Below are positions 1 through 64,000 of a DNA stretch of 64,000 nt, piece after piece. The notes under the pieces are model-generated. The model made no database searches and was not told the origin of the DNA. It saw only the letters and a program-made list of their open reading frames with translations. A program made the translations under genes and the position numbers. The stretch lies in assembly GCA_944391705.1 (NCBI GenBank), contig CALXUN010000004.1:13126-77125 (forward strand). The letters are read 5' to 3'. This DNA comes from an uncultured Alphaproteobacteria bacterium. GTDB lineage: Bacteria; Pseudomonadota; Alphaproteobacteria; RF32; CAG-239. Positions within the stretch are counted from its first letter, which is position 1. Each line of letters opens with the position of its first letter.

Positions 1-181
1 GCCACCGGTATAACAAATACAATAAAACTTCGACGACAACAACCGTCAGCCAGGAGGCCGGCTCGGTTTTACAAAGAAAATAACACCCTATACCGAAACC
101 AAATAAAACCGGCAGCCAGACAACCCAGCGTTCACGTTCGGTAAAGAAACAATCCCGGATATATTCAACAAAATGCCTCAT
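1..181 (-). CDS. Partial CDS, N-terminal 60 codons of a hydrophobic (membrane-like) protein continuing beyond the window start
   Basis: Hand translation of the minus strand gives an ATG at 181-179, open to position 1 (MRHFVEYIRDCFFTERERWVVWLPVLFGFGIGCYFLCK...). The RBS is weak. Not in the ORF track because it is truncated at the window edge. Confidence 0.3.
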   Translation of the reverse strand, partial: MRHFVEYIRDCFFTERERWVVWLPVLFGFGIGCYFLCKTEPASWLTVVVVEVLLYLLYRW

Positions 182-269
182 AATTCTTATTTAACATTGC
201 TTATAAACAATTACAAACAAAAAAAGAGTGTTAAACATTTCTGTTTAACACATCCTTTCATTTTTACTT

Positions 270-560
270 TCAGAAAGCTTTCTGAAGAGTTTCCTTTGCC
301 TCTTCAAGCTTATCTTCTGCGACCAAAAGCAAATTCGGAACTTCGCTTAAAAGACTCTTCATTGAAGGTTTGGTAACCACGGTTCCTGCCTTGGTGGCAA
401 GTTCTGTTTCCGATGTAACGACGGTGATGTCGTTTTCCTGCGCTGCGGCCGGCATTTTAAAAGCTTGAACTTCACGAACGCCGTAATTTTTGCTATAACG
501 CAACCCGCAACAAATAAGCAACTTTTCAATCTCACGGATTGATAAACTTTGTTCTCTCAT
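270..560 (-). CDS. Hypothetical protein (96 aa)
   Basis: ORF from the track; no recognizable motif. Lies just downstream of lpxB on the same strand. Confidence 0.35.
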   Translation of the reverse strand: MREQSLSIREIEKLLICCGLRYSKNYGVREVQAFKMPAAAQENDITVVTSETELATKAGTVVTKPSMKSLLSEVPNLLLVAEDKLEEAKETLQKAF

Positions 561-628
561 ATTGTTAATTTTTAGTTAGAATAATTTTGAAACAATTTTA
601 TAGTAACAGAAACGAAACTTTTCGTCAA

Positions 629-1777
629 CTATTTTTTGTCAATTATTTTTAAAATAACATCACAGGCATTGGCGCTCGGGGTTTGTTCACCCAGCCCCAA
701 AATCTCCCGCACTTTGGCAAAACCTTCCATTTGACGTTCGTACAAAGGACCTTTTTTTAAGAATTCTTCCATGTAATACATGATTTTATCAACATTACAA
801 TCATTTTGCAACAATTCCGGCACAATTTCGCGTCCCAAAAGGATATTGCTTAAATTAACAAACTGAATATGCAAAAAATGTTTGGCAAACCAGGCCGTTA
901 ATGGTGCTACCCGGTAAGTAATGACATGCGGCACATCGACCATGGCCAACTCCAGCGCCACCGTACCGGAAGCTGCAACGGCAAGGTCTGCGGCAACAAA
1001 AGCATCATGCCGGTCGCTTTCATTATTGACAACAATAATCGGCAGACCGCTTTCTTCAACCATCTTCCGTACCTGGTCTTCAACCGTATGCACGGTCGGA
1101 ATCACAAAACAAAATTCTGGATGTTTTTGTTTAAATACCCTGACAAATTCCAAGAACACCGGCAACAGGCGGGAAACCTCTGTCTTGCGCGAACCGGGAA
1201 GAACAGCCATAATCCGGCATTCATCTTCAATATTATAGCGGCAGCGGAAATCTTCACTTTTACCCCAGACCACGCTGCTCTCAATCACCGGATGGCCGAC
1301 AAACGTCGTTTCCAGGTGATATGGCGTAAAATACTTCGGTTCATAGGGAAACAGCGTCAGCAGATGGTCAATGTATTTATACATGGTTTTAGCCCGTTTT
1401 TTCTTCCATGCCCATACCTGCGGCGCCACGTAATGCACCTGAGGAATACCTAAATTCTTTTTCTTTAAAGCCTTATGGATTCGCGCCGAAAAACTCCAAC
1501 TGTCAATGGTGATGACAATATCCGGTTTTTTTGCTTCAATATCGGCAACCGTTTGCCTGATACGTTTTAAGATCAGCGGAATACTTGGAATAACCTCAGC
1601 CAGCCCCATAACGGCCAAATCCGAGATGTCAAACAAAGATTTCAAACCTTCCCGTTCCATGCTTTCCCCACCGATACCGCAAAATTCGACATTCGGACAT
1701 TTATCCGCCATGGCACGCATCAACCTGGAACCAAGCAAATCACCGGAAGGTTCTCCGGCTATCAGATAGATTTTCAT
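629..1777 (-). CDS. lpxB: Lipid-A-disaccharide synthase
   Basis: 382 aa, glycosyltransferase family 19 hallmarks (N-terminal IAGEPSGD, VAPQVWAWK). Overlaps lpxI by 4 bp in the classic lpxI-lpxB arrangement. Confidence 0.9.
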   Translation of the reverse strand: MKIYLIAGEPSGDLLGSRLMRAMADKCPNVEFCGIGGESMEREGLKSLFDISDLAVMGLAEVIPSIPLILKRIRQTVADIEAKKPDIVITIDSWSFSARIHKALKKKNLGIPQVHYVAPQVWAWKKKRAKTMYKYIDHLLTLFPYEPKYFTPYHLETTFVGHPVIESSVVWGKSEDFRCRYNIEDECRIMAVLPGSRKTEVSRLLPVFLEFVRVFKQKHPEFCFVIPTVHTVEDQVRKMVEESGLPIIVVNNESDRHDAFVAADLAVAASGTVALELAMVDVPHVITYRVAPLTAWFAKHFLHIQFVNLSNILLGREIVPELLQNDCNVDKIMYYMEEFLKKGPLYERQMEGFAKVREILGLGEQTPSANACDVILKIIDKK

Positions 1778-2616
1778 TGAATAATCTCTCCCGGATTAAT
1801 TCCTATAACAAACATTTTATATTTATTTGCCAGCTTAATCACTTCTTTTTCATCAACAATCAAAGCATTCCCGGCATGGACTGCAACGCCGCGCAAACCG
1901 CTTTCGTGAGCATTTTCAATTGTTTTCACGCCGATTGTCGGCAAATCAATGCGCATATCCTGATTGGGCTTGCGAAGCTTGACCAGCACGCCGCCGTCGC
2001 CTTTGCGTCGATAATTTCCAGAGCGTTTAATCAGTTCATCGGTGCCCTCAATTCCTTCCATACCCAAAACCAGCCCTTGCTGAACAACCACGGATTGACC
2101 GACATCCAACTCACCTAAACAAAGAGCCACTTCCGTACCACGGGCAATATCAGACAAAGCTTGTTTATCCGGTTTGGCTTTCGTCAGACAGCCTTCCTGA
2201 ACCAACAATTGCGGCATAACCTCATGGATGCCGATAACTTTCATTTTTTCTGCTTCAATCTCTTTAACCAAGGCACGCAAGATTCCGTCATCACCCAATG
2301 CTTTCAGCCCGATTTTGGCAAAAAAAGCCGTTGTACGCAAATCCGGCATCAAATCAGCCAATGTCGGCCGCCGGATGGTCCCGATCATAATAACATCTTC
2401 AACGCCTTCTTCGCAAAAGCGTCTAAAGCCGGTACCGGCCTGCCCGATTCGTATCCACTGATGGGGAATTTCATTATTAAAAAGCGCCCGGTCGGCATTG
2501 CCTTCAATCGCCAGCACAAAATACGGACGCTGACTTTCACGGCAATAATTGATTAACATTTGCGGGATAACGCCCCCGCCGGCAATAATACCTAATTTTC
2601 GTTGGCCGTCATTCAT
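1774..2616 (-). CDS. lpxI: UDP-2,3-diacylglucosamine pyrophosphatase LpxI (DUF1009)
   Basis: 280 aa with N-terminal LGIIAGGGxxP and LpxI-like length. Sits immediately upstream of lpxB, as in alphaproteobacteria. Confidence 0.75.
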   Translation of the reverse strand: MNDGQRKLGIIAGGGVIPQMLINYCRESQRPYFVLAIEGNADRALFNNEIPHQWIRIGQAGTGFRRFCEEGVEDVIMIGTIRRPTLADLMPDLRTTAFFAKIGLKALGDDGILRALVKEIEAEKMKVIGIHEVMPQLLVQEGCLTKAKPDKQALSDIARGTEVALCLGELDVGQSVVVQQGLVLGMEGIEGTDELIKRSGNYRRKGDGGVLVKLRKPNQDMRIDLPTIGVKTIENAHESGLRGVAVHAGNALIVDEKEVIKLANKYKMFVIGINPGEIIQ

Positions 2617-2803
2617 AATATTTTGTTTCTCTTTGTTAATAACTTTTGCAACCTAACATAGAAAATATTTTTTTTCAAGAGGCCATATATTCTCCCTATA
2701 AAAATTCTATTCAAAACAAAAAAGTATCGCTTAATAAATTTAACATTGACAAGTTTTGTTTTTTCGGCTATTTTTTAGACGAAAACCTAATTTTTAATTT
2801 ATT

Positions 2804-3145
2804 ATGATAACAAAAATGCATCCCGAAAACGGCGAAGCTGCAGTAACCGTTGTTCGTAAAAAGTCAAATTACAACAAAACAATCGACTACTGTGATTACA
2901 AACATCCGGCAATAACGGCAATCATTCCCTGCTGGAAAGGAAAAGACGGAAAATTAATTTCCGTTGCCACCGGGAAAACCGTTACAATCGGCGAAAACGA
3001 TGATGTCCGCGTCTGTTTGGTCGGAACGACTTTCAAGTATCCGGACGGAGAAGAAATTCTCCTTACCCGCAACTGGAAACGGGAAATATATTTTATCACC
3101 CCGGAAAGAAAGCCCGAAAGCTTTTACAATGCATTCGGAGAATAA
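2804..3145 (+). CDS. Hypothetical protein (113 aa)
   Basis: ORF with plausible promoter (TTGACA near 2748) and terminator downstream; no family recognized. Confidence 0.4.
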   Translation: MITKMHPENGEAAVTVVRKKSNYNKTIDYCDYKHPAITAIIPCWKGKDGKLISVATGKTVTIGENDDVRVCLVGTTFKYPDGEEILLTRNWKREIYFITPERKPESFYNAFGE

Positions 3146-3160
3146 AATCCCGGCTTACAA

Positions 3161-3193
3161 AGAAAACCGCCTTCTTAAAGGCGGTTTTCTTTT
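3161..3193. terminator. Bidirectional rho-independent terminator hairpin between convergent genes
   Basis: aaaaccgcctt-cttaa-aaggcggtttt stem with T-run, lying between the 2804..3145 (+) gene and cca (-). Confidence 0.55.
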
Positions 3194-4423
3194 TTAAACA
3201 AGTTCTTTTATTTCGGCCTGCAATACGCTGATTTTGTATTCCCGCAGCCGTTCTTTAAAAGTTTCATCCTTGGGAAGTTTATTAAAACCCGGGACATCTT
3301 CGGCTTTAACCGTTTCAATCACCCGGCAGGCAAGTTTCAGCTTTTCGGCGCTCGGGGCAAATTCTGACCTTTGTTTGTCTGTTGATATCGTGCTTTCAAA
3401 ATCAGCCCGACACACGTCAATATATTCATTAACATAGCATGTATGCCCTATTGTCATTTTGTCAGCCAGATCATACAAACTTCCGACACGCATTACCGGA
3501 ATATAATGAAACTTCATATGCTGCTCGGCCGCCATGGTCGCAAAATCCCGAAAACGATTCGGTGTTTTAAGACGGTTGCAAATTTTATAAACCAACTGCC
3601 GGCTCTGGCTTTCATGTTTTTTATGCGAGGGAAGCTCTTCTTCGGGCGTCAAAAGTTTGCCGACATCGTGCACCAAAAGACCAAATTTAACCAACACCGG
3701 GCTTTTTTCTGCCAATTTCAAGGCATGCAGGACATGAGCCCCGGTATTCCCTTCAGGGTGAAATTCCGTACGTTCCGGAACTTTCCACAGGGCATCTATT
3801 TCCGGCAGAATAATTTTTAAAGCGCCAATCTCGCGCGCCAACTCAATAAACCGGTAAAAAGCCGGTGTTTTCATGGCTTTTAAGAGCTCAATCCAAACCC
3901 GCTCGGCCGTCAGATGTTCTAGCATCCCTTTTTGAACCATTGAGCGGCACAGTTCAACGGTAGCCGGTGCGGCATCAAAATCAAGCTGTGCAGAAAACCG
4001 ACAAAGGCGCAAAACCCGGAGAGGATCTTCCACAAAATGTTCAGCATTGACATGACGCAGAATTTTATTTTTGATGTCATCTTGTCCGCCGAAATAATCA
4101 ATATATTCCCCGGCTTCCTCATCATAAGCAATTGCATTACAGGTAAAATCGCGCCGTTCCAAATCTTCTCTTAAAGTAACGGATTCATCAAAAATAAATT
4201 CAAAATCCGTATGTTTATCGCCGGTTTTGATTTCTTTGCGCGCCAGAGCATATTCTTCCCGCGTCAGCGGATGCAAAAAAACCGGAAAACCTTTGCCGAC
4301 TTCCGTAAAACCTTGTTTAATCATTTCATCGGGCGTTGAGCCGACCACGACATAATCACTGTCATTTGGAATTCTTCCCAAAAGTCTGTCGCGTACGGCA
4401 CCGCCGACCTGATATATTTTCAC
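3194..4423 (-). CDS. cca: CCA tRNA nucleotidyltransferase / poly(A) polymerase family with HD domain
   Basis: 409 aa. N-terminal GGAVRDxLLG...DxDxV pol-beta motif plus a C-terminal HD domain (HDVGK). Confidence 0.85.
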   Translation of the reverse strand: MKIYQVGGAVRDRLLGRIPNDSDYVVVGSTPDEMIKQGFTEVGKGFPVFLHPLTREEYALARKEIKTGDKHTDFEFIFDESVTLREDLERRDFTCNAIAYDEEAGEYIDYFGGQDDIKNKILRHVNAEHFVEDPLRVLRLCRFSAQLDFDAAPATVELCRSMVQKGMLEHLTAERVWIELLKAMKTPAFYRFIELAREIGALKIILPEIDALWKVPERTEFHPEGNTGAHVLHALKLAEKSPVLVKFGLLVHDVGKLLTPEEELPSHKKHESQSRQLVYKICNRLKTPNRFRDFATMAAEQHMKFHYIPVMRVGSLYDLADKMTIGHTCYVNEYIDVCRADFESTISTDKQRSEFAPSAEKLKLACRVIETVKAEDVPGFNKLPKDETFKERLREYKISVLQAEIKELV

Positions 4424-4589
4424 CGCTTTTCTCCATAATCTCTTTTAAGAAGTTTAACGGATATCTTTTAAAAATCAAGTTGTAACAAATAAACCAACGA
4501 AATTATTCCGGATTGCCGACAGCTTAATACCTTGAACAAAAAGCATTCGGAATTATATCAGCGGCATAAGACACGACAAGGAGAAAACC

Positions 4590-5303
4590 ATGACTGCACC
4601 AATTTCAGGCTTTCCGGCTCTGGGAAGCAAAGCACCGGCTTTTTATGCCATCACCACGAACGGCACCATTAATTTCCCCGAAGATTTTAAGGGAAAATGG
4701 GTCATTTTATTTTCGCATCCGGCTGATTTTACGCCGGCATGCACCACCGAAATTGCGACATTTGCCGCCATGCAGGAAGATTTCAAAGCCCTAAATACCG
4801 AACTTATCGGTCTTTCGGTAGACAGTAATTCCTCACACCTGGCCTGGTTAAAAGAAATTGAGGAAAAAATTTCTTTTCATAACTATAACGGGCAGAAAAT
4901 AAATTTCCCTCTAATTGCCGATAACAAAGGCGATATTGCCGCTTTATACGGCATGTTCCGTCCGGAACTGGGCGATACCAAAACCTGCCGTTCAGTATTT
5001 TTTATTGATCCGGACAGTACCATCCGTGCCATGATACATTATCCGGCCACCACCGGCCGGAATTTTGCCGAAATTAAGCGGGTTATAGAAGCTTTGCAGA
5101 CGACAGACGCTTACGGGATATCCACCCCGGCCGACTGGCAGCCGGGAGATGACGTTCTTTTATCGGCCCCCAAAACACACCAGCAGGTACATGAAAGAGA
5201 ACAAAAAATGCCTGATATGCAATGCAGTGACTGGTTTTTCTGCACCCAGAAATACGAAAACTTAAAAGATAAGACAAACCGGAAAGCTACTTTTTCCCGA
5301 TAA
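4590..5303 (+). CDS. Peroxiredoxin (1-Cys/Prx6-like) with C-terminal extension
   Basis: FTPACTTE peroxidatic-Cys motif and AhpC/TSA fold signature; 237 aa. Confidence 0.8.
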   Translation: MTAPISGFPALGSKAPAFYAITTNGTINFPEDFKGKWVILFSHPADFTPACTTEIATFAAMQEDFKALNTELIGLSVDSNSSHLAWLKEIEEKISFHNYNGQKINFPLIADNKGDIAALYGMFRPELGDTKTCRSVFFIDPDSTIRAMIHYPATTGRNFAEIKRVIEALQTTDAYGISTPADWQPGDDVLLSAPKTHQQVHEREQKMPDMQCSDWFFCTQKYENLKDKTNRKATFSR

Positions 5304-5985
5304 TACCGGCAACAAAATCAAGTTCTTCCGGCAAAATCTGGTGGTCAAGCGTATTAAAAACTTTTACGGCTACCGGAATATTTTCCTGTTGCAGCCATTT
5401 TTTGGTATAGTCCAGGCATTTAAACAAAACCGTCTGGTCTTTTTTGCCATGCAGCAAATAAACTGTCGGCCGCGAAACAATTTGAAGATCCAGATGTTCA
5501 TCAGCTGCCGCAAGCCCGGAAAACGAAAAGCAGCCGGCCAGTTCCTGCATTCTGATTAAAGCCGTCCAAATTGCCAGCATTGCCCCTTGTGAAAAACCGG
5601 CAATATAAGTATTTTTGTCACGGAAACCATATTTTTTTTGCATATCGTCAATAAAAAAATTTATATCCATTGCCGTTTCAAAAAGTTTTTGCCCGGCCTG
5701 ATTATAAATTTTTGCGATTTCTTCAACCGGTGTTTCTTCAAGCCGGCGCTTGTTTTCCGCATCAAAACCGGAAACCTTATACCAGCTTTTGCGGGCCGGA
5801 TCTTTTTGTGATACATTTCCTCCTTCCGGTGCGGCTATGGCCAGACCCGGAAGTTTTTGCTGCAAATACTCATATACCGGACGCATTTCATCACGGGTAT
5901 TATTATAGCCGTGTAAAAATACCAGCAAAGACGAAGCCGGTTTTTGACTTGGAAAATACTGACTTTCAAAAACTGACAAAACCAA
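5287..5985 (-). CDS. Phospholipase/carboxylesterase family alpha/beta hydrolase
   Basis: 232 aa with a GFSQGA nucleophile elbow and an FLHGxN oxyanion region. Confidence 0.7.
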   Translation of the reverse strand: MVLSVFESQYFPSQKPASSLLVFLHGYNNTRDEMRPVYEYLQQKLPGLAIAAPEGGNVSQKDPARKSWYKVSGFDAENKRRLEETPVEEIAKIYNQAGQKLFETAMDINFFIDDMQKKYGFRDKNTYIAGFSQGAMLAIWTALIRMQELAGCFSFSGLAAADEHLDLQIVSRPTVYLLHGKKDQTVLFKCLDYTKKWLQQENIPVAVKVFNTLDHQILPEELDFVAGIIGKK

Positions 5986-6210
5986 TCCCCTGTTAATAAT
6001 GAATATATGTTTATCTATAAAAATTTTATTTAAATTTATTTAACAACGCCGGTTTCAATATTTGCGTTTTTATTTCAAGTTATAAGACACCTATAAAATA
6101 TTGTGGCAAGAAAGTAAAATAAATAAGTTTTTGTCTGCAAACATAAATTTAAACCTTGACTATCTTTTTTGTTTCATTTATGTATGTGTGCAGAAAACGA
6201 AAGCACGCAT

Positions 6211-6256
6211 TTGCTGTAGACGCATATTATTAAGGGCGCTTAGCTCAGTTGGTTAG
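6211..6256 (+). repeat. Direct repeat copy 1: 23 bp promoter-proximal sequence plus first 23 nt of the tRNA (truncated 5' tRNA fragment 6234..6256)
   Basis: 46 bp identical to 6452..6497 (ttgctgtagacgcatattattaagggcgcttagctcagttggttag), then diverges. Confidence 0.8.
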
Positions 6257-6451
6257 CTTGAGGATAAAAAATTTGCTTAGAAGCAAATTTTTTGACGAAA
6301 GGTGCCGTGAAGTTAGGTTGGGAGGGAAGCGACAGCAACCGAACCAACCGTTACGAACAAACGACAGGAGCGGCGTTAGTGAGCCCGCGGCGAGCTTTAC
6401 GTAGCGACTACGGCCCGGCTCTTGTGAAGAAAGAAAAGGCAGTTTTATAAA
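6257..6451. repeat. GC-rich ~195 bp insert, member of a window-wide short interspersed element family, flanked by the 46-bp duplication
   Basis: Composition is unlike the flanks. It shares motifs with the inserts at 12047-12180 and 16700-16810 (gcgacagc, ttagtgagc, cgaac) and contains the hairpin aaaaatttgcttagaagcaaatttttt at 6267..6293. Confidence 0.6.
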
Positions 6452-6474
6452 TTGCTGTAGACGCATATTATTAA

Positions 6475-6551
6475 GGGCGCTTAGCTCAGTTGGTTAGAGC
6501 CGGCCGCTCATAACGGTCTGGTCGTTGGTTCGAGTCCATCAGCGCCCACCA
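6475..6551 (+). tRNA. tRNA with CAT anticodon (elongator Met or lysidine-Ile2; close to E. coli ileX-like pattern)
   Basis: Hand-folded cloverleaf: acceptor gggcgct/agcgccc, anticodon loop ctCATaa, T-loop ttcgagt, discriminator A, encoded CCA. Confidence 0.8.
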
Positions 6552-6555
6552 TAAT

Positions 6556-6586
6556 AAAAACCTCTCCCTCAGCGGGGAGGTTTTTA
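6556..6586 (+). terminator. Rho-independent terminator after tRNA
   Basis: cctctccctcagcggggagg hairpin followed by TTTTT. Confidence 0.7.
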
Positions 6587-6729
6587 TTATGATAAGAATT
6601 GACAACTTGAACAGACAAAACACAAGCTTGACTCTCAAAGTCAGACAAGACGTAGGCTTTGCTGGTTTATATTTTCCTTTTAGCGTTTACTCTTTTAAGC
6701 AACCGAGCTTGTCGTCCCATTTCCAACAA

Positions 6730-6858
6730 TCAAAGATATTGTATCAAAGGTTCAATACCCCAGACAATAGCATTATTGACTGCTAAAAGAGAAAAAAGCG
6801 CAAAATAAATAGCCGCTTTCATGGTTATACCGACAATATAAAATGCGCTTTTTTTCAT
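6730..6858 (-). CDS. Small hydrophobic peptide (42 aa, MKKSAFYIVGITMKAAIYFALFSLLAVNNAIVWGIEPLIQYL)
   Basis: Found by hand; GGAGAAAAA RBS 5 nt before the ATG, single TM-like segment. Lies in the 390-bp segment bounded by the 24-bp direct repeats; below the ORF-track cutoff. Confidence 0.3.
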   Translation of the reverse strand: MKKSAFYIVGITMKAAIYFALFSLLAVNNAIVWGIEPLIQYL

Positions 6859-6962
6859 TTTTTCTCCTATTTATATTTTGTATTTAGCTGTTTTATCACC
6901 ATATACAGAGTATTCATATATGTTTTATATTTGCTTCATATTCACCTAAATGGTGCGAATTA

Positions 6963-6986
6963 ACCATAATAAAAACCTCTCCCTCA
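6963..6986 (+). repeat. 24-bp direct repeat of the tRNA 3' end and flank (accataataaaaacctctccctca), copy 2; copy 1 is at 6548..6571
   Basis: Exact 24/24 match to the tRNA discriminator-CCA plus the first half of its terminator; an att-like duplication. Confidence 0.75.
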
Positions 6987-8621
6987 ATGGAGATATTTTT
7001 CATCTTCGGGCGTATTAAGCTCATAGTAATATTCCAACAACTCCCGGGAATAATCTTCAATCCGTCCTTCCGGCAAAACCAGCATACGGCTGATGCCGAT
7101 TTGTTCCACAAATGACGGGTTATGGCTGACCACTAAAATCGTTCCTTCAAACAAATTAAAGTTACGGCCGATAACCGCCTGTGTTTCCGGATCCAAATGA
7201 TTGGTCGGTTCATCCAGAATCAGCAAATTTGCCCGCTGCAGCAAAACCTTGCAAAGAGCAATCCGTGCTTTTTCACCGGGAGACAAGACGGCTGTCTTTT
7301 TATGGACATCTTCATCATAGAATAAAAAATTGCTCAAAATCGAACGCAGCTGCCATTCATTATACCCTTCGGTTTCAACATTTTCCAAAATTGTTTTTTC
7401 CAAATCAATCTGCTCCAGTTCCTGAGCATAATAAGCCACGTCGGTTTTCGGATTATAACGGATTTGTCCGTGTTCCGGAACCAAAATTCCCATAATCAAT
7501 TTTAAAAGAGTCGATTTGCCCACACCGTTTTCACCGACAACCAGAAAACGCTCCCGACCATTTAAAAAAAAGGATAATTTTCGATAAAGCAGCCTCTGCC
7601 CCGGATATCGGAAAGAAAGTTCTTCCACCGCCAACGGTATACGGGCGCCCTCTCTTTTGGGACGGATATCCATCTTGACCTGACGATACGTCCGTTCGCG
7701 TGTTAAAAGCTGGCTCTTTTTCTTTTCCAAACGCAATGCCCGTTCCTGCCCCATACGTTTAAGCGCATGGTTGGTCTGGCTTGCCTGATTGGCACGCCGC
7801 ACAAATTCCTCAAGCTTTTTGATTTCCTTTTCCTGACGATCAATCAGCATATTCCTTGCCTTTTGTTCTTCGGCCCGTTTTTTTTGATAAACCGAATAAT
7901 TGCCGTCATAAACGGAAATTTTATGCGTTACTTTATTAATAAACATGACCTTGTTGATAATCTGATTTAAAAAATCAACATCGTGACTGATAATCAGCAC
8001 CATACCTTTATAACGCTTCAGATAATCAATAACAAAATCCCTGGTTGCCGCATCAAGATGGTTTGTCGGCTCATCCAAACATAAAATATCAAATTTCGAA
8101 AACAGCACCCGGGCAAATGCCATTTTAGATTTTTGCCCGCCGGAAAGCTCTTTCATCGGCTTATCCAATAAATCCGGATTAATATTCATTTTTTCAATTA
8201 AGACCAGCAGTTCGTCATCGGCCTCATATTGTCCGTAATAATCCAGCTCTTCCTGCAATTTCGCCACTTTTTCAAGCAACGCCGGATGTTCGGCCTCACC
8301 GGCCGTTTCCAGCCTTTTATAAACCTCTGCCAGTTCAGCGTTGATTTTGCGCAGCGGACGGCCGTCATTCAAATAATCCCACACGGTCATATTTTCATCT
8401 TCAAGAACAATCTCCTGCGGCAGATATCCGGCTCTGGCCTTTCCGATATCCAGCTCACCGCTGTCCGGTTTTATTTCTTTTAAAAGAAGCCTGAACAAAG
8501 TTGTTTTGCCGGCGCCGTTAACCCCGACGACACCGACTTTATCCTGTCCGTTTATCTGAAATTCTGCATCATCATAAATAATTTCAGATCCGAAAGATAA
8601 ATTTATATGGCTTCCTCTCAT
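6984..8621 (-). CDS. ABC-F family ATPase (two ABC cassettes, EttA/Uup-like)
   Basis: 545 aa with two Walker A (GVNGAGKTT, GENGVGKST), two LSGGQ-like signatures (LSGGQKS, LSPGEKA) and a charged KKRAEEQKARN linker; no TMD. Confidence 0.85.
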   Translation of the reverse strand: MRGSHINLSFGSEIIYDDAEFQINGQDKVGVVGVNGAGKTTLFRLLLKEIKPDSGELDIGKARAGYLPQEIVLEDENMTVWDYLNDGRPLRKINAELAEVYKRLETAGEAEHPALLEKVAKLQEELDYYGQYEADDELLVLIEKMNINPDLLDKPMKELSGGQKSKMAFARVLFSKFDILCLDEPTNHLDAATRDFVIDYLKRYKGMVLIISHDVDFLNQIINKVMFINKVTHKISVYDGNYSVYQKKRAEEQKARNMLIDRQEKEIKKLEEFVRRANQASQTNHALKRMGQERALRLEKKKSQLLTRERTYRQVKMDIRPKREGARIPLAVEELSFRYPGQRLLYRKLSFFLNGRERFLVVGENGVGKSTLLKLIMGILVPEHGQIRYNPKTDVAYYAQELEQIDLEKTILENVETEGYNEWQLRSILSNFLFYDEDVHKKTAVLSPGEKARIALCKVLLQRANLLILDEPTNHLDPETQAVIGRNFNLFEGTILVVSHNPSFVEQIGISRMLVLPEGRIEDYSRELLEYYYELNTPEDEKYLH

Positions 8622-8808
8622 AACCGGTTTCTTTCTTTACAACACATTATCTTAAGCCGAAAAGCTAACAGCCGCCCCTGTGATTGTCAACCGGTTTAAA
8701 ACACAAAAAATCAAAAAAAGCCAAAAATTTCAAGAAAATGGCAAACAAGCTTGCTTATATGACAAATCAGATTATAATGCTCAAAATTTTATCAATTGGA
8801 ATTTTAAA

Positions 8809-9390
8809 ATGGAACAATACCTGCAACTTTCAAAAGAACAGACAGCCAAAGCCCGGGAAATAATAAAATCCCTTAAAATTATCGAAACCTGGCAGAAGGC
8901 CGACGCCGTTGTCAACCTTATCGGCTCATTAAAAATCGGCGTCTTAGGCAAACACCGTGACATAGACTTTCACGTCTATACAGACAAACTTGATATAAAA
9001 CAAAGTTTTAAGGTTATGGCTGCACTCTGCGGCAATGAAAAAATCAAAAAATGTACTTTTGAAAATTTAGCGCAGACAGATGAATGTTGCTTAGAATGGC
9101 ATCTTTTTTACGAAGATGACATGTCAGACTTATGGCAGATAGATATAATTCAGATAAAAAAAGGATCTTTTTACGACGGCTACTTTGAAAACGTAGCAAA
9201 ACAAATAATATCCGCCATGTCGCCCAAACAGCAAGAAACCATCATCCGGCTGAAATTTGAAACACCTGATGATGTTAAAATCAGCGGCATGGAATATTAC
9301 AAAGCCGTCATTCAGGATAACGTTCAATCCTTTGAAGAACTGCTTCAATGGCGCCGGACACATCATTTTGATACTTTGATAAAATGGTAA
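8809..9390 (+). CDS. Nucleotidyltransferase-fold protein (GrpB/UPF0157-like)
   Basis: GS-x10-DxD pol-beta NTase motif (IGSLKIGVLGKHRDIDFHV). The track ORF begins at a GTG (8680); the first ATG is at 8809. Confidence 0.5.
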   Translation: MEQYLQLSKEQTAKAREIIKSLKIIETWQKADAVVNLIGSLKIGVLGKHRDIDFHVYTDKLDIKQSFKVMAALCGNEKIKKCTFENLAQTDECCLEWHLFYEDDMSDLWQIDIIQIKKGSFYDGYFENVAKQIISAMSPKQQETIIRLKFETPDDVKISGMEYYKAVIQDNVQSFEELLQWRRTHHFDTLIKW

Positions 9391-9450
9391 AACTTGACAA
9401 TCAGAAGCAAACGGATAATATAGAACAAAACAAGAACATCTTAAAAAACC

Positions 9451-10605
9451 ATGAAACAACATCTGATAGCTTTGGTTGATTGCGATTCTTTTTTTGTATC
9501 CTGCGAACGGGTAGACAATCCTGCCCTTTGCGGAAAACCTGTCTGCGTCATGACCGGCGGCGGCAGCAAAGGAATTATTGTTTCCCGCTCTAAAGAAGCC
9601 AAAGCTTTGGGCATTAAAATGGGAGCACCGTATTTTCAAGTACAAAAAACGCACCCGCAGGCGATATGCCTGCCGGCACGCCACCGTCGTTACAGCGAAA
9701 TTTCACATCAGGTCATGAACACGCTTAGAAGCTTTACGCCGGATGTCGAAGAAGTTTCAATCGATGAAGCTTATGTTGATTTAACCGGGTTAGATGCCGT
9801 TTATAAAATTTCATATCAGGAATTAATTAAAAAAATCCGGCAAACCGTATGGCAAAAAAACAAAATACCGGTTTCCGTTGGTTTAAGCACATCAAAAACT
9901 TTGGCCAAACTGGCCAGCGATAAAGCCAAATCTGCCGGCGGAATTTATATCATCCGGCCGGAAGAAATATTAGAAAGCATCGGTAATGATAATATAAATG
10001 AAATTTGCGGCATCGGCCGTTGTAACAGCCAAAACCTCGGGTTTAACGGTATTTTTACCGTCAAGGATTTTTTAGCTCAGGATAATGCCTGGATAAAAAT
10101 GGCCTTAGGCATTCGCGGTCTTAATTTAAAATTCGAATTATCCGGATTGGCTGTTTCACCGGTTGACACCACCTTGCAGGCACCACAATCCATACAAGAT
10201 ACAAAATCGTTTACGGATTTTTCCGATAATTTAGAATTTTTACAGGCCGAGCTCGGAATTCATGCCCATAATGCCGCCCAAAAATTAAGACACTGGAACG
10301 GATTTTGTGCCGAAGTCGGCGTTTTGTTGCGTACCAAAGATTTCAAAACATCTATACTTTTTACCAAACTTCCGGCAACAAATTCCGATTTTGCCATAAA
10401 AACCGCCGCAACAGAATTATTAAAACACCTTTACAAAACCAAAACGCTTTATCGCAGCATCGGAATAGAACTAAGAAAATTATCATATAATGAAACCCAG
10501 CAATCTTTATTTAAAAACTTACGCCGCGAAGATGACAAGCTTTCTAAAGTTGTTGATGAGCTTGAGCAAAAATTCGGCCGCGGCATTGTCAAAATCGGCG
10601 CTTAA
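9451..10605 (+). CDS. dinB: DNA polymerase IV (Y-family)
   Basis: 384 aa. N-terminal ALVDCDSFFVSCE catalytic motif; SIDEAY second acidic motif. Confidence 0.85.
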   Translation: MKQHLIALVDCDSFFVSCERVDNPALCGKPVCVMTGGGSKGIIVSRSKEAKALGIKMGAPYFQVQKTHPQAICLPARHRRYSEISHQVMNTLRSFTPDVEEVSIDEAYVDLTGLDAVYKISYQELIKKIRQTVWQKNKIPVSVGLSTSKTLAKLASDKAKSAGGIYIIRPEEILESIGNDNINEICGIGRCNSQNLGFNGIFTVKDFLAQDNAWIKMALGIRGLNLKFELSGLAVSPVDTTLQAPQSIQDTKSFTDFSDNLEFLQAELGIHAHNAAQKLRHWNGFCAEVGVLLRTKDFKTSILFTKLPATNSDFAIKTAATELLKHLYKTKTLYRSIGIELRKLSYNETQQSLFKNLRREDDKLSKVVDELEQKFGRGIVKIGA

Positions 10606-10671
10606 AAATTTGACAGGTTTGAAATTTCAGATTACTATCTGCTGATAATATGTCATTTAAGGGAAAAGATT

Positions 10672-11115
10672 ATGAAAGAAGCCAGTTTATCCATTATTGA
10701 AGATACAAAAAATCACAAATTTTTGATGATTCGCCACCACCGCGGCATCAACAAAGGGTGTATCAACTTTCCGGGCGGTAAACGTGAAAACGGTGAAAGT
10801 ATGGAAGACTGCGTCCGGCGTGAAACCTTGGAAGAAACAGGCTTAACAATCTTAAATCCGGTCAAAGTCGGTTATGTTGAGTTCCCGCGTTTTGATTATT
10901 ATGTACATATATACAAAAGCACAAAATTTAGCGGCGAAGTCCATGCCAAACAAGACGAGGTTGAAACTTTTTGGCAGGATGCTTCTAAAATCCCCTATGA
11001 ACAAATGCGTGCGGCCGACCGTGATTTTCTGCCCGACGTCTTAGCCGGTATCCCGGTCAACCGCCGCTACATCTATGATGATGATTTTAAATTACTGGAT
11101 GTCATAAATTTATAA
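10672..11115 (+). CDS. NUDIX hydrolase (MutT-like)
   Basis: Nudix box GGKxExGESxEDCxxRETxEETG. Confidence 0.8.
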   Translation: MKEASLSIIEDTKNHKFLMIRHHRGINKGCINFPGGKRENGESMEDCVRRETLEETGLTILNPVKVGYVEFPRFDYYVHIYKSTKFSGEVHAKQDEVETFWQDASKIPYEQMRAADRDFLPDVLAGIPVNRRYIYDDDFKLLDVINL

Positions 11116-11166
11116 ACTTCATTAAAAAAAGCTTGTTTTCCACATACAAACATGATATAAAGACAA

Positions 11167-11370
11167 GTGTTTAATAATTATTTTTATATGAAAAAGATTG
11201 AAATAATATGCCTTAGTATGGCTGCAGTTGCCATTATCCTGTTTTGGGTATTTGGCTTTAACGGAAAAATGAACTTAGCGCAGGTTTCATTGATTGTTGC
11301 CGGTGGTAGTTGTTGGTTTGTATTAATTTCCTACTTTATCAACTGGCTGCGCAACCGATGGCTTGTTTAA
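11167..11370 (+). CDS. Small membrane protein (67 aa, two TM segments)
   Basis: Hydrophobic ORF followed by a strong terminator (acagcccttcaaacaaagggctgtttttt at 11381..11415). Confidence 0.4.
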   Translation: MFNNYFYMKKIEIICLSMAAVAIILFWVFGFNGKMNLAQVSLIVAGGSCWFVLISYFINWLRNRWLV

Positions 11371-11537
11371 CGCACCATCAAAAAAACAGCCCTTCAAACA
11401 AAGGGCTGTTTTTTACACCCAAACAACGCCATGTTCTTCAAAGTAAAACATTGTGATTTTTTCCCTTAAAAGTTGACATTTGAATAAATGGTTTTATACT
11501 TAAATTAATTTTCACACTCACATATAAGGAAAACACA

Positions 11538-11975
11538 ATGACGATTAAAAAAATCATACTGATTTCAAGTTTATGTCTGACCATTCTTCCATTAACATCT
11601 GTGCAGGCCCGCAACATTCGTTACGGCTATAATGCACAAGGCGATTATGTTCCGGTTAAAATTGACGGCCGGCGTGTCCGCTACGGCTATAATGCACAAG
11701 GCGATTATGTCGCCAAATCAATCGGCGATGATAACATCAGATACGGCTATAATGCACAAGGCGATTATGTACCGGTTGAAATCAACGGCCGACGCATCCG
11801 CTACGGCTACAATGCACAAGGTGATTATGTCATTAAATCAATCGGCGATGATAACATCGGTTATGGTTACAATGCACAAGGCGATTATGTCATTAAATCA
11901 ATCGGTGATAATAACATCGGTTATGGTTACAATGCGAAAGGCGATTTTGTTCCCACTTCCTTTGGCAGGTTTTAA
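11538..11975 (+). CDS. Secreted repeat protein, 6 x 20-aa RYGYNAQGDYV-containing repeats
   Basis: AAGGAAA RBS, a 24-aa signal peptide, then six tandem 20-aa units alternating between two subtypes; terminator downstream. Confidence 0.65.
   Translation: MTIKKIILISSLCLTILPLTSVQARNIRYGYNAQGDYVPVKIDGRRVRYGYNAQGDYVAKSIGDDNIRYGYNAQGDYVPVEINGRRIRYGYNAQGDYVIKSIGDDNIGYGYNAQGDYVIKSIGDNNIGYGYNAKGDFVPTSFGRF
11619..11972 (+). repeat. Tandem repeat, 60-bp period x ~6 (higher-order 120-bp A/B alternation), coding
   Basis: Units share near-identical stretches such as ctacggctataatgcacaaggcgattatgt. Confidence 0.85.
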
Positions 11976-12027
11976 GACAAATGACTGAATACGAAAAAGC
12001 CCGTCCTTAAAAGGACGGGCTTTACTT

Positions 12028-12046
12028 TGGCTCCGACTATCTGATT
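12028..12046 (-). repeat. Orphan 19-nt copy of the tRNA-Asn 3' end (att-like direct repeat)
   Basis: tggctccgactatctgatt is identical to 12275..12293 (3' acceptor/T-stem of tRNA-Asn) and follows a terminator. Confidence 0.7.
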
Positions 12047-12274
12047 GGGTACTCCCGCCGGAAAACTGATTTTTTTAATTTGTATATCCTGCAACGGCGG
12101 GTCCTCCTCGCGTCGTAAGGTTCAAACGTCGCATTTCGCCAAGCGATTTGCTAGGCTCAACGCTCGTTTTCACCAACTTCCCGCTCCGAACAGATGACCA
12201 TCGGTCATCTGTTCAAATCAGTTCCGAACGCACATGCAAAAAGCCCATCCTTTTTCAAGGATGGGCTTTATTTT
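12047..12274. repeat. 230-bp remnant segment between tRNA-Asn and its 3'-end duplicate; contains a GC-rich insert-family sequence and a 28-bp palindrome
   Basis: GC-rich stretch 12047..12180; palindrome gaacagatgaccatcggtcatctgttc (12188..12214) built from T-arm sequence; second terminator 12240..12270. Confidence 0.55.
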
Positions 12275-12349
12275 TGGCTCCGACTATCTGATTCGAACAG
12301 ATGACCGATCGGTTAACAGCCGATTGCTCTACCGCTGAGCTAAGTCGGA
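12275..12349 (-). tRNA. tRNA-Asn (GTT)
   Basis: Hand-folded cloverleaf: acceptor tccgact/agtcgga, D arm tagctcagcggtagagc, anticodon loop ctGTTaa, T-loop ttcgaat, discriminator G, CCA encoded. Confidence 0.8.
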
Positions 12350-12355
12350 ATAATC

Positions 12356-12430
12356 TGGAGGCCGGTACCGGAATCGAACCGATATAAAAGGATTTGCAGT
12401 CCTCTGCATAAGCCATTCTGCCAACCGGCC
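12356..12430 (-). tRNA. tRNA-Cys (GCA)
   Basis: Acceptor ggccggt/accggcc, anticodon loop ctGCAaa, T-loop ttcgatt, discriminator U (typical of Cys), CCA encoded. Confidence 0.8.
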
Positions 12431-12607
12431 CTTACTGGTACCAAACTCAATCGGTGATTTACATATATACAAATATTTTTGCCGGCGTCAATACTTTTTT
12501 TAACATAAAGTGCATTTTTTTTGCATAGATATAAAAAAACTCTTTTTTTCAAGGCAAAAGTATTGTCTACTAAGCGCAAGATATTTACCTTGGGAGCATA
12601 AAACAAA

Positions 12608-13042
12608 ATGAAAATAGCTATTGCCTCCGACCACGGCGGTTTTGAGATGAAACAGGCTTTGATTGAATATTTTTCAAAAAAAGGCGTTGCTTTGCAGGAT
12701 TTGGGAACACACGATACCTGTTCGGTAGATTATCCGGATTATGCCGATAAAATGGCTGATTACATTTTATCCGGCCGGGCTGATTTGGGAGTTCTGATTT
12801 GCGGCACCGGAGTCGGTATTTCTATTGCCGCCAACCGTCATAAAGGGATTCGTGCAGCCCTTTTATATAATAAATTTGTAGCCGCCAAAGCCAAAGAACA
12901 TAACAATGCCAACATCATTGTTTTTGGCGGCCGCACCATGAGCATTCCGGAAGTGATTGAATATTGCGAAATTTTCTTAAAATCAACCTATGAAGGCGGC
13001 CGTCACCAACAGCGTCTTGATAAAATGGATAAAGGAGAATAA
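12608..13042 (+). CDS. rpiB: Ribose-5-phosphate isomerase B
   Basis: 144 aa, RpiB/LacAB family (DHGG, GTGVGISIAANR); immediately upstream of glyA. Confidence 0.85.
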   Translation: MKIAIASDHGGFEMKQALIEYFSKKGVALQDLGTHDTCSVDYPDYADKMADYILSGRADLGVLICGTGVGISIAANRHKGIRAALLYNKFVAAKAKEHNNANIIVFGGRTMSIPEVIEYCEIFLKSTYEGGRHQQRLDKMDKGE

Positions 13043-13045
13043 AAA

Positions 13046-14299
13046 ATGGATTTTAGTTTAAATTTAAAAAATGAAGATCCTGAAATTTTTACTGCCATTG
13101 AAAAAGAACAAATCCGGCAGCTTGAGCAAGTGGAACTGATTGCCTCCGAAAATTATGTTTCCAAAGCCGTTATGGAAGCCCAAGGCTCGGTTTTAACCAA
13201 TAAATATGCCGAAGGCTACCCCGGCAGGCGCTATTACCACGGCTGTGAAAATGTTGACATCGTGGAAAATCTGGCCATTTCCCGCGCCAAAGAATTATTT
13301 GGTGCTGCTTATGCCAATGTTCAGCCGCATTCCGGTTCGCAGGCAAACACGGCCGTTTATGTTGCCCTCTTACAACCCGGAGACACCATCTTGGGTATGA
13401 GCCTTGACGCCGGCGGCCACTTAACCCACGGCGCCAAAGTTTCCCTTTCCGGCAAATGGCTCAATGCCGTACAATACGGCGTCCGGGAAGATACCGGCTT
13501 AATTGATTATGATGAAGTTGAATGTTTGGCACTTGACTTCAAACCGAAATTGATTATTGCCGGCGGTTCGGCCTACCCGCGGCAGATTAATTTTTCCCGT
13601 TTCCGTGAAATTGCCGACCGCATCGGCGCATATTTAATGGTGGATATGGCGCATTTTGCCGGTCTGGTTGCCGGCGGCGTTCACCCGAACCCGCTTGAAT
13701 GGGCCGATGTTGTTACCACAACCACTCATAAAACCCTGCGCGGTCCGCGCGGCGGAATGATTTTAACCAACAATACCGACATTGCCAAAAAAATCAATTC
13801 TTCCGTCTTTCCGGGAACTCAGGGCGGGCCGCTGATGCATGTTATTGCCGGCAAAGCGGTTTGTTTTAAAGAAGCGCTAGACAATTCTTTTAAACTTTAT
13901 GCCCGGCAGGTTATCAATAACGCCAAGACCTTGGGCGAAACCTTAAAACAACGCGGCTTAAACCTTGTTTCCGGCGGCACCGACACACACCTTTTGCTGG
14001 TTGACCTCCGCCCGAAAGGCTTAACCGGCGATATCGTGGCTGAAACACTTGAAAAAGCACACATTACCTGCAACAAAAATGCCATTCCTTTTGACCCGAT
14101 GCCGCCAAAAATTACTTCCGGCATCCGGGTAGGAACGCCTGCCGGAACAACGCGTGGCTTTACCGAACGCGAATTTATGCTTATCGGCAACGCCATTGGA
14201 GATATTGTCGATGCCATAGCCGCTAAAAACGCAGAAGAAAGCATTAAAAAAACTGCCGGTGAAATGATTGCACTGTGCCGCCGTTTCCCTGTTTATTAA
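13046..14299 (+). CDS. glyA: Serine hydroxymethyltransferase
   Basis: 417 aa; PLP-lysine motif [14 protein letters not shown] and the canonical SHMT N-terminus. Confidence 0.95.
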
Positions 14300-14664
14300 G
14301 ATTTTAAATCTGTCATCTAAGACCGGTAAATTTTAAATTTACCGGCCTTAAATAATAAATAAAAATATTTTTTAATTGAGTTTTTTTCAAAACAGTATAT
14401 ATACATATTATGTATCTTTCAGGTGCCGGCTGTCAGAAGCCGTATATCAGGCGGTGTTAGGATATAACATCGAAAATTGCCGTATTGAATTTTCTGCGGC
14501 AGTAAATATATCCCCGATTATGAAACCTAATCATGGTCGGGGAGCTTTTGATGAATGTTCAGAGTATTTAAAAACTTAAAGATCAAAAGAATCATTTCCT
14601 GATATATGATTTCTGAACTCTCCGACCACCTGTATAAGATGGTTCATTTTTGGGAGAAACACTT

Positions 14665-15516
14665 ATGATAAAAGTTTCAGTTATCATCACTATCCACAAT
14701 GAAGGACTATTTTTACCGGAATGTTTGAACTCAATTTGTCGCCAAAGTTTAAAAGATATCGAAATCATCTGTATTAACGATGCTTCTGAGGATAATTCCG
14801 CAGAAATTTTAAAATATTATGCAGACAAAGACCGCAGAATAAAAATCATCAACCAAAACAATATCGGTCAGGCAGCCTGCCGCAATTGGGGAATTATTGC
14901 TTCTCAGGGCAAATACCTCTGCTTTATTGACGCCGGAGACTGGATTGATCCTTCTTTTTTAGAAAAAATATACAACACGGCAGCCTTAGAAAATGCAGAC
15001 ATTGTATGTGGCAGCATTATGCACATTGACCAGGAAGCGCAAGCTGATACGGTTTTAAAATATACACGGAAACAGACAGCCCAAACGTTGACCCAAAAAT
15101 TTAAGTTATTGCATATGCCGCAAATCAACTATATTTGCAATAAATTATATAAACATGATTTTATTGCCACTCAAGAACTCTGCTTTGATACTGATGATAA
15201 ACTGGCAGACATCAAATGGTGTTCGGAAACAGCTAAAAAAGCCGGAAAAATTATTTCAGTTCCGGGTATATATTATTATCATCGCCAACAAGACATTGAA
15301 ACGACAGCAGATGAACGGGAAATAAAAAAATCAAAAGAGGCCCAGATTGATTTAATTCTAAAAAACAAAATCCGGGTTAAAATCCCTTATGCCAGAAAAA
15401 CCAAAATCAGGGTTTTAGGCTTGCCGATTATTAAAATTTTATCTAACAGTAATTATAAAAGATATTACCTGTTCGGTATTAAAATTTTCGACGTGCGCAG
15501 CACGCGCAAATTTTAA
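14665..15516 (+). CDS. Glycosyltransferase family 2
   Basis: N-terminal VSVIITIHNE...DxS and a DAGD motif. The track ORF begins at TTG 14650; ATG 14665 has a GGGAGAAA RBS. Noticeably AT-rich relative to its neighbours. Confidence 0.7.
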   Translation: MIKVSVIITIHNEGLFLPECLNSICRQSLKDIEIICINDASEDNSAEILKYYADKDRRIKIINQNNIGQAACRNWGIIASQGKYLCFIDAGDWIDPSFLEKIYNTAALENADIVCGSIMHIDQEAQADTVLKYTRKQTAQTLTQKFKLLHMPQINYICNKLYKHDFIATQELCFDTDDKLADIKWCSETAKKAGKIISVPGIYYYHRQQDIETTADEREIKKSKEAQIDLILKNKIRVKIPYARKTKIRVLGLPIIKILSNSNYKRYYLFGIKIFDVRSTRKF

Positions 15517-15520
15517 TCAG

Positions 15521-16351
15521 CTAAAAAGTATATGACTTCAAAAGGCTGATTTCTTCTTTCCAGCCGGAAAGCTCGTTTGGCGTTTCCAGAATAAAGGGAA
15601 TATTTTGAAGTTTCGGATGATTGATGATTTTTATAATTGCTTCAAGCCCGATTGTTCCCTGCCCGATTTTTTCATGCCGGTCTTTACGGCTGGCAAACGG
15701 CATTTTGCTGTCATTTAAGTGGATGGCCTTCAATCGTTCCAAACCGATAATTTTATCAAATTCGCCTAAGACGCCGTCTAAATTATTGACAATATCATAT
15801 CCTGCCGAATAAACATGGCAGGTATCCAGACAAACACCTATTTTTTCAGGCTTATCCGTTCGGTCCATAATCTGCCGGAGTTCTTCAAAACGCGAACCGA
15901 CCTCGCTGCCTTTACCTGACATGGTTTCCAATAAAACAGTCGTTGCCGTCGGAAATTTAAGGATTCGGTTTAAAAGCGAGGCAATCATTTCTATACCCTT
16001 TTCAATCCCCTGCCCGACATGACTTCCGGGATGAAAATTATAATAATTTCCGGGCACATATTCCATACGCTCTAAATCATCTTGAAAAACCATTTCGGCA
16101 AATTCGCGCGTGGAAGGGTTATCCGAACACGGATTTAAAGTATAAGGCGCATGGGCAACAAATTGAACAAAATGATTCTCTTTAGCCAGTTTTAAAAACT
16201 TTTGCACATCCTCAGGATTAATATCTTTTGCACGTCCGCCCTGCGGATTGCGGGTAAAGAACTGAAATGTATCTGCCCCGATTTCAAGAGCATCTTTCCC
16301 CATGGCCAGAAAACCTTTGGCCGATGACAAGTGCGAACCGATATGTAACAT
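15521..16351 (-). CDS. nfo: Endonuclease IV
   Basis: 276 aa; AP endonuclease family 2 motifs ([12 protein letters not shown]). Confidence 0.9.
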
Positions 16352-16504
16352 ATTCTTTTTCCTTTATTAATAAAACGCGATAAAAAATATTATAATGCCC
16401 TGCAAATAATATCCATAAAAATTTGCAACATTTTCAAAAAAACACTTGTTTTAAAAAAATAATGTTGTATTAGTATAGCTACCTCAGACAATAAAATGTC
16501 GTAA

Positions 16505-16581
16505 CGGATTGTAGTTCAGCCTGGTAGAACGCTTCGTTCGGGTCGAAGAGGTCGCTGGTTCGAGTCCAGTCAATCCGACCA
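16505..16581 (+). tRNA. tRNA-Pro (CGG)
   Basis: Acceptor cggattg/caatccg, anticodon loop ttCGGgt with G37, T-loop ttcgagt, discriminator A, CCA encoded. Confidence 0.8.
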
Positions 16582-16584
16582 AAT

Positions 16585-16613
16585 AAAAAAGCCGCCTTTA
16601 CGGCGGTTTTTTT
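16585..16613 (+). terminator. Rho-independent terminator after tRNA-Pro(CGG)
   Basis: gccgcctttacggcgg hairpin followed by a T7 run. Confidence 0.7.
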
Positions 16614-16619
16614 ATGTGG

Positions 16620-16815
16620 TATGAAAATGGGAGAAGAACCAGCGACCTCGATAGAGGCTCGAGGATAAAAACAACCGGAGTAGCGGTTGTTTTTACCGCA
16701 AGAGGCGCCGTTTTGTTATTTGAGTGAGACGAGCGACAGCCGGCGAAACGAAATCTACAAAACAAGTGACCGACGCGCGGTTAGTGAGCGTCTAGCGAAC
16801 TTACCAAGCGAGAGA
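16620..16815. repeat. GC-rich insert-family segment; carries an inverted partial tRNA-Pro T-arm copy at 16631..16650
   Basis: Shares gcgacagc / ttagtgagcg / cgaac motifs with 6257..6451. Composition contrasts with the AT-rich flanks. Confidence 0.55.
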
Positions 16816-16840
16816 GGTTCGAGTCCAGTCAATCCGACCA
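16816..16840 (+). repeat. 25-nt exact copy of the tRNA-Pro(CGG) 3' end (att-like direct repeat) followed by its own terminator
   Basis: ggttcgagtccagtcaatccgacca equals 16557..16581; terminator aaagcctgtcttttagacaggttttttt at 16849..16877. Confidence 0.8.
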
Positions 16841-16994
16841 TCAAACATAAAGCCTGTCTTTTAGACAGGTTTTTTTGTTTGATAATTGCGTTAGCAATGG
16901 ACACGAACCAGCGAACGCTGGTTTGACTACAAGCGAAAGGCGGGCGGCAGAACGCCGGTCGGCTGATAAGCCGATGAGCGTAGTGAACGAAGTA

Positions 16995-17006
16995 GTCCAG
17001 TCAATA
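16995..17006 (+). repeat. Third, degenerate tRNA-Pro 3'-end fragment (agtccagtcaat) followed by a terminator
   Basis: 12-nt match to the T-stem/acceptor region; terminator aaaaacctgtctttttagacaggttttttt at 17018..17047. Confidence 0.5.
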
Positions 17007-17046
17007 AGGACCAAATAAAAAACCTGTCTTTTTAGACAGGTTTTTT

Positions 17047-17661
17047 TCATACTTGCTGACGTTTCCGGTATTCAGCACAAAGCAGCTCATACTCCAAAGC
17101 TTTTAACGGCGAATAAGCATCTTCCAGTTCATCAAACAAAACACTTATCCGGACACTGATCTCCGAAGTTGTCATCTGCGGAATTTTTTCTTTAAGTATG
17201 GCCAATAAATATTCCTGAGCCGCCTTTTCATCCCGACCAGCAGCTGCCGTATAAATAATGACATCCCCGCAGCAAAGCTTATTCAGCGACTTGTTTTTTC
17301 GATAACAAATAATCAAAACAACCATGGTTGACAAACAAACCGCTAACGCCACAATGAAAAAAATTCCAAGCCGGTCCGAACCATAAACCATGGCAAAATA
17401 TAAACAAACAGCCAGACAACCAACAATCAGAATGACAGAAAGGCTCCAGTTCAAAGCAAACTCAATAACGGACTGTCCTTTATCAACCGCTTTAGCCGTC
17501 TTCTCATTCGGAGCAAAAATTACCCACGGAGATTTTATGAAAAAACGATTCCGCATAAAGGTAAACATCATCAGGCCTTTTTCTTCCGGAACAACGCCAA
17601 ATCTGTCTTTAAACCACATAAAAGCGTCCTGCTGCAACTTTTTATTATCCATAATAATCAT
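17047..17661 (-). CDS. Hypothetical membrane protein (204 aa, 2 TM segments)
   Basis: ORF with hydrophobic core segments; no family recognized. Lies between the tRNA-Pro fragments. Confidence 0.45.
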   Translation of the reverse strand: MIIMDNKKLQQDAFMWFKDRFGVVPEEKGLMMFTFMRNRFFIKSPWVIFAPNEKTAKAVDKGQSVIEFALNWSLSVILIVGCLAVCLYFAMVYGSDRLGIFFIVALAVCLSTMVVLIICYRKNKSLNKLCCGDVIIYTAAAGRDEKAAQEYLLAILKEKIPQMTTSEISVRISVLFDELEDAYSPLKALEYELLCAEYRKRQQV

Positions 17662-17830
17662 AATTTAATTGTTCGACATAATCATAAAATTTAACCGTAC
17701 AATACAAAAAACATGCAGAATTTGCAACATTTTTCTCAAACCCCAAATTTATATTTACATTTTATACAAACCCGGTTAAATTATTTTTCGAAAGCAAATC
17801 TTTTATGTTTAATTATTAAAACTTATACTT

Positions 17831-18055
17831 ATGGAACAATTCAAACTGATTGTAACGGTATGGGCCGGTTTAACTTGTTTGGTCTGTTTATTCATGCTCT
17901 GGATGTTTCCCCGGCTGGGACAGAAAGAGATATTCTATCTCCCTGATGAGCACCTAAAAAAAACCAAAAAATTTGTTTTAAGATGCCTTTATTTCCTTAT
18001 TTGCTGGTTGCTCATTTTCGTCTGTTTTTGTATGTACTATTATATAAAGTGCTGA
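17831..18055 (+). CDS. Small hydrophobic protein (74 aa)
   Basis: Two TM-like segments; terminator hairpin ccggttgtttataaaaacaaccgg downstream. Confidence 0.3.
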   Translation: MEQFKLIVTVWAGLTCLVCLFMLWMFPRLGQKEIFYLPDEHLKKTKKFVLRCLYFLICWLLIFVCFCMYYYIKC

Positions 18056-18111
18056 AAAATCTTATCCGGTTGTTTATAAAAACAACCGGATAAATTCTAT
18101 ACCGGATTTTA

Positions 18112-18202
18112 CCTTTCGCTGGTAGTCGAACCGTCCCCCGACGGTTCAAATCCGAGCCCCGACATTAAAAAAGAGGCCGCTTCCAGCTGGCCTCTTTTTG
18201 GA
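18112..18202 (+). repeat. 91-bp direct repeat copy 1: degenerate plus-strand tRNA-Pro-like 3' end plus terminator
   Basis: About 90% identical to 18274..18364. Contains gacggttcaaatccg T-arm-like sequence and the terminator gaggccgcttccagctggcctc. Confidence 0.7.
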
Positions 18203-18273
18203 TCAGAACAGGCGGATGACTTCGTTCACTGGCGCTCATCGGCTTATCAGCCGACCGGCGTTCTTCAAGCCCG
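18203..18273. repeat. 71-bp segment that is the inverted complement of 16935..17000
   Basis: cgctcatcggcttatcagccgaccggcgttct...gcccgc is the reverse complement of gcgggcggcagaacgccggtcggctgataagccgatgagcg. Confidence 0.7.
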
Positions 18274-18364
18274 CCTTTCGCTGGTAGTCGAACCGTCTTG
18301 CCGACGGTTCAAATCCGGGCCCCGACATTAAAAAAGAGGCCGCTTCCGGCTGGCCTCTTTTTGG
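18274..18364 (+). repeat. 91-bp direct repeat copy 2
   Basis: See copy 1; its 3' end overlaps the 3' end of the minus-strand tRNA-Pro(TGG). Confidence 0.7.
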
Positions 18365-18438
18365 TCGGGACAGGCGGATTCGAACCGTCGGCATCTTGCT
18401 CCCAAAGCAAGCGCTCTACCAGGCTGAGCTATGTCCCG
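18362..18438 (-). tRNA. tRNA-Pro (TGG)
   Basis: Acceptor cgggaca/tgtcccg, anticodon loop ttTGGga, T-loop ttcgaat, discriminator A, CCA encoded. Confidence 0.8.
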
Positions 18439-18613
18439 TTTATATTCAATATATAAGCCTAATAATTTTCTTCAAAGAGCAAGATGCCTCGGCATCTTTC
18501 TTGCTCCATAAGTTTCGCTTTTTCCAAAGCTCAACAACTCCGCTTCGGTCATAGTTACTGTAACATTCGCTTTGTTCGCTTGCACGCTCACACGCTCTTT
18601 AACCGTAACTACC

Positions 18614-18658
18614 CTGAAACTAAAAAAACTTTTCACCGGAAACTTTTTTTAGTTTCAG
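18614..18658. repeat. Perfect 15-bp-stem inverted repeat (ctgaaactaaaaaaa / tttttttagtttcag) abutting the truncated tRNA half
   Basis: Seen directly; the 15-nt loop is cttttcaccggaaac. Confidence 0.7.
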
Positions 18659-18698
18659 CCCAAAGCAAGCGCTCTGACCTAAGCTGAGCTATGTCCCG
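18659..18698 (-). pseudogene. Truncated tRNA-Pro 5' half (acceptor through anticodon loop TTGGG), pseudo-tRNA
   Basis: The first 40 nt match the tRNA-Pro(TGG/GGG) genes, then the sequence diverges into an inverted repeat. Diverged partial 3'-half anticodon-stem copies (gagcaaga..gatgcc..) at 18476..18508. Confidence 0.55.
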
Positions 18699-18733
18699 TT
18701 TTTAACTTTGCAAAATAATATTTTTGATTTTTA

Positions 18734-18810
18734 TGGTCGGGACGAGAGGATTCGAACCTCCGACTTCTTGCACCCCATGCAAGCGCTCTACCAGGCTGAA
18801 CTACGTCCCG
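18734..18810 (-). tRNA. tRNA-Pro (GGG)
   Basis: Acceptor cgggacg/cgtcccg, anticodon loop atGGGgt, T-loop ttcgaat, discriminator A, CCA encoded. Confidence 0.8.
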
Positions 18811-19046
18811 TTAATTTACCATAACTTTACAATAATTTTCTAAACCGTGCAAGAAGTCTCCGACTTCTTGTCTTGCTCCGTAAGCCTCGCTTTGTCATGC
18901 TCGGCAACTTCGCTTCGGTCACGCCTTTACAACAATTTCTGTTTTTCTATATATCTGCTGTTTAAAAATTGCAAGAAAAATCTGCCACATACACAAAGGT
19001 AAAATTTAAACTTGACATATACGCATACCTGGTATATGTATAAAAT

Positions 19047-19063
19047 ATACCCGCGTGGGGTAT
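19047..19063 (+). promoter_or_regulatory. CsoR-family-type operator-like palindrome ATACCCgcgtGGGGTAT overlapping the promoter of the Cys-rich ORF
   Basis: Perfect 6-bp arms around a GC core, immediately downstream of a -35 TTGACA (19012..19017) and a TATAAAAT -10-like element (19039..19046). Confidence 0.45.
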
Positions 19064-19085
19064 GCTTAAATAAGGAGAAAAACAA

Positions 19086-19253
19086 ATGAGTAAATGCAAC
19101 AATCCGAATTGTCATTGTGAAAACTGCCAATGCGGTGATAATTGTCAATGCGGCAAAGAGTGCCGTTGCGGCGAAAATTGCACCTGTGGTGAAAATTGCC
19201 AATGCACCAAGGACAATAAATGTAATCCTGATTGCAACTGTGATAAAAAATAG
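19086..19253 (+). CDS. Cys-rich metallothionein-like peptide (55 aa, 16 Cys; MSKCNNPNCHCENCQCGDNCQCGKECRCGENCTCGENCQCTKDNKCNPDCNCDKK)
   Basis: Hand-translated; AAGGAG RBS 8 nt upstream of the ATG, repeated C-x-C-G-x-N-C motifs, TAG stop at 19251. Below the 60-aa cutoff of the ORF track. Confidence 0.6.
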   Translation: MSKCNNPNCHCENCQCGDNCQCGKECRCGENCTCGENCQCTKDNKCNPDCNCDKK

Positions 19254-19255
19254 CT

Positions 19256-19292
19256 AAAATTCATTCCGGGCAGATTCGCGCTGCCCGGAATA
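19256..19292 (+). other. Hairpin between the Cys-rich ORF and the csoR-like gene (attccgggcag...ctgcccggaat), no T-run
   Basis: 11-bp perfect stem seen in sequence; could attenuate transcription or be a second operator. Confidence 0.4.
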
Positions 19293-19312
19293 TCAACTGC
19301 AAAGGAACAGTC

Positions 19313-19588
19313 ATGGAAAATCATAACCCGAGCCACCTGGAAAATATACCGCGTTTAAACCGCATTGCCGGACAAATTGAAGGTATCAAAAAAATGATTG
19401 AGGAATGCCGTTACTGCCCGGAAATCATCAGTCAGCTTCGTGCCGTACGTTCGGCCGTCAAAGCCGTAGAATCAAATATTTTGCAAAAACACCTGCAGCA
19501 TTGTGTTGCTCAATCATTTGAAAATCCTGCCGAACGTGATAAAAAAATTGAAGAACTGAAAGCTCTCTTTGATCGTTTTGACGGCTAA
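19313..19588 (+). CDS. csoR: CsoR/RcnR-family (DUF156) metal-sensing transcriptional repressor, Cu(I)-type x-C-H-C site
   Basis: 91 aa with RYCxEI and HLxHC motifs; C35/H60/C64 align to the Cu(I) ligands C36/H61/C65 of characterized CsoR. Confidence 0.8.
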   Translation: MENHNPSHLENIPRLNRIAGQIEGIKKMIEECRYCPEIISQLRAVRSAVKAVESNILQKHLQHCVAQSFENPAERDKKIEELKALFDRFDG

Positions 19589-19659
19589 AAACAAAATGCC
19601 GGCTTTCTCGGTACAATAACTTAACGGCACTCAACAAACATTTTACGGACAAACGGACT

Positions 19660-22017
19660 ATGGCAACTTTAGACGAATTGCCGCGCGGCAAAACAGCAAC
19701 AATCACAACGGTTTTGGGAAAAAAAGATTCTTTAAGGCGGCACCTGCTTGAAATGGGACTTATTCCCGGCACGGACGTAACTTTGGTTAAAACCGCACCG
19801 CTCGGCGATCCGCTGGAACTTAAAGTCCGCGGTTATGAACTAACTTTGCGTAAAGCCGATGCTAAAAACATTGTCATTAAAGACATCAGAAAAATTTCCG
19901 CCTGCCCGGTTGAAATTCCCGCGCAAAAAAAGGACATATTCACGCGCAAAGGCGAAAAAAATGCTCTAAATCTGAAGACCGCCGGTGAAATTATTCCGGA
20001 AGGAGCACCGCTTAATTTTGCCTTGGTTGGTAATCAAAATTGCGGTAAAACCACCCTGTTTAACCAGTTAACCGGCTCCAACCAGCACGTCGGCAACTTT
20101 CCAGGTGTTACCGTCGACCGGACGGACGGGCAAATCCGCGGTTTAAACAACGTATCCGTAACCGATTTGCCGGGCATATATTCGCTTTCGCCTTATTCTA
20201 AGGAAGAACTTGTCACACGCGACTTTTTGCTCAAAAACCACCCGGATGCCATCATAAACATTGTTGATGCCTCAAACATTGAGCGCAATTTGTTTTTAAC
20301 GCTCCAGCTGCTGGATTTGCGCATCCCAATGGTCATTGCCTTAAACATGATGGATGAAATCAAAAAAAACGGCGCCTCGATTGATATCAACCGTTTGGAA
20401 CAGACCTTAGGCGTTCCGGTCATTCCGATTTCTGCCTTAAAAAACGAAGGCGTCAATGAATTGATTGAACACGCACTCAATGTAGCCCGCTACCGCGAAA
20501 TCCCGGATAAAGTTGATTTCTGCCTCTGCGGCGGCAAAGACGACGGCGCCGTCCACCGTGCGATTCACGCAATCTCCCACTTAATTGAAAACGACACCGC
20601 TAAAGCGGGAATCCCTTTGCGTTTTGCGGCATCAAAACTGGCTGAAGGCGATGAACCGATATTAAAATCTTTAAAAATCGATGCTGATCATGCTAAAATT
20701 CTGGAAAATATCACTAACCAAATGGAACAGGATTCGCATCTTGACCGCGAAGCGGCCGTTGCCGATATGCGCTTTTCGTTTATTGACAGGCTTTGCGCCG
20801 AATGTGTGTTCAAACCGGTTTTAAGCAAAGAACGTGCCCGGAGCGAAAAGTTGGACCGCATCTTAACCGGAAAATACACAGCGTTGCCGGTCTTTTTAAG
20901 CCTGATGGCCCTGATTTTTTACCTTTCATTCGGCCCGTTCGGTACTTATTTTTCGGATTTGATTGAAAACCTGATTGCTGCCTTAGGTAATATGGTCGGA
21001 ACCGGACTTGATGTTTATGGCATGAATCCGATCGTTAAATCATTTATCATTGACGGCGTATTCGCCGGCGTCGGCAGCGTGTTAAGTTTTCTGCCGGTTA
21101 TTGTTTTGTTGTTTTTCTTCCTCTCCCTTTTGGAAGACAGCGGCTATATGGCGCGCGTTGCTTTTTTTATGGATAAACTGTTACGCAAAGTCGGTTTATC
21201 CGGGCGCAGCTTTGTCCCGATGCTGATTGGCTTTGGCTGTTCGGTACCGGCCATCATGGCCGCCCGCACCCTTCCGTCCGAACGCGATCGTAAAATGACA
21301 ATTATGCTTACTCCTTTTATGAGCTGTACTGCCAAACTGCCGATTTATGTTTTACTGACTGCCGCCTTTTTCGAAACCCGTCAGACTCTTGTTATTATCA
21401 GCCTTTATATGTTGGGAATTCTGATTGGTTTAATATTGGCCTTCATGTTTAAATCCACCTTATTTAAAGGCGAGGCTGTGCCTTTTGTCATGGAATTGCC
21501 GAACTACCGTCTGCCGGGCTTAAAAAATGTCTGGCGGTTGATTTATTACAAAGCCAAATATTTTATTACCAAAGCTTTCACCATCATCTTTGTGGCAACA
21601 ATCATTATCTGGTTTTTAAGTACATTTGACAGCAGGCTGAACCCGGTATCCGATTCTTCTGCAAGTATCTTAAGTGCCGTCGGCAGCCTGATAACGCCGA
21701 TTTTTGCCCCGCTCGGCATTAATGACTGGCGCTTATCCACCGCATTTTTAAGCGGTTTTGCCGCCAAAGAAAGCGTCGTCAGCACTTTGGGCGTCCTGCT
21801 TGAAGGAAACATCGACTTGCTGCCGCAGCTGTTAACACCGTTAAGCGCTTATGCCTTTTTGGTTTTTTCACTCCTTTACACACCATGTGTTGCAGCTGTT
21901 GCCACCGTTAAAAAAGAACTCGGTTTGCGTTATGCATTATTTGTGGTTGGTTTACAATGCGCCATTGCCTGGATTGTTGCCTTTATAATTTATCAGACGG
22001 GACTGCTGATTTTTTAA
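19660..22017 (+). CDS. feoB: Ferrous iron transporter FeoA-FeoB fusion
   Basis: 785 aa; N-terminal FeoA SH3-like domain (~75 aa), then G-domain (GNQNCGKTTLFN) and the polytopic FeoB permease core. Confidence 0.9.
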   Translation: MATLDELPRGKTATITTVLGKKDSLRRHLLEMGLIPGTDVTLVKTAPLGDPLELKVRGYELTLRKADAKNIVIKDIRKISACPVEIPAQKKDIFTRKGEKNALNLKTAGEIIPEGAPLNFALVGNQNCGKTTLFNQLTGSNQHVGNFPGVTVDRTDGQIRGLNNVSVTDLPGIYSLSPYSKEELVTRDFLLKNHPDAIINIVDASNIERNLFLTLQLLDLRIPMVIALNMMDEIKKNGASIDINRLEQTLGVPVIPISALKNEGVNELIEHALNVARYREIPDKVDFCLCGGKDDGAVHRAIHAISHLIENDTAKAGIPLRFAASKLAEGDEPILKSLKIDADHAKILENITNQMEQDSHLDREAAVADMRFSFIDRLCAECVFKPVLSKERARSEKLDRILTGKYTALPVFLSLMALIFYLSFGPFGTYFSDLIENLIAALGNMVGTGLDVYGMNPIVKSFIIDGVFAGVGSVLSFLPVIVLLFFFLSLLEDSGYMARVAFFMDKLLRKVGLSGRSFVPMLIGFGCSVPAIMAARTLPSERDRKMTIMLTPFMSCTAKLPIYVLLTAAFFETRQTLVIISLYMLGILIGLILAFMFKSTLFKGEAVPFVMELPNYRLPGLKNVWRLIYYKAKYFITKAFTIIFVATIIIWFLSTFDSRLNPVSDSSASILSAVGSLITPIFAPLGINDWRLSTAFLSGFAAKESVVSTLGVLLEGNIDLLPQLLTPLSAYAFLVFSLLYTPCVAAVATVKKELGLRYALFVVGLQCAIAWIVAFIIYQTGLLIF

Positions 22018-22762
22018 ACTGACAGCCGGCATATTCTGCCAATATCGGAGAAAGGATTTCTGCCCATTCGGTACTTCCTTTTTCAATGTCGGCAAATTCA
22101 TCATCGCGGATTTCAATCAGCGCATAATCAAGTCCGTACATTTTGGCAAAATGAACAGCCGTTCCCGTATCATAACGCCTTAAATCATACGGTACGTTTT
22201 GAGCAACAACCTTATTTGTTTTCTGCTTCAGACTTGAAAACACAAATGAAGCCATAGGTTGCGGCCGGTGGAACAATATTCCGGCCTGCCACGGCCTGAA
22301 TGCGCCACCTTTCAATTGCGGGGTAAAACTATGAACTGAAAAAATGACCGGCTTGATTTGGCATGCGGTTAAAGCATCAAGTTGTTTTTCAACTGCCGCA
22401 TAATAGGGACGGTAATATTGCAAAATCCGCTTTTCTCTTTCTTCTGCCGACAGGTTCTGATTTCCCGGAATTAATGTTTGGTCGCTTTCTGCAACAATCA
22501 GTTCCTGCTCATCTTCATTCCGGTTCAAATCAATCAGCAACCTGGAATATTTTCCGGTAACGGCAAAACAGCCGAGCTTCTCAGCCAGCTTTCGCGTTAA
22601 CGCATAACACCCTTTATCCCGGGCAATATGCGTATCCAAAGACACGGCACTCAATCCGAGGTTGTCATATTCATAAGGAATATCAGCAGAGGCATGTTCA
22701 CAGGTCAAAATCAGCCGTTTTGTTGAATTTTCATTAAAAATCTCAAAAACATTATTTTCCAT
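21983..22762 (-). CDS. N-formylglutamate amidohydrolase (FGase) family protein
   Basis: LTCEHAS and LIDLNRN motifs typical of FGase-fold zinc amidohydrolases. GGAGG RBS; its ATG overlaps the last 4 codons of the upstream gene. The track ORF extends to 22828, but ATG 22762 is preferred. Confidence 0.55.
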   Translation of the reverse strand: MENNVFEIFNENSTKRLILTCEHASADIPYEYDNLGLSAVSLDTHIARDKGCYALTRKLAEKLGCFAVTGKYSRLLIDLNRNEDEQELIVAESDQTLIPGNQNLSAEEREKRILQYYRPYYAAVEKQLDALTACQIKPVIFSVHSFTPQLKGGAFRPWQAGILFHRPQPMASFVFSSLKQKTNKVVAQNVPYDLRRYDTGTAVHFAKMYGLDYALIEIRDDEFADIEKGSTEWAEILSPILAEYAGCQFKKSAVPSDKL

Positions 22763-24467
22763 ATCCTTTTGCCTCCACGATTTTCTTATTAAAAGCTGCA
22801 TTAACATACGCAACTTTACCGGTTTCATTTAAAGCGTGCATAATCAGCCGCCAGTATTTCTGTTCTTGTTCAATAACATTTTTTGAAACCTGTCTTTCCC
22901 GCGGGTGAAAAGAATCATACTCATAGTCATAAGCATACGGCAAACGGTGTATAACGGTTTTAGTATCCGTCTGCCGGTTATTATGCCAGGAATATTTGTT
23001 TAGCAAAATCCGGTTAACATGCACGGGACTGTTCTCTGCTGCAGAACGGACAAACTCACGGTTAAACTCCAGAAAGGCTTTCACAAATTTTTTATTGAAA
23101 TTGGCATTCATAAAACGCATCTCAACCGTATGTTCCGGCATAATATTTAAGGTTTTATACTTGTGTCCGAAAGAAGCAAACTCCTGAAGCTGACGTTTAT
23201 CGTCGCACAAATCAACCATCAGGCACAAAAAAGGATAATCGCCCCGGCCGTCCCGGCTCAAATTCCGACTGATATAAGTAGCATAAAGCAACTTATTGTC
23301 CCGCCGTTCCGGTGCGGCAAATGCCGAAACGATTTTTTCTTCATGCTGCATCATGCGTTTTACAAGCCTCTTATAAGCAGCCAAATCCAACCCGTCCGCC
23401 GCCAGATGCTGATGCAGGGAACAATGAACATTAACATGGCCTTCATTAAATGCATCAAGAATTTTCAGACAAGATTCCTCATCTTCTTTATTTTTCATGA
23501 TACGGCTGGCATATTCAACCGCTGCTAATTTATTATACCGGACCAGACTTTCATCACGCATAATTACACCGGCAGAATTTTCATCGTGATAAACTGAGGC
23601 ATCTTTATTGCTTGAATAAAGTTTCGACCACTCATTTTGACTTTTCAAATATCCAATCAGCCGGTCATAATCCCGGTATTTTTCCGGAACATAAAACTCC
23701 AACTCAAAACCGCACGGCCAATACTTTTGTTCAACCACTGTCCCCGGTGTTTCAATTTGAAACATATTCCGCCACGCTTCATTCGTTTCTGAAATGTTTG
23801 CAAATTCTGTTTTAAGGCGTCCTTTTAAATCTAAAAGTTTTTGCATGGTTTGCCGGCGGAAATTAAAGTCATATTCATCATGATAGCAATATTTGCCGGC
23901 CAGAGTTTTGCGTAAAAACACATCCGCTGCATACGCTGCCCGGACGGAAACATCACCCTCGGACGTCAGAGAAGCATAATTCTTATCCAAAAACGACAAC
24001 ATATCTGCCGCAACCATCATACCGTATTGTGCAGAATATGGCATATTGGGTTTAACCGGCCAGCCCCTGAAAGCATTGTCATGATCTTCCCGGTCAGCAA
24101 AATTATACATAAATTGCCGAAACTCAAATCCAAAAGTTTCCATACCATCAATCAACTCGGAAAGCTCACCGGTTTTATCTTTGGAAAAATCCGAATTTTT
24201 TAAAACACTTAATTGCGGCTTGTCCGCATTGTAAATTTTGATGCGGGCACGCATATCTTTAACAAATTCATGAAATTTTTTTGCACCCTGCGGCCCGTAA
24301 TATTTATCAAAATAAGCAACCAGCCCGGAAAACGGGGAAAGCATGTTGTCAACATGCCAGTCATAATAGAACTGTTTGAATTTTTTACCGCCGATTACTG
24401 CAAAATAATCCGAAAAGACGTTTTTTACTTCTTGTACCGTATGATTTATATTATTATCCTGTTTCAT
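22752..24467 (-). CDS. Large hypothetical protein (571 aa), possibly a glutamine-synthetase/GCS2-like carboxylate-amine ligase
   Basis: CDS is confident. Function is inferred only from GFELEFYVPE (two Glu on a strand), HCSLHQH and EMRFM motifs reminiscent of the GS/GCS2 fold, and from coupling to an FGase-family gene. Confidence 0.4.
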   Translation of the reverse strand: MKQDNNINHTVQEVKNVFSDYFAVIGGKKFKQFYYDWHVDNMLSPFSGLVAYFDKYYGPQGAKKFHEFVKDMRARIKIYNADKPQLSVLKNSDFSKDKTGELSELIDGMETFGFEFRQFMYNFADREDHDNAFRGWPVKPNMPYSAQYGMMVAADMLSFLDKNYASLTSEGDVSVRAAYAADVFLRKTLAGKYCYHDEYDFNFRRQTMQKLLDLKGRLKTEFANISETNEAWRNMFQIETPGTVVEQKYWPCGFELEFYVPEKYRDYDRLIGYLKSQNEWSKLYSSNKDASVYHDENSAGVIMRDESLVRYNKLAAVEYASRIMKNKEDEESCLKILDAFNEGHVNVHCSLHQHLAADGLDLAAYKRLVKRMMQHEEKIVSAFAAPERRDNKLLYATYISRNLSRDGRGDYPFLCLMVDLCDDKRQLQEFASFGHKYKTLNIMPEHTVEMRFMNANFNKKFVKAFLEFNREFVRSAAENSPVHVNRILLNKYSWHNNRQTDTKTVIHRLPYAYDYEYDSFHPRERQVSKNVIEQEQKYWRLIMHALNETGKVAYVNAAFNKKIVEAKGYGK

Positions 24468-24756
24468 ATCATCCTCTTAAAACCAAAAAACACAAACTTA
24501 AAGTGTGTGGCGTTTTCCCCCCTGAACGCCCACACTTTAAAAACACATGGATGGAAACGCTCAGAGGCTGGTAATCAAGAACAGAATATTAATAAGGATA
24601 AAAGAAATCAGGCATGCCAAAATACGGCCTGAAAACAAGGCCTTAAAAAGAAATGAAGTATTTTGACACACGTTAATCATAACAATCCTGATATCAACAA
24701 CACTTTTATTAAAATAACAGAAAAAAAAACAGAATACAAGATTTTTTTTTATTTTT

Positions 24757-25563
24757 TTAATACCAACCGAATAAAGATTGACCACCGTCAAGCACCCGGA
24801 TTTTTTCCATATCCTCCGCATCCAGCTGAAAATCGAAAATATCTATGTTTTCTTTTATCCGTTTTGCACTGGAAGATTTTGGAATGGCAGGAATACCGTT
24901 TTGTACCAAAAACTTCAGAGCAATCTGCGCCGCACTTTTACCGTACTTGCTCCCGACCGTCCTCAAAATATCATTATGAAAAATATCTTTTTTTCCTGCC
25001 GCAAACGGACTCCAGGCTTCCATAACCGTGCCGGATTGAAGCAAACGGTTTTTAAATTCAGACCGTTGATAAAAAACATGGGCTTCTACCTGGTTTACAA
25101 CCGGAATAATCCGACAGCCTTTCTTAAAATTAAAATAAAAGTCCGGATTAAAGTTTGAAACACCGATGGCCTTGATAACCCCTTGATTATAAGCTTCCTC
25201 CAAAGCCCTATACATCTCTCCGGCTTCCCGGTACGGTTCATGAATAAGCATCAAATCAAGATAATCCAGCCCCAGTCGCTCCAATGAATTTTCCACCGCT
25301 TTTTTTGCGCCGGCATAAGAATTATCCGGCGCACAAATTTTAGATGTAACAAAAATTTCCTGCCGGGACACACCGCTAAGGACAAGTGCTTTGCCGACTT
25401 CTTCTTCATTGCCGTACATCCGCGCCGTATCAATCAAACGATAACCACACTCCAGCGCCGATAACACGCATTCCACACATTGACGGCCGCGCAAATCCCA
25501 TGTACCCAGACCTAAAACCGGCATTAAAACTCCGTTATTAAGCGTTACATATTCCATTTTCAC
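24757..25563 (-). CDS. Aldo/keto reductase
   Basis: 268 aa AKR fold with LGTWxL, DTAxxYGNE and IGVSNF motifs. Confidence 0.85.
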   Translation of the reverse strand: MKMEYVTLNNGVLMPVLGLGTWDLRGRQCVECVLSALECGYRLIDTARMYGNEEEVGKALVLSGVSRQEIFVTSKICAPDNSYAGAKKAVENSLERLGLDYLDLMLIHEPYREAGEMYRALEEAYNQGVIKAIGVSNFNPDFYFNFKKGCRIIPVVNQVEAHVFYQRSEFKNRLLQSGTVMEAWSPFAAGKKDIFHNDILRTVGSKYGKSAAQIALKFLVQNGIPAIPKSSSAKRIKENIDIFDFQLDAEDMEKIRVLDGGQSLFGWY

Positions 25564-25623
25564 CCGTATATATGTTAAAAGCGGCCGCTTATATCTTAAA
25601 CAGCCGCCTGCCTGCCATAAAAA

Positions 25624-26679
25624 TTATTTTAAATAAGTCCTGAAAAAACTCTCGATTTTATCAAACGGAATTTTATCCGTCTGATCATACAAATCCACAT
25701 GGTTGGCATCAGGAACAATCAAAAGTTCTTTATTATCACCTTTGAGTTTTTTGAATGCGTCCTCACTAAAATAACGACTGTGCGCATTTTCACCATGAAT
25801 TATGAGCACCGCATTTTCTATTTCGCTGCTGTAAGCCAAAATCGGCATATTGAGCAAAGACAAAGAAGATGTCACATTCCAATTACCGTTAGAGTTAATG
25901 GAACGCTTATGAAAACCGCGCGGTGTTTTATAATATCCCCAATAATCTTTCACAAACTGCGGTTCATCGCCGGTTAATTTTTCGGGCAGACCGGGTGCTT
26001 TGGCATAAACACCGTTTTTAAAATCCTCGGTGCGTTGTGCGTTTAATTGTTTTCTTAAATCCTGCCGGCCTTTGGCATCTAAGGCATCAAAATAACCGTT
26101 AGCCGTAACCCGGGTCATGTCATACATGGTCGAGGTTACCGTTGCTTTAATACGCGTATCGATTGCCGCCGCATTTAACCCGAAACCGCCAAAACCGCAA
26201 ATACCGATTATGCCGATTTTATCCGCATCCACCTCCGGCTGTGTGCTTAAAAAATCAACAGCGGCACTGAAATCTTCCGTATTAATGTCCGGTGAAGCCA
26301 CATCCCGCGGCTCGCCGCCGCTCTCACCGGTATAAGACGGGTCAAAGGCCAGAGCAATAAAACCGCGTTCGGCCAAAGTTTGGGCATACAACCCGGAAGC
26401 CTGCTCTTTTACGGCGCCGAACGGTCCGGAAACAGCGATAGCCGGAAGCTTTTCACCACTCATGTTTTTGGGCATATATAAATCCCCGGCAAGCGTTATA
26501 CCGTAACGGTTTTTAAAATGCACTTTTTTAACATCGGCTTTATCGCTTTTAGCAAAAACCTTATCCCAGGTACCCGTTTGTATATTCATTGTATCATCTC
26601 CCCTTACTGTTGAAGTTAAAATAGACACGCAAAACATGGCTGACAATATTATTTTAGCAAAATAAAACTTATGTTGCAT
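25624..26679 (-). CDS. Secreted alpha/beta hydrolase (dienelactone hydrolase/X-Pro peptidase-like)
   Basis: Signal peptide begins at the ATG 26679 (AAGGGGGA RBS). GICGFGG nucleophile elbow. The track ORF begins earlier, at 26733. Confidence 0.7.
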   Translation of the reverse strand: MQHKFYFAKIILSAMFCVSILTSTVRGDDTMNIQTGTWDKVFAKSDKADVKKVHFKNRYGITLAGDLYMPKNMSGEKLPAIAVSGPFGAVKEQASGLYAQTLAERGFIALAFDPSYTGESGGEPRDVASPDINTEDFSAAVDFLSTQPEVDADKIGIIGICGFGGFGLNAAAIDTRIKATVTSTMYDMTRVTANGYFDALDAKGRQDLRKQLNAQRTEDFKNGVYAKAPGLPEKLTGDEPQFVKDYWGYYKTPRGFHKRSINSNGNWNVTSSLSLLNMPILAYSSEIENAVLIIHGENAHSRYFSEDAFKKLKGDNKELLIVPDANHVDLYDQTDKIPFDKIESFFRTYLK

Positions 26680-26817
26680 GATTTTCCCCCTTCTGTTTTT
26701 ATTAAACTTAACCTCGTTTTTCAAAAATAGCAAATACTTATATCTTATAGAAAGATATGTTTGACAAGCATATCAATAAAACATTATATTTACTTGTAAA
26801 ATAAGGAGATGATAAAA

Positions 26818-27708
26818 ATGGAATTAAGAGTCCTGCGCTATTTTCTTTCCGTTGCCCGCGAAGGCAGCATGACAGGGGCCGCCGCCGCTTTAAATATAAC
26901 CCAGCCGACCCTTTCCCGCCAAATAAAAGATTTGGAAACCGAACTTGGACGGCAGCTGTTTATCCGCAGCAGCCACAGCATGTCATTAACAGCCGACGGC
27001 ATGGCTCTGCGCCGGCGTGCCGAAGAAATTATAGATATGGTTAACATGGCCAAAACCGAACTCAGTTCCAAAAATGAAAACATTGCCGGCGACATTTACA
27101 TCGGCGGCGGTGAAACCGACGGCATGAGCCTGATAGCAGACGTCATAAGCCGTTTGCAAAAAAAATTTCCGGCAATCCGCTGCCATTTATACAGCGGCAA
27201 CGCCGAAGACGTTACCGAACGCCTGGATAAAGGGCTCTTGGATTTCGGCATCCTCATTGAACCGACAAACCTGTCAAAATATGATTATCTGACACTTCCT
27301 GCCAAAGATATCTGGGGACTTTTGATGCCAAAAGACCATCCGCTGACCCGGAAAGATTTTATTACGGCGGCAGATTTGGCCGATCTGCCCCTCATCTGCT
27401 CCCGCCAGATATTACAAAATAATACTGCCGGAAACGATATTTTCCGCAAATTCGGAACCGATATCAACAAACTTAACATTGTGGCCACTTATAATTTGAT
27501 TTTCAATGCCGCACTTTTAGTAAGCCGGGGTGTCGGCTGCGCTTTAACTTTGGATAAACTCGTCAAAGACGACAACTTCTGTTTTAAACCGCTTTATCCG
27601 CAGGTTTGTTCCGGATTAAATATTGTCTGGAAAAAATCCCGGACATTTTCAACACCGGCTGAATTTTTTTTGGAAATGCTCCAAAAAAAACTAAAAAAAA
27701 CTGTTTAA
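26818..27708 (+). CDS. LysR-family transcriptional regulator
   Basis: N-terminal HTH LRYFLxVAxxGSxTxAAxxLxxTQPTLSRQIKxLE. Divergent from the hydrolase/AKR pair. ATG 26818 is preferred for RBS spacing. Confidence 0.85.
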   Translation: MELRVLRYFLSVAREGSMTGAAAALNITQPTLSRQIKDLETELGRQLFIRSSHSMSLTADGMALRRRAEEIIDMVNMAKTELSSKNENIAGDIYIGGGETDGMSLIADVISRLQKKFPAIRCHLYSGNAEDVTERLDKGLLDFGILIEPTNLSKYDYLTLPAKDIWGLLMPKDHPLTRKDFITAADLADLPLICSRQILQNNTAGNDIFRKFGTDINKLNIVATYNLIFNAALLVSRGVGCALTLDKLVKDDNFCFKPLYPQVCSGLNIVWKKSRTFSTPAEFFLEMLQKKLKKTV

Positions 27709-27765
27709 TCAAATTTTAACATCAGCACTCTAGAATAAAATAAAATAATATCACCGGGATTATTC

Positions 27766-29094
27766 ATGTCTGATTTTACCATAGCCGAATTACTTATTTT
27801 TCAGTTTATCCTGATTTTGTTGAATGCCGTTTTTGCCTGCGCCGAAATTGCCGTTATATCCATCAACGACAACAAATTAAAAAACATGGCCGACAACGGC
27901 AATAAACAAGCTAAACGCCTGACAGCTCTTTTAAGACAACCGGCTGACTTTTTGGCAACCATCCAAATCGGTATCACTCTGGCCGGATTTTTAGGCAGCG
28001 CTTTTGCCGCCGACAACTTTTCCGACCGTATTGTCAACTGGCTGATTGAGGCCGGCGTAACGCTTTCGCCCAAAACACTGGATGTTTTATCAGTCATCGG
28101 CATCACCCTCATACTCTCATACATTACGCTCATTTTAGGCGAATTGGTACCTAAGCGCATTGCCATGAATTATGCCGAAAAAATCGGACTTTCCATGTCC
28201 GGTATCATTTATGCCATTGCCAAAATTTTTGCCCCGCTCGTTTGGCTTTTAACCGCCTCCACCAACGCCGTTTTACATCTGCTGCGCATTAATCCGGACG
28301 AAAAAAATGAACAGGTTACCGAAGAAGAAATCCGAATGATGATTGATGTCGGAAATCAAAACGGAGCCATTGACGATATTGAAAAAAACATCATTCACAA
28401 TGTATTTGAATTTGACGATAAAATTGCCGAAGAAATTATGACCCACCGCACGGACGTGACATTTTTAAATATTGCCGAACCGCTCGAAAAGTGGGACGAA
28501 ATCATAATTAATTCAAAATATTCCGTTTATCCTGTTTATGAAAACGATTCGGATAACATTGTCGGTACGCTTTCATTAAAAGATTATATCAGGTATAAAA
28601 AACAGGGCAAAGAAGCCGTACTTGAAAATGCGCTTAAACCGGCACAATTCATCAGCAAATCAAAACACATCGATGAATTGTTTACCGCCATGCAGAAAAG
28701 CCGCAACCATTTTGCCGTCGTCGTTGATGAATACGGCGGCGTTTACGGCATTATAACCATGAATGACATTTTGGAAGAAATCGTCGGTGATTTGGAAGAC
28801 GACGTTACGGCACCTGACAACACCCCGCTGATTTTACAAACCGGAGAAAATTCATGGATAATCCGGGGCTGCGCGCCGGTTGATGATGTTTCGGAAACAT
28901 TGGGTATCAAACTTTCCGATGATTACAGCGACACTTTTGCCGGATTTTTATTAACAGCCATGGGTGGTTTTCCCGAAGACCGCAAAAGTCGGAAATTCGA
29001 ATACCGGGATTTGAAAATAAAAATCACCAAAATGAAAGGACGGCGGATTGAGGAAGCCTCGGTCCAGCGTATACAAACAAAAGCACAGCCCTGA
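27766..29094 (+). CDS. HlyC/CorC-family transporter (DUF21 TMs + CBS pair + CorC_HlyC domain)
   Basis: 442 aa with four N-terminal TM helices, tandem CBS domains and a C-terminal transporter-associated domain. Confidence 0.85.
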   Translation: MSDFTIAELLIFQFILILLNAVFACAEIAVISINDNKLKNMADNGNKQAKRLTALLRQPADFLATIQIGITLAGFLGSAFAADNFSDRIVNWLIEAGVTLSPKTLDVLSVIGITLILSYITLILGELVPKRIAMNYAEKIGLSMSGIIYAIAKIFAPLVWLLTASTNAVLHLLRINPDEKNEQVTEEEIRMMIDVGNQNGAIDDIEKNIIHNVFEFDDKIAEEIMTHRTDVTFLNIAEPLEKWDEIIINSKYSVYPVYENDSDNIVGTLSLKDYIRYKKQGKEAVLENALKPAQFISKSKHIDELFTAMQKSRNHFAVVVDEYGGVYGIITMNDILEEIVGDLEDDVTAPDNTPLILQTGENSWIIRGCAPVDDVSETLGIKLSDDYSDTFAGFLLTAMGGFPEDRKSRKFEYRDLKIKITKMKGRRIEEASVQRIQTKAQP

Positions 29095-29201
29095 TATCGG
29101 CAGAAAATAACTTTCTTGTTAAAAGAATAAAAAAACATCTATAAATTTCTCTCATCTCATATATCTTATAAATATCAAATCATTTTATAAGGAGAAAACA
29201 G

Positions 29202-29795
29202 ATGAAAAAGAATTTCATGGCAGCCGTTTTGTTCGCGGCTCTGGCACTCAGCGGTTTCAACGCCGGCGCTGAAGAACTGGCGCTGCCAAAGCCTGATACT
29301 TCATCAGCCTTAATGAAAATTATTGATGCCCGTCAGTCCGGCCGCGCTTACAGCGACCAAAAAATTTCCGAACAGGAATTAAGCAATATTTTATGGGCGG
29401 CATTCGGTGCCAACAGCCACGGCAAACGAACCATCCCGACCGGTCGTAACCAGCAGGATTTAAAAGTTTTTGTAATTTATGATAATGCCGTATGGTTATA
29501 TGACGGTAAAAACAACCTCTTGAATAAATATTCGGAAACGGATCTCATGCCTTATCTTGATTCGCAGGATTTTGTTAAACCGGCACCGGTCCATTTAATT
29601 TATGCCGGCGGTAAAAAATACGCTGAAGCCCATAGCGGTTCTGCTTATGAAAACGTTTACCTGTATGCCGCCGAAAACGGTCTTTCCACCGTTATCCGCG
29701 GCCTGATTGACCGCGATGGCCTGCACAAAGCTTTAAACTTAAATGAAGATGAGGTTGTGACCTACCATCAGCCGATCGGCTATCCGGCACAATAA
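29202..29795 (+). CDS. Nitroreductase-fold protein with signal peptide
   Basis: N-terminal MKKNFMAAVLFAALALSGFNAGA signal; core with RQSGRAYS and ILWAAFGAN reminiscent of the nitroreductase/SagB-type fold. Confidence 0.45.
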   Translation: MKKNFMAAVLFAALALSGFNAGAEELALPKPDTSSALMKIIDARQSGRAYSDQKISEQELSNILWAAFGANSHGKRTIPTGRNQQDLKVFVIYDNAVWLYDGKNNLLNKYSETDLMPYLDSQDFVKPAPVHLIYAGGKKYAEAHSGSAYENVYLYAAENGLSTVIRGLIDRDGLHKALNLNEDEVVTYHQPIGYPAQ

Positions 29796-29889
29796 ATTTA
29801 TGCAGGGCTGCCATATGAAACAGCCCTGTTTTTTATTTTTTAATTTGTAAGTTAAAAAGAATTATGCTACATTACAAACCGAGGTTATC

Positions 29890-30090
29890 ATGACTTTAGA
29901 CGAACGCTTGATAGACATTGAAATGGCCGTCGCCAATCTGCAAAAAACGGTTGATGAACTAAATGAAGTCGTCATTCGCCAAGGCCGGGAAATTGATTTA
30001 CTGGTAAAAGAAAACAAGCTTTTGGCAGATATGCTTAAAGAAGAAAATATCAAGCCTTTGCAGGAAGAAACACCGCCGCCGCATTATTAG
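29890..30090 (+). CDS. slyX: SlyX family protein
   Basis: 66 aa coiled-coil (LDERLIDIEMAVANLQKTVDELNEVVIRQGREID) typical of SlyX. Confidence 0.75.
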   Translation: MTLDERLIDIEMAVANLQKTVDELNEVVIRQGREIDLLVKENKLLADMLKEENIKPLQEETPPPHY

Positions 30091-30100
30091 GGGAACAGAA

Positions 30101-31282
30101 ATGGTTGCTGCTATTTGTATTCACAACGCCACCGTCTTAAACGGATTTTCTGCCATGAAAAATTGTGCGGTGCTTATTAAGCAGCAAAAAATTATTGATG
30201 TTTTCAATGAAGAACGTTTCACCCAGAAAAACTTCAAAGCCGACACCGTTTTTATTGATGCCAAAGGTGCATATGTTGCCCCCGGTTTTATAGACACCCA
30301 CATTCACGGCATCGGCGGTTACGGTACGGATGATTATCAAAGCGATTCCATTCTGCAAATGTCCGAAATTTTAAGTGAGTACGGCGTAACTTCTTTTATC
30401 CCCACGCTTTATTCCGCTCCGAAAGAAGAACTTATTTGCGGTATCAAGGCTGTTGTTAAAGCCATGGGCCATGAAAAAGGTGCCAGAATTTTAGGTATTC
30501 ACCTGGAAGGGCCGTTTATCTCTCCGGAACGTTTAGGCGTCCAGTCTCAAGATTCCATAAGCCCGGTAAATCTGGATTTAATGGAAAGTTTATGGGAAGC
30601 CTCCGCCGGTCATATCATAAATATGACCGTTGCACCTGAATTAAAACATATGCGGGAACTGGCTTTATATTGCGTATCCAAAGGAATTATCCTGCAGGCC
30701 GGGCATACCAATGCAACCTATGCCCAGATGGTCGAAGGCATGCAGGTGCGGATTTTACATGTTACCCACTTGTTTAATGCCATGAGCCGTATGCATCACC
30801 GCGATCCGGGGGCTGTCGGTGCCGTATTTATTCATCCGGAACTTTCCTGTGAGGTTATTGCCGACGGTATCCATATCAACCCTGACATCATCAAATTCCT
30901 GCTGACCTGTAAGTCACTGGATAAAATAGTTCTGGTTACCGATTCCCTAAAGCCCACGAAACAAAAGAAAAAACCGTTAATTGCAAATGGAGAAGAAGTA
31001 TACCTGGACAAATGCTTTTACCGCAAATCAGACAATGTTATTGCCGGTTCGGCTTTAACCATGCTTGACAGCGTCCGCAACATTGTATCTTACGGCTTTA
31101 CCGTTGAACAGGCCATTCATATGGCTTCAACCAATCCGGCACGGATTATGCGCCAGGAACATTTAGGCCTGATTGCCCCGGGCTATGATGCGGACCTGGT
31201 CATTTTTAACAAAAACTTAAACATTTTATATACAATAATTAAAGGTAATCTTTATCATAAAGGAAAAAAACTATGCGTGTAA
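30101..31282 (+). CDS. nagA: N-acetylglucosamine-6-phosphate deacetylase
   Basis: 393 aa amidohydrolase with GFIDTHIHG and HLEGP motifs; overlaps nagB by 10 bp. Confidence 0.85.
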   Translation: MVAAICIHNATVLNGFSAMKNCAVLIKQQKIIDVFNEERFTQKNFKADTVFIDAKGAYVAPGFIDTHIHGIGGYGTDDYQSDSILQMSEILSEYGVTSFIPTLYSAPKEELICGIKAVVKAMGHEKGARILGIHLEGPFISPERLGVQSQDSISPVNLDLMESLWEASAGHIINMTVAPELKHMRELALYCVSKGIILQAGHTNATYAQMVEGMQVRILHVTHLFNAMSRMHHRDPGAVGAVFIHPELSCEVIADGIHINPDIIKFLLTCKSLDKIVLVTDSLKPTKQKKKPLIANGEEVYLDKCFYRKSDNVIAGSALTMLDSVRNIVSYGFTVEQAIHMASTNPARIMRQEHLGLIAPGYDADLVIFNKNLNILYTIIKGNLYHKGKKLCV

Positions 31283-32064
31283 TTATAAAACCTGATTATG
31301 ACACAGTTTCCAAATGGGCGGCAAATTATGTCGTCTATCGGATTAACAAATTCAGACCAAGTGCTTCCCGCCCTTTCGTTTTAGGGTTACCGACGGGCTC
31401 CACGCCGCTTGGTTTTTATAAAGTACTTATTGAGCTTTATAAAGAACGCAAAGTTTCATTTGAAAACGTTGTTACATTCAATATGGATGAATATATCGGC
31501 CTAAAACCGTCTGATCCCCAGAGTTATCGCTATTTCATGGAAGAAAATTTCTTCAAACACGTGAATTTAAAACCGCAAAACATTCATATGTTAAACGGAA
31601 TGACCAAAGATTATGAAAAGGAGTGCCGGGATTATGAAAAGGCCATCCGCCAGGCCGGCGGAATTCATTTATTTATCGGCGGCATCGGTACCGACGGCCA
31701 TATTGCCTTCAACGAACCGTTTTCTTCGCTTTCGTCCCGGACGCGGGTAAAGACGTTAACCGAAAGCACCATAAAAGCTAATTCCCGCTTTTTTGACGGC
31801 GATTTATCCCGCGTCCCGACCACAGTATTAACCGTCGGCGTGGCAACAATCATGGACGCCGCCGAGGTCATGATTCTGGCTACCGGCGAAAATAAAGCGA
31901 CAGCCTTAAAACACGGCATTGAAGAAGGTGTCAGCCATGTCTGGACAATTTCGGCATTGCAAATGCACCCGCACGGTATTATCGTTTGTGATAAACCGGC
32001 CACAAAAGAATTGTCCGAACAAACCGTTAACTATTTTATGGATATTGAAAAAAATAATTTCTGA
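31273..32064 (+). CDS. nagB: Glucosamine-6-phosphate deaminase
   Basis: 263 aa with GLPTGSTP and MDEYIGL motifs. Confidence 0.9.
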   Translation: MRVIIKPDYDTVSKWAANYVVYRINKFRPSASRPFVLGLPTGSTPLGFYKVLIELYKERKVSFENVVTFNMDEYIGLKPSDPQSYRYFMEENFFKHVNLKPQNIHMLNGMTKDYEKECRDYEKAIRQAGGIHLFIGGIGTDGHIAFNEPFSSLSSRTRVKTLTESTIKANSRFFDGDLSRVPTTVLTVGVATIMDAAEVMILATGENKATALKHGIEEGVSHVWTISALQMHPHGIIVCDKPATKELSEQTVNYFMDIEKNNF

Positions 32065-32096
32065 AAATACAAGGCTCCTTTATTACAGGAGCCTTT

Positions 32097-32594
32097 TTAA
32101 GATAAAACTTTTTCACCTAAAAATGCCAAAATCTGATTTAAAACTTCTTCGGGCGGCAAATGAAAATTCAAAAAGAGCTGATTATGCTTTCCGGTAAGGC
32201 ACACTTCCTGCCTGGCATCATAAAGACAAAAAGGTGTTTCAAAATTTTCCCCGTACAAAGCAGAATCATCAATATGAAAATCTATGCCGTTCTCCCGGCA
32301 ATATTTTGCCTTGGCATCATTCCACAATGAATCCTTAACCTGAAAAGAACCGTCAGGAAGGTGCAAAACCATATTTTTACGTTCAAAATAATCCAGCATC
32401 GACCAGACAACCGAATACACAATACCGTGCAAATGAAGATATTCCTTGATATCCTGACCGGCACCGCCGCTTAAAATATATATTTTACAACCATTATCCA
32501 GAGCTTTTTGATTAAATTCCTTAAAAAAATCAGGATTAGCCGTAATAACGCCATGATAATCCACGCCGATTTTAACCTGCCTTTTCATCATTTT
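32097..32594 (-). CDS. Hypothetical protein (degenerate HAD-like?)
   Basis: MMKRQVKIGVDYHGVI... resembles HAD motif I with the second Asp replaced. Start chosen at 32594; the track ORF extends to 32708 inside asmA. Confidence 0.35.
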   Translation of the reverse strand, partial: KMMKRQVKIGVDYHGVITANPDFFKEFNQKALDNGCKIYILSGGAGQDIKEYLHLHGIVYSVVWSMLDYFERKNMVLHLPDGSFQVKDSLWNDAKAKYCRENGIDFHIDDSALYGENFETPFCLYDARQEVCLTGKHNQLFLNFHLPPEEVLNQILAFLGEKVLS

Positions 32595-35500
32595 CTCCTC
32601 CGGCTGACGAGAATAAATCTTTAACAGAATTCGGGCTGAAAACCGAAAGCGGATTAATACTGATTTTCGGATCCTGCAAGCTTCCCTTAATGCTGTAATT
32701 GGCAGCAAACACTGTCCCGTCTTTTCCGGCCAGAACCGAACCGACCAGCGGGATTCTGCCGATAAGGGAATTAAGGCTGTATGCCGGCGAAATAATCCCC
32801 CTGATATCTATTTTTTCATTAACGCGGTGGTAAGAGCCGCTGCCGGTAAAGCCGATAACATTGCCAAACATCTTGGCATCTTTTATATAAAGTGTTTTGT
32901 TTTTATACTCAAACGGCGCGTCAAAGTGCGAAAATGCAAGCCCTTCTCCACGCAGTAAATCCAACATACCGCTGAAAGAGGCCACGGTCAAAAGCTTTGC
33001 CAGCAACGGCGTATTTTGGATACTGAAATCTCGTATCTGGGCATGACCGACAAATTGCTTGTTACGGTCACGCTTTGCTTCGATTTTCAAAATTCCGCCG
33101 TTCATATTGTCATAAAGACGCAAAACTCTCAGCGTGCTTCCGGCGTTATTGCTGTCAATGGAAAGCAGATACTCGCCGTTCGGGCGGGGAACATAGTCCA
33201 GCTTCAGCTTAATTGATTTATCTGTACCGTAGTTACCGACCATATGGGCTTCTTCCACACCAACACCGTTTTTTAAAACCGCACTTCCGGCAAAGTTTTT
33301 AATCGGCGTTTTCGGATTAGTCCACAAACTGTTCACGGCAATAAAAATTTCGGCATCCGGAACAGCTGTCCAGTCATCATCACCGCTGCCGGCTGTTGAA
33401 ACCTTATTCTCATCGGATTTTGCAAAAAGTTCGGTTAAATCGTAGCTGTTGCCGCTGACATTGGCTTTGATGCTTTTTTGCGCAGATCCGCTAAATTCGA
33501 TTTTTGCCTTGGCTGCCGTTTTCGGCCCTTTAATGTCGGTAATGTCAATAGTTCTGACCTCCCCTTTGTTATCAACCCCTATTTTTCCCTGCAGGTTAAA
33601 ATCAGACTTTGCCAGAGAAAATGATGGAATATCAGACAATTTGTTATCAGAAAACTCTATTTTTGTTTTAATTTTTCCCCACTTTCCGCGGGCTTTTTTA
33701 AACCCTAAAAAGCTGTAATCTATTGCCGCGTGAGTTAAATCGGCATCAATTTCCAAACGGGCTTTATGATTGTTTAAAACGGTCAAATCCGCAATAACAT
33801 CGGCATACCCTTCAATATAAGGAGCATCCAAAATTGCGGCATTAATACCAAGTTTTTTCTTAACCGCGTCATCGACTTTAAGCGTAAACTTTCCTTTGCT
33901 CTTATAGGCTTCATTATCAAAAGTCTGATTGATGACAACATTAACGGGAATGCCGTCAAATTCGGCATCTCCTAATACGATAAACCCGTCACTGTTAACT
34001 TCTACCGCCATTTTTTCGGCCGTCAGATTTTTACCGTCGGCGACATCGGGCATTTTAACCTGGCTCAAATCGGCCTTGACATCAACTTTAATATCTTCCG
34101 GCTTCAAGTCTTCATACAATTCAAAATTTAAGCCCAGCTCTATTTCGACATCACCTAAAACAGCCTCCGGTTTTATCCCCATTTCCTGAGCAAAATTAAG
34201 CGGCGGATGGTCAATAAATTTCAACGCATCGGTAATGCTTGAATTGCCTTTGATTTTAATATCAATAAAATTATGATACTTGTCCAAATCATAAAGCCGG
34301 ACATTGCCGCCGGTAATGATAACCCCTTCGGAAACGCCTTTGTCTACCTTAATATCAATATCCGAAGAAGAAAAGAAAGCCGTTCCGTATACGTTATTGA
34401 CCACCGGCATTCCCTCAAGATAGGAAATATTACTGTCAACCACATCGGCTTTACCTTCAAGTTTGGAAAGATATAAAGTTTTAAGCTCTTCATTATAACT
34501 GAAAATAAAATCAAACCGGCCGTTTTCGGCATATCCGCCGTAAAGGTTTTCTTTGCACCATTCCCAGGCCGGTTCGGCCAGATAGCGCGGCCAGAATTTA
34601 GACAAGTCGTCAAGACCGAAACGCGCAATATCGGCGCTGAACACAATTTTCAAGTCTTCAAGCGATCTTTCAAAGAAATACTTTTTATATCCGGAAACAT
34701 CAAGCCCCAAACGGGTTTTCTGCCCGCCGACTTCAAAATCGGCATCTTTAATGGATATGGAATTCAAATCCCCCGAGACCGTTCCATTTAAAACAAAAGC
34801 ATCAATACCGTAGTTAAATTCCTTATTTTCGTTAAATACAACCTCACCGGCATCGCCTTTGATATCAAAAACGATTTGTTCAATAGCAGAATCCAACCCG
34901 CCGATAAGATTATCTTTATGCGCCAAAATTTCACTGAAATTTATTAATGCGCTGACATTTCCTTCCACCGGCACCTCAATTTTAGGATATTCTCCGCCCC
35001 AGTTGCTGATGATATCCGACAAAACCAAATCGGAAAAATCCAGTTTAAGCGCCAGCTTATTGCTTCCCGGGCGGTATTCTCCGCCGATTTTAAGCGTTGC
35101 CATTCTGTCTTGCATATCAAGCAACCCGCCGACGGCAATTTCCAGATTGGTCAGATTGCGTTCAAAATGAAAATTAACATCTTGAAAACCCAGTTTCCGC
35201 CCGAGTTCAACCTCGTGAAATTCCACCTCGGCATTGTTAACCGTTATTTCATTGATAAAACTTTCCGGATAAATATCATCTTCGGAGTTAAACCTGTCTA
35301 AAAAATCTTCAAACCACTCAAAATAAAACTGCAGTTTCTTTTTATTGGCTTCATTAACCTTGTCTTTTTCCACCCCGTAAGTGGTAAAAACGGCAATTTC
35401 CGGATTTTCGAAAGTAACGCTGCTCGGTGCCACAATACCCTTAAGTAAAGCCCGGATACTAAATGAAAGCGAAAGTTTCGGCGTATGAACCGAAAATTCA

Positions 35501-35784
35501 TCATCATTTTGGCGGAAAACCACATCGTTGGCAATAATTTTAACCGGCTGTATGGAGCGGACCAACTCCAGATTAACCTCCCCGACATTTACCGAGAATT
35601 CCGAATCTTCCGAATTAAGCGCCTGCATGATATACGGCTTCAGAAACGGAACGGAAAGCGGCCCCTGATACAAAATCCATAATAAATATAATAATGAAAG
35701 CAGCAAGGCTACCCCGAGGTAATCCGCCGTCTTACGCATATAATATATTTTTCCGGAAATTTTCTTCATGAAAGCTGCAGCCAC
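32572..35784 (-). CDS. AsmA-family outer-membrane biogenesis protein
   Basis: 1070 aa, N-terminal TM anchor then a long beta-rich periplasmic region; AsmA-like C-terminal region. Confidence 0.75.
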   Translation of the reverse strand: MAAAFMKKISGKIYYMRKTADYLGVALLLSLLYLLWILYQGPLSVPFLKPYIMQALNSEDSEFSVNVGEVNLELVRSIQPVKIIANDVVFRQNDDEFSVHTPKLSLSFSIRALLKGIVAPSSVTFENPEIAVFTTYGVEKDKVNEANKKKLQFYFEWFEDFLDRFNSEDDIYPESFINEITVNNAEVEFHEVELGRKLGFQDVNFHFERNLTNLEIAVGGLLDMQDRMATLKIGGEYRPGSNKLALKLDFSDLVLSDIISNWGGEYPKIEVPVEGNVSALINFSEILAHKDNLIGGLDSAIEQIVFDIKGDAGEVVFNENKEFNYGIDAFVLNGTVSGDLNSISIKDADFEVGGQKTRLGLDVSGYKKYFFERSLEDLKIVFSADIARFGLDDLSKFWPRYLAEPAWEWCKENLYGGYAENGRFDFIFSYNEELKTLYLSKLEGKADVVDSNISYLEGMPVVNNVYGTAFFSSSDIDIKVDKGVSEGVIITGGNVRLYDLDKYHNFIDIKIKGNSSITDALKFIDHPPLNFAQEMGIKPEAVLGDVEIELGLNFELYEDLKPEDIKVDVKADLSQVKMPDVADGKNLTAEKMAVEVNSDGFIVLGDAEFDGIPVNVVINQTFDNEAYKSKGKFTLKVDDAVKKKLGINAAILDAPYIEGYADVIADLTVLNNHKARLEIDADLTHAAIDYSFLGFKKARGKWGKIKTKIEFSDNKLSDIPSFSLAKSDFNLQGKIGVDNKGEVRTIDITDIKGPKTAAKAKIEFSGSAQKSIKANVSGNSYDLTELFAKSDENKVSTAGSGDDDWTAVPDAEIFIAVNSLWTNPKTPIKNFAGSAVLKNGVGVEEAHMVGNYGTDKSIKLKLDYVPRPNGEYLLSIDSNNAGSTLRVLRLYDNMNGGILKIEAKRDRNKQFVGHAQIRDFSIQNTPLLAKLLTVASFSGMLDLLRGEGLAFSHFDAPFEYKNKTLYIKDAKMFGNVIGFTGSGSYHRVNEKIDIRGIISPAYSLNSLIGRIPLVGSVLAGKDGTVFAANYSIKGSLQDPKISINPLSVFSPNSVKDLFSSAGGENDEKAG

Positions 35785-36659
35785 TCCAAAATATCACGGT
35801 AATTTCTTAAATTAAACAAAGTATCGTGCGTTGCCCCCTGGTAAACCTTCAATGTTTTCGGCTCCGGCGCGTACTGATAAAGCGCTTTGGCCTGCGCCGG
35901 CGGAATAAGGCTGTCGCTTTCCGTCGTCATAATCAAAACGCGGCTTCTGATTTTATCCACCAGACTGAGATTATTATATGTATCCTTAACCAACAAATCA
36001 AGCGGCACCGACACAATTCCCCCGAAAGTTACATGGTACAAAGCCGTATCAAGCAGACTGGTAAACGGAACTTCCAGGATAAGGGCGTCGAAAGGTTCTT
36101 GTTTTTGCATGGCCGTAACGGCATAAAGTGCCGTGTATGTTCCCAAAGACATGCCGTATACAATAATATCCCTGTTGGCAAAGCCAAGAGAGTTAAGATA
36201 TTTAACCGCATTAACGGCATCTTCTTCCAAATACTTCTGCCGGATTTTCTTTCCCTGTCCGCCAAAACCACGGTATTCCGGAATAAAAACCGAATAGCCG
36301 GCCTCTGCTAAAGGAACCGTTTTATGGTAATAATGTTCGACATTATAAGCATTGCCATGTAAAAACAGCACCGCCTTATGCAGGTTACCTTCCGTTTCAT
36401 TCAAATAAAGCCAACCTTTAGCTTTAAGTCCCTCATAATCATAATAAACAACTTCCCGGGCATCAAACCCGTCGGCCTGCGCTTTTTTAAGATTCCCGGG
36501 ATATGAATACGGATGATAAAAATATATTTCCGGAAAAAAATAAACCGAGGCACATAATAAAACATAAAAGACGGCCGCACCGACAATAATTCTTTTAACG
36601 ATTTTCATCAGCTCCAACCTTTCCGGCCAAAGCCGCGGCCAAAAACATATCAATATCAC
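35766..36659 (-). CDS. Alpha/beta hydrolase (membrane-anchored)
   Basis: 297 aa with N-terminal TM, GMSLGT nucleophile elbow and HG oxyanion motif. Confidence 0.7.
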
Positions 36660-37702
36660 CGTCCAAAACCGCTTTATAATCCGATGTTTCCACGCCGGTG
36701 CGCAAATCTTTCACCATCTTATAAGGCTGCAGCACATAAGAACGTATCTGGTAACCCCAGCCGTTATCGCCCTGATTTTCCCTCTGTTCAAAAGCAGCAT
36801 CCGAACGCTTTTGCATTTCCCGTTCATATAAACGCGCCTTTAACATTTTCCAGGCATTGTCACGGTTCTGAAACTGCGAACGCTGGCTTTGGCTCTGCAC
36901 AACAATGCCGGTCGGAATATGCGTAATACGTACTGCCGAATCTGTTTTATTGATATGCTGTCCGCCGGCGCCTGATGCCCGGTATGTATCAACCCGGCAA
37001 TCAGCCTCATTAATTTCAATTTCAATCGTATCGTCAACAACCGGATATACGCCCACCGATGCAAAACTGGTATGCCGTCGCCCGGCACTGTCAAACGGTG
37101 AAATTCTGACCAGCCGGTGAACACCCGTTTCCGATTTCAGCCATCCGTAGGCATTATGGCCTGAAATTTTTAAAGTAACGGACTTAATACCGGCAACCTC
37201 ACCTTCTGTTTCTTCCTGATACTCAACTTTATATTCGTGTTTTTCTGCCCAGCGCACATACATCCGTAAAAGCATCTCGGCCCAGTCCTGAGCTTCCGTT
37301 CCGCCGCTGCCGGCATGAATTTCCAGATACGCATCATTGGCATCGGCCTCCCCGGAAAGCAGAGCCTCCAGCTCGCCGCGGCGGGCCTGTTTTTGTAAGT
37401 CTTCCAGCCCGGACATAATCTCTGTCTGTAATTCAGCATCTTCTTCCGACAATTCAGCCATTTCTGCATAATCAGCAAGATTTTTTTCCATCTCCCGGTA
37501 ATGATTAATGCCGTCTTCCAAAAAATTTTTCTCGCTCATCAGCTTTTGTGCTTTAACAGCATCATTCCACAAATCCGGATCGGCACTTAAGGCATTGAGT
37601 TCATCTAAACGCAAAACAGCATTATCATAGTCAAAGAGACCTCCTCAGCAGCGCCAGAGACTGCCTGATACTCTCAATAATATTTTCAAACTCTGCTTTC
37701 AT
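36595..37702 (-). CDS. prfB: Peptide chain release factor 2, requires programmed +1 frameshift
   Basis: ORF0 [23 protein letters not shown] stops at an in-frame TGA within CTT TGA C, preceded by an AGGAGG SD-like element. Reading +1 gives [13 protein letters not shown]..., continuing the 339-aa RF2 body with SPF and GGQ motifs. Confidence 0.9.
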
Positions 37703-37728
37703 TTTCTGTCCTTTTTTTATAAAAATCC

Positions 37729-40143
37729 CTAATATTCACCGCCGACTTGAAGCATATCGTCATTATTATCAAGCACCACGGCTTCTTCACCGTCGCCGCC
37801 GATAACCCTTTGATTAGAGGCATCAAAACTGTAATCCGGCTTCAAGGCTTCGGTAATAACGGTATCATCACCCGGCTGGGACAATTTACCGGTCTTCGGA
37901 TTAATCCGCACCAGTTTAATCCCTTGCGGAATACGGAAGTTTGTATCCGGAACATCTTTTAAGGCTTCTTGCATAAAGCTGTAAAAAATAGGCAAAGCCG
38001 CAGCAGCACCGGTTTCATAACGGCCAAGCGTTTCCGGTTCATCATACCCGACATAAACACCGGCCACCAAATCCGGTGAAAAACCTATAAACCAGGCATC
38101 TTTGGTATCATTGCTGGTACCGGTCTTACCGCCCAGATGACGTTTCAGACTGCGCAGCCTGGCACCGGTTCCGCGCAAAACCACACCCTCCAAAATTGAG
38201 GTCATTTGATAAGCCGTAAGCGGGTCAATAATCTGCTCACGCATATCCGGCCGCTCGGGCGGGGTTTGTCCTTCCCATTTGTCGGCATTGCAATCCGGAC
38301 AATCATAATTATCATGTTTAAAAATTGTTTTTCCGGTTCTGTCCTGTATCCTTTCAATCAGATAAGGCGTCACTTTCTTGCCGCCGTTGACAACAATGCC
38401 ATATGCACTGGTCATGTCAATAACCCGGGCGGAAGCCGCACCTAAAGAAGAAGAAAGGTATTGCGGCAGATGCTCATTAATACCCACCCTTTTAGCCATT
38501 TCGGCCACCTTATCCATACCTATATCCTGTGCCAAACGCACGGTCATCAGGTTTTTGGATTGCTCAACCCCCTGACGCAGCGTCATCAGTCCGTAAAACT
38601 TTTTCGAATAGTTAACCGGCTTCCATTTCGGCATCCCCGCTCCCTGATCAAGTACAAACGGTGCATCCAAAATCAAATCATTCGGAGAATAGCCCATTTC
38701 AAGTGCCGCAAGATAAACAAACGGCTTAAAAGCCGAACCGGTCTGGCGGTAAGCCTGAGTTGCACGGTTAAACTGCGATTTTTCAAACGAGAAACCGCCC
38801 ACCAGTGCCAAAACTTTTCCCGTATGCGGATCAATAACGGCCATACCGCCTTCAACATCCGGCACCTGTCTTAAAGCATAAGCATCTTCGCCGTCTTTTA
38901 ATCTTTCGGCATAAATGACATCACCGGCATTTAAAACTTTTGCAACCGAATTCGGTTCGTCCCCGACAAATTTATTCTTCAAAGCCGGCTTGGCCCATTT
39001 TAAATCCTTAAGATAAATATACCCCTTATCGCCGTCTTCGGTTTCAATCTCGGCTTTGTCTTGTCCGGTTTTCAAAACCACAGCCTTTTCCCATGACGGT
39101 TCAGCACCTCTGATGAGTTTTGCTTCTTTTAATGCTTTCTGATAATCGCCCTCAAGAGAAATTTGAACTTCCGCGCCGCGCCAACCGTGCCGGACATCAT
39201 AATCAAGCAAACCTTTACGGAATGCCTTGGTAGCAATGGACTGTATTTTCGGATTAATGGTCGTCCGGACAATCAGCCCGCCCTCATATAACGCATCTTC
39301 GCCCAAATTATGGACAATCGTCCGCCGGACTTCTTCACTGTAATATTCGGCATCTTTTAAAAAGCCGGTTTTACGCTCAACGGTAACTAAAGGCTTAGCC
39401 TTGGCGCTTTCCGCTTCTTCGGGAGTAACATAGCCGTCTTCAACCATCCGGCCGATAACCCAGTTGCGGCGTGCCACCGCCGCATCATAACGGCGGACGG
39501 GATGATAGTTGTTCGGCCCTTTAGGCAATGCCGCCAGATAAGCAATTTCTTCCAAAGAAAGCTCATCTAAGGCTTTGTTAAAGTAGTTCAGCGCCGCGGC
39601 AGCCACCCCGTAAGAACGGTTTCCGAGATAAATTTCATTTAAATACAGCTCCAGAATATGATCTTTACTGAAAGCATTATTCATACGATTCGCCAAAATG
39701 GCTTCTTTAATTTTGCGCACATATGAAACTTCCGAACTGAGTAAAAAGTTTTTGGCAACCTGCTGGGTAATGGTTGAGGCACCGCTCGGACGACGACCGG
39801 TACCGATATTTTTGATATTATTGATAACAGCTCTGACAATACCGATATAATCAATGCCGCCATGCTGATAAAAGTGCTTGTCTTCTGCTGAAATAAAAGC
39901 CTGTTTAACGCGTTCGGGGATTTTATCGACCGGAACAAACAAACGTTTTTCGGCGGCATATTCCATTAACAATTGTCCGTCGCCGGCAAACAGACGGGTT
40001 GTGACAGCCGGTTCATATTTGGCCAGCTGGCGGTAATCCGGCAGGTCTTTGCTTAAGACGCCAAAAACAATCATCAGCGCAATCAACCCCAAAATTGCAA
40101 AAAACATTCCGGCACTTACCAGTGTTGAAAAAAATCTAAACAT
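37729..40143 (-). CDS. mrcA: Penicillin-binding protein 1A (bifunctional transglycosylase/transpeptidase)
   Basis: 804 aa with GT51 motifs (EDKHFYQHGGID, RQGxSTITQQ) and transpeptidase motifs SxxK (TGSAFKP), SxN and KTG (KTGT). Confidence 0.9.
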   Translation of the reverse strand: MFRFFSTLVSAGMFFAILGLIALMIVFGVLSKDLPDYRQLAKYEPAVTTRLFAGDGQLLMEYAAEKRLFVPVDKIPERVKQAFISAEDKHFYQHGGIDYIGIVRAVINNIKNIGTGRRPSGASTITQQVAKNFLLSSEVSYVRKIKEAILANRMNNAFSKDHILELYLNEIYLGNRSYGVAAAALNYFNKALDELSLEEIAYLAALPKGPNNYHPVRRYDAAVARRNWVIGRMVEDGYVTPEEAESAKAKPLVTVERKTGFLKDAEYYSEEVRRTIVHNLGEDALYEGGLIVRTTINPKIQSIATKAFRKGLLDYDVRHGWRGAEVQISLEGDYQKALKEAKLIRGAEPSWEKAVVLKTGQDKAEIETEDGDKGYIYLKDLKWAKPALKNKFVGDEPNSVAKVLNAGDVIYAERLKDGEDAYALRQVPDVEGGMAVIDPHTGKVLALVGGFSFEKSQFNRATQAYRQTGSAFKPFVYLAALEMGYSPNDLILDAPFVLDQGAGMPKWKPVNYSKKFYGLMTLRQGVEQSKNLMTVRLAQDIGMDKVAEMAKRVGINEHLPQYLSSSLGAASARVIDMTSAYGIVVNGGKKVTPYLIERIQDRTGKTIFKHDNYDCPDCNADKWEGQTPPERPDMREQIIDPLTAYQMTSILEGVVLRGTGARLRSLKRHLGGKTGTSNDTKDAWFIGFSPDLVAGVYVGYDEPETLGRYETGAAAALPIFYSFMQEALKDVPDTNFRIPQGIKLVRINPKTGKLSQPGDDTVITEALKPDYSFDASNQRVIGGDGEEAVVLDNNDDMLQVGGEY

Positions 40144-40264
40144 GCATCAAACCCGTCATTTCAAACTTTGATATTTCCGCCACTTTAGTACATTTAATTT
40201 AAATTGCAAAAGAAAATTTAAAATATCAAAACCTTATCCCGGCCGGAATAACATTTTAACCCGA

Positions 40265-41518
40265 TTAATACAAAGCAGCAATTTCCGGATCGTTAAAATA
40301 ACGGTCAATTGCTTTTGACGCAGACGTTGCCAGTTTTTTACGATAGCTGCTTTGTTTTAAGAGTTTTTCTTCCGTACGATTGGACAGATAACCCATTTCC
40401 AGCAAAACCGACGGAATATCCGGTGCTTTCAAAACCGCAAAGCCGGCAAAACGGTGGGTATTGCTGACAAGCTTGACCGTTTTGCTCATTTCGCCGACCA
40501 TATAAGTTGCAAACTTGGAAGATTTATTGCGGCTGTCGGTTTGAGAAAGCGAAATCAGAATATCATTAATTTCTTTGGAATTTTCCGAAAAATCAACCCC
40601 GCCGATAATATCAACCTTGTTTTCCCGCTCGGCCAAAGCCGCTGCTTCCTTATCGGAAGCCTTTTCGGAAAGTGTATAAACCGATAAACCCGTTGCATTA
40701 CGGTTTAAGGCGCTGTCGGCATGGATAGACATAAACAAATCCGCTTTATAACGCTGGGCAATCCGTACCCGCTGCCGAAGCGGAATAAAAACATCCGTAC
40801 TGCGCGTCAAATAAACCGTATAGCCTTTTTTCTCCAAAATTGACTTTAATTCTTTGCCCATGGCAAGTGTAATGTTTTTTTCATAAGTTTTGCCGTAAAC
40901 ACCGATGGCACCCGGATCTTTGCCGCCGTGTCCGGGGTCTAAAACGATAATTTTTTTACGTGCTTTACGCGGTTTATTTTCATCATTAAAAAACCAGTTT
41001 TTATCGTCATTTGAAGCGGTCTTGACATTCTGGTCGTCACGGCTGGAAAAAGCATGTTTTGACCCGACCTTGGCCTTAAAATCCCGTTCCGAACACAATG
41101 CCACGTCAATAACAAAGCGCCATTTCATATTGCTTTGCGGTTTTAAGGTAAATGCTTTTTTAATAAAAACCGGCTTTAAAAGATCAAACACCACCCGTTT
41201 GTTATTACCGTCAAGCTTGCCGACACGGGTTTGGGAAATAATGTTGTTTTTATCGCTTTGCAGCGTATTCTTAACATCCATATCATAGACATCAACCACC
41301 AGGCGTTTCGGATCCGTTAATAAGAAAGCCTTATAATCAAAGGCCTCATCAGCTTCAAATACGATTCGCACACTGCCGACCTGCTGCCCGATTCGCATAT
41401 TGGTAATATTGCCGGCCAAAGCATTGCCGGAAAGCATCAGCACACACCAGAACAATGCGGCTGCAAAAAAAACGCACAGCCGAAACATTCTGTTCAATCC
41501 TGATATTATGCCAGTCAT
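40265..41518 (-). CDS. amiC: N-acetylmuramoyl-L-alanine amidase (AMIN domain + Amidase_3)
   Basis: 417 aa with signal/TM, N-terminal AMIN-like beta domain, and a C-terminal DPGHGGxDPG...SIHAD catalytic domain. Confidence 0.85.
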   Translation of the reverse strand: MTGIISGLNRMFRLCVFFAAALFWCVLMLSGNALAGNITNMRIGQQVGSVRIVFEADEAFDYKAFLLTDPKRLVVDVYDMDVKNTLQSDKNNIISQTRVGKLDGNNKRVVFDLLKPVFIKKAFTLKPQSNMKWRFVIDVALCSERDFKAKVGSKHAFSSRDDQNVKTASNDDKNWFFNDENKPRKARKKIIVLDPGHGGKDPGAIGVYGKTYEKNITLAMGKELKSILEKKGYTVYLTRSTDVFIPLRQRVRIAQRYKADLFMSIHADSALNRNATGLSVYTLSEKASDKEAAALAERENKVDIIGGVDFSENSKEINDILISLSQTDSRNKSSKFATYMVGEMSKTVKLVSNTHRFAGFAVLKAPDIPSVLLEMGYLSNRTEEKLLKQSSYRKKLATSASKAIDRYFNDPEIAALY

Positions 41519-41981
41519 TTTCTCTCCATAAAATTTTATTAAAAATTGTAACGCAGACTTATTACCAATCTGTTAAAAAAAACGCTCGGTCGCAAAATTT
41601 AACAAATTAAATGTTGTAAAACAAATTAAGTGTTGTAATTTAAAACAAATCCTATATTGTAGGTAAAAGACCGGATTTTTATGCACTGATATAAGGGAAT
41701 ACTGCCACAGATTATGATTGTTTACTTTCCCTTACCTGAGGTGCCGCCGTCATTTCATAACGAAGCGATGTGCCCCGGTTTAAAAAACTGCAGGATATTA
41801 TTGCTTTTAAAAACGCAACTGAGAACCAAGAATTAAGATTTTTAAAAGCAGACATAAAAAAACAGCCGGCGCATTGGTCGCCGTTTATGATACAAAAAAG
41901 GGAAAGCCCCGAAGCATCTTTGTTTGTTATGACTTTAATATCCGGCATAATAAAAACAAATTATATTTATAGGAAAATGTT

Positions 41982-44381
41982 ATGACAAAGAGAATGTTAA
42001 TTGACGACACCCAGCCGGAAGAAACCAGAGTCGTTATTGTTGATGGAAATAAAGTTGAAGATGTTGAAATAGAATCAAGCTCCCGCAAACAAATCAAAGG
42101 CAATATATACACGGCAAAAGTTATCAGGGTTGAACCCTCGCTCCAGGCCGCTTTTATTGATTACGGCGGCAACAAGCACGGCTTTTTGGCATTTGGTGAA
42201 ATCCACCCGGATTATTATCATGCCAGCCCGGAACTTTTGGAAACCGTTGACCGGGAAGTAGATGAAATAATTGAACGTAAAAAACAATATTTGAAAGAAC
42301 GCGAAGAACAGCGTGAACGCATACGGGCTGAAAAACAGGCTTTATATGAAGCGCGTAAACGCGAAGAAGAAGCTAAAAAAGCTGCTGAAGCTGCCGAACA
42401 AAATCAAAACATCAATAACTCGCCTGAAAAAACAGAGGCAAAAGAAAACACGACACAAACAACAGAAAACGGAGATACCCCGGCCGAAGATACCGCTCCG
42501 GCAGAAACTAAGCCGCAGGTAAAGCAAAAGCGTAAATACACCCGCCGCAAAACCGTCAAAAAAACATCCGACGACGGAAATACTGAAGAAGAAGAAAAAA
42601 CACCGGCAGCCGACACTCCGGCAAATGAAGATTTTAAAACACTGGCTGACCAACAGGAAAATACCGACCCCGTAATTCGGGAGGATACCGATGATGAAGA
42701 ACGTAGCGATGATACAGAAGAAAATGATGATAACGAAATGGAAATTTCTTCTGACAATGACGATGATGATATTGATACGGACAATGACTTTGAGATTCAG
42801 CGTAAACTTTTACGTGCCCGTAAACTATATCATTACAGCACCATCCAGGATGTCATCAAAGAAGGACAAACGCTTCTTATTCAAATTGTCAAAGAAGAGC
42901 GCGGCAACAAAGGTGCGGCCTGCACGACATACCTGTCTTTGGCCGGCAGATACTGTGTTTTAATGCCTAACCGTATCAAAAGCGGCGGCGTTTCCCGCAA
43001 AATCACCAATGCTGCTGACAGAAAACGGTTAAAAGACATTATGAAAGAACTGCCTTTAACCGATGAAATGTCCATGATTATCCGCACTGCCGGCGAAGAT
43101 AAAACCAAGGCCGACATCGTCCGTGATTACAATTATCTGATACGCGCCTGGAACCATATCCGCTTAAATGCTTTAAAAAATAAAGTTCCGTCAATGATTT
43201 ATGAAGAAGGAGATTTGATTAAACGGGCCTTGCGCGATATGTATACCAAAGATATCTCGGAAGTTATCGTTGACGGCAACAATGCTTATAAAGCTGCCAA
43301 AGATTTTGTTAAAATCTTATCTCCGCACAATTTGAAAAAAATCAAATGCCGGCGGCCAAATGAAATGCCCTTATTCCAACGTTTTCAAATAGAAACACAG
43401 CTTGATAAGCTGCACAGTCCGGTTGTCCAGCTTGAATCGGGGGGATATCTGGTCATCAATCCGACCGAAGCATTGGTTGCCATAGATGTTAACTCCGGCC
43501 GTGCCACCAAAGAAAAGGACATTGAGGAAACAGCCTTAAAGACCAATCTGGAAGCTGCCGATGAAATTGCCAAGCAATTAAAAATGCGCAACTTGGCCGG
43601 GTTGATTGTCATTGACTTTATTGACATGGACGAAGCTAAAAACAACCAGGCCGTGGAAAAGCGGATGAAAGAGGCCTTAAAAACCGACCGCGCCCGTATC
43701 CAGATAGCAAAGATGAGTTGTTTTGGCCTGCTGGAAATTTCACGTCAGCGGATGCATTCTTCATTTATCGAAAGCAATTACCAACCCTGCCCGTTCTGCC
43801 AGGGACAAGGCGTTGTCCGCACCACGGAATCCTGTGCGATGTTTATTTTGCGCGCCATAGAAGAAGAAGGAACCAAAAACCGTTCTTCCAAAGTAAATGT
43901 ATATGTTCCGACCGAAACAGCCATTTATCTTTTAAACCGGAAACGCAAAAATTTATGCGAATTGGAAGAACGTTATAAAATGTCTATTGTCATTTCCGCC
44001 GACGACGGCATTAAAAACATTTCCGAATACCGTATTGAAAGAGTAAAACAAACCAAAGCCTCTGAAACTGAAGAAGAAAATACACCAACCACGACTTATG
44101 CCGAAGTCGAAAATGAAAGTTACGATGAGGAAAACAACGATTATGCCGCCGATGACGAAAAAGAAGACAGCAGCCGTCAAGGCAACCGCCGTTTCCGCGG
44201 ACGCCGTTCTTATTACGACCGGCGGCGCGGCAGATTCGGGCGCCGTGATGAAAACGGCAGCAACGTAAAAGATTTTCCGGCAACTGATAACCGGGAAAAC
44301 GGCCATGCTGCTCCAAATGAACCGGCAAGTGAAAACAAAAAGGAGGAAAAAGTGGCATGGTGGCGGAAGTTAATCGGATAA
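41982..44381 (+). CDS. rne: Ribonuclease E
   Basis: N-terminal S1 domain (MLIDDTQPEETRVVIVDG...IYTAKVIRVEPSLQAAFIDYG). Acidic/lysine-rich low-complexity insertion at roughly 42.28-42.80 kb; Arg-rich C-terminus. Confidence 0.85.
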   Translation: MTKRMLIDDTQPEETRVVIVDGNKVEDVEIESSSRKQIKGNIYTAKVIRVEPSLQAAFIDYGGNKHGFLAFGEIHPDYYHASPELLETVDREVDEIIERKKQYLKEREEQRERIRAEKQALYEARKREEEAKKAAEAAEQNQNINNSPEKTEAKENTTQTTENGDTPAEDTAPAETKPQVKQKRKYTRRKTVKKTSDDGNTEEEEKTPAADTPANEDFKTLADQQENTDPVIREDTDDEERSDDTEENDDNEMEISSDNDDDDIDTDNDFEIQRKLLRARKLYHYSTIQDVIKEGQTLLIQIVKEERGNKGAACTTYLSLAGRYCVLMPNRIKSGGVSRKITNAADRKRLKDIMKELPLTDEMSMIIRTAGEDKTKADIVRDYNYLIRAWNHIRLNALKNKVPSMIYEEGDLIKRALRDMYTKDISEVIVDGNNAYKAAKDFVKILSPHNLKKIKCRRPNEMPLFQRFQIETQLDKLHSPVVQLESGGYLVINPTEALVAIDVNSGRATKEKDIEETALKTNLEAADEIAKQLKMRNLAGLIVIDFIDMDEAKNNQAVEKRMKEALKTDRARIQIAKMSCFGLLEISRQRMHSSFIESNYQPCPFCQGQGVVRTTESCAMFILRAIEEEGTKNRSSKVNVYVPTETAIYLLNRKRKNLCELEERYKMSIVISADDGIKNISEYRIERVKQTKASETEEENTPTTTYAEVENESYDEENNDYAADDEKEDSSRQGNRRFRGRRSYYDRRRGRFGRRDENGSNVKDFPATDNRENGHAAPNEPASENKKEEKVAWWRKLIG

Positions 44382-45733
44382 GCCGGCTAAGGTCTTTCTT
44401 TTCCGGACTAAAAAAACATTGCCGAGTTTTGTCGTTTGCTGTTTTTTTCTGCCTGCTGGTTTTACCCTGCCGGAATGCTTTTTCGTTATCTCTTATTTCC
44501 GATGACGAAACCGAAACATTTTTACATAACATCATCCGCCCGATTTTTAACGCCGCCGGCGTGCCTTTTAATGCCAATAAAGTGTTTATACTCAATGACC
44601 CGTCGCTTAACGCATTCGTCAGCGACGGGAACTATTTGTTTATCCACACCGGTACGTTAATGAATGCTGATAATGTCAACGAATTAAGCGGTATCATCGC
44701 CCATGAGGCCGGACATATATCCGGCGGACACATTGTCCGGCAAAAACTGCGCCTTAATCAGTTTCAGACGCTGGCGGCCGTTTCTTTAATTGCCGCCGGT
44801 GCGACGGCCGCTGCTTCCGGCAATGGCGATGCAGCCATGGCCGTAATGTTGGGCTCTCAAAGTTCGCTTATCAATACCATGACGGCCTACCAGATGCAGG
44901 AAGAGCGAAGCGCTGATGAAAGCGCCGTCAAATATCTTGAACAAACCGGCCAATCGCCGCTCGGGCTTAAAACGTTCATGAAGAAAATAAGCCGCTTAAA
45001 CCGCTTAAGCGGATATGAAGAAATGCCCTACTTCAGCACCCACCCGATGAACAGCGAACGCGCCGCATTTTTCAACCAGGCATTAGATAAGTCGTCTGGC
45101 AGCACAAACTCTCCTTATGATGCCGAATTTCAAATTATCAAAGCCAAGCTTTCAGCCTTTTTGCTGCCGACCGCCCAGGTTCTGAAAAAATATCCCGAAA
45201 CTGACCATACACCGGCCGGACGCTATGCCCGTGCCATTTTGTCTTATCGGGAAGGAAAACTCCCGCAAGCTTTAAAAATTCTGGATTCCTTAAGTCTTTC
45301 CCAACCGGATAATCCGTATTTTTATGAGTTAAAAGGACAATTTTTATTTGAAAGCGGTAAAATAGAAGAAGCTTTAAAAGCTTATCAAAAAGCTTTGCAG
45401 CTGCGGCCGGATTCGCCCGAGATTATGCTGGGCTGGGCACAAACCGCCATGGAAGCACCGCACGGTAAAACCCAGCTTGCAAAAATCATTACCGGACTAA
45501 ACCAAACTCAGCTAAAACGTCCGAATTTAGTTGCCTGGCAGCTCCTTTCCCGGGCCTATGAAGAAAATAAACAAACTGCGGAAATGTATTATGCCGCCGC
45601 ACAATACAGCATCGGCATCCGTAATTTTGAGGCAGCCAGACGGCAGATTGAAGCTGCCGAACAGGCTGATCCCCCGGCGGATTTAAAGTTGCGCTTAAAA
45701 GATTTAAAAATAAAACTCAATCAGTCAAACTGA
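44357..45733 (+). CDS. M48-family metalloprotease with TPR repeats (BepA/YfgC-like)
   Basis: HEAGHISGGH zinc motif plus C-terminal TPR region. Start is uncertain: the ATG overlaps the rne 3' end, and the signal-like segment follows. Confidence 0.7.
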   Translation: MVAEVNRISRLRSFFSGLKKHCRVLSFAVFFCLLVLPCRNAFSLSLISDDETETFLHNIIRPIFNAAGVPFNANKVFILNDPSLNAFVSDGNYLFIHTGTLMNADNVNELSGIIAHEAGHISGGHIVRQKLRLNQFQTLAAVSLIAAGATAAASGNGDAAMAVMLGSQSSLINTMTAYQMQEERSADESAVKYLEQTGQSPLGLKTFMKKISRLNRLSGYEEMPYFSTHPMNSERAAFFNQALDKSSGSTNSPYDAEFQIIKAKLSAFLLPTAQVLKKYPETDHTPAGRYARAILSYREGKLPQALKILDSLSLSQPDNPYFYELKGQFLFESGKIEEALKAYQKALQLRPDSPEIMLGWAQTAMEAPHGKTQLAKIITGLNQTQLKRPNLVAWQLLSRAYEENKQTAEMYYAAAQYSIGIRNFEAARRQIEAAEQADPPADLKLRLKDLKIKLNQSN

Positions 45734-45737
45734 ATTG

Positions 45738-46202
45738 TCAAAAATCGTCATGAGCTAAAAACTCATTTATCTGTCCGGTTAAATATTTGGTAAAGTAATC
45801 CTCATCATCGGCAAAATCCTGCAAGTTGTTGATTTTATGCCAGCCCAGCATTTCCCCGTTGCTGATTTTTACCAAAACCATCGCAAGAGGCGTATACAAA
45901 TCATAGGCCTCAGCATAATTAAAACCGTCTTCATCAGTATAATCAATCACAAAAAGGCTGTAAAGACCGGCAAATTCGTCATTATAAACTTCTTCTGCCA
46001 GTTCAATGGCCTGCGGACACTCATAACATTGCTGCCCGTTATAAAAAAGATAAATAATTGACCTGTTATAATTGGCCTTATCAGCGGCAAAATATTCCTC
46101 CAGCGGCTGGCTGTCAGCAAAATTTTCATCAAAAACCGACTGCGCCTGCACATTTAAAATCATCAGACAGGTAAAAATACCAGCCCAGAATAACTTTTCC
46201 AT
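45738..46202 (-). CDS. Hypothetical secreted protein (154 aa)
   Basis: Signal peptide MEKLFWAGIFTCLMILNVQA; acidic; contains a CYECPQ motif. Confidence 0.4.
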   Translation of the reverse strand: MEKLFWAGIFTCLMILNVQAQSVFDENFADSQPLEEYFAADKANYNRSIIYLFYNGQQCYECPQAIELAEEVYNDEFAGLYSLFVIDYTDEDGFNYAEAYDLYTPLAMVLVKISNGEMLGWHKINNLQDFADDEDYFTKYLTGQINEFLAHDDF

Positions 46203-46223
46203 ATATTTCCTCCGCCAAAAATT

Positions 46224-47906
46224 TTAAAGCGGAGAGCAGGCAGCCTTTAACCATTCTTTCTCTTTGGCATCCATATACGGAGCTAAACAGCTGAATACCT
46301 CTTGATGATAACTGTTTAGCCAGCCCTGCTCTTCGCTGCTTAACAGATATTTATCAATCAGATGTTTATCAATAGGAATTAAGGTTAGGTTTTTAAATTT
46401 TAAGAACCCCTCTTTACCGGCAGGTACGCTATAAATCATATTTTCAATCCGGATGCCGAAAGCCCCTTCTTTATAATATCCCGGCTCATTAGAAGTTACA
46501 TAACTTTCATAAATTGGACAGACATTGTTCGGACTAATGGCAAACGGCCCTTCGTGCACATTTGAAAAATGTCCGACGCCATGTCCGGTGCCATGAGCAT
46601 AATTCATGCCATATGCCCATAAACGACTGCGGGCGATAGCATCAAGTGCCTGTCCCGGTGTTGCTTCAGGGAAACATGCCGTTGCCAGAGCAATATGCGC
46701 TTTCAACACATAAGTAAAAGCTTTTTTAATTTCATCAGAAGGGTTTCCCAATGCAATGGTGCGGGTAACATCGGTGGTACCGTCATAATATTGCGCCCCG
46801 CTGTCTATCAACAAAACACTGTCCTTTACAAGCGCTGAATTGTGTTGTTCCGACGGCTGGTAATGAACAATAGCCGCGTTAGCACCACTTGCGGCAATCG
46901 TACCAAAACTATCGGAAAAAAATAAATCCTGTTGCCGGCGGAATTCGCCCAGTTTTTGTACCACATCCCACTCGCTTATACCCTGCCAATTGCTATCAAG
47001 CCAACATAAAAATTTGACCACGGCAACGCCGTCACGGATATGGCAATTTTTAAAACCTTCCAATTCTGTTGCATTTTTGACAAGTTTTATTTTAGCTGCC
47101 GGACTGATACCTTTAAAGCACAAATCAACCCCGTCCGGCAATATCTTCAAAATTTGCTGTGGTGTATCTGCAATATCGCCCCAAACTGACCGACCGCAAT
47201 ATTTTTGTAAATCGGCCGTAAGTGCTTTCAATGGTTTAATATTCTCATAAGTACATCCATCGGCATAAACAAACGCTTTACCTGAACGATCAAGCAAAAC
47301 ATAAGCCCGTAAAACAGGCGTATCCGGCAAAGTATGCGAACGCAAATTCATAAGCCATGAAACCTGATCTGCCGCCGTTATCAACATTGCCGCATATTTT
47401 TTGGGCAGCGCCTCAATCACAGCTGCACATTTTTCGGCAGCGGATTTTCCGGCAAACCGGATATCATGTTCAAACACCTCAACGGCATCATCAGTCACGA
47501 TACCATCAACCAGTTCTTCTTCTCGTAAAGTGATATCTGTAAATACCTCTTGCAAATAACGAACATTTTTTATAGAAACACTCCTCGGGTCATAAGCCAG
47601 TTCCGAAACACCGCTTTCGCGGCATAATTTTCCCAAAGTCAGAAAAAATTGGTTTGTATCGACAACCGTTATCTGCTGCGGATTCGTTTCCTGCCGTGCC
47701 TGAATGGAATAACGTCCGTCAACCAGTAAAAACGCCTGCTCAGGCAAAACCAAAAGCATAGCGGCAGAACCGGAAAATCCTGTCAATTCAAGAATTTTAT
47801 TTTCCTTTTCAAGAACATCTTGCCCCAAAAACATATTATTCATAGTCTGCATATAAGCCTGAATATTTCTTTGCCGCAATTTGCGTTGCAAATCTTCCAG
47901 TATCAT
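46224..47906 (-). CDS. pepP: Xaa-Pro aminopeptidase (M24B)
   Basis: 560 aa long-form APP; conserved HGTGHGVGHFSNVHE metal-binding motif. Confidence 0.8.
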   Translation of the reverse strand: MILEDLQRKLRQRNIQAYMQTMNNMFLGQDVLEKENKILELTGFSGSAAMLLVLPEQAFLLVDGRYSIQARQETNPQQITVVDTNQFFLTLGKLCRESGVSELAYDPRSVSIKNVRYLQEVFTDITLREEELVDGIVTDDAVEVFEHDIRFAGKSAAEKCAAVIEALPKKYAAMLITAADQVSWLMNLRSHTLPDTPVLRAYVLLDRSGKAFVYADGCTYENIKPLKALTADLQKYCGRSVWGDIADTPQQILKILPDGVDLCFKGISPAAKIKLVKNATELEGFKNCHIRDGVAVVKFLCWLDSNWQGISEWDVVQKLGEFRRQQDLFFSDSFGTIAASGANAAIVHYQPSEQHNSALVKDSVLLIDSGAQYYDGTTDVTRTIALGNPSDEIKKAFTYVLKAHIALATACFPEATPGQALDAIARSRLWAYGMNYAHGTGHGVGHFSNVHEGPFAISPNNVCPIYESYVTSNEPGYYKEGAFGIRIENMIYSVPAGKEGFLKFKNLTLIPIDKHLIDKYLLSSEEQGWLNSYHQEVFSCLAPYMDAKEKEWLKAACSPL

Positions 47907-48784
47907 CGCTTTTTCTCCATCAAAACCGCATGCCAGTTGTCAATATCATAAACTTTTACCAATTTAAGCCCCTGCTCTTCGTGAGCAGAAACCACCCAGC
48001 CGATTTGGTCATCAATAAAGCCCGAAAGGACGGCAAAACCACCGGGTTTAAGATTAGCTCTCAGCTGCGGCGCCATTTCAATCAACGGGCGGGCTAAAAT
48101 ATTAGCCAAGATAATGTCATATGGTGCGTTTTGTTTGATAATCTCTGCTTGATAACCATCGCTTTGCACCACGTCGATATATTTTTCCAGATGATTATCA
48201 TAAGCATTCTGCGCCGTTACATTGACCGATTCTACATCAATGTCAGCCGCCACAATATGCGGTTCGTCTTTTGCCCAGAGCTTGGCGCAAGCCAGCGACA
48301 AAATGCCCGACCCGGTACCCATATCCAAAATTTTTCGATGCTTTGCACCCGATACGCTCAAATCACTTATGGCTTGCAAGCAAGACTTCGTCGTCTGATG
48401 TGATGACCCGAAAGCCGTGGCGGCATATATTCTTATGGCTAGTTTATCTGTTTGCGGCGTTTGTTTTTCATGCACGCCGTAAACACAAAAATCAGCCACT
48501 TCAATCGGCGGAAATTCAATCACGTTATCGGCAAGCCAGTTTTCGCTTGTCAATTTTTCAACCCTGTAAGGCAAAAGTTCAACTCCGACAGCGGCTGCCT
48601 GCTGGTGCATATCATCGGCGCTGAAATCCGTGCCGGCATAACCGACATATTCTTCTTTGCCGTCATCGGTATAATTACAGGCCGTTACTTCAAAATAGCC
48701 GTCTAAAAAATCAGCTGTTGCAGCCGGCACATTTTCAACCGGTGCAAACTTAACCATAAGGCATTCAGATAAATTCTTCTTCAT
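47903..48784 (-). CDS. prmA: Ribosomal protein L11 methyltransferase
   Basis: SAM-binding LDMGTGSGILS motif with DID acidic residue; 4-bp overlap with pepP. Confidence 0.75.
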   Translation of the reverse strand: MKKNLSECLMVKFAPVENVPAATADFLDGYFEVTACNYTDDGKEEYVGYAGTDFSADDMHQQAAAVGVELLPYRVEKLTSENWLADNVIEFPPIEVADFCVYGVHEKQTPQTDKLAIRIYAATAFGSSHQTTKSCLQAISDLSVSGAKHRKILDMGTGSGILSLACAKLWAKDEPHIVAADIDVESVNVTAQNAYDNHLEKYIDVVQSDGYQAEIIKQNAPYDIILANILARPLIEMAPQLRANLKPGGFAVLSGFIDDQIGWVVSAHEEQGLKLVKVYDIDNWHAVLMEKKR

Positions 48785-48873
48785 ATCATTCCATTTGTTA
48801 TTGATTTATTTACCAAATTTAATCTATATTATTTCACAGAATATGTTTAAACATTAAAAAAGAGATTAATCCG

Positions 48874-49635
48874 ATGAAAAAATTAGCTGCACTTTTGTCC
48901 CTTTCCATGTTATCGGCTTGTATGTACGCCGGCGAGATGGATATTTTTCACGGCCGCAACAAATTTTTCCAGATTTGGCAGACCGAAGAAATTTTTTATT
49001 ACGACACCAAATCCGGCGATGAATATTTAACCGAAAGCAAAACCATTACCGAAGACAGTATTGAACGCAATCAGGTATTAATTACCAAAGTGGGCGGTAT
49101 TATGGCATTCAGCCGCACGCATCGTACGGATTTTTACGGCTCGGAAACCTTAACCGTTAATAAAGACGCCGTCATGAGTTCCAGCTATTCTCCGCTGTAT
49201 ATTAAAAAGAACAACAAGTTTGAGCCTTTCGGCGAAACAACCTTTAACGGTGAAAAATATATGCTGGTTAAACAAGGCAAAAGCGGCGATGTGTTGATGA
49301 TTAACGGCAACGGCGAATTATTTGACCGGATCGGACGCGTCGTTGACGGACGTCTGGCCGTTTTGGATATAACATTCTTTGTTGAGCCTGAAGATGTCCT
49401 GTTTACCCCGGTTGTCAACACCCGTTCGGAAAACACTGAAGTAATGGACGGCTGGGAGCTTCGTTATGACGGCATTGTCAATAACTATATGCGCTTTACT
49501 TATTCAACACTTGGTGAAAACGGACAGGCGGAAGAGTTTATTTTCCCGACCGGACAGCAGACCATTATTATTAATGATTTACGCATTAATGTCATTGAAG
49601 CCGGATATAACAAAATAGAATATGTTATTTTGTAA
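48874..49635 (+). CDS. Hypothetical lipoprotein/secreted protein (253 aa)
   Basis: Signal peptide with lipobox-like LSAC; no family recognized; terminator downstream. Confidence 0.4.
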   Translation: MKKLAALLSLSMLSACMYAGEMDIFHGRNKFFQIWQTEEIFYYDTKSGDEYLTESKTITEDSIERNQVLITKVGGIMAFSRTHRTDFYGSETLTVNKDAVMSSSYSPLYIKKNNKFEPFGETTFNGEKYMLVKQGKSGDVLMINGNGELFDRIGRVVDGRLAVLDITFFVEPEDVLFTPVVNTRSENTEVMDGWELRYDGIVNNYMRFTYSTLGENGQAEEFIFPTGQQTIIINDLRINVIEAGYNKIEYVIL

Positions 49636-49745
49636 TATGCGACATATCAATTTCAGGCGCTCTCACCGGGCGCCTTTTTTATACTTATGTGTTAATTTAA
49701 AAGGGCGGTCTTCCGACTATATATAAAATCAACAGGGAGGATGCC

Positions 49746-50057
49746 ATGAGATTTATTAAACCTAAAGATTTAAATCGTAATTCTTTAATTTTAGATGTTC
49801 GCGATGAAGACGAATATGAAAAAGAAAGCCTGGCCTTTCCGCATATTTTTCAACCTTTAAAAACATTAAAACCGGAAATTTTCATCAAAGAACATCACCT
49901 CGACGGAGAGCAGACCATCAACATCATTTGTTCTTCCGGAGGCCGTTCTTCCCAAGCCGCGCAAATGTTCGAAAAAAGCGGATATGATAACGTGGCAATC
50001 GTCATCGGCGGCATTATTGAAGCCGATTATGAAGGACTGCCGATTGTGCGTCACTAA
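49746..50057 (+). CDS. Rhodanese-like domain protein
   Basis: 103 aa with active-site CSSGGRS loop. Confidence 0.7.
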   Translation: MRFIKPKDLNRNSLILDVRDEDEYEKESLAFPHIFQPLKTLKPEIFIKEHHLDGEQTINIICSSGGRSSQAAQMFEKSGYDNVAIVIGGIIEADYEGLPIVRH

Positions 50058-50117
50058 AAAAACATTTGAGTTATAAAGACTTTTATGCTAGCCCTTGAAA
50101 TTAAAGGAGAAAGCATA

Positions 50118-50741
50118 ATGCCAAACTGGGATGAAGAAAATAAATATTCCGGCCTGATTGCCGGCATTGACGAAGCAGGCCGCGGCCCTTGGGCAGGACC
50201 GGTCGTTGCCGGTGCCGTTATCTTTTATACCCAAGACATTAATCCCTGTTTGTTAAATTCGCTCAACGATTCTAAAAAGCTGTCGGCAAAGAAGCGGGAA
50301 GAATTGTATGCTCTGATAGAACAAGAGGCCGGCTATGGACATTTAAGTTACGGCATCGGTGAAGCCTCGGCCGCAGAAATTGACCGGTTAAACATCTTAC
50401 AGGCAACTTTTTTAGCCATGCGTCGTGCTCTGGAAAAATTGCCGCGACGGCCGGATATTGCCATAATTGACGGCAATCGCAATCCTAAAGATTTTCCCTG
50501 TCCGTCAACAACCGTTATCAAAGGCGATGCCAAGTCTTATTCCGTTGCCGCCGCTTCAATTATGGCAAAAGTTTATCGTGACCGCTTTATGAGCAGTCTG
50601 GCTCAAATTTATCCCGGTTACGGATTCGAAAAAAATGCCGGCTATGGCACCAAAGCCCATATTGAAGGCTTAAAAAAGCTCGGTATTACGCCGGAACACC
50701 GTAAAACATACCGCCCGATAGCCGAATTGTTAAAACCATAA
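50118..50741 (+). CDS. rnhB: Ribonuclease HII
   Basis: GIDEAGRGP and DSK motifs. ATG 50118 has a GGAG RBS; the track ORF begins earlier, at 50085. Confidence 0.9.
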   Translation: MPNWDEENKYSGLIAGIDEAGRGPWAGPVVAGAVIFYTQDINPCLLNSLNDSKKLSAKKREELYALIEQEAGYGHLSYGIGEASAAEIDRLNILQATFLAMRRALEKLPRRPDIAIIDGNRNPKDFPCPSTTVIKGDAKSYSVAAASIMAKVYRDRFMSSLAQIYPGYGFEKNAGYGTKAHIEGLKKLGITPEHRKTYRPIAELLKP

Positions 50742-51100
50742 ACATATAGGCTTTCAAACTTCAGGTATTTTATTTGCCACAATGGTAAAATATTGTCATT
50801 CCGGTAAAACACCTTTCTCCTGTCAAGCCTTAAGAGGGAGTGAAACAACCGAGTACCAGCATCCACCCTCCCTGTCATGCCTACGAAACAGTGCAGCTGT
50901 TGAGTATCAGGCATCCACAAATTTCTGGACCCCTGGTATTCGCGGATAAATCCGCTCATAGGGGTGACTGTGTATGTGCAGGCAGTCAGTGACCTTTTCC
51001 CCGCCCGGAGAATCTTTAAAGTTGCAAAAAAAAAAACGGTTTAGAATGACGCGTAAATCGTATTTGTTTTCTTTTCTTTGTAACTTGGGAGGGGTTTTAT

Positions 51101-51847
51101 ATGCATCTTAATCTGTCCGGCCGGTCATTCTTATGCAGAGTGTTGCAGATACGACGTAATTTTGCAACGACGTGTACACAAAAAAGCACACAAGGAGCAA
51201 AATTACAAGCAGATGCGACTTTATGCGGGAGAAGTATGGTGGAAATGCTTGGTGTGCTCGCCATCATCGGTGTCTTATCGGTCGGCGCTATCGCCGGTTA
51301 TTCTAAAGCCATGTTTAAATATAAACTCAACAAGCAGGCAGAACAATTAAATACGGTTTTTAACGCTGTCGCAAGGAATGTTCATTCTTTTGATAACTTG
51401 TCAAAAACTATGGATATTACAAATTATTTTATCAAATTGAATGAATTTCCGCTCGAAATGATAAAAAATGACAACAGTCGCATTTACGATATTTTTGATA
51501 CACCGATATCTATTGAATACGGCGTTTTTGCATTATACACCAGGTTAATTGTTAGTCTTACGCCAAATTTAGATGTCAAAAGTACCGAAAACCTGGAAAT
51601 TTGTCATAACATTTTAAAAATAGCCAAAGAAAACGCTGGAAACATTCATCATCTTTCCATCGTTGGCAACTACGGTCAAGAGGAACAAAGTTATTTAACC
51701 GTTTACGGAGATGCTTATATAACTAAAGGAAATTTATCTTTTAAAGAACTAACCTTAGATAACATATACAACTTATGTACATCTGTAATAGAAAAAGAAA
51801 ATCCGCATATAAAAGTCATATGGCACAGTAAAGGAAACACCCTGTAA
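51101..51847 (+). CDS. Type IV pilin/pseudopilin-like N-terminal-domain protein (orphan)
   Basis: The segment G-RSMVEML-GVLAIIGVLSVGAIAGY matches the prepilin consensus G|FTL(I/V)E(L/M)L with Glu at +5. The strong GGGAGGGG RBS before ATG 51101 implies an unusually long, basic 44-aa leader; the alternative start at 51236 would give no leader. Confidence 0.45.
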   Translation: MHLNLSGRSFLCRVLQIRRNFATTCTQKSTQGAKLQADATLCGRSMVEMLGVLAIIGVLSVGAIAGYSKAMFKYKLNKQAEQLNTVFNAVARNVHSFDNLSKTMDITNYFIKLNEFPLEMIKNDNSRIYDIFDTPISIEYGVFALYTRLIVSLTPNLDVKSTENLEICHNILKIAKENAGNIHHLSIVGNYGQEEQSYLTVYGDAYITKGNLSFKELTLDNIYNLCTSVIEKENPHIKVIWHSKGNTL

Positions 51848-51871
51848 CAGGTGTTTCCTTCAATGAAAATC

Positions 51872-53293
51872 TTACGGTATCCGAATGGTATGCAGCATAT
51901 TGGTCATACCGCGGCGCGCCAACGGAAAACCGGCGGTTGAAATAATATAATCGCCTGATTTTCCCAAACCGCATTGTTTAACATATTTAATGGCAATTTC
52001 TTCAATCAAATCAAAACTTAAGAACACATCTTTGTTAATAAAGCTGCGCACACCCCAGACAATGCCCATCTGTCTGGCAACCGTTTCGCTTGGTGTTATG
52101 GCCACAATTGGCAAATCAGGCCTCTCTTTAGCCATGGAAAATGTTGTAAAACCGGAAGCCGTAAAAGTAACAATTGCCGCAACATCAGGTAAAACCTGCG
52201 ATAATTCACTTGCCGCATATGTAATCCCTTGCGATTCGCTTTCACAGATATCTTTATGATTATTTGCCATACAATTGTAAAAATTCGGATCATGTTCGAC
52301 CTGTTCAATAATTTTATGCATCATTTGAACCGTTTCCGCCGGATATTGCCCGACAGCCGTTTCGGCTGAAAGCATAACCGTATCTGCCCCGTCATACACG
52401 GCCGTTGCAACATCGGAAACTTCTGCCCTGGTTGGCGTCGGCGCACCAATCATCGATTCCAACATCTGGGTAGCCACAATCACCGGTTTGGCATATTTGC
52501 GGCACATGGCAACAATCCGTTTTTGCAAAACCGGAACTGTCTGAATCGGGCATTCCACGCCCAAATCACCACGTGCAACCATAATACCGTCGGATAAGCG
52601 GACAACATCTTCCAGCTCATCAATTGCGCTCGGCTTTTCAAGCTTTGAAATAATCAGTGCCCGACCTTTTACCAAATCGCGCGCTTCCTGCACATCAGAT
52701 GCTTTTTGCACAAACGAAAGGCTGATCCAGTCTACACCCAAATCAAGCGCAAAGGCCAGATCATCTTTGTCTTTTTCGGTCAAAGCTGAAATCGGCAGGG
52801 TAATATTTGGCAGGTTAACACCTTTATGATCGGAAAGCATACCGCCGACTTTAACTTTTGTAACCGCATGTCCGGCATCACATTCCTCAACCTCTAAAGC
52901 AATATTTCCGTCATTTAGGAGCAAAACATCACCAGGTTTGACAGCAGCAAAAATTTCTTTATGTGGCAGATTAACCCTGGTTTCATCGCCGGCAGTTTCA
53001 TCTAAGTCCAAAACAAACTTTTGTCCGGTTTTAAGCATAACTTTGCCGTCTTTAAAATGCCCGACCCGCAGTTTCGGCCCCTGCATGTCGGCAATCACCG
53101 CAATATGACGACCTTTCGATTCGGAAATCCGGCGAACGACATTATAACGCTCGGCATGCTCTTCATGCGTTCCGTGCGAAAAATTAAACCGAAAAGCATC
53201 CACCCCGGCATCCACCAGCTTTTCAAGCATTTCCTTGGTTGCTGTGGCCGGACCGACGGTGGCCAAAATTTTGGTATGTGTATTTTCTGGCAT
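51872..53293 (-). CDS. pyk: Pyruvate kinase
   Basis: 473 aa with KILATVGPA N-terminus and MVARGDLG motif. Confidence 0.9.
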   Translation of the reverse strand: MPENTHTKILATVGPATATKEMLEKLVDAGVDAFRFNFSHGTHEEHAERYNVVRRISESKGRHIAVIADMQGPKLRVGHFKDGKVMLKTGQKFVLDLDETAGDETRVNLPHKEIFAAVKPGDVLLLNDGNIALEVEECDAGHAVTKVKVGGMLSDHKGVNLPNITLPISALTEKDKDDLAFALDLGVDWISLSFVQKASDVQEARDLVKGRALIISKLEKPSAIDELEDVVRLSDGIMVARGDLGVECPIQTVPVLQKRIVAMCRKYAKPVIVATQMLESMIGAPTPTRAEVSDVATAVYDGADTVMLSAETAVGQYPAETVQMMHKIIEQVEHDPNFYNCMANNHKDICESESQGITYAASELSQVLPDVAAIVTFTASGFTTFSMAKERPDLPIVAITPSETVARQMGIVWGVRSFINKDVFLSFDLIEEIAIKYVKQCGLGKSGDYIISTAGFPLARRGMTNMLHTIRIP

Positions 53294-53421
53294 ATTTTCC
53301 CTCTTCTAATTGTTGCTTTGTTATACCATATATAACAAAAATTATGACTTGTAAAATATAATCAATTTTGTTAACTTCTTAAACAACAAAATTTTTAATA
53401 TTTAACTAAAGGAGGGTTAAA

Positions 53422-53664
53422 ATGGCCGAAGTAGGCGGAATTGCCACTGACAGACTGCGTTCTTTAATTGAACGCATTGAAAAGCTTGAAGAAGACAAAA
53501 AAGAAATTTCAACCGATATTCGCGAAGTATTTGCCGAAGCCAAAAGTGCCGGCTTTGACGTTAAAGTCATGCGCGCCATTTTAAAATTGCGCAAAATGAA
53601 CGCCGCTGACCGCGATGAGCAGGAGTTTTTATTGGAAACTTACCGCAAAGCACTGGATATGTAA
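53422..53664 (+). CDS. gapR: GapR / DUF2312-family DNA-binding protein
   Basis: 80 aa (RLRSLIERIEKLEEDKKEISTDIREVFAEAKSAGFDVKVMRAIL...), characteristic of the alphaproteobacterial DUF2312 family. Confidence 0.8.
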   Translation: MAEVGGIATDRLRSLIERIEKLEEDKKEISTDIREVFAEAKSAGFDVKVMRAILKLRKMNAADRDEQEFLLETYRKALDM

Positions 53665-53704
53665 TCTGACAGACCAATCACCCCTGATAATTCAGGGGTG
53701 ATTG

Positions 53705-54409
53705 TTATTCTCGTTCATTTTCCGGCCGGATACTTGAAGGTGTCTTTTTTTCTTTAATTTTCTCTGATACCCGTATGGTATCGCTTTCTCTTGACTGACG
53801 GACAATCTCTTTCATTTTTTGTATATTCTCAAGCATACCCGCATTACCATATTCCAATGCCGCTTCCTTATATTTTTCCCGCAGATATATATCACCGTAC
53901 GCTGCTATTAATTCAGGAGGTTCACGACGCCCGCCGTTGGCATTGGAATAAAAACTCCACCCGTCCACAAACGGTTTGATAATATCGAAATTTTGTTCTG
54001 TTTTATCCATTTGCCGCAACACATCTATCGGCATATAACGCCCGTTTTCACCGCCGTTTAAAAAACGCTCCATCGCCCGCCGACCGGCCGCACGCATCGG
54101 CAAAAACATATAATGCGCCTCCACTTTATAGCCGTCCTCGTGAAACTCACGTATCCGGCGTAAAACACTGTCGGCTTTTCCCATTGTGGTTTCTATCACA
54201 ACATTTAAGCGGTTTTCTTTACACAATTGCACACATTGTTCCAAAATATCACCGCTTTCTTCATGCACTTCCTCGGCATTCCAACCTTTATATTCCGGCA
54301 ACATCGCTTTTATTTCATCGGCATCCAGCACAATAAAGCTATCATCATATACCAACCCGCGAAACCCAGATGTCTTACCGCTGCCCGGACGACCACCCAA
54401 CACAATCAT
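53705..54409 (-). CDS. Zeta-toxin-family P-loop kinase
   Basis: Walker A GGRPGSGKT, LDADE (catalytic Asp region), VIETTMGK and RAAGRRAMER align to zeta/PezT UNAG-kinase motifs. ATG 54409 overlaps the upstream stop (TAATG). Confidence 0.55.
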   Translation of the reverse strand: MIVLGGRPGSGKTSGFRGLVYDDSFIVLDADEIKAMLPEYKGWNAEEVHEESGDILEQCVQLCKENRLNVVIETTMGKADSVLRRIREFHEDGYKVEAHYMFLPMRAAGRRAMERFLNGGENGRYMPIDVLRQMDKTEQNFDIIKPFVDGWSFYSNANGGRREPPELIAAYGDIYLREKYKEAALEYGNAGMLENIQKMKEIVRQSRESDTIRVSEKIKEKKTPSSIRPENERE

Positions 54410-54738
54410 TACGCGTGGTTGTTCTGTACGCATTTTAGAAGTTGCTCAGTTAATAACAATTTCTTTAATAATCTTCTCATGTAACGCTTCTCGTTCTTCG
54501 GTATACACCGCCGTTTTTTCTCACCGCTTAAACGGTATTTGTCAATCGTCATCCCTAAATGACTGATTTTGTTTTCAACTTCTTCTACTTTCTCTTTAAT
54601 TTCTTCCGACGTATAATGAATTCCCTGCCGGCTGACATAGCCATCCATCTCGGCAATGATGCCATCCAAAGTAACATCACCGTCATTGTGGGTCAAAAAA
54701 TATTCATATCCCGAAAACAGCCGGCCGTCTTTATCCAT
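54409..54738 (-). CDS. Hypothetical protein (109 aa), translationally coupled upstream partner of the zeta-like kinase (candidate antitoxin)
   Basis: Stop/start overlap TAATG with the kinase gene; acidic N-terminal half. Confidence 0.4.
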   Translation of the reverse strand: MDKDGRLFSGYEYFLTHNDGDVTLDGIIAEMDGYVSRQGIHYTSEEIKEKVEEVENKISHLGMTIDKYRLSGEKKRRCIPKNEKRYMRRLLKKLLLTEQLLKCVQNNHA

Positions 54739-54760
54739 TTTATCCCGTCCTTTTAAGATT

Positions 54761-55009
54761 TTATTTGCCCTGTTCCTGCGCTTTCTTTATTTCAGCTAAA
54801 CGGGCTTTTACCATTTTATCCATTTTACGCATGAACGGCGTCATCTCCGGATCTTCCGGGCCGTCGTAATCCCCGAATTCATAAACATTGCGACGGTAGC
54901 GTTCTTCCCAATATTCTCTTTTCCGCTGTTCCAGTTCGGCTATCTTTTTTTGTTTTTCTTCTTCGCTTAAACTAATCAGCTCTTCTTCGTTTAACTTCGG
55001 CTCTTTCAT
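54761..55009 (-). CDS. Hypothetical coiled-coil protein (82 aa)
   Basis: Charged helical sequence; first gene of the putative three-gene minus-strand operon. Confidence 0.35.
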   Translation of the reverse strand: MKEPKLNEEELISLSEEEKQKKIAELEQRKREYWEERYRRNVYEFGDYDGPEDPEMTPFMRKMDKMVKARLAEIKKAQEQGK

Positions 55010-55136
55010 AACTTTACTCCTTTGGATTACAGAGTATATATTTTTTCTTTATCATATAGCTCATATTTTGTCAATCTCAGACCTACAACCACAAAAAGGA
55101 TTCTCCGGTAAGGAGAATCCTTTTTTATCACTTTGT

Positions 55137-55637
55137 TTACGATGCCTGTTGCTGAATCATATAGTCTATATAGACACTTTTAAGGTTTTGAAATTCCAGG
55201 CTTTCGTTCAAGAGTTGTTCGCTCTCATCTCCAAGCTCTTTAAATTTTCTCAGCCAGGCCAGCATCAAATCTTTGTCTTTGCGCTGCAGCATCGCCATTT
55301 CCACCGCATCGCCCGGCATATGACACAAACACTCAAGCACCCTGCGGCAGGCGGCATCCGATCCTTTCTCAAAAACCCATCTAAGGTTTTCCTCAAAAAA
55401 ACCCCAGTTGTCATGTGACAACTTTAACAGTTCTGCCGAACCTGTAATCATCAGGCACTTTTCAGCTGCCGGCGACGGCCACATGGATTTAAGATATTCG
55501 GCTTTCCAGTTTTCCGGAGCTTTTTTAAAAAACTCAGCCTCTTCCGTTTCACTGACTGTACCGACATCTATCCGGAGAAATTTCTGAAATTCTGCCCAAT
55601 CGTTAGCTTTGAGCAGATTAAGCAATTTTCTTTCCAT
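55137..55637 (-). CDS. Hypothetical protein (166 aa)
   Basis: ORF with terminator-like hairpin downstream (aggattctccttaccggagaatcct at 55092..55125). Confidence 0.4.
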   Translation of the reverse strand: MERKLLNLLKANDWAEFQKFLRIDVGTVSETEEAEFFKKAPENWKAEYLKSMWPSPAAEKCLMITGSAELLKLSHDNWGFFEENLRWVFEKGSDAACRRVLECLCHMPGDAVEMAMLQRKDKDLMLAWLRKFKELGDESEQLLNESLEFQNLKSVYIDYMIQQQAS

Positions 55638-55741
55638 AATATATATTTTTTAAATTCAACAATAATTTATCTGTATTTATTTTTTTAACATTAGACAATA
55701 TATTTGTCAAACAAAATTTGTCAAATTTCGCAAAAAACGCC

Positions 55742-57229
55742 TTAAACTTTTACAATTCCGGTCGCCATGGCATAAACTGCAAACAAAGCAACCAAAACCA
55801 ATACGCCTGCCAAACAGCTTTCTTTGTGGCTGAACGGTTTTTCCTGCGGTGTATTCTGATGTCTGGCCCAGATATAAACCGGAATACCCAAAGAAACAAA
55901 AATTACAGCCATCAACAAATACTGCAACCCGGCGGCATAAATCAGCCATAAAGCATACAAAGAGCCGACCATACCGGACAAAAGCGCTGTTGAACGCCGG
56001 ACATAGCTTCCTTGAGGATATTCATGGTCTTCGCACATTTTCCATAAATAGGCACAGCTCATCAGATATGCCGGTAAAACCATAACGCTTGTAATGCTGA
56101 GCATGGTATTCCAGGCATTGCTTGAAAAATAAACAAGCAGCATAAACACCTGCATAAAAGCACTGGTAACCCACAAAGAAACCGAAGGCGAACCGTTTTC
56201 GTTTTCTTTGGCAAACTCTTTGGGGAAAGTTCCGTTTTCAGCGGCCGCCTGCGGAATTTGCGCCGTAACCATCGTCCAGGCAAGCCAGCTGGTTAAAACT
56301 GAAATAAGCAAGCCGATATTCATCAGCCAGGCACCCCAGCGTCCGACGATTTTTTCCAAAATCCCGGCAGTTGACGGATTGGCCACGGCTTCCAATTCGG
56401 CCTGCGTCATGTAACCGAAAGGCAATAGCGAGAGCAGAATATAAATAACCAGGCAGCCTAAAAAACCAAGCAGCGTTGCTTTGCCGACATCTTGCGGCGC
56501 TTTGGCATGCTTGGACATCACAACCGCACCTTCAATACCGATAAATGCCCACAAAGTTACCAGCATTGTACTTTTAATCTGGGTAGACAAACCGCCAAGC
56601 TTGGCCTTCGTTGCCAGATTTTCACCCCAGAAATCAAAACTGAATTTATCGCTTTTAAAAACAAACAGCAGAATAACAATAAACAACAACAACGGAACAA
56701 TTTTGCCGATGGTACCGATAAAATTGATGATTGTTGCCTGTTTGATGCCGCGCAGAACCAAAAAATTAAATCCCCAGATTAAGACAGAACCGCCGATAAT
56801 TGAAATCAGGTTGTTGCCGCCGGCAAAGTAAGGCGGAAAAAAGTAATTAAGTGCATCCATTGTAATCACGGCATAACCGACATTGCCGCAAATCTGACAC
56901 AACCAGTACGACCAGCCGATGGTAAAACCGGCATACGGACCAAACCCCACCCGGCTGTACATGTAGATACCGGCCGTCAAATCCGGTCGTACCTCGGATA
57001 ATATCCGGAAAGTATTGGCAATAAAATAAACCCCTATCCCGGTAATAATCCAGGCAAGTAAAACCGCACCTGCCGATGCGCCTGCCGCCATATTCTGCGG
57101 CAGACTGTATATACCGCCGCCAACCATGGAACTGACGACAATTGCCGCCAGTGCCACAACACCCAGCCCGGCAGACGGCTTTGAAGCCGCTGCCGGTGCG
57201 GATGAATTTGATTTTTTGCCTTTTATCAT
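55742..57229 (-). CDS. Basic amino acid/polyamine antiporter (arginine:agmatine antiporter, AaxC/AdiC-like)
   Basis: 495 aa APC-superfamily permease ([11 protein letters not shown], 12 TM), adjacent to a pyruvoyl arginine decarboxylase. Confidence 0.7.
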
Positions 57230-57247
57230 CTTTCCGCCCCGCTTTTA

Positions 57248-57832
57248 TTAACCGATTTTTGCCGGTTCGGCATATTCAAAATTTAAAAAGCCCAAACAGG
57301 TCAGGCTGTAACCAAACTGCTGGGTAATATTGAGATAATTGTGGAACATCTGAAATTCGCTGTGTTTCTCCACCCCACGGATTTCCAGTTCATGATTTAA
57401 GGATTTGTTAAGCCACATCCTTGCATGACCTTCGGCAATTTCATCATCAATATGCGTATCGAAAAACTCGACATATTCTGCCGCCCAGCCACCGATTAAT
57501 TCGCCGTTTTTATCCTTACCCCAGCAAATACCGACACCGGTGGCAATCGCCTTATGCTCATCGCGGTTGGCCCCGTGTCCGGCCATAATAACTTCTAAAA
57601 CGGCACCGTGCTTAAACTGATTGACAACTTTATCAACCGGCACGATATTTCCGTACAATTCTTTTGGCAATACTGAGGTATAAGGCACAACATTGAAGTT
57701 TTCGATTTTTGCCTGCATTAAGGCCGAATCATAACAAAAAGTTTCAAACGGCTGCGGCGGAATACCGTCATCTGCCTGTCCCACGCCGCCGGTTTGAAAC
57801 GCTAATGTCGGGTAACGAACACCTTGTGTCAT
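57248..57832 (-). CDS. Pyruvoyl-dependent arginine decarboxylase (AaxB/PdaD family)
   Basis: 194 aa; [11 protein letters not shown]-terminus and self-cleavage Thr52-Ser53 in the context NVVPYT|SVLP, as in characterized AaxB. Confidence 0.75.
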
Positions 57833-57948
57833 TGATTTTCTCCTTATAAAACAAAATTAAATTAAACCGTTTTCAAGGTAATCTTGTTTTAAGGAGTTTC
57901 AATTAACTTAAGCCCAAAGTTTTATGCCCGTTCATGATAAAAAAACAT

Positions 57949-58398
57949 CTAACCGGCTGCATTCCAAAGCATGGTATATTCTGCTTCTCCGGTATTTTTA
58001 TCCGTCTTTTCCGAAACAATTTTAAAACCTTCCCGTTGATAAAATCTGACCGCTTGTTCATTTTTTACATAAACATTCAAAAACAAACACCGGTGAAATT
58101 GCCCGGCATACTTTAAAAGCGCCCGCCCGACACCCATGGAACGAAAAATTTTTGCCACAAAAATTCCGGCGACATAATCACCTTTAAGACCGATAAAACC
58201 TTTCAATACATCATCTTCCTCATAAACATAAATTTCCGCCGACGGCAATTGCTGTTTAAGAACCAAAACGTTTTTTTCCCAATAAACGGGCGGAATAAAA
58301 GAGTGAGTTTCAATATTGCCGTTTAGCCAAATATTAATTATTTGTTCCGTATCACTGACTTCAAATTTTCGAATCATACATACCCTGTATATAAACAC
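57949..58398 (-). CDS. GNAT-family N-acetyltransferase
   Basis: 149 aa with RSMGVGRALL acetyl-CoA-binding motif. Confidence 0.7.
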   Translation of the reverse strand: MFIYRVCMIRKFEVSDTEQIINIWLNGNIETHSFIPPVYWEKNVLVLKQQLPSAEIYVYEEDDVLKGFIGLKGDYVAGIFVAKIFRSMGVGRALLKYAGQFHRCLFLNVYVKNEQAVRFYQREGFKIVSEKTDKNTGEAEYTMLWNAAG

Positions 58399-58482
58399 TT
58401 CTTAAGCAAACATTCTCTTTGAAAGATAATATTTAAATCATAAAAAAGGAAGCTTAAAAAGCTTCCTTTTTTACTTAATTTT

Positions 58483-59314
58483 TCAGCAGCCAATCCCTTG
58501 GATCTTTTTGTAGCGGATAAGAACAATCTTATCCACCAACTCGGACACTTTGGTAGCGTCGCTTATGCATCCGGGAGCATCGTTCATCTGTATTCCAAGA
58601 TTTTCCTCCAGCCAGAAAATCGGAAGATCCCAATCTCCTTTTGAGAACCCGGCCGGAACAACGGATTTAACTGCCATTTGCAGAAAATCATCGTCCTTAA
58701 CCTCATCTGAAACATCTGCCATCGCACGGTACACTGCAATTGTTTCCCGACGAAACCTCCCCAGGAGATGCTTAGGCTCTTCCAGTTCAACATATTTACG
58801 GCGCTTTGCCGTAATGACATCTGAACCATAAGAGAAATACTTGGCAATTTCCTCATAGGTAACATCATCCCCTAAGTATGCCAGCGGCGCATCAGCACCC
58901 GGCCACAACAAAGCCTTTCCGGTAGCGTCCTCCAATTTCTCCACCAGAGAAATCAGATACGGCCGGTCTATCAACGTGCCGCCGATAGTGGCTTTTTTCA
59001 CCCGTGATATCGGATAATCTATGGCTTGAGCGAAGAAATCAAGCAAATCGTCTGCTTGATAATCCCCGGCCAAATCAGATATCCATTGGCGGACAGTCGG
59101 TTTCGGGAACAGGCCTTTTTTCTTGGAAAGAGCGTACTTACGGCGAATGACGTCTCCGCATTCTTTTATGAACCTGCGCGACAAAGCAGAAACAGGTTGA
59201 CTCATTACCAACTGCTGGTACGAAATTTTATCCAGTTTCTTTTCAGCCTCTGCAAACAGTTCATCACTTTTGGCCAACTTCTTTGCAACATATAGTTGCA
59301 CTACCGAGATATTC
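58483..59314 (-). CDS. Hypothetical protein
   Basis: Track ORF 58483..59373; the first plausible start is MNISVVQ (59314). No family recognized. Confidence 0.4.
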
Positions 59315-59417
59315 ATAATATAATAAAATTTAAGTGAAACAATAATACTTATTACTCTTTGAAAATAGCACACGAATTCTCAACAATCAAGATTTATTTT
59401 TGACAAAATGGAAAAAA

Positions 59418-60248
59418 TTACAAATTTTGTGCCAGAATTAAATATTTTTCGGGAGAAATTTCTTCGGCACGCATGGTCATTTCGATTCCGGCCATTGCAC
59501 AAGCCTGCTCTATTCCTGTAAAAGATTTTAAGCTTTGACGTATCATTTTGCGACGCTGTCCAAAGGCCAATGCCGTTATTTTCTCTACTTTTTCAAGTAT
59601 TGGTAACAGCGGAATAATTTCTTTCGGCCGGAAAAGCAACACGCTCGACCACACTTTCGGTGCCGGAACAAAACAAGTCGGCGGTAAATCAAACAATTTA
59701 TCGATTCGGCACGTAAGCTGTGCCAAAACCGATACCCGGCCGTAACTTTTGGTTTTAACCGGTGCCGTTATCCGCTCCGCCACTTCTTTTTGAAACATCA
59801 GCGTCATGGCCGAAAATGCCGGCATTTGTTTAAGCCAGCCGACTGTCAGCGGTACCGAAATATTATATGGTAAATTACTGATAATCTGCCGTGGTGAAGA
59901 TTCCAATTCAGTCAAATCGGTCATCATGGCATCAGCATTAATAATCTCCAGCGGACAGGACGTGCAACCTTTTAAATCTTCCATAATCCGGACAGCACGT
60001 TCGTCCATTTCCACGACTGTCAGCTTAGCCGGCCGATTCGCCAGCACGGATCTTGTCAAACCACCCGGCCCCGGACCGACCTCAAAAACGTTAATGCCGG
60101 AAAAATCCTTTAACCCCTGTTTTTCCAGCGACAAACGGATAATTTTATCCGTAATGTTCTGGTCCAGCAAAAAATTTTGTCCTAACGACTTTTTTGCCAT
60201 CAGGCCGTAATATTCAACCGTTTCCTTAAGCGTCCGTCCGAAATCCAT
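59418..60248 (-). CDS. rsmA: 16S rRNA (adenine1518/1519-N6)-dimethyltransferase
   Basis: 276 aa with GQNFL, VFEVGPGPGGLT SAM motif and NLPYNIS. Confidence 0.9.
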   Translation of the reverse strand: MDFGRTLKETVEYYGLMAKKSLGQNFLLDQNITDKIIRLSLEKQGLKDFSGINVFEVGPGPGGLTRSVLANRPAKLTVVEMDERAVRIMEDLKGCTSCPLEIINADAMMTDLTELESSPRQIISNLPYNISVPLTVGWLKQMPAFSAMTLMFQKEVAERITAPVKTKSYGRVSVLAQLTCRIDKLFDLPPTCFVPAPKVWSSVLLFRPKEIIPLLPILEKVEKITALAFGQRRKMIRQSLKSFTGIEQACAMAGIEMTMRAEEISPEKYLILAQNL

Positions 60249-60254
60249 TTTATC

Positions 60255-61382
60255 TTAAGCCTTACGCTCAATAATCGCCTTATTGCGCAAATCACGAAGA
60301 TATTTGGCCGCCGTTTCTTCCATTTTTTTGCTTTCGAGCATCTTCCTGACCGTTTCGGCATCCGGAACCGGCGCTTTATCTATACCGGGACGATATTTTT
60401 TCTCCAGACGCAGAATATAATAATCCGAGCCTAAGGCTATCGGATTGGAAATTCTTCCTTCTTTCATTTGCTCCAGCGCTTTTTCCAATGGTTCTGCCAG
60501 CTGTCCTTTATTAACCCAGCCTAAACGGCCGCCGCCTCTGGCACTCGGACTTTGCGAAAACTGCATGGCATACAGTTCAAAACGCGGATCCTGACGCAGA
60601 TTGCTGACCAAATCCCCAATATGCGCAGCCTGTTTCTTGGGAATAACGATTTCAGAAACCATAAATTTCGGTGTTTTAATATCCTTGGTAATATTCTCCA
60701 TTGCCTCATCAACTTCGCTTTGCGAAACATTCGCCTCTTGTGCAGCTTTGCGCTGTACCAGTCGCACCCAGGCAAGTTCTGCCTTCATCTGTGAGCGGAA
60801 AACATCTTCATCAACTTGCGCCTGTTTTAACATTTTTTTTAGCTGAGGCACCGAAACGCCATTGGCTTTGGCAAAATTTTGCATACCGGCATCCATATCA
60901 GCTTCAGAAATTTCAACACCATTTTTTTGCGCCTCCTGCAACTTTATTTTTTCATCAACGGCCGCTTGCAGCACCCTGTCTATCACCATATCTTTCGTTT
61001 CGGCATTAACCGGTATTTGCGTTGTTGCAACAAAAGCATTCACCCTGTCCTGCATATCGCGGCTGGTAATAATTTCTCCGTTAACTTCGGCAAAAATTTT
61101 AATGCCGTTGCCAAACAAATTTACCGGCCTTAAAGCCCGGCGCCTGGCCTCCTCAGCCTGACGAAGTGCTTCTTCTTCACGGCGTCTTTGTTCTTCATAC
61201 GCTTCCCTCCGGCGCTGTTCTTCCCGCTGGCGCATCACTTCTTCCGGATTTTGATTTCCAAATAACACGGAAGTACCTTTGGCACTGCGTGCTGCGGCAT
61301 CAAGTGCCGAAACATCCACCTCCTGCGCTAACGCAGGAAAAATAAGGCCGATTACCAATAAACAAACCAGAGAATGCCTCAT
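60255..61382 (-). CDS. surA: SurA-like periplasmic chaperone / PPIase-domain protein
   Basis: Signal peptide, SurA N-domain, RRRE-rich linker and C-terminal parvulin-like region; located between lptD and ksgA. Confidence 0.7.
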   Translation of the reverse strand: MRHSLVCLLVIGLIFPALAQEVDVSALDAAARSAKGTSVLFGNQNPEEVMRQREEQRRREAYEEQRRREEEALRQAEEARRRALRPVNLFGNGIKIFAEVNGEIITSRDMQDRVNAFVATTQIPVNAETKDMVIDRVLQAAVDEKIKLQEAQKNGVEISEADMDAGMQNFAKANGVSVPQLKKMLKQAQVDEDVFRSQMKAELAWVRLVQRKAAQEANVSQSEVDEAMENITKDIKTPKFMVSEIVIPKKQAAHIGDLVSNLRQDPRFELYAMQFSQSPSARGGGRLGWVNKGQLAEPLEKALEQMKEGRISNPIALGSDYYILRLEKKYRPGIDKAPVPDAETVRKMLESKKMEETAAKYLRDLRNKAIIERKA

Positions 61383-61401
61383 TTTTTATTTCTCCTTCAC
61401 A

Positions 61402-63705
61402 TTAATTACCCATACCGCCCAACGTTTTCAGATAAAAAGTAAATTTAAATTCATACCCGTCATCCAATTCCGGATCATTTGAATTGGAACGTTTAACTGT
61501 TGTTACAAACATAAAACACTCATCTTCATAGATCAGGTTGCCGCCATGTTCCAGCGAGCCCCGGTTGTCATCAGCCAAATCCTGACGGTTATAGATACTG
61601 ATTGACCAATCCCGGGTCAATGCAGCCCTAACAGAAGTATACAATTCTTTCCGGTCACCGAAATTTTCCGATGAATTTTCATTTTCCTGCAGATATATGT
61701 ATGAAACATAAAGATTCAACAAATTTGTTCCGATTCTGGCGCCCAACTCGCTGTATTTTAATTTTAAATCATCCTGATTCAAACGAAAACGATAATTCAA
61801 ATCCAGATAACTGGCAGGCGCGGCATAAACACGCCCGACATAATCGGTAAAATGCCCGTCATCACCGATATTTCGCGTAAAACTGGCCTGCTTGTTAAAC
61901 TGATAACTCTGGGCAATAAATGCCGATGTCCGTCCCATAATATTACCATACGAATTCCAATTCAAACCATAGCTGATACGACTGCCGGTATCATTCCGGT
62001 CATACCCGGCATAACGATTAAGATTTAAAATATTAGAGTCGTCCAACTCAACGTCTTCACTGTCTTCATTAGGAATTTTATCAGACAAATTACCGCCGTT
62101 TGGTGCCAAAACACCAACCACAACCGGCTCAATAATCTGCCTGCTGTCTTCGGTTGCCCGGACAAAAGGCAGACGCCACTCCAACCCGACCTGCGGGAAA
62201 ACGCGGGCAACGGAACCGGTATAATCATCAGAACTGTCAGCCGCCTGATATTTATCAATATAATAAACATCTGATTTTAATGACGCTACAAACTTATATC
62301 TTTCACCAAACGGACTTGTCCACGGCAAAACCCAGGAATTAATCATTGACAGTCGCTGCGATTGCGTATCGCCCTCATGATAAACGGAAGCAAAACTAAA
62401 ATCATTTTTCCAATAAGAGCCGATATCGCTGCCATCGCTGATGGTCTGGTAACTCATTAACGGCGCCACCAAAGGCTTGTTATATTTACGCCGCTCATAT
62501 TCAGCCATGTTCCGGCGTCTTAAATCATAACTGATGAGCTTATAGTAATAGGCCTCTATTGCCGCATAATCACGGTCTTCAAACCGCTGCAGACGGACAT
62601 TTGAGGTCAGCCAGGCATCATCATCATGATCCAAATCAAGTTCTTTTAAATATAAACTGTCCGAAGCATAATTGATATTGGTATCAAATACCCAGTAATC
62701 ATCTATTTCATACCGTCCGTAAGCAAACAAACTTCCCCGGTTTTCCGGACGGTTTTCATCATTATCCTTAAGATATGTACCGTCCATTTCTATATATCCC
62801 TTATTAAAATACTGACGATAAATACCCCCTAAAACCGGATCTTTGTCGGTATTAAAAATCGGTGAAAAAAGAAAATCGGAATGATCATTAATTGCCCAAA
62901 AATAATTAAGCTGCAAAGTTCCGCCCAAATAATTGTTGCTGCCGATGCTGGGCGTTAAAAAACCGGAACGGCGTTTAACCGTCGGATCAGGGTGTGAAAA
63001 AAACGGCGTATAAAAAACCGGAACGCCTTTGATATCTACAAATGCATCATTATAATTGATGTTTTTATTCTCGGCATCATGCGTTACCTTCCGGGCTCTT
63101 ATCTGCCATAAAGGAGATTCTTTGCCTTCACAAAAATCACACGGCGTATATATAGCACGACGCATTACTTTATTGTCATTTTCTTTTTTACGGAATTCTT
63201 CTGCCCAAATTTGGCTTTCATCTTGCAAAATTGCCTTGATATGATTCATTTCAGCCCGGGTCATTTTATCCTGAAGCTCAACTTCATCGGCAAACACGAC
63301 ATTGCCGTTTTCTTCTTCCATCCGTACATTACCTGTTGCGATGATTTTATCTTCAAGCTGATAATAAATCAGCCGGTCGGTATAAACCGTCATGGTATCA
63401 CGCTTGACAATAACATCGCCGACAGCTTCGATGATTTTTTCTTTATCATGGTTAATCAACTCATCGGCATTAAAATAAATATCCGGCTCTTCATCCTTTG
63501 AAGCCTGACTTCCCGAAAAGACATCGGTAATGTTGCGTGCAGGTTCGACCTTTACAAACGGCGGCGTTTCTTTATCATCTAAAACTTCTCCGGCAACCGG
63601 TTCCCTTTCGGTTTCAAACGGCCACCAGGCAAAAGCGTTTTCGCTCAACCCGCACAAACTTAAAAGTGCCAAAAAGACACCTGTTTTTTTCATATTTTTT
63701 TTCAT
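61402..63705 (-). CDS. lptD: LPS-assembly protein LptD
   Basis: 767 aa with signal peptide, N-terminal OstA-like domain and large beta-barrel. Conserved lptG-lptD-surA-ksgA order. Confidence 0.85.
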   Translation of the reverse strand: MKKNMKKTGVFLALLSLCGLSENAFAWWPFETEREPVAGEVLDDKETPPFVKVEPARNITDVFSGSQASKDEEPDIYFNADELINHDKEKIIEAVGDVIVKRDTMTVYTDRLIYYQLEDKIIATGNVRMEEENGNVVFADEVELQDKMTRAEMNHIKAILQDESQIWAEEFRKKENDNKVMRRAIYTPCDFCEGKESPLWQIRARKVTHDAENKNINYNDAFVDIKGVPVFYTPFFSHPDPTVKRRSGFLTPSIGSNNYLGGTLQLNYFWAINDHSDFLFSPIFNTDKDPVLGGIYRQYFNKGYIEMDGTYLKDNDENRPENRGSLFAYGRYEIDDYWVFDTNINYASDSLYLKELDLDHDDDAWLTSNVRLQRFEDRDYAAIEAYYYKLISYDLRRRNMAEYERRKYNKPLVAPLMSYQTISDGSDIGSYWKNDFSFASVYHEGDTQSQRLSMINSWVLPWTSPFGERYKFVASLKSDVYYIDKYQAADSSDDYTGSVARVFPQVGLEWRLPFVRATEDSRQIIEPVVVGVLAPNGGNLSDKIPNEDSEDVELDDSNILNLNRYAGYDRNDTGSRISYGLNWNSYGNIMGRTSAFIAQSYQFNKQASFTRNIGDDGHFTDYVGRVYAAPASYLDLNYRFRLNQDDLKLKYSELGARIGTNLLNLYVSYIYLQENENSSENFGDRKELYTSVRAALTRDWSISIYNRQDLADDNRGSLEHGGNLIYEDECFMFVTTVKRSNSNDPELDDGYEFKFTFYLKTLGGMGN

Positions 63706-64000
63706 AGGGCGGCACCCTTTTCTTTTAAACGCCGTTTCACAAAGAAAAACGGATTATAAAACAACAGCAAATAAATACAAAACCCCAAAGGCATAAAACA
63801 ATTAATATAAAGCATCGGCAGAAAATACAATGAACGACCTGCCAAATTCGTTACAATTAAATCATTTCCCTGAACCAAAATCATCACCAAAACCGATATA
63901 CTGATAATTTTAGTCTGCCCCCGGCGGTTAAAGTTGCCGACAAGCAAGCCCGTACATGCTAACAGTGCAAACACCAGGTTATACCACGGTGTTACCAGGC
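63702..64000 (-). CDS. LptF/LptG-family permease, C-terminal part (gene continues beyond window end)
   Basis: Hydrophobic YjgP/YjgQ-like C-terminus. The frame is open to the window edge; 4-bp overlap with lptD. Confidence 0.55.
   Translation of the reverse strand, partial: LVTPWYNLVFALLACTGLLVGNFNRRGQTKIISISVLVMILVQGNDLIVTNLAGRSLYFLPMLYINCFMPLGFCIYLLLFYNPFFFVKRRLKEKGAAL

Follow-up and report, generated by a model that had tools for sequence, protein, structure and literature searches.

The window analysed here, meaning the whole 64-kb stretch of DNA, has a gene context of housekeeping genes, and five of its six tRNA genes carry adjoining non-coding units (a frequency per tRNA that comes from this one window). 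The GC-rich segments in these units are small, ORF-less cassettes of three families: family B at 6257-6412 (+), 16658-16816 (+), and 18496-18648 (-; the end can alternatively be placed at 18659), with a truncated copy near 18872-18922 (-); family A at 16880-17013 (+) and 18199-18334 (-), with a truncated copy at 18112-18171 (-); and family C at 12047-12186 (-). A sequence-only reading of the window had picked out five segments, all of which are present at the coordinates it gave, and each of which adjoins a duplicated tRNA fragment. Its grouping of the five into a single family did not hold: 6257-6451 and 16620-16815, which align at 74% identity, belong to family B, 16880-17000 and 18203-18273 to family A, and 12047-12180 to family C, and the supposedly shared motifs gcgacagc and ttagtgagc are restricted to the two family B segments. 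Within each family we found further copies and a consensus; across the five taken together there is no consensus. The pair of family A segments described as an exact inverted copy is exact for 32 nt (16949-16980 versus 18233-18264) and differs elsewhere by substitutions and indels. The copies at 18496-18659 (-), near 18872-18922 (-), and at 18112-18171 (-) had been overlooked, as had the inverted tRNA copies that accompany every unit. In shuffled sequence, 0-0.14 matches to the core motifs are expected, and the family A model matches in the window with E = 1e-25 to 1e-27. That the segments are markedly GC-rich is true relative to nearby intergenic DNA (48-59% versus ~20-30% GC) and not relative to the window (mean 42.6%, sd 6.5%, in 150-nt intervals), for which only the two family A segments exceed the 95th percentile. 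CpG dinucleotides number 8-11 per 100 nt versus 5.8, and the clearest compositional bias is the purine content of the tRNA-sense strand (55-62% versus 48.5% overall).

At tRNA-Met, on the forward strand, a 46-bp direct repeat (6211-6256) consists of the 24 nt upstream of the gene plus tRNA positions 1-22, ending in the D loop, and is 100% identical to 6452-6497, which continues into the intact tRNA-Met (6475-6551). Between the two repeats lies the family B cassette E1 (6257-6451, with family B homology over 6257-6412, E = 1.7e-35), which starts with an A-run, a hairpin, and a T-run (~6265-6296) and whose tail contains a short inverted copy of tRNA-Met positions 21-30 (GGCCCGGCTCT) and a spacer that gives the intact tRNA-Met a -35-like box. 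The judgement that the segments hold no credible ORF stands; the 73-aa ORF at 6245-6466 has no Pfam match and is spurious, because its start lies inside the 46-bp repeat and the whole segment is missing from strain L008, in which the flanks are identical. On the 3' side of the gene, a 415-bp segment (6548-7000, +) has ACCA with a terminator at each end (6548-6585 and 6963-7000, 87% identical), and a decayed inverted tRNA-Met 3' end (ATTATGATAAG) follows the first of these terminators.

At tRNA-Asn, on the reverse strand, a displaced "old" terminator (11996-12023), which matches the tRNA-Asn terminator of strains L001 and L136, is followed by displaced tRNA-Asn positions 58/59-76 (12028-12046), by the family C module in the T loop of the partial tRNA-Asn copy (12047-12186), and by a fold-back hairpin (12187-12221) in which the T arm of tRNA-Asn in inverted form (12221 to 12200, with 95% complementarity to the tRNA) is joined to the T-stem 5' strand and TTCG in direct orientation (12199 to 12187). 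A "new" terminator (12240-12269) and the intact tRNA-Asn (12275-12349) complete the locus. The family C module folds with z = -2.3 on the reverse strand versus -0.9 on the other.

Copies also adjoin three tRNA-Pro genes. Intact tRNA-Pro(CGG) with its terminator (16505-16613, +; gene at 16505-16581) is followed by a decayed inverted tRNA-Pro(CGG) 3' part (16620-16657, +; GAACCAGCGACCTC at 16636-16649), which also holds a short direct T-loop fragment (CTCGAG), an arrangement common to L001, L002, and L007. Next come the family B cassette E3 (16658-16816, +; E = 1.4e-34), a copy of tRNA-Pro(CGG) positions 52-76 (16816-16840, 100% identical) with a terminator (16849-16873), the two spanning 16816-16873 (+), and a family A unit (16880-17045, +; 93.7 bits, E = 8e-26, fold z = -4.3) made up of an inverted T arm and hairpin (16898-16926), the module with helices P1, Pc, P2, and P3 (16927-16994), a tRNA 3' copy (16995-17013), and a terminator that runs to 17045. 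Around tRNA-Pro(TGG), on the reverse strand, a distal truncated family A unit (18112-18198, 30.8 bits) comprises a terminator, the 3' part of tRNA-Pro(TGG) in inverted form, a hairpin, and the initial 14 nt of a module; it is the sole family A copy at this gene in strain L001, which lacks the full family A unit (18199-18334; 97.3 bits, E = 6e-27) that in the window precedes the tRNA-Pro(TGG) terminator (the two spanning 18199-18361). The intact gene (18362-18438) is joined to an upstream promoter spacer with a promoter-like site at 18475-18448 and to a fold-back hairpin, the whole reaching to 18495, in which a direct copy of positions 38-49 is paired with an inverted copy (AGCAAGAAAGATGCCGA / GGCATCTTGCTC). 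Beyond it, a family B cassette (18496-18648, E = 2.7e-31) follows G37 of a pseudo 5' half of tRNA-Pro(TGG) (18649-18688, the pair spanning 18496-18688, -), and this cassette is missing in L001 and present in L134. Intact tRNA-Pro(GGG) (18734-18810, -) has upstream (18811-18940) the truncated tail of a family B cassette together with a hairpin and a spacer, and in L134 this gene carries one more full unit.

A single architecture underlies these loci. Every unit adjoins an intact tRNA gene and is nested in a partial copy of the same tRNA, broken in the T loop (57/58-59), in the anticodon loop (37/38, in tRNA-Pro), in the D loop, or just before NCCA. All units further contain the tRNA end in inverted orientation, which forms a hairpin, together with a terminator or promoter spacer of their own. 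A unit on the 3' side runs from the intact tRNA and its terminator to the reverse complement of the last ~28 nt, starting from TGG (the complement of CCA), then through a purine-rich loop of 4-6 nt to the T-stem 5' strand plus TTCGA, the module, positions 58/59-76 with CCA, and a terminator; units on the 5' side are mirror versions, with a pseudo 5' half, module, hairpin, and fresh promoter spacer. With this architecture, the tRNA stays intact and the cassette is confined to the redundant partial copy. Modules of unrelated families (A, B, C, and others) fill identical slots, and family B occurs at the T-loop, anticodon-loop, D-loop, and NCCA sites. The cassettes measure ~130-320 bp without an ORF, and the units are always co-oriented with the tRNA, with a terminator after each. 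The tRNA 3' end, the terminator, and the inverted copy together form one long palindrome centred on the terminator loop, of which the outer part decays and the inner 8-10 bp are retained, the acceptor-side pairing being least conserved. The apical loops of the inverted-copy hairpins are always short and purine-rich, and footprints consisting of the hairpin alone occur in L001 and L136, while none of 85 tRNAs with an inverted copy has an uninterrupted second copy of positions 49-76. We found no consensus promoter in the stretch that separates a unit from the terminator upstream of it. In modules A, B, and C the two ends do not form inverted repeats, and no target-site duplication of the MITE type (2-10 bp) was found, the flanking repeats being 18-100 bp of tRNA, terminator, and hairpin sequence; the units are thus not MITEs, lacking both terminal inverted repeats and a short target-site duplication of fixed length.

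On the tRNA-sense strand, which folds better than the antisense strand, the family A module forms a closing helix, a three-way junction, and GNRA-capped hairpins. Counted on alignment A4, which was fitted to the model, 89-90% of cells are paired versus 24-40% when the partners are slid; compensatory changes affect 15 of 28 pairs in one analysis and 23 of 28 in another, and none of 500 shuffles reached the observed values. G.U pairs outnumber A.C pairs (183 versus 60). The invariance of P2 in the first family A alignment was an artefact of selection, and P2 covaries in copies outside the search-pattern selection. RNAalifold on the raw MAFFT alignment recovered the T stem and P2 alone, and helices P1, Pc, and P3 were read from covariation tables. 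Family A thus has a conserved structure on one strand with compensatory changes, as expected of a structured RNA. Because thermodynamic folding of the family B cores is no better than that of shuffles (z = 0 to -0.9), our structural claims are confined to family A and, weakly, family C. The segment GCG-AAA-GG / AUGA-GCGC is suggestive of a k-turn, but a G occupies the second G.A position. A tRNA-like cloverleaf whose acceptor stem would come from the inverted copy was discarded, the acceptor part being the least conserved.

Contrary to the earlier proposal, the units are not genome-specific: a pattern scan of a genome collection returned at least 120 loci, of which about 114 among those listed are true family A loci, and family B recurs in no fewer than 12 other genomes. 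More than 100 species share the conserved core of family A, and a covariance model recognises 117 family A copies among the matches listed. These loci were retrieved by the family A pattern and, among the matches listed, nearly all are labelled Alphaproteobacteria or proteobacterium, from gut or rumen. A same-strand tRNA lies less than 130 nt upstream in 78 of the family A matches listed, representing 13 identities, and the units begin 78-96 nt after these tRNAs; in 47 of the 78, the last 14 nt are identical to the upstream tRNA. The 3' flank of family A equals the tRNA over 19 nt in 41 of 53 units, with the left junction at position 58. Position by position, the inverted copy agrees with the reverse-complemented local tRNA in 70-100% of cases, the exceptions being 57 (34%) and 58 (72%), which fall exactly at the junction. 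All 144 tRNA genes examined encode CCA. Tandem arrays occur in L015, L028, L040, L074, L107, and others, and in L045 and in L134 a unit has T-arm flanks that come from a different tRNA. The module C copy of a sister species is ~96% identical, whereas the flanking genes are only ~85% identical.

Comparison of strains shows units coming and going whole. E1 is missing in L008, which has a single 46-bp copy and no insert, and present in L009, so that the difference at tRNA-Met is one complete unit of 195+46 bp; at tRNA-Asn, it is 131+100 bp, the allele of L144 being that of L136 plus the C module and a 100-bp repeat. Strain L001 lacks 441 bp containing one A and one B unit and has a replaced A allele at tRNA-Pro(CGG), and L134 has an additional B unit and a new 850-bp insertion beside tRNA-Pro(TGG). 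Truncated and decaying copies are common, the distal copies on 5' sides being truncated at their 5' ends, and actual islands also sit within the arrays (a restriction-modification island in L061 and the 850-bp insert in L134). All of these strain gains and losses could be attributed to homologous recombination between the long repeats, which leaves the first arrival at a new tRNA unaddressed.

No protein family occurs in more than 7 of 120 loci (868 ORFs clustered, among the loci listed), and no integrase, reverse transcriptase, or transposase family appeared when the 142 nearest ORFs were compared with Pfam. Rfam 15 at the gathering threshold recognises only tRNAs in the window, and the same in 18 related loci apart from a chance Trp_leader match; the best match below threshold, cow-rumen-1 (RF02946), lies on the antisense strand and reached 21 bits where 53 are required, and rumen loci did not confirm it. 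ARAGORN found no tmRNA in the window. BLAST against a plasmid collection gave no match, the sole match in a phage collection is a mislabelled bacterial fragment with DsbD, MnmA, and tRNA-Met, and pattern scans of viral contigs gave none for family A and four chance coding matches for family B. Literature searches turned up no description of the architecture or of the string AGCGAAAGGCGG from the family A motif. None of the three families corresponds to a catalogued RNA family or mobile element among those compared.

Our preferred reading, to which we assign a probability of roughly 0.5, is that the units are non-autonomous, recombining, tRNA-nested cassettes with a conserved single-strand fold, that is, selfish elements, and that gut and rumen Alphaproteobacteria carry them throughout the lineage. 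The earlier suggestion of a miniature mobile element targeting tRNA genes is borne out by the interspersed, ORF-less nature of the cassettes, their strict tie to tRNA genes, and their variable presence among strains, though not as a single, genome-specific family with ends of the MITE type. Whole units, each a module with a repeat of 46-100 bp composed of tRNA, terminator, and hairpin sequence, would be gained and lost when these tRNA-derived repeats recombine; newcomers would enter beside the functional tRNA and push older, decaying copies outward, and modules may be exchanged between tRNA loci. A candidate factor acting in trans might recognise the fold and the tRNA-mimicking hairpin in a single-stranded unit of DNA or RNA. 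A bolder version, which we consider doubtful, is that these are mobile cassettes of a new kind, for which the host tRNA serves as the specificity template, an integron-like or CTX-phi-like system at tRNA genes. In a single-stranded unit, the inverted copy would then pair with both direct fragments and rebuild a duplex mimic of the T-arm/acceptor end, from which the conserved module would loop out at 57/58-59, the point of exchange. A recombinase or nuclease encoded elsewhere and able to recognise the stem-loops of tRNA genes would swap a single strand with the tRNA gene in the chromosome, and the insertion would become fixed on replication. In a variant, the module could be a new ribozyme or recognition RNA whose cycle passes through reverse transcription of the tRNA.

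Selfish cassettes have to be weighed against a host function, which we judge unlikely but a serious contender: the units could be host-useful small RNA genes, transcribed by read-through from the tRNA promoter or from their own start into a stable RNA whose tRNA-like 3' end (T arm, acceptor strand, and CCA) is matured or protected by the tRNA 3'-processing machinery, the module being the functional part and the antisense arm sequestering or presenting the tRNA-like part. The compensatory changes, the 3:1 excess of G.U over A.C, the GNRA-capped helices, and the strand-asymmetric folding all point this way, as do the co-orientation with tRNAs and the terminator after every unit, the family A core in more than 100 species, the 96% identity of module C between species with ~85% identical genes, and an insertion point, 58/59, at which the T loop tolerates insertion. 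Tolerance of G.U and GNRA loops are typical of RNA and would not be needed by intergenic repeats that exist only as DNA, and with deep conservation of the core over an order-level clade and a terminator per unit, a host-useful RNA fits at least as well. Against a host RNA stand the lack of a promoter between upstream terminator and unit, the many copies per genome with unrelated modules in one slot, the frequency of truncated and decaying copies, the variation of presence and allele among strains of one species, and the poor conservation of the acceptor-side pairing. Partial tRNA copies around foreign DNA are also the classical signature of integrase insertion (PMC9897764), and the sequence-only reading had offered leftover cargo of decayed islands as one origin. 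Such scars of integrated islands or prophages, attL/attR remnants after decay of the cargo, would account for the partial tRNA copies that flank the units, and real islands do occur in the arrays (the restriction-modification system in L061 and the 850-bp insert in L134). The insertion points in the anticodon loop, T loop, and extreme 3' end match the preferences of integrase subfamilies. These same three sublocations of tRNA genes are the ones that Williams reportedly described for them in 2002. We nevertheless regard this origin as largely refuted and very improbable: the core families are kept with compensatory changes across more than 100 species, module C is ~96% identical where genes are ~85% identical, the units are uniformly small with no integrase remnants among the ORFs examined, the inverted tRNA copy is foreign to att sites, and the phage, plasmid, and viral-contig collections contain no true match.

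Two mechanistic alternatives, each of which we consider quite improbable, start from the inverted tRNA copy itself. Reverse transcriptase could copy a mature tRNA from its CCA end, stall or switch at the presumed m1A58 and m1G37, and copy the module RNA, after which a snap-back at the T-stem base would yield a hybrid cDNA that recombines with the tRNA gene. Neurospora retroplasmids begin at tRNA-like CCA ends, and retroviral primer-binding sites are 18-19 nt long, the same length as the repeated stretch here (58/59-76). The inverted copy runs from the CCA complement to the T-stem base, its position-specific mismatches are confined to 57 and 58, the junctions at 57/58-59 (in all tRNA types) and 37/38 (in tRNA-Pro) are classical stop sites of reverse transcription, and the distal copies on 5' sides are truncated at the 5' end. 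This retro-element would, however, need a reverse transcriptase, and none lies near any array examined; the units contain terminators, a feature foreign to mature tRNAs, family B also uses D-loop and NCCA sites that are not known stop sites, and the encoding of CCA in all tRNA genes makes RNA and DNA templates indistinguishable. Alternatively, template switching during replication, at the palindromic terminators of strongly transcribed tRNA genes, could generate the direct-inverted-direct copies of tRNA ends. Gene conversion through the conserved GGTTCGAATCC would then spread modules into the redundant T loops, where they would survive because they break an otherwise unstable palindrome. The long palindrome centred on the terminator loop, the hairpin-only footprints in L001 and L136, and the decay of the outer palindrome with 8-10 inner bp kept are what such errors would leave; they would not explain the covarying, conserved module folds, the same architecture on 5' sides with promoter spacers, the absence of an uninterrupted second copy of 49-76 among 85 tRNAs, or the constantly short, purine-rich apical loops.

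If our description holds, a whole clade of common gut and rumen bacteria has a companion cassette at almost every tRNA gene, one with no counterpart in Rfam or in the plasmid, phage, and viral-contig collections searched. The catalogue of conserved structured families would grow by at least three, for one of which, family A, about 117 aligned examples are available for modelling. The cassettes would also provide a concrete, testable case of insertion into a tRNA loop that preserves the tRNA through a spare end, raising the possibility of a new recombination or retro-mobility mechanism with tRNA-derived specificity. In practice, the repeats break metagenome assemblies at tRNA loci and the pseudo-tRNA fragments can mislead annotation, and the unit repeats are hot spots for the gain and loss of accessory genes (an acetyltransferase and a restriction-modification system).

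Several known systems share parts of this organisation. REP/REPIN sequences with their RAYTs and the PATEs of IS200/IS605 are, like the units, short, GC-richer, ORF-less, and structured in a strand-specific way, lie near terminators in many copies, and are mobilised in trans, as the units would be; the units differ in their strict tie to tRNA genes, their nesting in tRNA copies, the lack of a symmetric doublet or GTAG-headed palindrome, and the presence of several unrelated modules in one architecture, and no RAYT or TnpA was seen within the 64-kb window. Module A does have an internal closing helix, CUAC...GUGG, yet it forms a multi-helix junction rather than a REP doublet. Family A resembles a type II (stem-II-open) hammerhead in its three-way junction, its helix order, and the GAAA and AUGA on the junction strands. 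A hammerhead reading was rejected, as C3, U4, and G5 are not conserved (the corresponding bases, directly ahead of AUGA, are variable and take part in P3), the base after GGU, equivalent to 17, is G in about one-third of copies, A15.1-U16.1 is separated from stem III by GG, and Rfam gives no match even at E = 10. With YrlA/Y RNA, tmRNA, and the archaeal introns in tRNA T loops, the units share T-arm, acceptor, and CCA elements and an insertion site that the T loop tolerates; they differ in having only the 3' part of the tRNA, with the T loop interrupted, in having no Rfam or tmRNA match, and, from the archaeal introns, in their bacterial host and uninterrupted intact tRNA gene. Islands, ICEs, prophages, and CIMEs that integrate at tRNA genes likewise insert beside an intact tRNA with a direct repeat of the tRNA end as bounds (in family A a 19-nt repeat, seen in 41 of 53 units; at E1 46 bp; and in L144 100 bp), restore the tRNA with element-borne sequence and a new terminator, use the anticodon loop, T loop, and extreme 3' end, and accrete in tandem with the newest nearest the tRNA. 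The units depart from them in their small size (130-320 bp), in having neither an ORF nor an integrase, whether in cis or nearby, in having an inverted tRNA-end hairpin and a conserved, covarying fold, in occurring as promoter-carrying 5'-side and D-loop versions, and in numbering about one per tRNA gene in the window. To our knowledge, classical integrons are unreported in Alphaproteobacteria, and the units deviate from integron attC sites in several respects: the R''/R' consensus (RYYYAAC / GTTRRRY) is not reproduced by the arms TTTGAAC and GTTCGA(A/C), which match at 5-6 of 7 positions each and have C at the fourth R' position; no IntI or attI was found at the loci examined; the cargo is mostly non-coding; and the arms are copied from the local tRNA. 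With attC and CTX-phi, the units have in common that structure on one strand is conserved over sequence, that a hairpin could reconstitute a duplex recombination site, that an unlinked recombinase is conceivable, and that arrays in the same orientation grow proximally, and the order of parts in a unit is that expected from integration of a folded circle.

Units without open reading frames, each nested in partial copies of a tRNA, lie beside intact tRNA genes throughout this lineage. In the 64 kb of source-genome DNA covered here, ARAGORN and Rfam place six tRNA genes, tRNA-Met (6475-6551, +), tRNA-Asn (12275-12349, -), tRNA-Cys (12356-12430, -), tRNA-Pro(CGG) (16505-16581, +), tRNA-Pro(TGG) (18362-18438, -), and tRNA-Pro(GGG) (18734-18810, -), and Rfam at gathering score over the whole window returned these six alone. 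At least one unit, meaning a core module with its tRNA-derived flanks and a terminator or promoter spacer, occurs at five of the six. The sequence-only reading had described five GC-rich segments adjoining tRNA genes and tRNA fragments, and this was borne out: all five are directly next to a tRNA gene, each abutting a partial copy of its own tRNA. At 48-59% GC they exceed both the window as a whole (42.6%) and nearby intergenic DNA (20-30%), and their steadiest compositional bias is a purine content of 55-62% on the tRNA-sense strand. They had been taken for a single family; instead, they sort into three. Family A has two full copies (16880-17013, +, and 18199-18334, -) and a truncated one (18112-18171, -). 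Family B includes 6257-6451 and 16620-16815 (74% identity in alignment), and a profile built from these two also picks up 18496-18659 (-), 5' of tRNA-Pro(TGG) (E = 2.7e-31), and a truncated copy 5' of tRNA-Pro(GGG), giving three full members and one truncated. The third family, C, lies at 12047-12186 (-). The supposed exact inverted pair (16935-17000 and 18203-18273) is exact over 32 nt and not beyond.

An inverted tRNA copy accompanies the units. On the tRNA-sense strand, 3'-side units read: intact tRNA, intrinsic terminator, reverse complement of the last ~28 nt of the tRNA, a short purine-rich loop (GAGAA, GAAAA, GGGAA, and similar), the T-stem 5' strand repeated in direct orientation with TTCGA, the module, positions 58/59-76 (CCA included) likewise in direct orientation, and a second terminator. 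The inverted copy opens with TGG, the complement of CCA, immediately 3' of the terminator T-run. In effect, a redundant partial tRNA holds the module in its T loop, and tRNA-derived sequence on both sides of the module is available for pairing with the inverted copy. The 5'-side units have the mirror-image order: at tRNA-Pro(TGG), a pseudo 5' half up to G37 is followed by the family B module, positions 38-49 in direct and then in inverted copy, a spacer with a promoter-like site, and the intact tRNA. E1, the family B cassette at tRNA-Met (6257-6451, +), is preceded by a copy of the 24 nt 5' of the tRNA and of tRNA positions 1-22, and these 46 bp recur ahead of the intact gene. On the 3' side of tRNA-Met, two copies of ACCA plus terminator (6548-6585 and 6963-7000, 87% identical) enclose 415 bp with very small ORFs only, which looks like a further cassette, of an extreme-3'-end type.

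A scan of a species-representative genome collection with the family A pattern AGCGAAAGGCGG-N6-12-ACGCCGGT found at least 120 loci. About 114 of the matches listed are true copies and 6 are chance matches in GC-rich coding DNA; the true loci listed lie almost entirely in MAGs from gut or rumen that carry the label Alphaproteobacteria or proteobacterium, and the suggestion of a genome-specific element therefore falls. Because the related loci compared below (L numbers, from other strains and species) were fetched with this pattern, they are biased to family A. In 78 of the matches listed, the distance to a same-strand upstream tRNA is below 130 nt, and the unit's final 14 nt equal those of the tRNA in 47 of these 78. 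The motif mostly starts 78-96 nt past the tRNA, or ~160-310 nt where another unit intervenes, and 13 tRNA identities are represented among these neighbours (Ser, Pro, Lys, Met, Gly, Ala, Arg, Glu, Val, Trp, Thr, Gln, and Asn). Insertion into tRNA loops follows a fixed geometry: the 3' flank equals the tRNA for exactly 19 nt in 41 of 53 distinct family A units, and position 58 forms the left junction, which together place the insertion point at 57/58-59 with a one-base ambiguity. The inverted copy matches the local tRNA at 70-100% per position, save for the junction positions 57 (34%) and 58 (72%). The same slot is taken by unrelated modules at tRNA-Gln (L049) and tRNA-Arg (L095) and by a family B variant in L025 and L057, and family B and A modules can stand serially within one T loop (for example, L040). 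Family B also occurs in the anticodon loop of tRNA-Pro (L023 and L134) and immediately before or after NCCA (L065, L126, L024, L052, L054, and L113). Its conserved 3' end CTTACGGAGCAAGAC (for example, 18496-18510, -, and in L024, L052, and L113) is similar to tRNA-Pro in its anticodon loop and 3' stem (CTTTGGGAGCAAGAT), and its motif GGTTAGTGAGC is D-arm-like, so family B could retain remnants of tRNAs that hosted it earlier. In L069 (reverse strand, ~7400-7643), tandem pseudo 5' halves of tRNA-Pro each have a 23-nt GC-rich hairpin (ACCGGACGCCGGCCGCGAG...) in the D loop, as does a pseudo 5' half in L023, and this insert could represent another mini-module.

Family A has a conserved single-strand fold. 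Covariation tables define a closing helix CUAC:GUGG (variants CCAC:GUGG, CUGC:GCG, CUUC:GAG, UUAC:GUAA, and CUAG:CACUG) and a short helix GCG:CGC. Hairpin P2 consists of GGCG, two purine mismatches, C-GNRA-G, and CGCC; a junction GGU precedes hairpin P3, whose pairs vary (CGGC/GCCG, CAGC/GCUG, AUGC/GCAU, ACGC/GCGU, AAGC/GCUU, GAGC/GCUC, and CGCC/GGCG), and AUGA and a variable terminal hairpin follow. When 58 copies are aligned with MAFFT, 89.3% of cells are paired, against 26-40% with the partners slid, and 15 of 28 pairs have compensatory changes. A covariance model built from this alignment, whose E-values are rough owing to a short calibration, gives 94 and 97 bits for the two full copies in the window and 90 bits for a highly divergent L001 allele, and recovers 117 copies across 100 loci; in the alignment fitted to the model (A4), compensatory changes rise to 23 of 28 pairs, including changes in P2 (GC to CG, GC to AU) in copies outside the search-pattern selection. 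The excess of G.U over A.C pairs (183 versus 60) indicates that the folded strand is the tRNA-sense one. Single-sequence folding gave z = -4.3 and -3.0 for sense versus -2.3 for antisense in family A, -2.3 versus -0.9 in family C, and no difference from shuffles for family B cores, with few sequences behind the structural claims for B and C. A stem-II-open hammerhead, which the family A junction resembles in look, was rejected, as the catalytic core is unconserved, and no Rfam match to the fold was found up to E = 10. The cow-rumen-1 motif (RF02946) weakly matches 18278-18339 (+) and 18116-18176 (+), with 21 and 16 bits where gathering requires 53. Both matches lie antisense to the family A hairpin, and the motif stayed below threshold in rumen loci; it might represent part of a related element seen from the opposite strand.

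Within one species, units are gained, lost, replaced, and amplified in tandem. Among same-species strains (contigs with identical neighbour proteins, 97-99.7% identity), L008 has an empty site at tRNA-Met, with a single 46-bp copy and no E1, and L009 has E1. At tRNA-Asn, L136, L001, and L002 have the hairpin alone, then a Mac-family acetyltransferase gene; L144 differs from the L136-type allele by precisely two additions, the 131-bp C module and a direct repeat of 100 bp that comprises hairpin, spacer, terminator, and tRNA 59-76; L138 is rearranged; and the window, L009, and L140 have C and have lost the acetyltransferase gene, with ATGACTGAA alone as remnant. This Mac/hexapeptide gene encodes 200-203 aa in several strains (L001 10158-10760), and its remnant in the window (~11982-11990) is the first three codons, beside a displaced tRNA-Asn terminator. 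The neighbouring ORF 11538-11975 (145 aa; weak Pfam matches alone, to beta-flower and DUF7422) contains five tandem 60-nt repeats (11613-11972) whose number varies by strain; the ORFs called in L001, L002, and L136 range from 65 to 145 aa. At tRNA-Pro(TGG), L001 is without 441 bp (a full A and a B unit), the distal truncated A copy being all that is left there, and L134 has an additional 850-bp insertion directly at the tRNA, holding an A unit with a hairpin from a different tRNA, with the old truncated copy moved outward. At tRNA-Pro(GGG), L134 has a full B unit versus a truncated tail in the window, and at tRNA-Pro(CGG) the L001 A unit is a different allele, with terminators permuted among the cassettes there. 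Module C is ~96% identical to its sister-species copy (L083), where flanking genes are ~85% identical. Tandem arrays of identical units are common and can hold larger cargo: L061 has a 4.5-kb island (1060-5430, between tRNA-Pro(CGG) and its family A units, with CGACCAA repeats at its bounds) encoding a fused EcoRI-like N6-adenine and C5-cytosine DNA methylase and two ORFs without a Pfam match. Many metagenome contigs of the species (L003, L004, L006, and several scan loci) stop ~180 nt from the AP-endonuclease gene, in the 5' part of tRNA-Pro(CGG) directly before the cassette array, so the repeats evidently break assemblies.

Partial tRNA copies are ascribed in the general literature to integrated elements (PMC9897764), and a literature text search found no description of this architecture or of the family A motif string. 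We infer that the units are non-autonomous selfish cassettes, not island scars. The window's gene context is housekeeping (peroxiredoxin, ABC-F, DinB, NUDIX, RpiB, SHMT, glycosyltransferase, AP endonuclease, CsoR, and FeoB); near its tRNA-Pro genes, a small cysteine-rich, metallothionein-like ORF (~19040-19210, +) lies just 5' of the CsoR-type metal repressor (19313-19588), with FeoB downstream (19660-22017). Clustering of 868 ORFs from 120 loci gave no family in more than seven loci, and the 25 most frequent of the 114 Pfam families in the 142 ORFs nearest the arrays include no integrase, transposase, or reverse transcriptase. The viral contigs, plasmids, and phage records searched had no true match; L135 (MT837473, 'Bacteriophage sp.'), which holds DsbD, MnmA, tRNA-Met, and a family A unit, is a fragment of a bacterial chromosome and was rejected as a phage. 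Rival explanations are that the units are small RNAs useful to the host and built on a tRNA 3'-end scaffold, that they derive from tRNA reverse-transcribed with stops at positions 58 and 37, or that they arise by template switching at terminators during replication.

If the units are selfish cassettes, new ones would come in at the functional tRNA, with older ones pushed away and decaying, and their day-to-day dynamics would stem from recombination of the long repeats made of tRNA, terminator, and hairpin sequence. The fold and the tRNA-mimicking hairpin could serve as recognition features for a putative trans-acting factor on a single-stranded form of the unit. The order of the parts is exactly that expected if a folded circle (tRNA 59-76, terminator, inverted copy, loop, tRNA 49-58, and module) were to integrate at 58/59, and for this reason we consider a mechanism like that of attC sites or of CTX-phi to be possible by analogy.

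Follow-up and report, generated by a model that had tools for sequence, protein, structure and literature searches.

A predicted exported protein of six YD-like hairpin repeats from gut bacteria and their phages

The gene, its signals and its repeats

The window analysed here is a stretch of 64,000 nucleotides from an uncultured Alphaproteobacteria bacterium (GCA_944391705.1 CALXUN010000004.1:13126-77125). A real gene lies on its plus strand at 11538..11975: an ORF of 145 codons and a stop, whose product consists, after a predicted signal peptide, of six tandem units. The features of the locus are these:

11387..11414, plus strand: probable terminator of an upstream 67-aa ORF, a hairpin CAGCCCTT-caaaca-AAGGGCTG followed by T6, found by eye and unlisted in the consensus scan
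11473..11500, plus strand: sigma-70-type promoter, TTGACA-16 nt-TATACT, 11 of 12 matches to consensus, 38 nt 5' of the ATG
11526..11530, plus strand: ribosome-binding site AAGGA, 7 nt 5' of the ATG, found by eye
11538..11975, plus strand: coding sequence, 145 aa and stop; orthologues are 97% identical (locus L001) and 48-69% identical (six-unit proteins of gut MAGs and metagenomes)
11538..11609, plus strand: signal peptide, residues 1-24, with predicted signal peptidase I (SPase I) cleavage after VQA
11616..11675, plus strand: unit 1 (IRYGYNAQGDYVPVKIDGRR), type A linker, a position-specific linker kept across species
11676..11735, plus strand: unit 2, type B linker AKSIGDDN, 92% nucleotide identity with unit 4
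11736..11795, plus strand: unit 3, type A linker PVEINGRR, 85% identical to unit 1 in nucleotides and a copy of it
11796..11855, plus strand: unit 4, type B linker IKSIGDDN, in sequence a mosaic of units 2 and 5
11856..11915, plus strand: unit 5, type B linker IKSIGDNN
11916..11972, plus strand: unit 6 (IGYGYNAKGDFVPTSFGRF), 19 aa, the protein ending at the position of an inter-unit turn
11996..12023, strand not assigned: 12-bp G+C-rich hairpin, 21 nt after the stop codon; the scan lists it for the minus strand, and the plus-strand T-run is weak (CTTTACTTTGG)

The gene looks like a transcription unit of its own, served by a near-consensus promoter. The hairpin at 11387..11414 is the probable left edge of that unit, and the one at 11996..12023 is likely a bidirectional terminator common to the gene and to the convergent tRNA genes. 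Promoter-like sites (at least 10 of 12 matches) accompany 35 of 81 family loci, as against 20 of 252 random positions, and many homologues have TTGAC(A/T/G)-16/17-TAxxxT sites 45-65 nt 5' of the start codon. Family loci have no excess of downstream terminator hairpins (21 of 81, against 58 of 252 random positions). The window gene adjoins a duplicated tRNA-Asn 3' end. ORFs that overlap the gene in other frames (11632-11988 on the plus strand, and antisense ones) were rejected as by-products of the repeats.

Residues 1-24 (MTIKKIILISSLCLTILPLTSVQA) divide into an n-region (MTIKK), an h-region (IILISSLCLTILPLT) and a c-region (SVQA), followed by RN. With a basic n-region, a hydrophobic h-region, an AxA-type site and no lipobox in the signal peptide region, Sec-dependent export and cleavage by SPase I are predicted, leaving a mature protein of ~121 aa. 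The alanine at -1 is conserved at a level of at least 90% among 28 orthologues. AlphaFold gives this segment a pLDDT of 53-58.

The mature part is the dipeptide RN and then the six units, spaced at exactly 20 aa (60 nt), with the pattern [IV]-x-Y-G-Y-N-A-x-G-D-Y-V-P-x-x-[IV]-G-x-x-x. Tandem Repeats Finder reports periods of 60 (4.5 copies, 82% matches, score 313) and of 120 (2.2 copies, 88% matches, score 419), both far beyond chance. The core RYGYNAQGDYV is exact in four of the six units, the other two reading GYGYNAQGDYV and GYGYNAKGDFV, and the linkers follow the order A-B-A-B-B-C from unit 1 to unit 6. Pairs of units vary in nucleotide identity (56-92%, mean 73%), which is high only for 2-4 (92%), 4-5 (88%), 1-3 (85%) and 2-5 (83%); the longest exact internal repeat of the gene is 29 nt. 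Where two units share an amino acid, the codon is identical in 128 of 193 cases, compared with 86 expected from the window's codon usage; for units 2 and 4 the count is 17 of 19, compared with 8.7 expected. Unit 6 has synonymous codons in common with the other units about as often as genome codon usage predicts. The preliminary description of this locus had proposed a signal peptide followed by a mature protein made wholly of six 20-aa units, and both proposals are borne out, the one by the three regions and the conserved -1 alanine, the other by the exact spacing. Its finer statements need trimming: the common core has two variants, nucleotide identity is high only in the four pairs just named, and the A/B alternation of linkers was overstated.

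Distribution, selection and the number of units

A search of other genomes for relatives of the repeat, which the preliminary description had recommended, was productive. A scan of one genome per species yielded 33 relatives, all but one of them in MAGs or uncultured isolates (human, roe deer, yak, rabbit and rumen samples) and labelled either uncultured Alphaproteobacteria (GC 37-46%) or Candidatus Gastranaerophilales (GC 29-38%). Locus L001 comes from the window's own species: identity is 97% for the repeat protein and 98-99% for RpiB and GlyA. Scans of metagenome and viral sequences contributed 77 further loci, the best identity in the metagenome scan being 65%. In all, 73 distinct six-unit relatives with 48-97% identity were collected from gut and rumen MAGs and metagenomes, every one with the 20-aa spacing. 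A word-indexed protein search returned one relative, and a profile search was needed for more; an exhaustive HMMER search of 1.84 billion protein representatives gave only 176 hits at E <= 1e-3; the exact window protein and its MAG orthologues are absent from a collection of 15 billion proteins. A literature search on the unit motif, DUF7422 (PF24197) and PF21786 returned nothing relevant. The family, hitherto undescribed, belongs to gut bacteria and their phages: where a source is labelled, it is mostly a gut or rumen sample, the carriers being uncultured Alphaproteobacteria, Gastranaerophilales and their prophages.

Twenty-eight of the proteins align without a gap through all six units, and within every unit Y, G, Y, N, G and Y vary little or not at all. 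The consensus of 365 units from 73 six-unit proteins is [IV]-x-Y-G-Y-N-A-x-G-[DN]-Y-V-P-[TK]-[SK]-[IV]-G-x-x-x, with conservation of at least 98% at Y3, G4, Y5, N6, G9 and Y11. The variable positions are all polar, and those of the linker vary most; the conserved ones (Tyr, Gly, Asn, Pro and Val/Ile) are, as read from the alignment, all structural in character. The gene is under strong purifying selection: dN/dS is 0.07-0.12 in five close pairs, and 0.12 between the window and L001. Six is the preferred number of units. Among 94 complete ORFs, in all of which the spacing is exactly 20 aa, 75 have six units, 8 have three, 5 have four, 4 have two, and single ORFs have five and eight.

The preliminary description took the likeness of the units as a sign of recent expansion. 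The facts say otherwise: an arrangement of six units common to 73 proteins down to ~48% identity, with constant spacing and under purifying selection, must be old, and in some lineages the units are no more alike than are units of different species. Close relatives retain positional orthology, unit by unit. When relatives of >80% identity are left out of the nearest-neighbour analysis, 65 of 112 interior units (2-5) are closest to a unit of their own gene, and 8 of 112 to the unit that occupies their position in another gene; for unit 1, positional orthology survives in 16 of 28 genes. Identity between units averages 0.73 within a gene, ranging from 0.61 (L009) to 0.94 (L008), as against 0.66 for the same position in other genes. 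In the window, unit 4 is the sole unit nearer to another window unit than to its L001 orthologue, and in L001 units 1/3 and 2/4 are more alike than they are in the window. These comparisons of aligned units show concerted evolution of the interior units, through gene conversion within the gene or through unequal recombination.

The same recombination occasionally removes or adds whole units in frame, as three comparisons of near-identical loci indicate. L018 has six units and L035 three, with flanks 99.6-99.8% identical; L025 has eight and L036 four, with flanks 99.4-99.7% identical; L108 has six and L114-L117, from four samples, have three, with flanks about 96-99.9% identical. Short-read assembly error is a possible source of the differences within these pairs, and assembly collapse is possible for L025, which has an exact repeat of 161 nt. 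For L018/L035 simple collapse is unlikely, since the six-unit sequence lacks the junction k-mers and no internal exact repeat exceeds 33 nt. Variability of copy number, which the preliminary description had anticipated, is thus seen among relatives, but the window and L001 both have six units; since the metagenome scan gave no further strain of the window's species, copy number within it is known from these two genomes.

Apart from L001, no neighbouring gene is conserved, whether by BLAST clustering or by Pfam. One hundred flanking genes represent 143 different Pfam families, the commonest of which, glycosyltransferase family 2, occurs only four times; at most loci the flanks are ordinary housekeeping genes, without phage genes. 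Six IMG/VR viral contigs also carry homologues. In L109, L110 and L112 the gene is on the same strand as, and directly downstream of, a repressor gene (XRE-type in L109, CI/LexA-like S24 in L110 and L112); the large terminase subunit (L109) and portal and head-tail-adaptor genes (the L109, L110, L112 group) follow farther downstream. In L108 and L114-L117 the gene is inserted between a lambda-type portal and an S49 prohead protease. Judged by gene order, placement in these contigs is moron-like. A search of 50,697 GenBank phage records found no match, and there are no phage genes near the window ORF. In the larger relatives the array is a C-terminal module, behind helical or TPR-like domains (P0085, P0089, P0096) or behind 'GLYDDI' N-termini; all of these have a signal peptide.

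Probable kinship with YD/Rhs repeats, and the predicted fold

By sequence, the nearest known relatives are the YD/Rhs repeats. The window protein reaches no curated family cut-off in Pfam or TIGRFAM: it scores 22.8 bits against DUF7422 (cut-off 27), 18.6 against Bflower_3 (cut-off 34), 16.2 against RHS_repeat (PF05593; cut-off 22) and 11.1 against TIGR01643 (cut-off 15.8). The RHS_repeat cut-off is passed by the orthologues L032 (44.2 bits), L013 (31.9), L027 (25.3) and L021 (23.3). Searched against the PDB, the window protein matches Rhs shells at E = 2e-6; the eight best matches of the family profile are Rhs, teneurin-like proteins and Tre23 (best E = 2.5e-10), and its alignment with Rhs shells stays in register over ~5 units. 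The distant tail of the 176 HMMER matches is made up of long proteins. Five were sampled and four had Pfam matches, with RHS_repeat in all four and DUF6531 and TEN_YD-shell in two of them. The sole match of a plasmid search is an RHS core protein. The significance of HMM matches has to be discounted, because scores summed over near-identical repeats are inflated, as spurious matches to UvrB and Epiplasmin attest; these two, together with DUF4236 and Peptidase_S37, were rejected as weak one-unit matches summed over identical repeats.

The YD hairpin has the motif YxYDxxGRL(I/T), repeated with a period of ~20-22 aa. The unit described here keeps Y, Y and G, has N for D and Y for L, and a period of exactly 20 aa. 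It resembles the repeats of Rhs toxins, the B/C components of Tc toxins and teneurins (PF05593, TIGR01643) in being a ~20-aa beta-hairpin with an aromatic-x-aromatic-[DN]-x-x-G tip (YGYNAQG, compared with YxYDxxG), in the predicted joining of consecutive hairpins into one antiparallel sheet, and in giving significant profile matches in both directions. Where the preliminary description had recognised no family, a YD/Rhs-type hairpin can now be proposed. The differences are of scale, detail and company. Rhs, Tc and teneurin shells are built of dozens of YD repeats in proteins of >1000 aa, which also have an Rhs core (PxxxxDPxGL) and enclose a C-terminal toxin or other domain. The present protein stands alone behind a Sec signal, is 145 aa in its entirety with six units only (~120 aa), and has no Rhs core, plug, toxin domain or DUF6531; its units have Asn for Asp and Tyr-Val-Pro for (R)L(I/T), and its scores stay below the Pfam and TIGRFAM cut-offs. 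DUF7422 (PF24197) is the commonest weak Pfam match, found in 19 of 28 orthologues (best E = 6.6e-8), each time to a single unit and at profile positions ~21-48 of 69. The 27-bit cut-off is unmatched in ~20 members checked singly (best 26.5, L027), and the match adds nothing because DUF7422 is without known function.

The AlphaFold2 model, computed with an alignment of 55 database proteins that is thin over units 4-6, has a mean pLDDT of 87 (>90 over the mature part) and a pTM of 0.68; a single-sequence run gave a poor model (pLDDT 42). It consists of 12 regular strands of 5-7 residues, two to the unit, with 5-residue turns (N-A-Q-G-D) and 2-residue turns (G-x), and the terminal units also have high pLDDT; strand 1 spans residues 27-31 and strand 12 residues 137-143. 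Foldseek found no structural match at E <= 1e-3 in the PDB or BFVD, so far as the model goes a fold without a solved analogue. The best TM scores are 0.29 for RhsA in the PDB and 0.38 overall, for an unnamed BFVD entry. A score of 0.29 means that the modelled sheet and the Rhs shell do not superpose. WD40 propellers, the top Foldseek hits (TM ~0.2), were set aside as local beta-meander resemblance. We infer from the modelled strand register that I1, Y3, Y5, Y11 and P13 occupy one face of the sheet and G4, V12, I16 and variable polar residues the other, which would place conserved hydrophobic residues on both faces. A closed, pseudo-six-fold arrangement, for example one like that of the beta-flowers, is a possibility suggested by the exact count of six units, the lack of N- or C-terminal caps and the variants of three versus six units; the high pLDDT of the terminal units and the strong preference for six would fit closure.

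A further likeness is to the cell-wall/choline-binding repeat. CW_binding_1 is an aromatic-rich 20-aa hairpin with a [DN]xxG-like turn that forms C-terminal arrays in exported proteins of Gram-positive bacteria and serves in anchoring or binding; its units are a hairpin and a long loop, making a solenoid. The present family has the hairpin length, the aromatic residues, the turn and, in exported proteins, the C-terminal tandem arrays in common with it, and on the favoured reading would share its kind of role. It differs in its predicted continuous meander and in giving no match to the Pfam family at E <= 10.

Competing explanations and the role of the protein

The reading that we favour, and hold with moderate confidence, takes anatomy and evolution together: a Sec-exported mini-protein of six YD-like hairpins, its unit number held at six by selection and its interior units homogenised by gene conversion. 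The protein would be exported through Sec and cleaved to ~121 aa consisting solely of six YD-type beta-hairpins; each 20-aa unit would fold into two strands, and the whole into a 12-strand antiparallel meander, a free-standing miniature of the hairpin repeat that builds Rhs, Tc and teneurin shells. It would act in the periplasm or at the cell surface of a diderm. The notion that it is a binding or structural module outside the cytoplasm is held with much less confidence and is arrived at by exclusion, from the lack of catalytic-looking residues and of partner genes. The tyrosine-rich sheet would probably bind a repetitive envelope or extracellular polymer, or else self-associate; a function as an adhesin or in carbohydrate binding is possible. 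In the larger relatives the C-terminal array would lie where anchoring repeats usually do, and the gene travels without partner genes, its place at times being in a prophage.

What most directly competes with this reading is a six-fold beta-flower (Bflower_3, Tubby clan), whose six petals would together make a closed, shallow barrel of 12 strands; its hydrophobic channel might take up a lipid or other hydrophobic ligand at the membrane. Beta-flowers (PF21784-PF21786) come in 4-, 5- and 6-fold forms and as half flowers, with [DNEQ]xxG hairpin tips, and close into a shallow symmetric barrel around a hydrophobic channel, with loops of ~9 aa on one side and ~4 aa on the other (PMC10584680; Durairaj et al. 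2023). Like them, the present proteins are small, bacterial, often exported and made only of hairpin petals, with 4-, 5- and 6-unit and half-size variants and no PDB analogue in Foldseek, a lack also reported for the beta-flower fold (PMC10584680). The AlphaFold model has the twelve strands and six hairpins of that fold, with NAQG as the [DNEQ]xxG tip in the 5-residue turn; the period of ~20 aa agrees, as do the exact count of six without caps and the three-versus-six variants, and Bflower_3 aligns over nearly its full length (protein 19-122 to profile 13-116 of 125, E = 0.0018). Yet 18.6 bits is well under the 34-bit cut-off, only 2 of 28 orthologues reach E < 0.01, PF21784-6 are found in none of 82 database relatives, the predicted loops of 5 and 2 residues between strands of 5-7 are not the 9 and 4 with short strands of a beta-flower, the mature protein has no enclosed hydrophobic helix, and the similarity to YD/Rhs repeats is much stronger. 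A beta-flower is therefore judged unlikely. So, to a slightly greater degree, is a prophage-derived moron, by which the product would be an exported lysogenic-conversion or superinfection-exclusion factor that masks or alters a phage receptor, the chromosomal copies being domesticated. Morons such as bor and lom of phage lambda are small autonomous genes with their own promoters that encode exported envelope proteins. The present gene matches them in its positions on the viral contigs, beside a repressor or between portal and S49 protease, in having its own promoter and in its exported product; the window copy adjoins the duplicated tRNA-Asn end. Moron-like behaviour would also explain the absence of synteny and the spread across two gut-sharing phyla of different GC content. 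There is no sequence relationship to bor or lom, however, and most copies, the window's included, are in ordinary chromosomal contexts free of phage genes; the null result with GenBank phages also tells against it.

The variation of unit number brings in another possibility, raised in the preliminary description, that this is a phase- or antigenically variable surface adhesin in which slipped-strand mispairing changes the number of units rapidly. The in-frame differences between near-identical genomes (L018/L035, L025/L036 and L108/L114-117) speak for it, as does intragenic gene conversion that is ongoing even between the window and L001. Phase-variable loci are marked by a hypermutable simple repeat through which expression or frame is switched, or by diversifying selection on their product. 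Here, the repeat is a 60-nt in-frame unit, changes are of whole units, and no frame-switching homopolymer or short-unit tract is present; the low dN/dS leaves no room for diversifying selection; four-fifths of the complete genes (75 of 94) have six units, as do the window and L001; 29 nt is the longest exact repeat in the window gene; and there is no anchor or adhesin domain. Such an adhesin is improbable, and the role is probably binding or structural rather than one in antigenic variation. A secreted functional-amyloid or matrix subunit, with each unit forming one strand-turn-strand of a curli-like fibre, is a shade less probable again. A small Sec-exported protein made solely of imperfect ~20-aa strand-turn-strand units rich in Tyr, Gly, Asn and Gln, with conserved hydrophobic residues on both faces of its predicted strands, is what a fibre subunit might look like, but curli-type amyloids have a curlin repeat signature and dedicated nucleator and secretion genes. 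No curlin repeat family is matched, no nucleator or secretion-channel gene lies near any locus, no neighbour family recurs, and AlphaFold predicts a confident monomeric meander. The lack of a conserved neighbour argues equally against a dedicated secretion system and against multicore RiPP precursors, which have a conserved adjacent maturation enzyme, protease or exporter. The preliminary description had also entertained a precursor cut into six 20-aa peptides (RiPP or signalling), and repeated near-identical cores after a leader-like N-terminus do recall one. That reading is very improbable: no modifying enzyme, protease or transporter is conserved beside the gene, the only recurrent flanking family being the glycosyltransferase family 2 already mentioned (in 4), the linkers are the most variable segments and hold no conserved cleavage motif, the leader is a classical Sec signal, and a folded all-beta domain is confidently predicted (pLDDT >90).

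Elements of several of these readings can be combined. The family might be a hitherto undescribed class of YD mini-proteins that stand alone and in which six hairpins, or two chains of three, close into a tyrosine-filled, pseudo-six-fold, 12-strand barrel that lacks a solved counterpart, a structural link from Rhs-type YD repeats to the beta-flower/Tubby clan; the gene, encoding a lysogeny-expressed envelope factor such as a receptor mask, would be carried by temperate phages between gut Alphaproteobacteria and Gastranaerophilales. This combination is speculative, and we give it about the same small credence as the moron reading taken by itself.

To our knowledge, the only known structures built of YD repeats are very large toxin shells and teneurins. 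A 120-residue exported protein composed of six such hairpins, as favoured here, would be a minimal and tractable YD repeat. It would also be a clean natural example of a repeat array in which selection holds the number of units at six and gene conversion keeps the interior units alike. The family is rare and mostly of gut and rumen, which may point to an envelope function peculiar to that habitat.

Homologues on phage and prophage contigs

Homologues of the repeat protein with 3, 4 or 6 units are found on phage and prophage contigs, where the gene occupies two distinct moron positions. In one it lies downstream of a repressor, either XRE-type or CI/LexA-like; in the other it is flanked by the portal (lambda-type) on one side and the S49 prohead protease on the other.

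L109 5001-5414, homologue on the repressor side (XRE-type)
L110 about 5006-5306, homologue on the repressor side (CI/LexA-like)
L112 about 5001-5255, homologue on the repressor side (CI/LexA-like)
L108 2441-2944, homologue at the portal/S49 position
L114-L117, homologues at the portal/S49 position

Larger relatives and overlapping reading frames

Some larger exported proteins end in the same hairpin array, here 2-6 units long, and carry at the N-terminus either helical or TPR-like domains or a conserved 'GLYDDI' motif; other array members have the C-terminal tail 'LFPNYNxKTKKW'. Pfam yielded no match for the helical/TPR-like N-terminal regions, the 'GLYDDI' motif or the 'LFPNYNxKTKKW' tail. 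The larger and variant relatives among the database proteins are P0085, P0089 and P0096 (about 400 aa); P0057, P0062, P0070 and P0071; and P0074-P0079. A related exported protein, P0137 (373 aa), has six copies of a unit variant with a 17-aa period, RYEYANGEYRISSIGGQ, followed by an unrelated C-terminal region.

Long ORFs overlap the repeat in other frames and antisense, one example being a 118-aa MHKAIM... repeat:

11632-11988, plus strand
11592-11699, minus strand
11718-11819, minus strand

That such ORFs are seen again in L001 (the same locus in a MAG of the same species), in the homologous loci L018 and L028 and in others is due solely to the repetitive nature of the DNA. These frames are rejected as genes and regarded as by-products of that repetitiveness.

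The flanks of the repeat gene

The window has a tRNA-rich stretch, comprising a tRNA-Met (6475), an Asn-Cys pair (12275-12430) and three genes for tRNA-Pro (CGG, TGG and GGG anticodons; 16505-16581, 18362-18438 and 18734-18810) that share a 2.3-kb interval and are distributed over both strands.

A perfect 21-nt direct repeat, TTTGGCTCCGACTATCTGATT, lies downstream of the repeat gene, its second copy constituting the 3' end of tRNA-Asn, and similar G+C hairpins precede both copies.

11996-12023, hairpin
12026-12046, first copy
12173-12199, additional partial tRNA-Asn copy (78%)
12240-12269, hairpin
12273-12293, second copy
12275-12349, minus strand, tRNA-Asn

Together, direct repeat, hairpins and partial tRNA copy look like an integration/excision scar at tRNA-Asn, immediately 3' of the repeat gene.

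On the upstream side, comparison of window 9451-11370 with L001 7179-9825 reveals mosaic divergence between the two same-species loci: identity is high for RpiB (99%), GlyA (98%) and, at 97% each, the glycosyltransferase and the repeat protein, and low for the DinB-like polymerase (77%) and a 67-aa membrane ORF (72%); in L001 the interval that separates this small ORF from the Nudix gene also contains ~750 bp of additional sequence. This mosaic pattern, taken with the extra sequence of L001, suggests a recombined or variable block directly upstream of the repeat gene.

What the first reader, a model, noticed from the sequence alone, without database searches (positions are those of the whole stretch)
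16505..18930. tRNA-Pro cluster (CGG, TGG, GGG) embedded in a field of tRNA fragments, duplicated terminators and inverted segments: an integration/excision hotspot
An intact tRNA-Pro(CGG) is followed by two further copies of its 3' end (an exact 25-nt copy at 16816 and a degenerate copy at 16995), each with its own terminator. 1.1 kb downstream are two 91-bp direct repeats carrying degenerate plus-strand tRNA 3' ends. These flank a 71-bp segment that is the exact inverted complement of 16935..17000. Further on are a truncated 5' half of tRNA-Pro butted against a perfect 15-bp-stem inverted repeat, and partial diverged copies of the 3' anticodon-stem half upstream of each minus-strand tRNA-Pro. 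Two hypothetical membrane-protein genes (17047..17661, 17831..18055) sit inside. The pattern of serial attL/attR-like 3'-end duplications fits repeated site-specific integration and decay at tRNA-Pro, yet no integrase remains.
Basis: seen in the sequence. Interest (0 to 1): 0.65.

Follow-up and report, generated by a model that had tools for sequence, protein, structure and literature searches.

The report
tRNA-flanking structured repeat cassettes
The "tRNA debris" around three proline tRNA genes is mostly ordered copies of small, gene-less repeat units, each a conserved folded core framed by sequences copied from the neighbouring tRNA; the best-studied unit family sits beside many different tRNA genes in gut and rumen Alphaproteobacteria and matches no catalogued RNA family.

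Summary
One detail is overstated: the "exact 71-bp" inversion is 91% identical, with 32 nt exact. The pieces are not random scars. They form units: terminator, antisense copy of the tRNA's own T-arm, sense T-stem plus TTYGA, conserved core, the tRNA's last 19 nt including CCA, terminator.

The "B" core occurs twice in full and once truncated in the window. A degenerate pattern found it in 84 gut/rumen metagenome contigs (97 copies). Of these, 71 lie just downstream of a same-strand tRNA, covering 12 amino-acid isotypes. The arms always match the local tRNA.

The core shows strong covariation, tandem G·A to Watson-Crick swaps and GNRA loops (55/65). It has no Rfam match and no genuine phage or plasmid hit.

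Other core families (A, C, D) flank tRNA-Met, tRNA-Asn and the 5' sides of tRNA-Pro(TGG) and tRNA-Pro(GGG). A 97-99% identical strain differs by whole units, by permuted terminators and by one gene. None of the 20 window ORFs tested is an integrase.

Best reading: a mosaic of tRNA-gene-specific structured cassettes that turn over by recombination. Whether they act as RNA or as mobile DNA is unresolved.

The parts
16505..16581 (+). tRNA-Pro(CGG)
   Evidence: ARAGORN; Rfam tRNA, 62.7 bits
16586..16613 (+). Terminator T1 of tRNA-Pro(CGG)
   Evidence: Hairpin plus T-run. In strain L001 this same terminator is the most distal one in the array.
16636..16840 (+). Unit with core A. Antisense tRNA 44-57 at 16636-16649; GATA-looped hairpin at 16643-16661; internal A-run/hairpin/T-run at 16667-16694; core to 16815; exact copy of tRNA 53-77 at 16816-16840.
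   Evidence: The core is 98.8% identical in L001. Related cores occur in L131, L089, L117 and L107 and upstream of the window's tRNA-Met.
16849..16876 (+). Terminator after unit A
   Evidence: It shares an 18-nt exact repeat with the next terminator (D16).
16895..17013 (+). Full core-B unit. Antisense T-arm at 16898-16913; hairpin H1 at 16905-16926; core at 16927-16993; tRNA-like last 19-20 nt at 16994-17013.
   Evidence: Covariance model R1, 80.1 bits, E 7e-21; coordinates
17019..17047 (+). Terminator after the core-B unit
17047..17661 (-). 204-aa ORF enclosed between the convergent B units. Not shown to belong to the elements.
   Evidence: no Pfam family above cut-off; two hydrophobic segments; also present in L001
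17831..18055 (+). 74-aa ORF enclosed between the convergent B units. Not shown to belong to the elements.
   Evidence: no Pfam match; two hydrophobic segments
18112..18162 (-). Truncated terminal B unit: antisense T-arm, H1 and the first 16 nt of the core
   Evidence: R1 hit 18065-18157, 32 bits. L001 carries only this form at this site.
18167..18198 (-). Terminator after the full B unit of tRNA-Pro(TGG)
   Evidence: (D2)
18199..18325 (-). Full core-B unit on the minus strand. 3' arm at 18199-18217; core at 18218-18287; H1 at 18288-18310; antisense T-arm/acceptor copy at 18299-18325.
   Evidence: R1, 78.6 bits, E 2e-20. Absent from strain L001.
18330..18361 (-). Terminator of tRNA-Pro(TGG)
18362..18438 (-). 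tRNA-Pro(TGG)
18439..18698 (-). 260-bp D-type insertion on the 5' side. Promoter-like stretch at 18439-18476; hairpin of tRNA 38-49 sense plus antisense at 18477-18507; core D at 18508-18613; A-run/hairpin/T-run at 18614-18658; displaced tRNA 5' fragment (1-38) at 18659-18698.
   Evidence: The whole segment is absent from L001, where the TGG and GGG tRNAs are 35 nt apart.
18734..18810 (-). tRNA-Pro(GGG)
18811..18960 (-). D-type element upstream of tRNA-Pro(GGG). Its hairpin of that tRNA's own 38-53 (sense plus antisense) lies at 18847-18879.
   Evidence: (D10, D13, D14). A homologue sits upstream of tRNA-Pro(GGG) in L101.
12028..12225 (-). Outside the finding: same architecture downstream of tRNA-Asn. 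Antisense T-arm plus H1 at 12187-12225; core C; last 19 nt of the tRNA at 12028-12046.
   Evidence: In L001 an intact acetyltransferase gene occupies the place of core C.
6211..6497 (+). Outside the finding: A-type element upstream of tRNA-Met, bracketed by an exact 46-nt duplication (promoter region plus tRNA 1-23) at 6211-6256 and 6452-6497

Best explanation
The region is a mosaic of small (about 130-260 bp), gene-less elements that live only beside tRNA genes. It is not the wreckage of ordinary prophage or island integrations.

Each 3'-side unit has these parts in order:
- a terminator;
- an antisense copy of the neighbouring tRNA's T-arm;
- a short loop;
- a sense copy of the T-stem 5' strand plus TTYGA;
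- a conserved core inserted exactly between T-loop positions 58 and 59;
- the tRNA's last 19 nt including CCA;
- another terminator.

Folded as a single strand, the antisense arm pairs with both sense pieces (helices H1 and P1). This clamps a three-way-junction core: helix Pa, a GNRA-capped P2, and P3 with tandem G·A pairs. The acceptor 3' strand and NCCA are left as a tail. Mirror-image 5'-side units (core D, core A) displace a tRNA 5' fragment and leave an intact tRNA behind a promoter.

Shown: the architecture, its conservation and covariation, its restriction to tRNA flanks across 12 amino-acid isotypes, tandem and mixed arrays, and gain, loss and replacement between near-identical strains.

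Inferred: the units are selfish cassettes that are inserted or copied by a trans-acting enzyme using the local tRNA gene as target and template. Arrays then turn over by recombination between the repeated tRNA ends and terminators. The folded core is the recognition module. The fold could act as DNA or as RNA; I favour a DNA-level element.
For: - Unit anatomy and coordinates.
- The same B core occurs in 84 metagenome contigs, 97 copies. Of these, 71 lie downstream of a same-strand tRNA. The first unit of an array starts 58-85 nt after the tRNA; further array members start 234-347 nt after it. The tRNAs are Glu, Pro, Ser, Gln, Gly, Asn, Lys, Met, Ala, Phe, Trp and Arg.
- Most of the remaining copies sit at contig ends or behind another unit's tRNA-like end.
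- The 3' arm is almost always exactly the last 19 nt and is 88-91% identical to the local tRNA. The antisense arm matches the T-stem and T-loop at 65-85%, but the acceptor only at a random 31%.
- Structure: 77% of cells paired versus 67% in shuffles (0/500). Covariation score 0.248 versus 0.108 shuffled and 0.05-0.07 when slid. GNRA loops close P2 in 55/65 units.
- H1 has 30 G·U pairs but only 2 A·C mismatches, so the fold is on the tRNA-sense strand.
- Mixed arrays carry different cores at one tRNA: window tRNA-Pro(CGG) has A then B, and L136 carries two B subtypes.
- Arrays end in units truncated at variable points.
- A D-type element is inserted inside a B unit's T-arm copy in L162.
- The D core lies in the opposite orientation relative to the tRNA in L094 compared with the window.
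- One terminator type follows the same core subtype at three different tRNA-Pro genes, while the arm between them is locus-specific.
- Strain L001 differs by whole units, by terminator order and by an acetyltransferase gene.
- Metagenome contigs break at the tRNA-Pro(CGG) site.
- The terminator-to-arm spacer looks too short for a promoter of the unit's own (by eye).
- Rfam has no match.
Against: - No enzyme has been identified. None of the 20 window ORFs tested is an integrase, reverse transcriptase or transposase.
- No circular form and no clean empty site without core remnants was seen.
- All strain differences could also arise by unequal crossing-over, deletion or allelic replacement, without true transposition.
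- A B unit is conserved downstream of tRNA-Pro(CGG) in another species (L008, glyA 80% identical) with compensatory changes. That fits in-place selection for a host function as well as it fits element turnover.
- GNRA loops, tandem G·A pairs, co-orientation of every B unit whose upstream tRNA could be identified, and a terminator after every unit are what a transcribed RNA gene would show.
- The 84 contigs were retrieved with a pattern taken from the core. Invariance of the pattern positions is therefore built in, and the census of tRNA loci is biased.
Confidence: 0.45

Rival explanations
1. The units are host non-coding RNA genes. They are transcribed by read-through of the tRNA terminator and folded by the tRNA-derived arms. 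They end in a tRNA-like NCCA tail, so the tRNA 3'-processing or CCA machinery handles them. They would act in tRNA metabolism, for example as a decoy or regulator for an enzyme that reads the T-arm or acceptor end.
For: - Strong covariation, GNRA loops and tandem G·A to Watson-Crick swaps.
- Strand-specific G·U pairs.
- Every B unit whose upstream tRNA could be identified is co-oriented with it and is followed by an intrinsic terminator.
- H1, P1 and the core are maintained while the acceptor complement has decayed. This is differential constraint.
- Conservation at the same locus in another species, with compensatory changes.
- Four of the six tRNAs in the window have a flanking unit, five if the 5'-side insertion at tRNA-Pro(TGG) is counted.
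Against: - No room for a promoter was seen, and a strong terminator stands in front of each unit (by eye).
- The D/E core occurs in both orientations relative to tRNA transcription. In the window it lies behind a terminator-like hairpin.
- Several unrelated cores share one architecture.
- Units differ between 97-99% identical strains and are often truncated.
- No expression data could be examined.
Confidence: 0.3
2. One reading: the tRNA-end copies are attL/attR scars left by repeated site-specific integration of conventional integrase-bearing elements. These elements later lost almost all of their DNA (CIME-like accretion and decay).
For: - Direct repeats of the tRNA's last 19-25 nt, each with a terminator.
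- Proximal and distal terminators differ in a way that fits an incoming element bringing its own terminator: tRNA-Asn and tRNA-Pro(CGG) in L001 versus the window.
- The T-loop and anticodon loop are classic crossover sites of tRNA-targeting integrases (established knowledge; Williams 2002, cited from memory).
Against: - What lies between the repeats is a conserved, covarying core, not decayed cargo.
- The core splits the T-loop 5|2 with no duplicated 7-nt overlap.
- An antisense T-arm copy is part of every unit.
- The same core is found at 12 isotypes with locally matched arms.
- There is no integrase among the window ORFs tested, and no hit in 2.9 million viral contigs or in plasmids.
Confidence: 0.15
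3. The pattern is an assembly artefact or chance similarity among A/T-rich intergenic hairpins.
For: Metagenome assemblies break or may chimerise at these repeats. Contigs L003-L006 end at the tRNA. L119 joins a tRNA-Ser-type 5' arm to a tRNA-Pro-type 3' arm.
Against: - The same architecture appears in independent assemblies and samples, and in the window itself at four loci.
- Shuffle expectations are near zero.
- Covariance-model hits reach E 1e-20 or better.
Confidence: 0.02

Closest known systems
attL/attR tRNA 3'-end duplications and tandem accretion of integrase-less elements (CIMEs) at tRNA genes
   Same: Direct repeats of the tRNA 3' end bound each unit. Units form arrays next to an intact tRNA. 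There is strain-level gain and loss, and the crossover-prone T-loop or anticodon loop is involved.
   Different: Units are 130-260 bp with no genes and no integrase. They contain a conserved structured core and an antisense T-arm copy. The core splits the T-loop without a duplicated overlap. The same core serves 12 isotypes.
Intergenic palindromic repeat elements: REP/BIME/REPIN, Rhizobium RIMEs, Rickettsia palindromic elements, MITEs
   Same: They are small, non-coding, hairpin-forming, multi-copy and variable between strains. The host range includes Alphaproteobacteria. A- and D-type elements have short imperfect terminal inverted repeats (CTTGC...GCAAG).
   Different: Known families are not restricted to tRNA flanks. 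They do not carry arms copied from the neighbouring gene, and they do not regenerate the target gene. No fixed short target-site duplication is seen here.
Folded single-strand recombination sites: CTX-phi attP(+) hairpin (XerCD) and integron attC
   Same: An inverted copy next to a sense copy lets one strand fold into a duplex replica of the chromosomal target, here T-arm positions 49-65. The cassettes form arrays. The structure is conserved more than the sequence.
   Different: No dif or attC boxes (GTTRRRY) are present, and no IntI or Xer link has been shown. The target replica is interrupted by a conserved three-way junction. This is a resemblance only and was not tested.
tRNA-like RNAs: tmRNA (including the permuted alphaproteobacterial form), YrlA, viral tRNA-like structures
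   Same: The 3' end is identical to a tRNA T-stem 3' strand, acceptor strand and CCA. A structured domain sits where the rest of the tRNA would be. The GGTTYGAC string recalls the tmRNA 5' region.
   Different: There is no acceptor 5' strand (the complement has decayed), no intact T-loop (it is paired in H1) and no tag ORF. ARAGORN and Rfam do not call them. There are many isotype-specific versions rather than one gene.
IS200/IS605 PATEs and omega/reRNAs (conserved scaffold followed by a guide copied from the flanking target)
   Same: A conserved structured scaffold is followed directly by about 19 nt identical to the local target flank. Insertion is immediately 3' of a fixed short motif (TTYGA).
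   Different: There is no TnpA, TnpB or IscB nearby. The right end of the core is not conserved. An upstream antisense arm and duplicated terminators are not features of that family. An intact target (the tRNA) persists next to the 'guide'.

Membership tests
Integrase-mediated integration at a tRNA gene (attL/attR) | Direct repeat of the tRNA 3' segment bounding the inserted DNA | tested here: met
   25-nt exact and 19-nt copies
Integrase-mediated integration at a tRNA gene (attL/attR) | Tyrosine or serine recombinase gene within or next to the element | tested here: not met
   The 20 window ORFs scanned are housekeeping or unannotated. The L001 gene table shows no integrase. The rest of the genome is not available.
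Integrase-mediated integration at a tRNA gene (attL/attR) | The overlap (crossover) segment is duplicated at both junctions | tested here: not met
   The T-loop is split TTYGA | (A)AT around the core, with at most 1 nt shared. 5'-side D units show a possible 7-nt overlap, but it coincides with the conserved element end.
Any Rfam 15 RNA family | Covariance-model score at or above the family's gathering threshold | tested here: not met
   Only the tRNAs pass. The weak cow-rumen-1 hit (21 bits, cut-off 53) is on the opposite strand and does not recur in 20 other loci.
tmRNA / tRNA-like gene | Acceptor stem, T-arm with intact T-loop, tag ORF or cloverleaf | tested here: not met
   ARAGORN finds none. 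The acceptor complement is at random identity, 31%. T-loop bases are paired in H1.
MITE / classical IS derivative | Element-specific terminal inverted repeats and a fixed short target-site duplication | tested here: inconclusive
   The inverted arms of B units are target-derived, not element-specific. A and D types have weak CTTGC...GCAAG ends but no short duplication; instead they show 34-46-nt duplications of promoter plus tRNA 5' end.
Integron cassette / attC | R''/L''...L'/R' boxes (RYYYAAC...GTTRRRY) and a nearby IntI | tested here: not met
   The GGTTYGAC region does not fit GTTRRRY (read from alignment A1). No integrase was found.
Structured single-stranded element (RNA or ssDNA) under selection for its fold | Compensatory base changes exceeding shuffled and slid controls | tested here: met
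   Covariation 0.248 versus 0.108 shuffled (0/500) and 0.05-0.07 slid, on a MAFFT alignment not fitted to the structure. GNRA loops in 55/65 units.
Phage- or plasmid-borne element | Presence on viral contigs, phage genomes or plasmids | tested here: not met
   0 hits in IMG/VR and 0 in PLSDB. The single 'phage' record is a mislabelled bacterial fragment.

The most novel reading that the evidence does not exclude
These are a previously undescribed class of tRNA-gene-specific, gene-less mobile cassettes. Their single-stranded form folds into a duplex replica of the tRNA gene's T-arm (antisense arm paired to the two sense pieces), with a conserved GNRA-capped three-way junction emerging exactly at T-loop position 58/59. 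In effect this is a hairpin 'att-site mimic' plus recognition module. An unidentified trans-acting recombinase or polymerase would use it to insert next to any tRNA gene, re-templating the arms from the local tRNA and leaving the tRNA intact.
Probability: 0.2. Interest if true: 0.85.

Novelty: new variant of a known kind. Interest (0 to 1): 0.72.

Why it matters
tRNA genes are the classic landing sites for mobile DNA, but the scars there are usually dismissed as decay. Here the "scars" are ordered, conserved and structured. They are tailored to each tRNA, in organisms (uncultured gut and rumen Alphaproteobacteria) that are barely studied.

- If they are mobile, they imply an unknown insertion mechanism that copies target sequence into the element and spares the tRNA.
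- If they are RNAs, they are a new, abundant tRNA-linked RNA class with an unusual T-arm clamp.
- Either way they explain why assemblies of these genomes break at tRNA genes, and they provide a covariance model for finding the family.

Tried and rejected
- Rfam at permissive thresholds on the window region and on 40 locus searches found no family. The cow-rumen-1 lead did not recur.
- A hammerhead reading of 'CUGAUGAG' was rejected, because the CU belongs to a covarying stem and Rfam is silent.
- tmRNA or permuted tmRNA was rejected: ARAGORN and Rfam find real ones elsewhere (L121, L162) but not in the units.
- The idea of a long palindrome centred on the terminator and reaching the CCA was rejected as a general feature. 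The acceptor part of the antisense arm is at random identity, with L149 the exception.
- IS200/IS605 PATE with omega-RNA was considered and not adopted. The scaffold-plus-flank logic fits, but the right end is not conserved, no TnpA or TnpB is present, and an intact target lies adjacent.
- IS110 bridge RNA was rejected: its guides are 4-7 nt, not 10-19 nt, and no recombinase is present.
- Reverse-transcription models (a stop at a modified A58 giving the 19-nt arm) could not be made to yield the observed order of segments.
- The phage hit MT837473 proved to be bacterial (DsbD, MnmA, QueH).
- Literature searches found no description of such units.
- L111 (a core fragment without a tRNA) gave no clue.


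Full report
OBSERVATION

ARAGORN and Rfam find six tRNAs in the window. Three are proline tRNAs inside the finding: CGG at 16505-16581 (+), TGG at 18362-18438 (-) and GGG at 18734-18810 (-).

- The exact 25-nt copy of the CGG 3' end lies at 16816-16840, and a degenerate copy at about 16994 (D11/D3).
- The two roughly 91-bp direct repeats at 18112-18202 and 18274-18364 are 86/91 identical.
- A 40-nt copy of the 5' half of tRNA-Pro(TGG) lies at 18659-18698, next to a 19-nt inverted repeat.
- Hairpins made of each tRNA's own positions 38-49/53 lie upstream of the two minus-strand tRNAs.

One detail is overstated. The inverted segment (16920-16993 versus 18218-18294) is 91% identical (69/76), and only 32 nt are exact. 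Shuffles give 0.00-0.04 expected matches for the core patterns, against 2-3 observed.

ANATOMY

Laid against the tRNAs, the fragments form units. Downstream of a tRNA the order is:
1. terminator;
2. antisense copy of the tRNA's T-arm;
3. a short A/G-rich loop;
4. sense T-stem 5' strand plus TTYGA;
5. a core;
6. the tRNA's last 19 nt including CCA;
7. terminator.

tRNA-Pro(CGG) has two such units. One carries core A (about 165 nt, 16636-16840) and one carries core B (70 nt, 16895-17013). On the other strand, tRNA-Pro(TGG) has one full B unit (18199-18325) and a truncated one (18112-18162). The 'inverted 71 bp' is simply the two B cores facing each other.

The same architecture occurs outside the finding:
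- Downstream of tRNA-Asn, with core C (12028-12225).
- In mirror image upstream of tRNA-Met, with an A-type core bracketed by an exact 46-nt duplication of promoter plus tRNA 1-23 (6211-6497).
- Upstream of tRNA-Pro(TGG) and tRNA-Pro(GGG), with core D.

ORGANISM AND STRAIN VARIATION

The glyA gene places the window in uncultured gut Alphaproteobacteria; the best species-representative MAG is 80% identical. A metagenome scaffold 97-99% identical to the window (L001) differs exactly at the units:
- It lacks the 260-bp D-type insertion, so its TGG and GGG tRNAs are 35 nt apart.
- It lacks the full B unit at tRNA-Pro(TGG) and keeps only the truncated one.
- It has a diverged B core at tRNA-Pro(CGG).
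- Its terminators are in a different order.

At tRNA-Asn, L001 has an intact 200-aa acetyltransferase gene abutting the antisense-arm hairpin. In the window, core C, the 3' arm and a terminator replace all but the first four codons of that gene. Several other contigs carrying this region end at the tRNA, as expected of a repeat. In 20 tRNAs from other alphaproteobacterial loci, only L008 showed a comparable fragment.

A WIDESPREAD FAMILY

L008, a different species, has a B unit downstream of its tRNA-Pro(CGG), with compensatory changes in the hairpins. A degenerate pattern from the four available copies found 84 gut and rumen metagenome contigs and no viral contig.

Of 97 copies, 71 lie behind a same-strand tRNA. 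The first unit starts 58-85 nt after the tRNA; second and third units of an array start 234-347 nt after it. The tRNAs are Glu, Pro, Ser, Gln, Gly, Asn, Lys, Met, Ala, Phe, Trp and Arg. Most of the rest are at contig ends or behind another unit's tRNA-like end. Two contigs carry permuted, alphaproteobacterial-type tmRNA.

The arms always match the local tRNA:
- The 3' arm is almost always exactly the last 19 nt and is 88-91% identical to the tRNA along its whole length.
- The antisense arm matches the T-stem 5' strand (85%), the T-loop (79%) and the T-stem 3' strand (65%). It matches the acceptor only at a random 31%.

Tandem arrays are common, and some mix core subtypes (L136, L169; window A then B). 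Arrays usually end in a unit truncated at a variable point.

STRUCTURE

The test used a MAFFT alignment of 65 non-redundant units that was not fitted to any structure. A five-helix model was scored on it: P1 (antisense arm with the T-stem 3' copy), H1, Pa, P2 and P3. Results:
- 77% of cells form standard pairs, against 67% in shuffles (0/500).
- The covariation score is 0.248, against 0.108 shuffled and 0.05-0.07 with slid partners.

Further features:
- Pa switches among G-C/A-U and C-G/G-C/U-A/A-U pairs. It also alternates tandem G·A/A·G with Watson-Crick pairs, as does the base of P3.
- P2 is closed by a GNRA tetraloop in 55 of 65 units, where about 3% would be expected.
- H1 contains 30 G·U pairs but only 2 A·C mismatches, so the fold is selected on the tRNA-sense strand.

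A covariance model (R1) finds only the three B copies in the window (80, 79 and 32 bits). It finds 105 hits in the fetched loci. Rfam 15 has no matching family. Plasmids give no hit, and the single 'phage' hit is a mislabelled bacterial fragment with tRNA-Met plus a B unit.

OTHER FAMILIES AND NESTING

Cores A and D recur in other contigs. They share a left end: CTYGNAGGATAAAAA, a hairpin, then TTTTT.
- In L162, one D copy sits 5' of tRNA-Arg after nucleotide 7, with a 34-nt duplication of promoter plus tRNA start. Another D copy is inserted into the T-arm copy of a terminal B unit.
- In L094, two units downstream of tRNA-Ser carry the reverse complement of the window's D core. This family therefore occurs in both orientations relative to tRNA transcription.
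- One terminator type (ATAACATAG...CTATGTTATTTTTTT) follows the same B subtype at tRNA-Pro(GGG), tRNA-Pro(TGG) and tRNA-Pro(CGG). The 19-nt arm between core and terminator is locus-specific. Ordinary homologous recombination does not easily explain this, which points to arms being templated from the local tRNA.

INTERPRETATION

I favour (0.45) a mosaic of tRNA-gene-specific, gene-less structured cassettes that behave as selfish elements. The reasons are:
- several unrelated cores share one architecture;
- arrays are mixed and units are nested;
- the D core occurs in both orientations;
- units appear to lack their own promoters;
- arrays have truncated ends;
- near-identical strains differ by whole units.

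The main rival (0.30) is a host RNA made by terminator read-through. It is supported by the GNRA loops, by co-orientation of B units with their tRNAs, by a terminator after each unit, by differential conservation of H1, P1 and the core, and by cross-species conservation.

The decayed-scar reading keeps 0.15 and artefact 0.02.

The insertion mechanism is not shown. The most novel reading still open is that the arms make a single-stranded duplex replica of the T-arm, an att-site mimic, interrupted at position 58/59 by a recognition module.

LIMITS

- The contigs were retrieved with a pattern from the core, so invariance of those positions and the tRNA census are biased.
- No expression data, no whole genome of the organism and no enzyme candidate were available.
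- RNA and single-stranded DNA folding cannot be told apart from sequence alone.

Noticed in passing
window 11985-12000 versus L001:14158-14760: A 200-aa Mac/hexapeptide acetyltransferase gene is intact in strain L001. In the window it is reduced to its first four codons and replaced by core C, a tRNA-Asn 3' arm and a terminator.
   Followed up: yes
window 11622-11950: 60/120-nt tandem repeats (4.5 copies, 82-88% matches) lie inside a minus-strand coding region next to the tRNA-Asn locus. The copy number differs in contigs L001 and L002.
   Followed up: partly
window 19086-19253: A small Cys-rich ORF (55 aa) with 18-nt repeats encoding C-x-C motifs looks metallothionein-like. It lies just upstream of a CsoR-type metal repressor and FeoAB.
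   Followed up: no
window 3194-4423 (-): A CCA-adding enzyme gene (PolyA_pol head plus HD domain) is present even though all six tRNAs and all unit 3' arms encode CCA.
   Followed up: no
L172 (GenBank MT837473.1) 6307-6560: This record, deposited as 'Bacteriophage sp.' from a faecal virome, is a bacterial chromosomal fragment (DsbD, MnmA, QueH). It carries tRNA-Met followed by a core-B unit.
   Followed up: yes
L119:5571-5900: A unit has a tRNA-Ser(CGA)-type antisense arm and H1, but a tRNA-Pro(GGG)-type 3' arm and terminator. This is either a real recombinant between two loci or an assembly chimera through the shared core.
   Followed up: no
L090 (minus strand, about 8000-8150 in reversed coordinates) and L103:388-470: Arrays of B units start behind tRNA-Lys sequences that lack the 5' third or half (they begin near position 27-32). 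ARAGORN does not call them. They may be 5'-disrupted or split tRNA genes.
   Followed up: no
L093:4375 region: tRNA-Gly(GCC) is followed by antisense copies of its positions 57-69, twice at 214-nt spacing, plus a 3'-end copy with no B core. This is probably yet another core family.
   Followed up: no
window 18278-18339 (+): A weak Rfam cow-rumen-1 match (21 bits, cut-off 53.4) lies on the strand opposite the B unit. It did not recur in 20 other loci, so it is treated as chance.
   Followed up: yes
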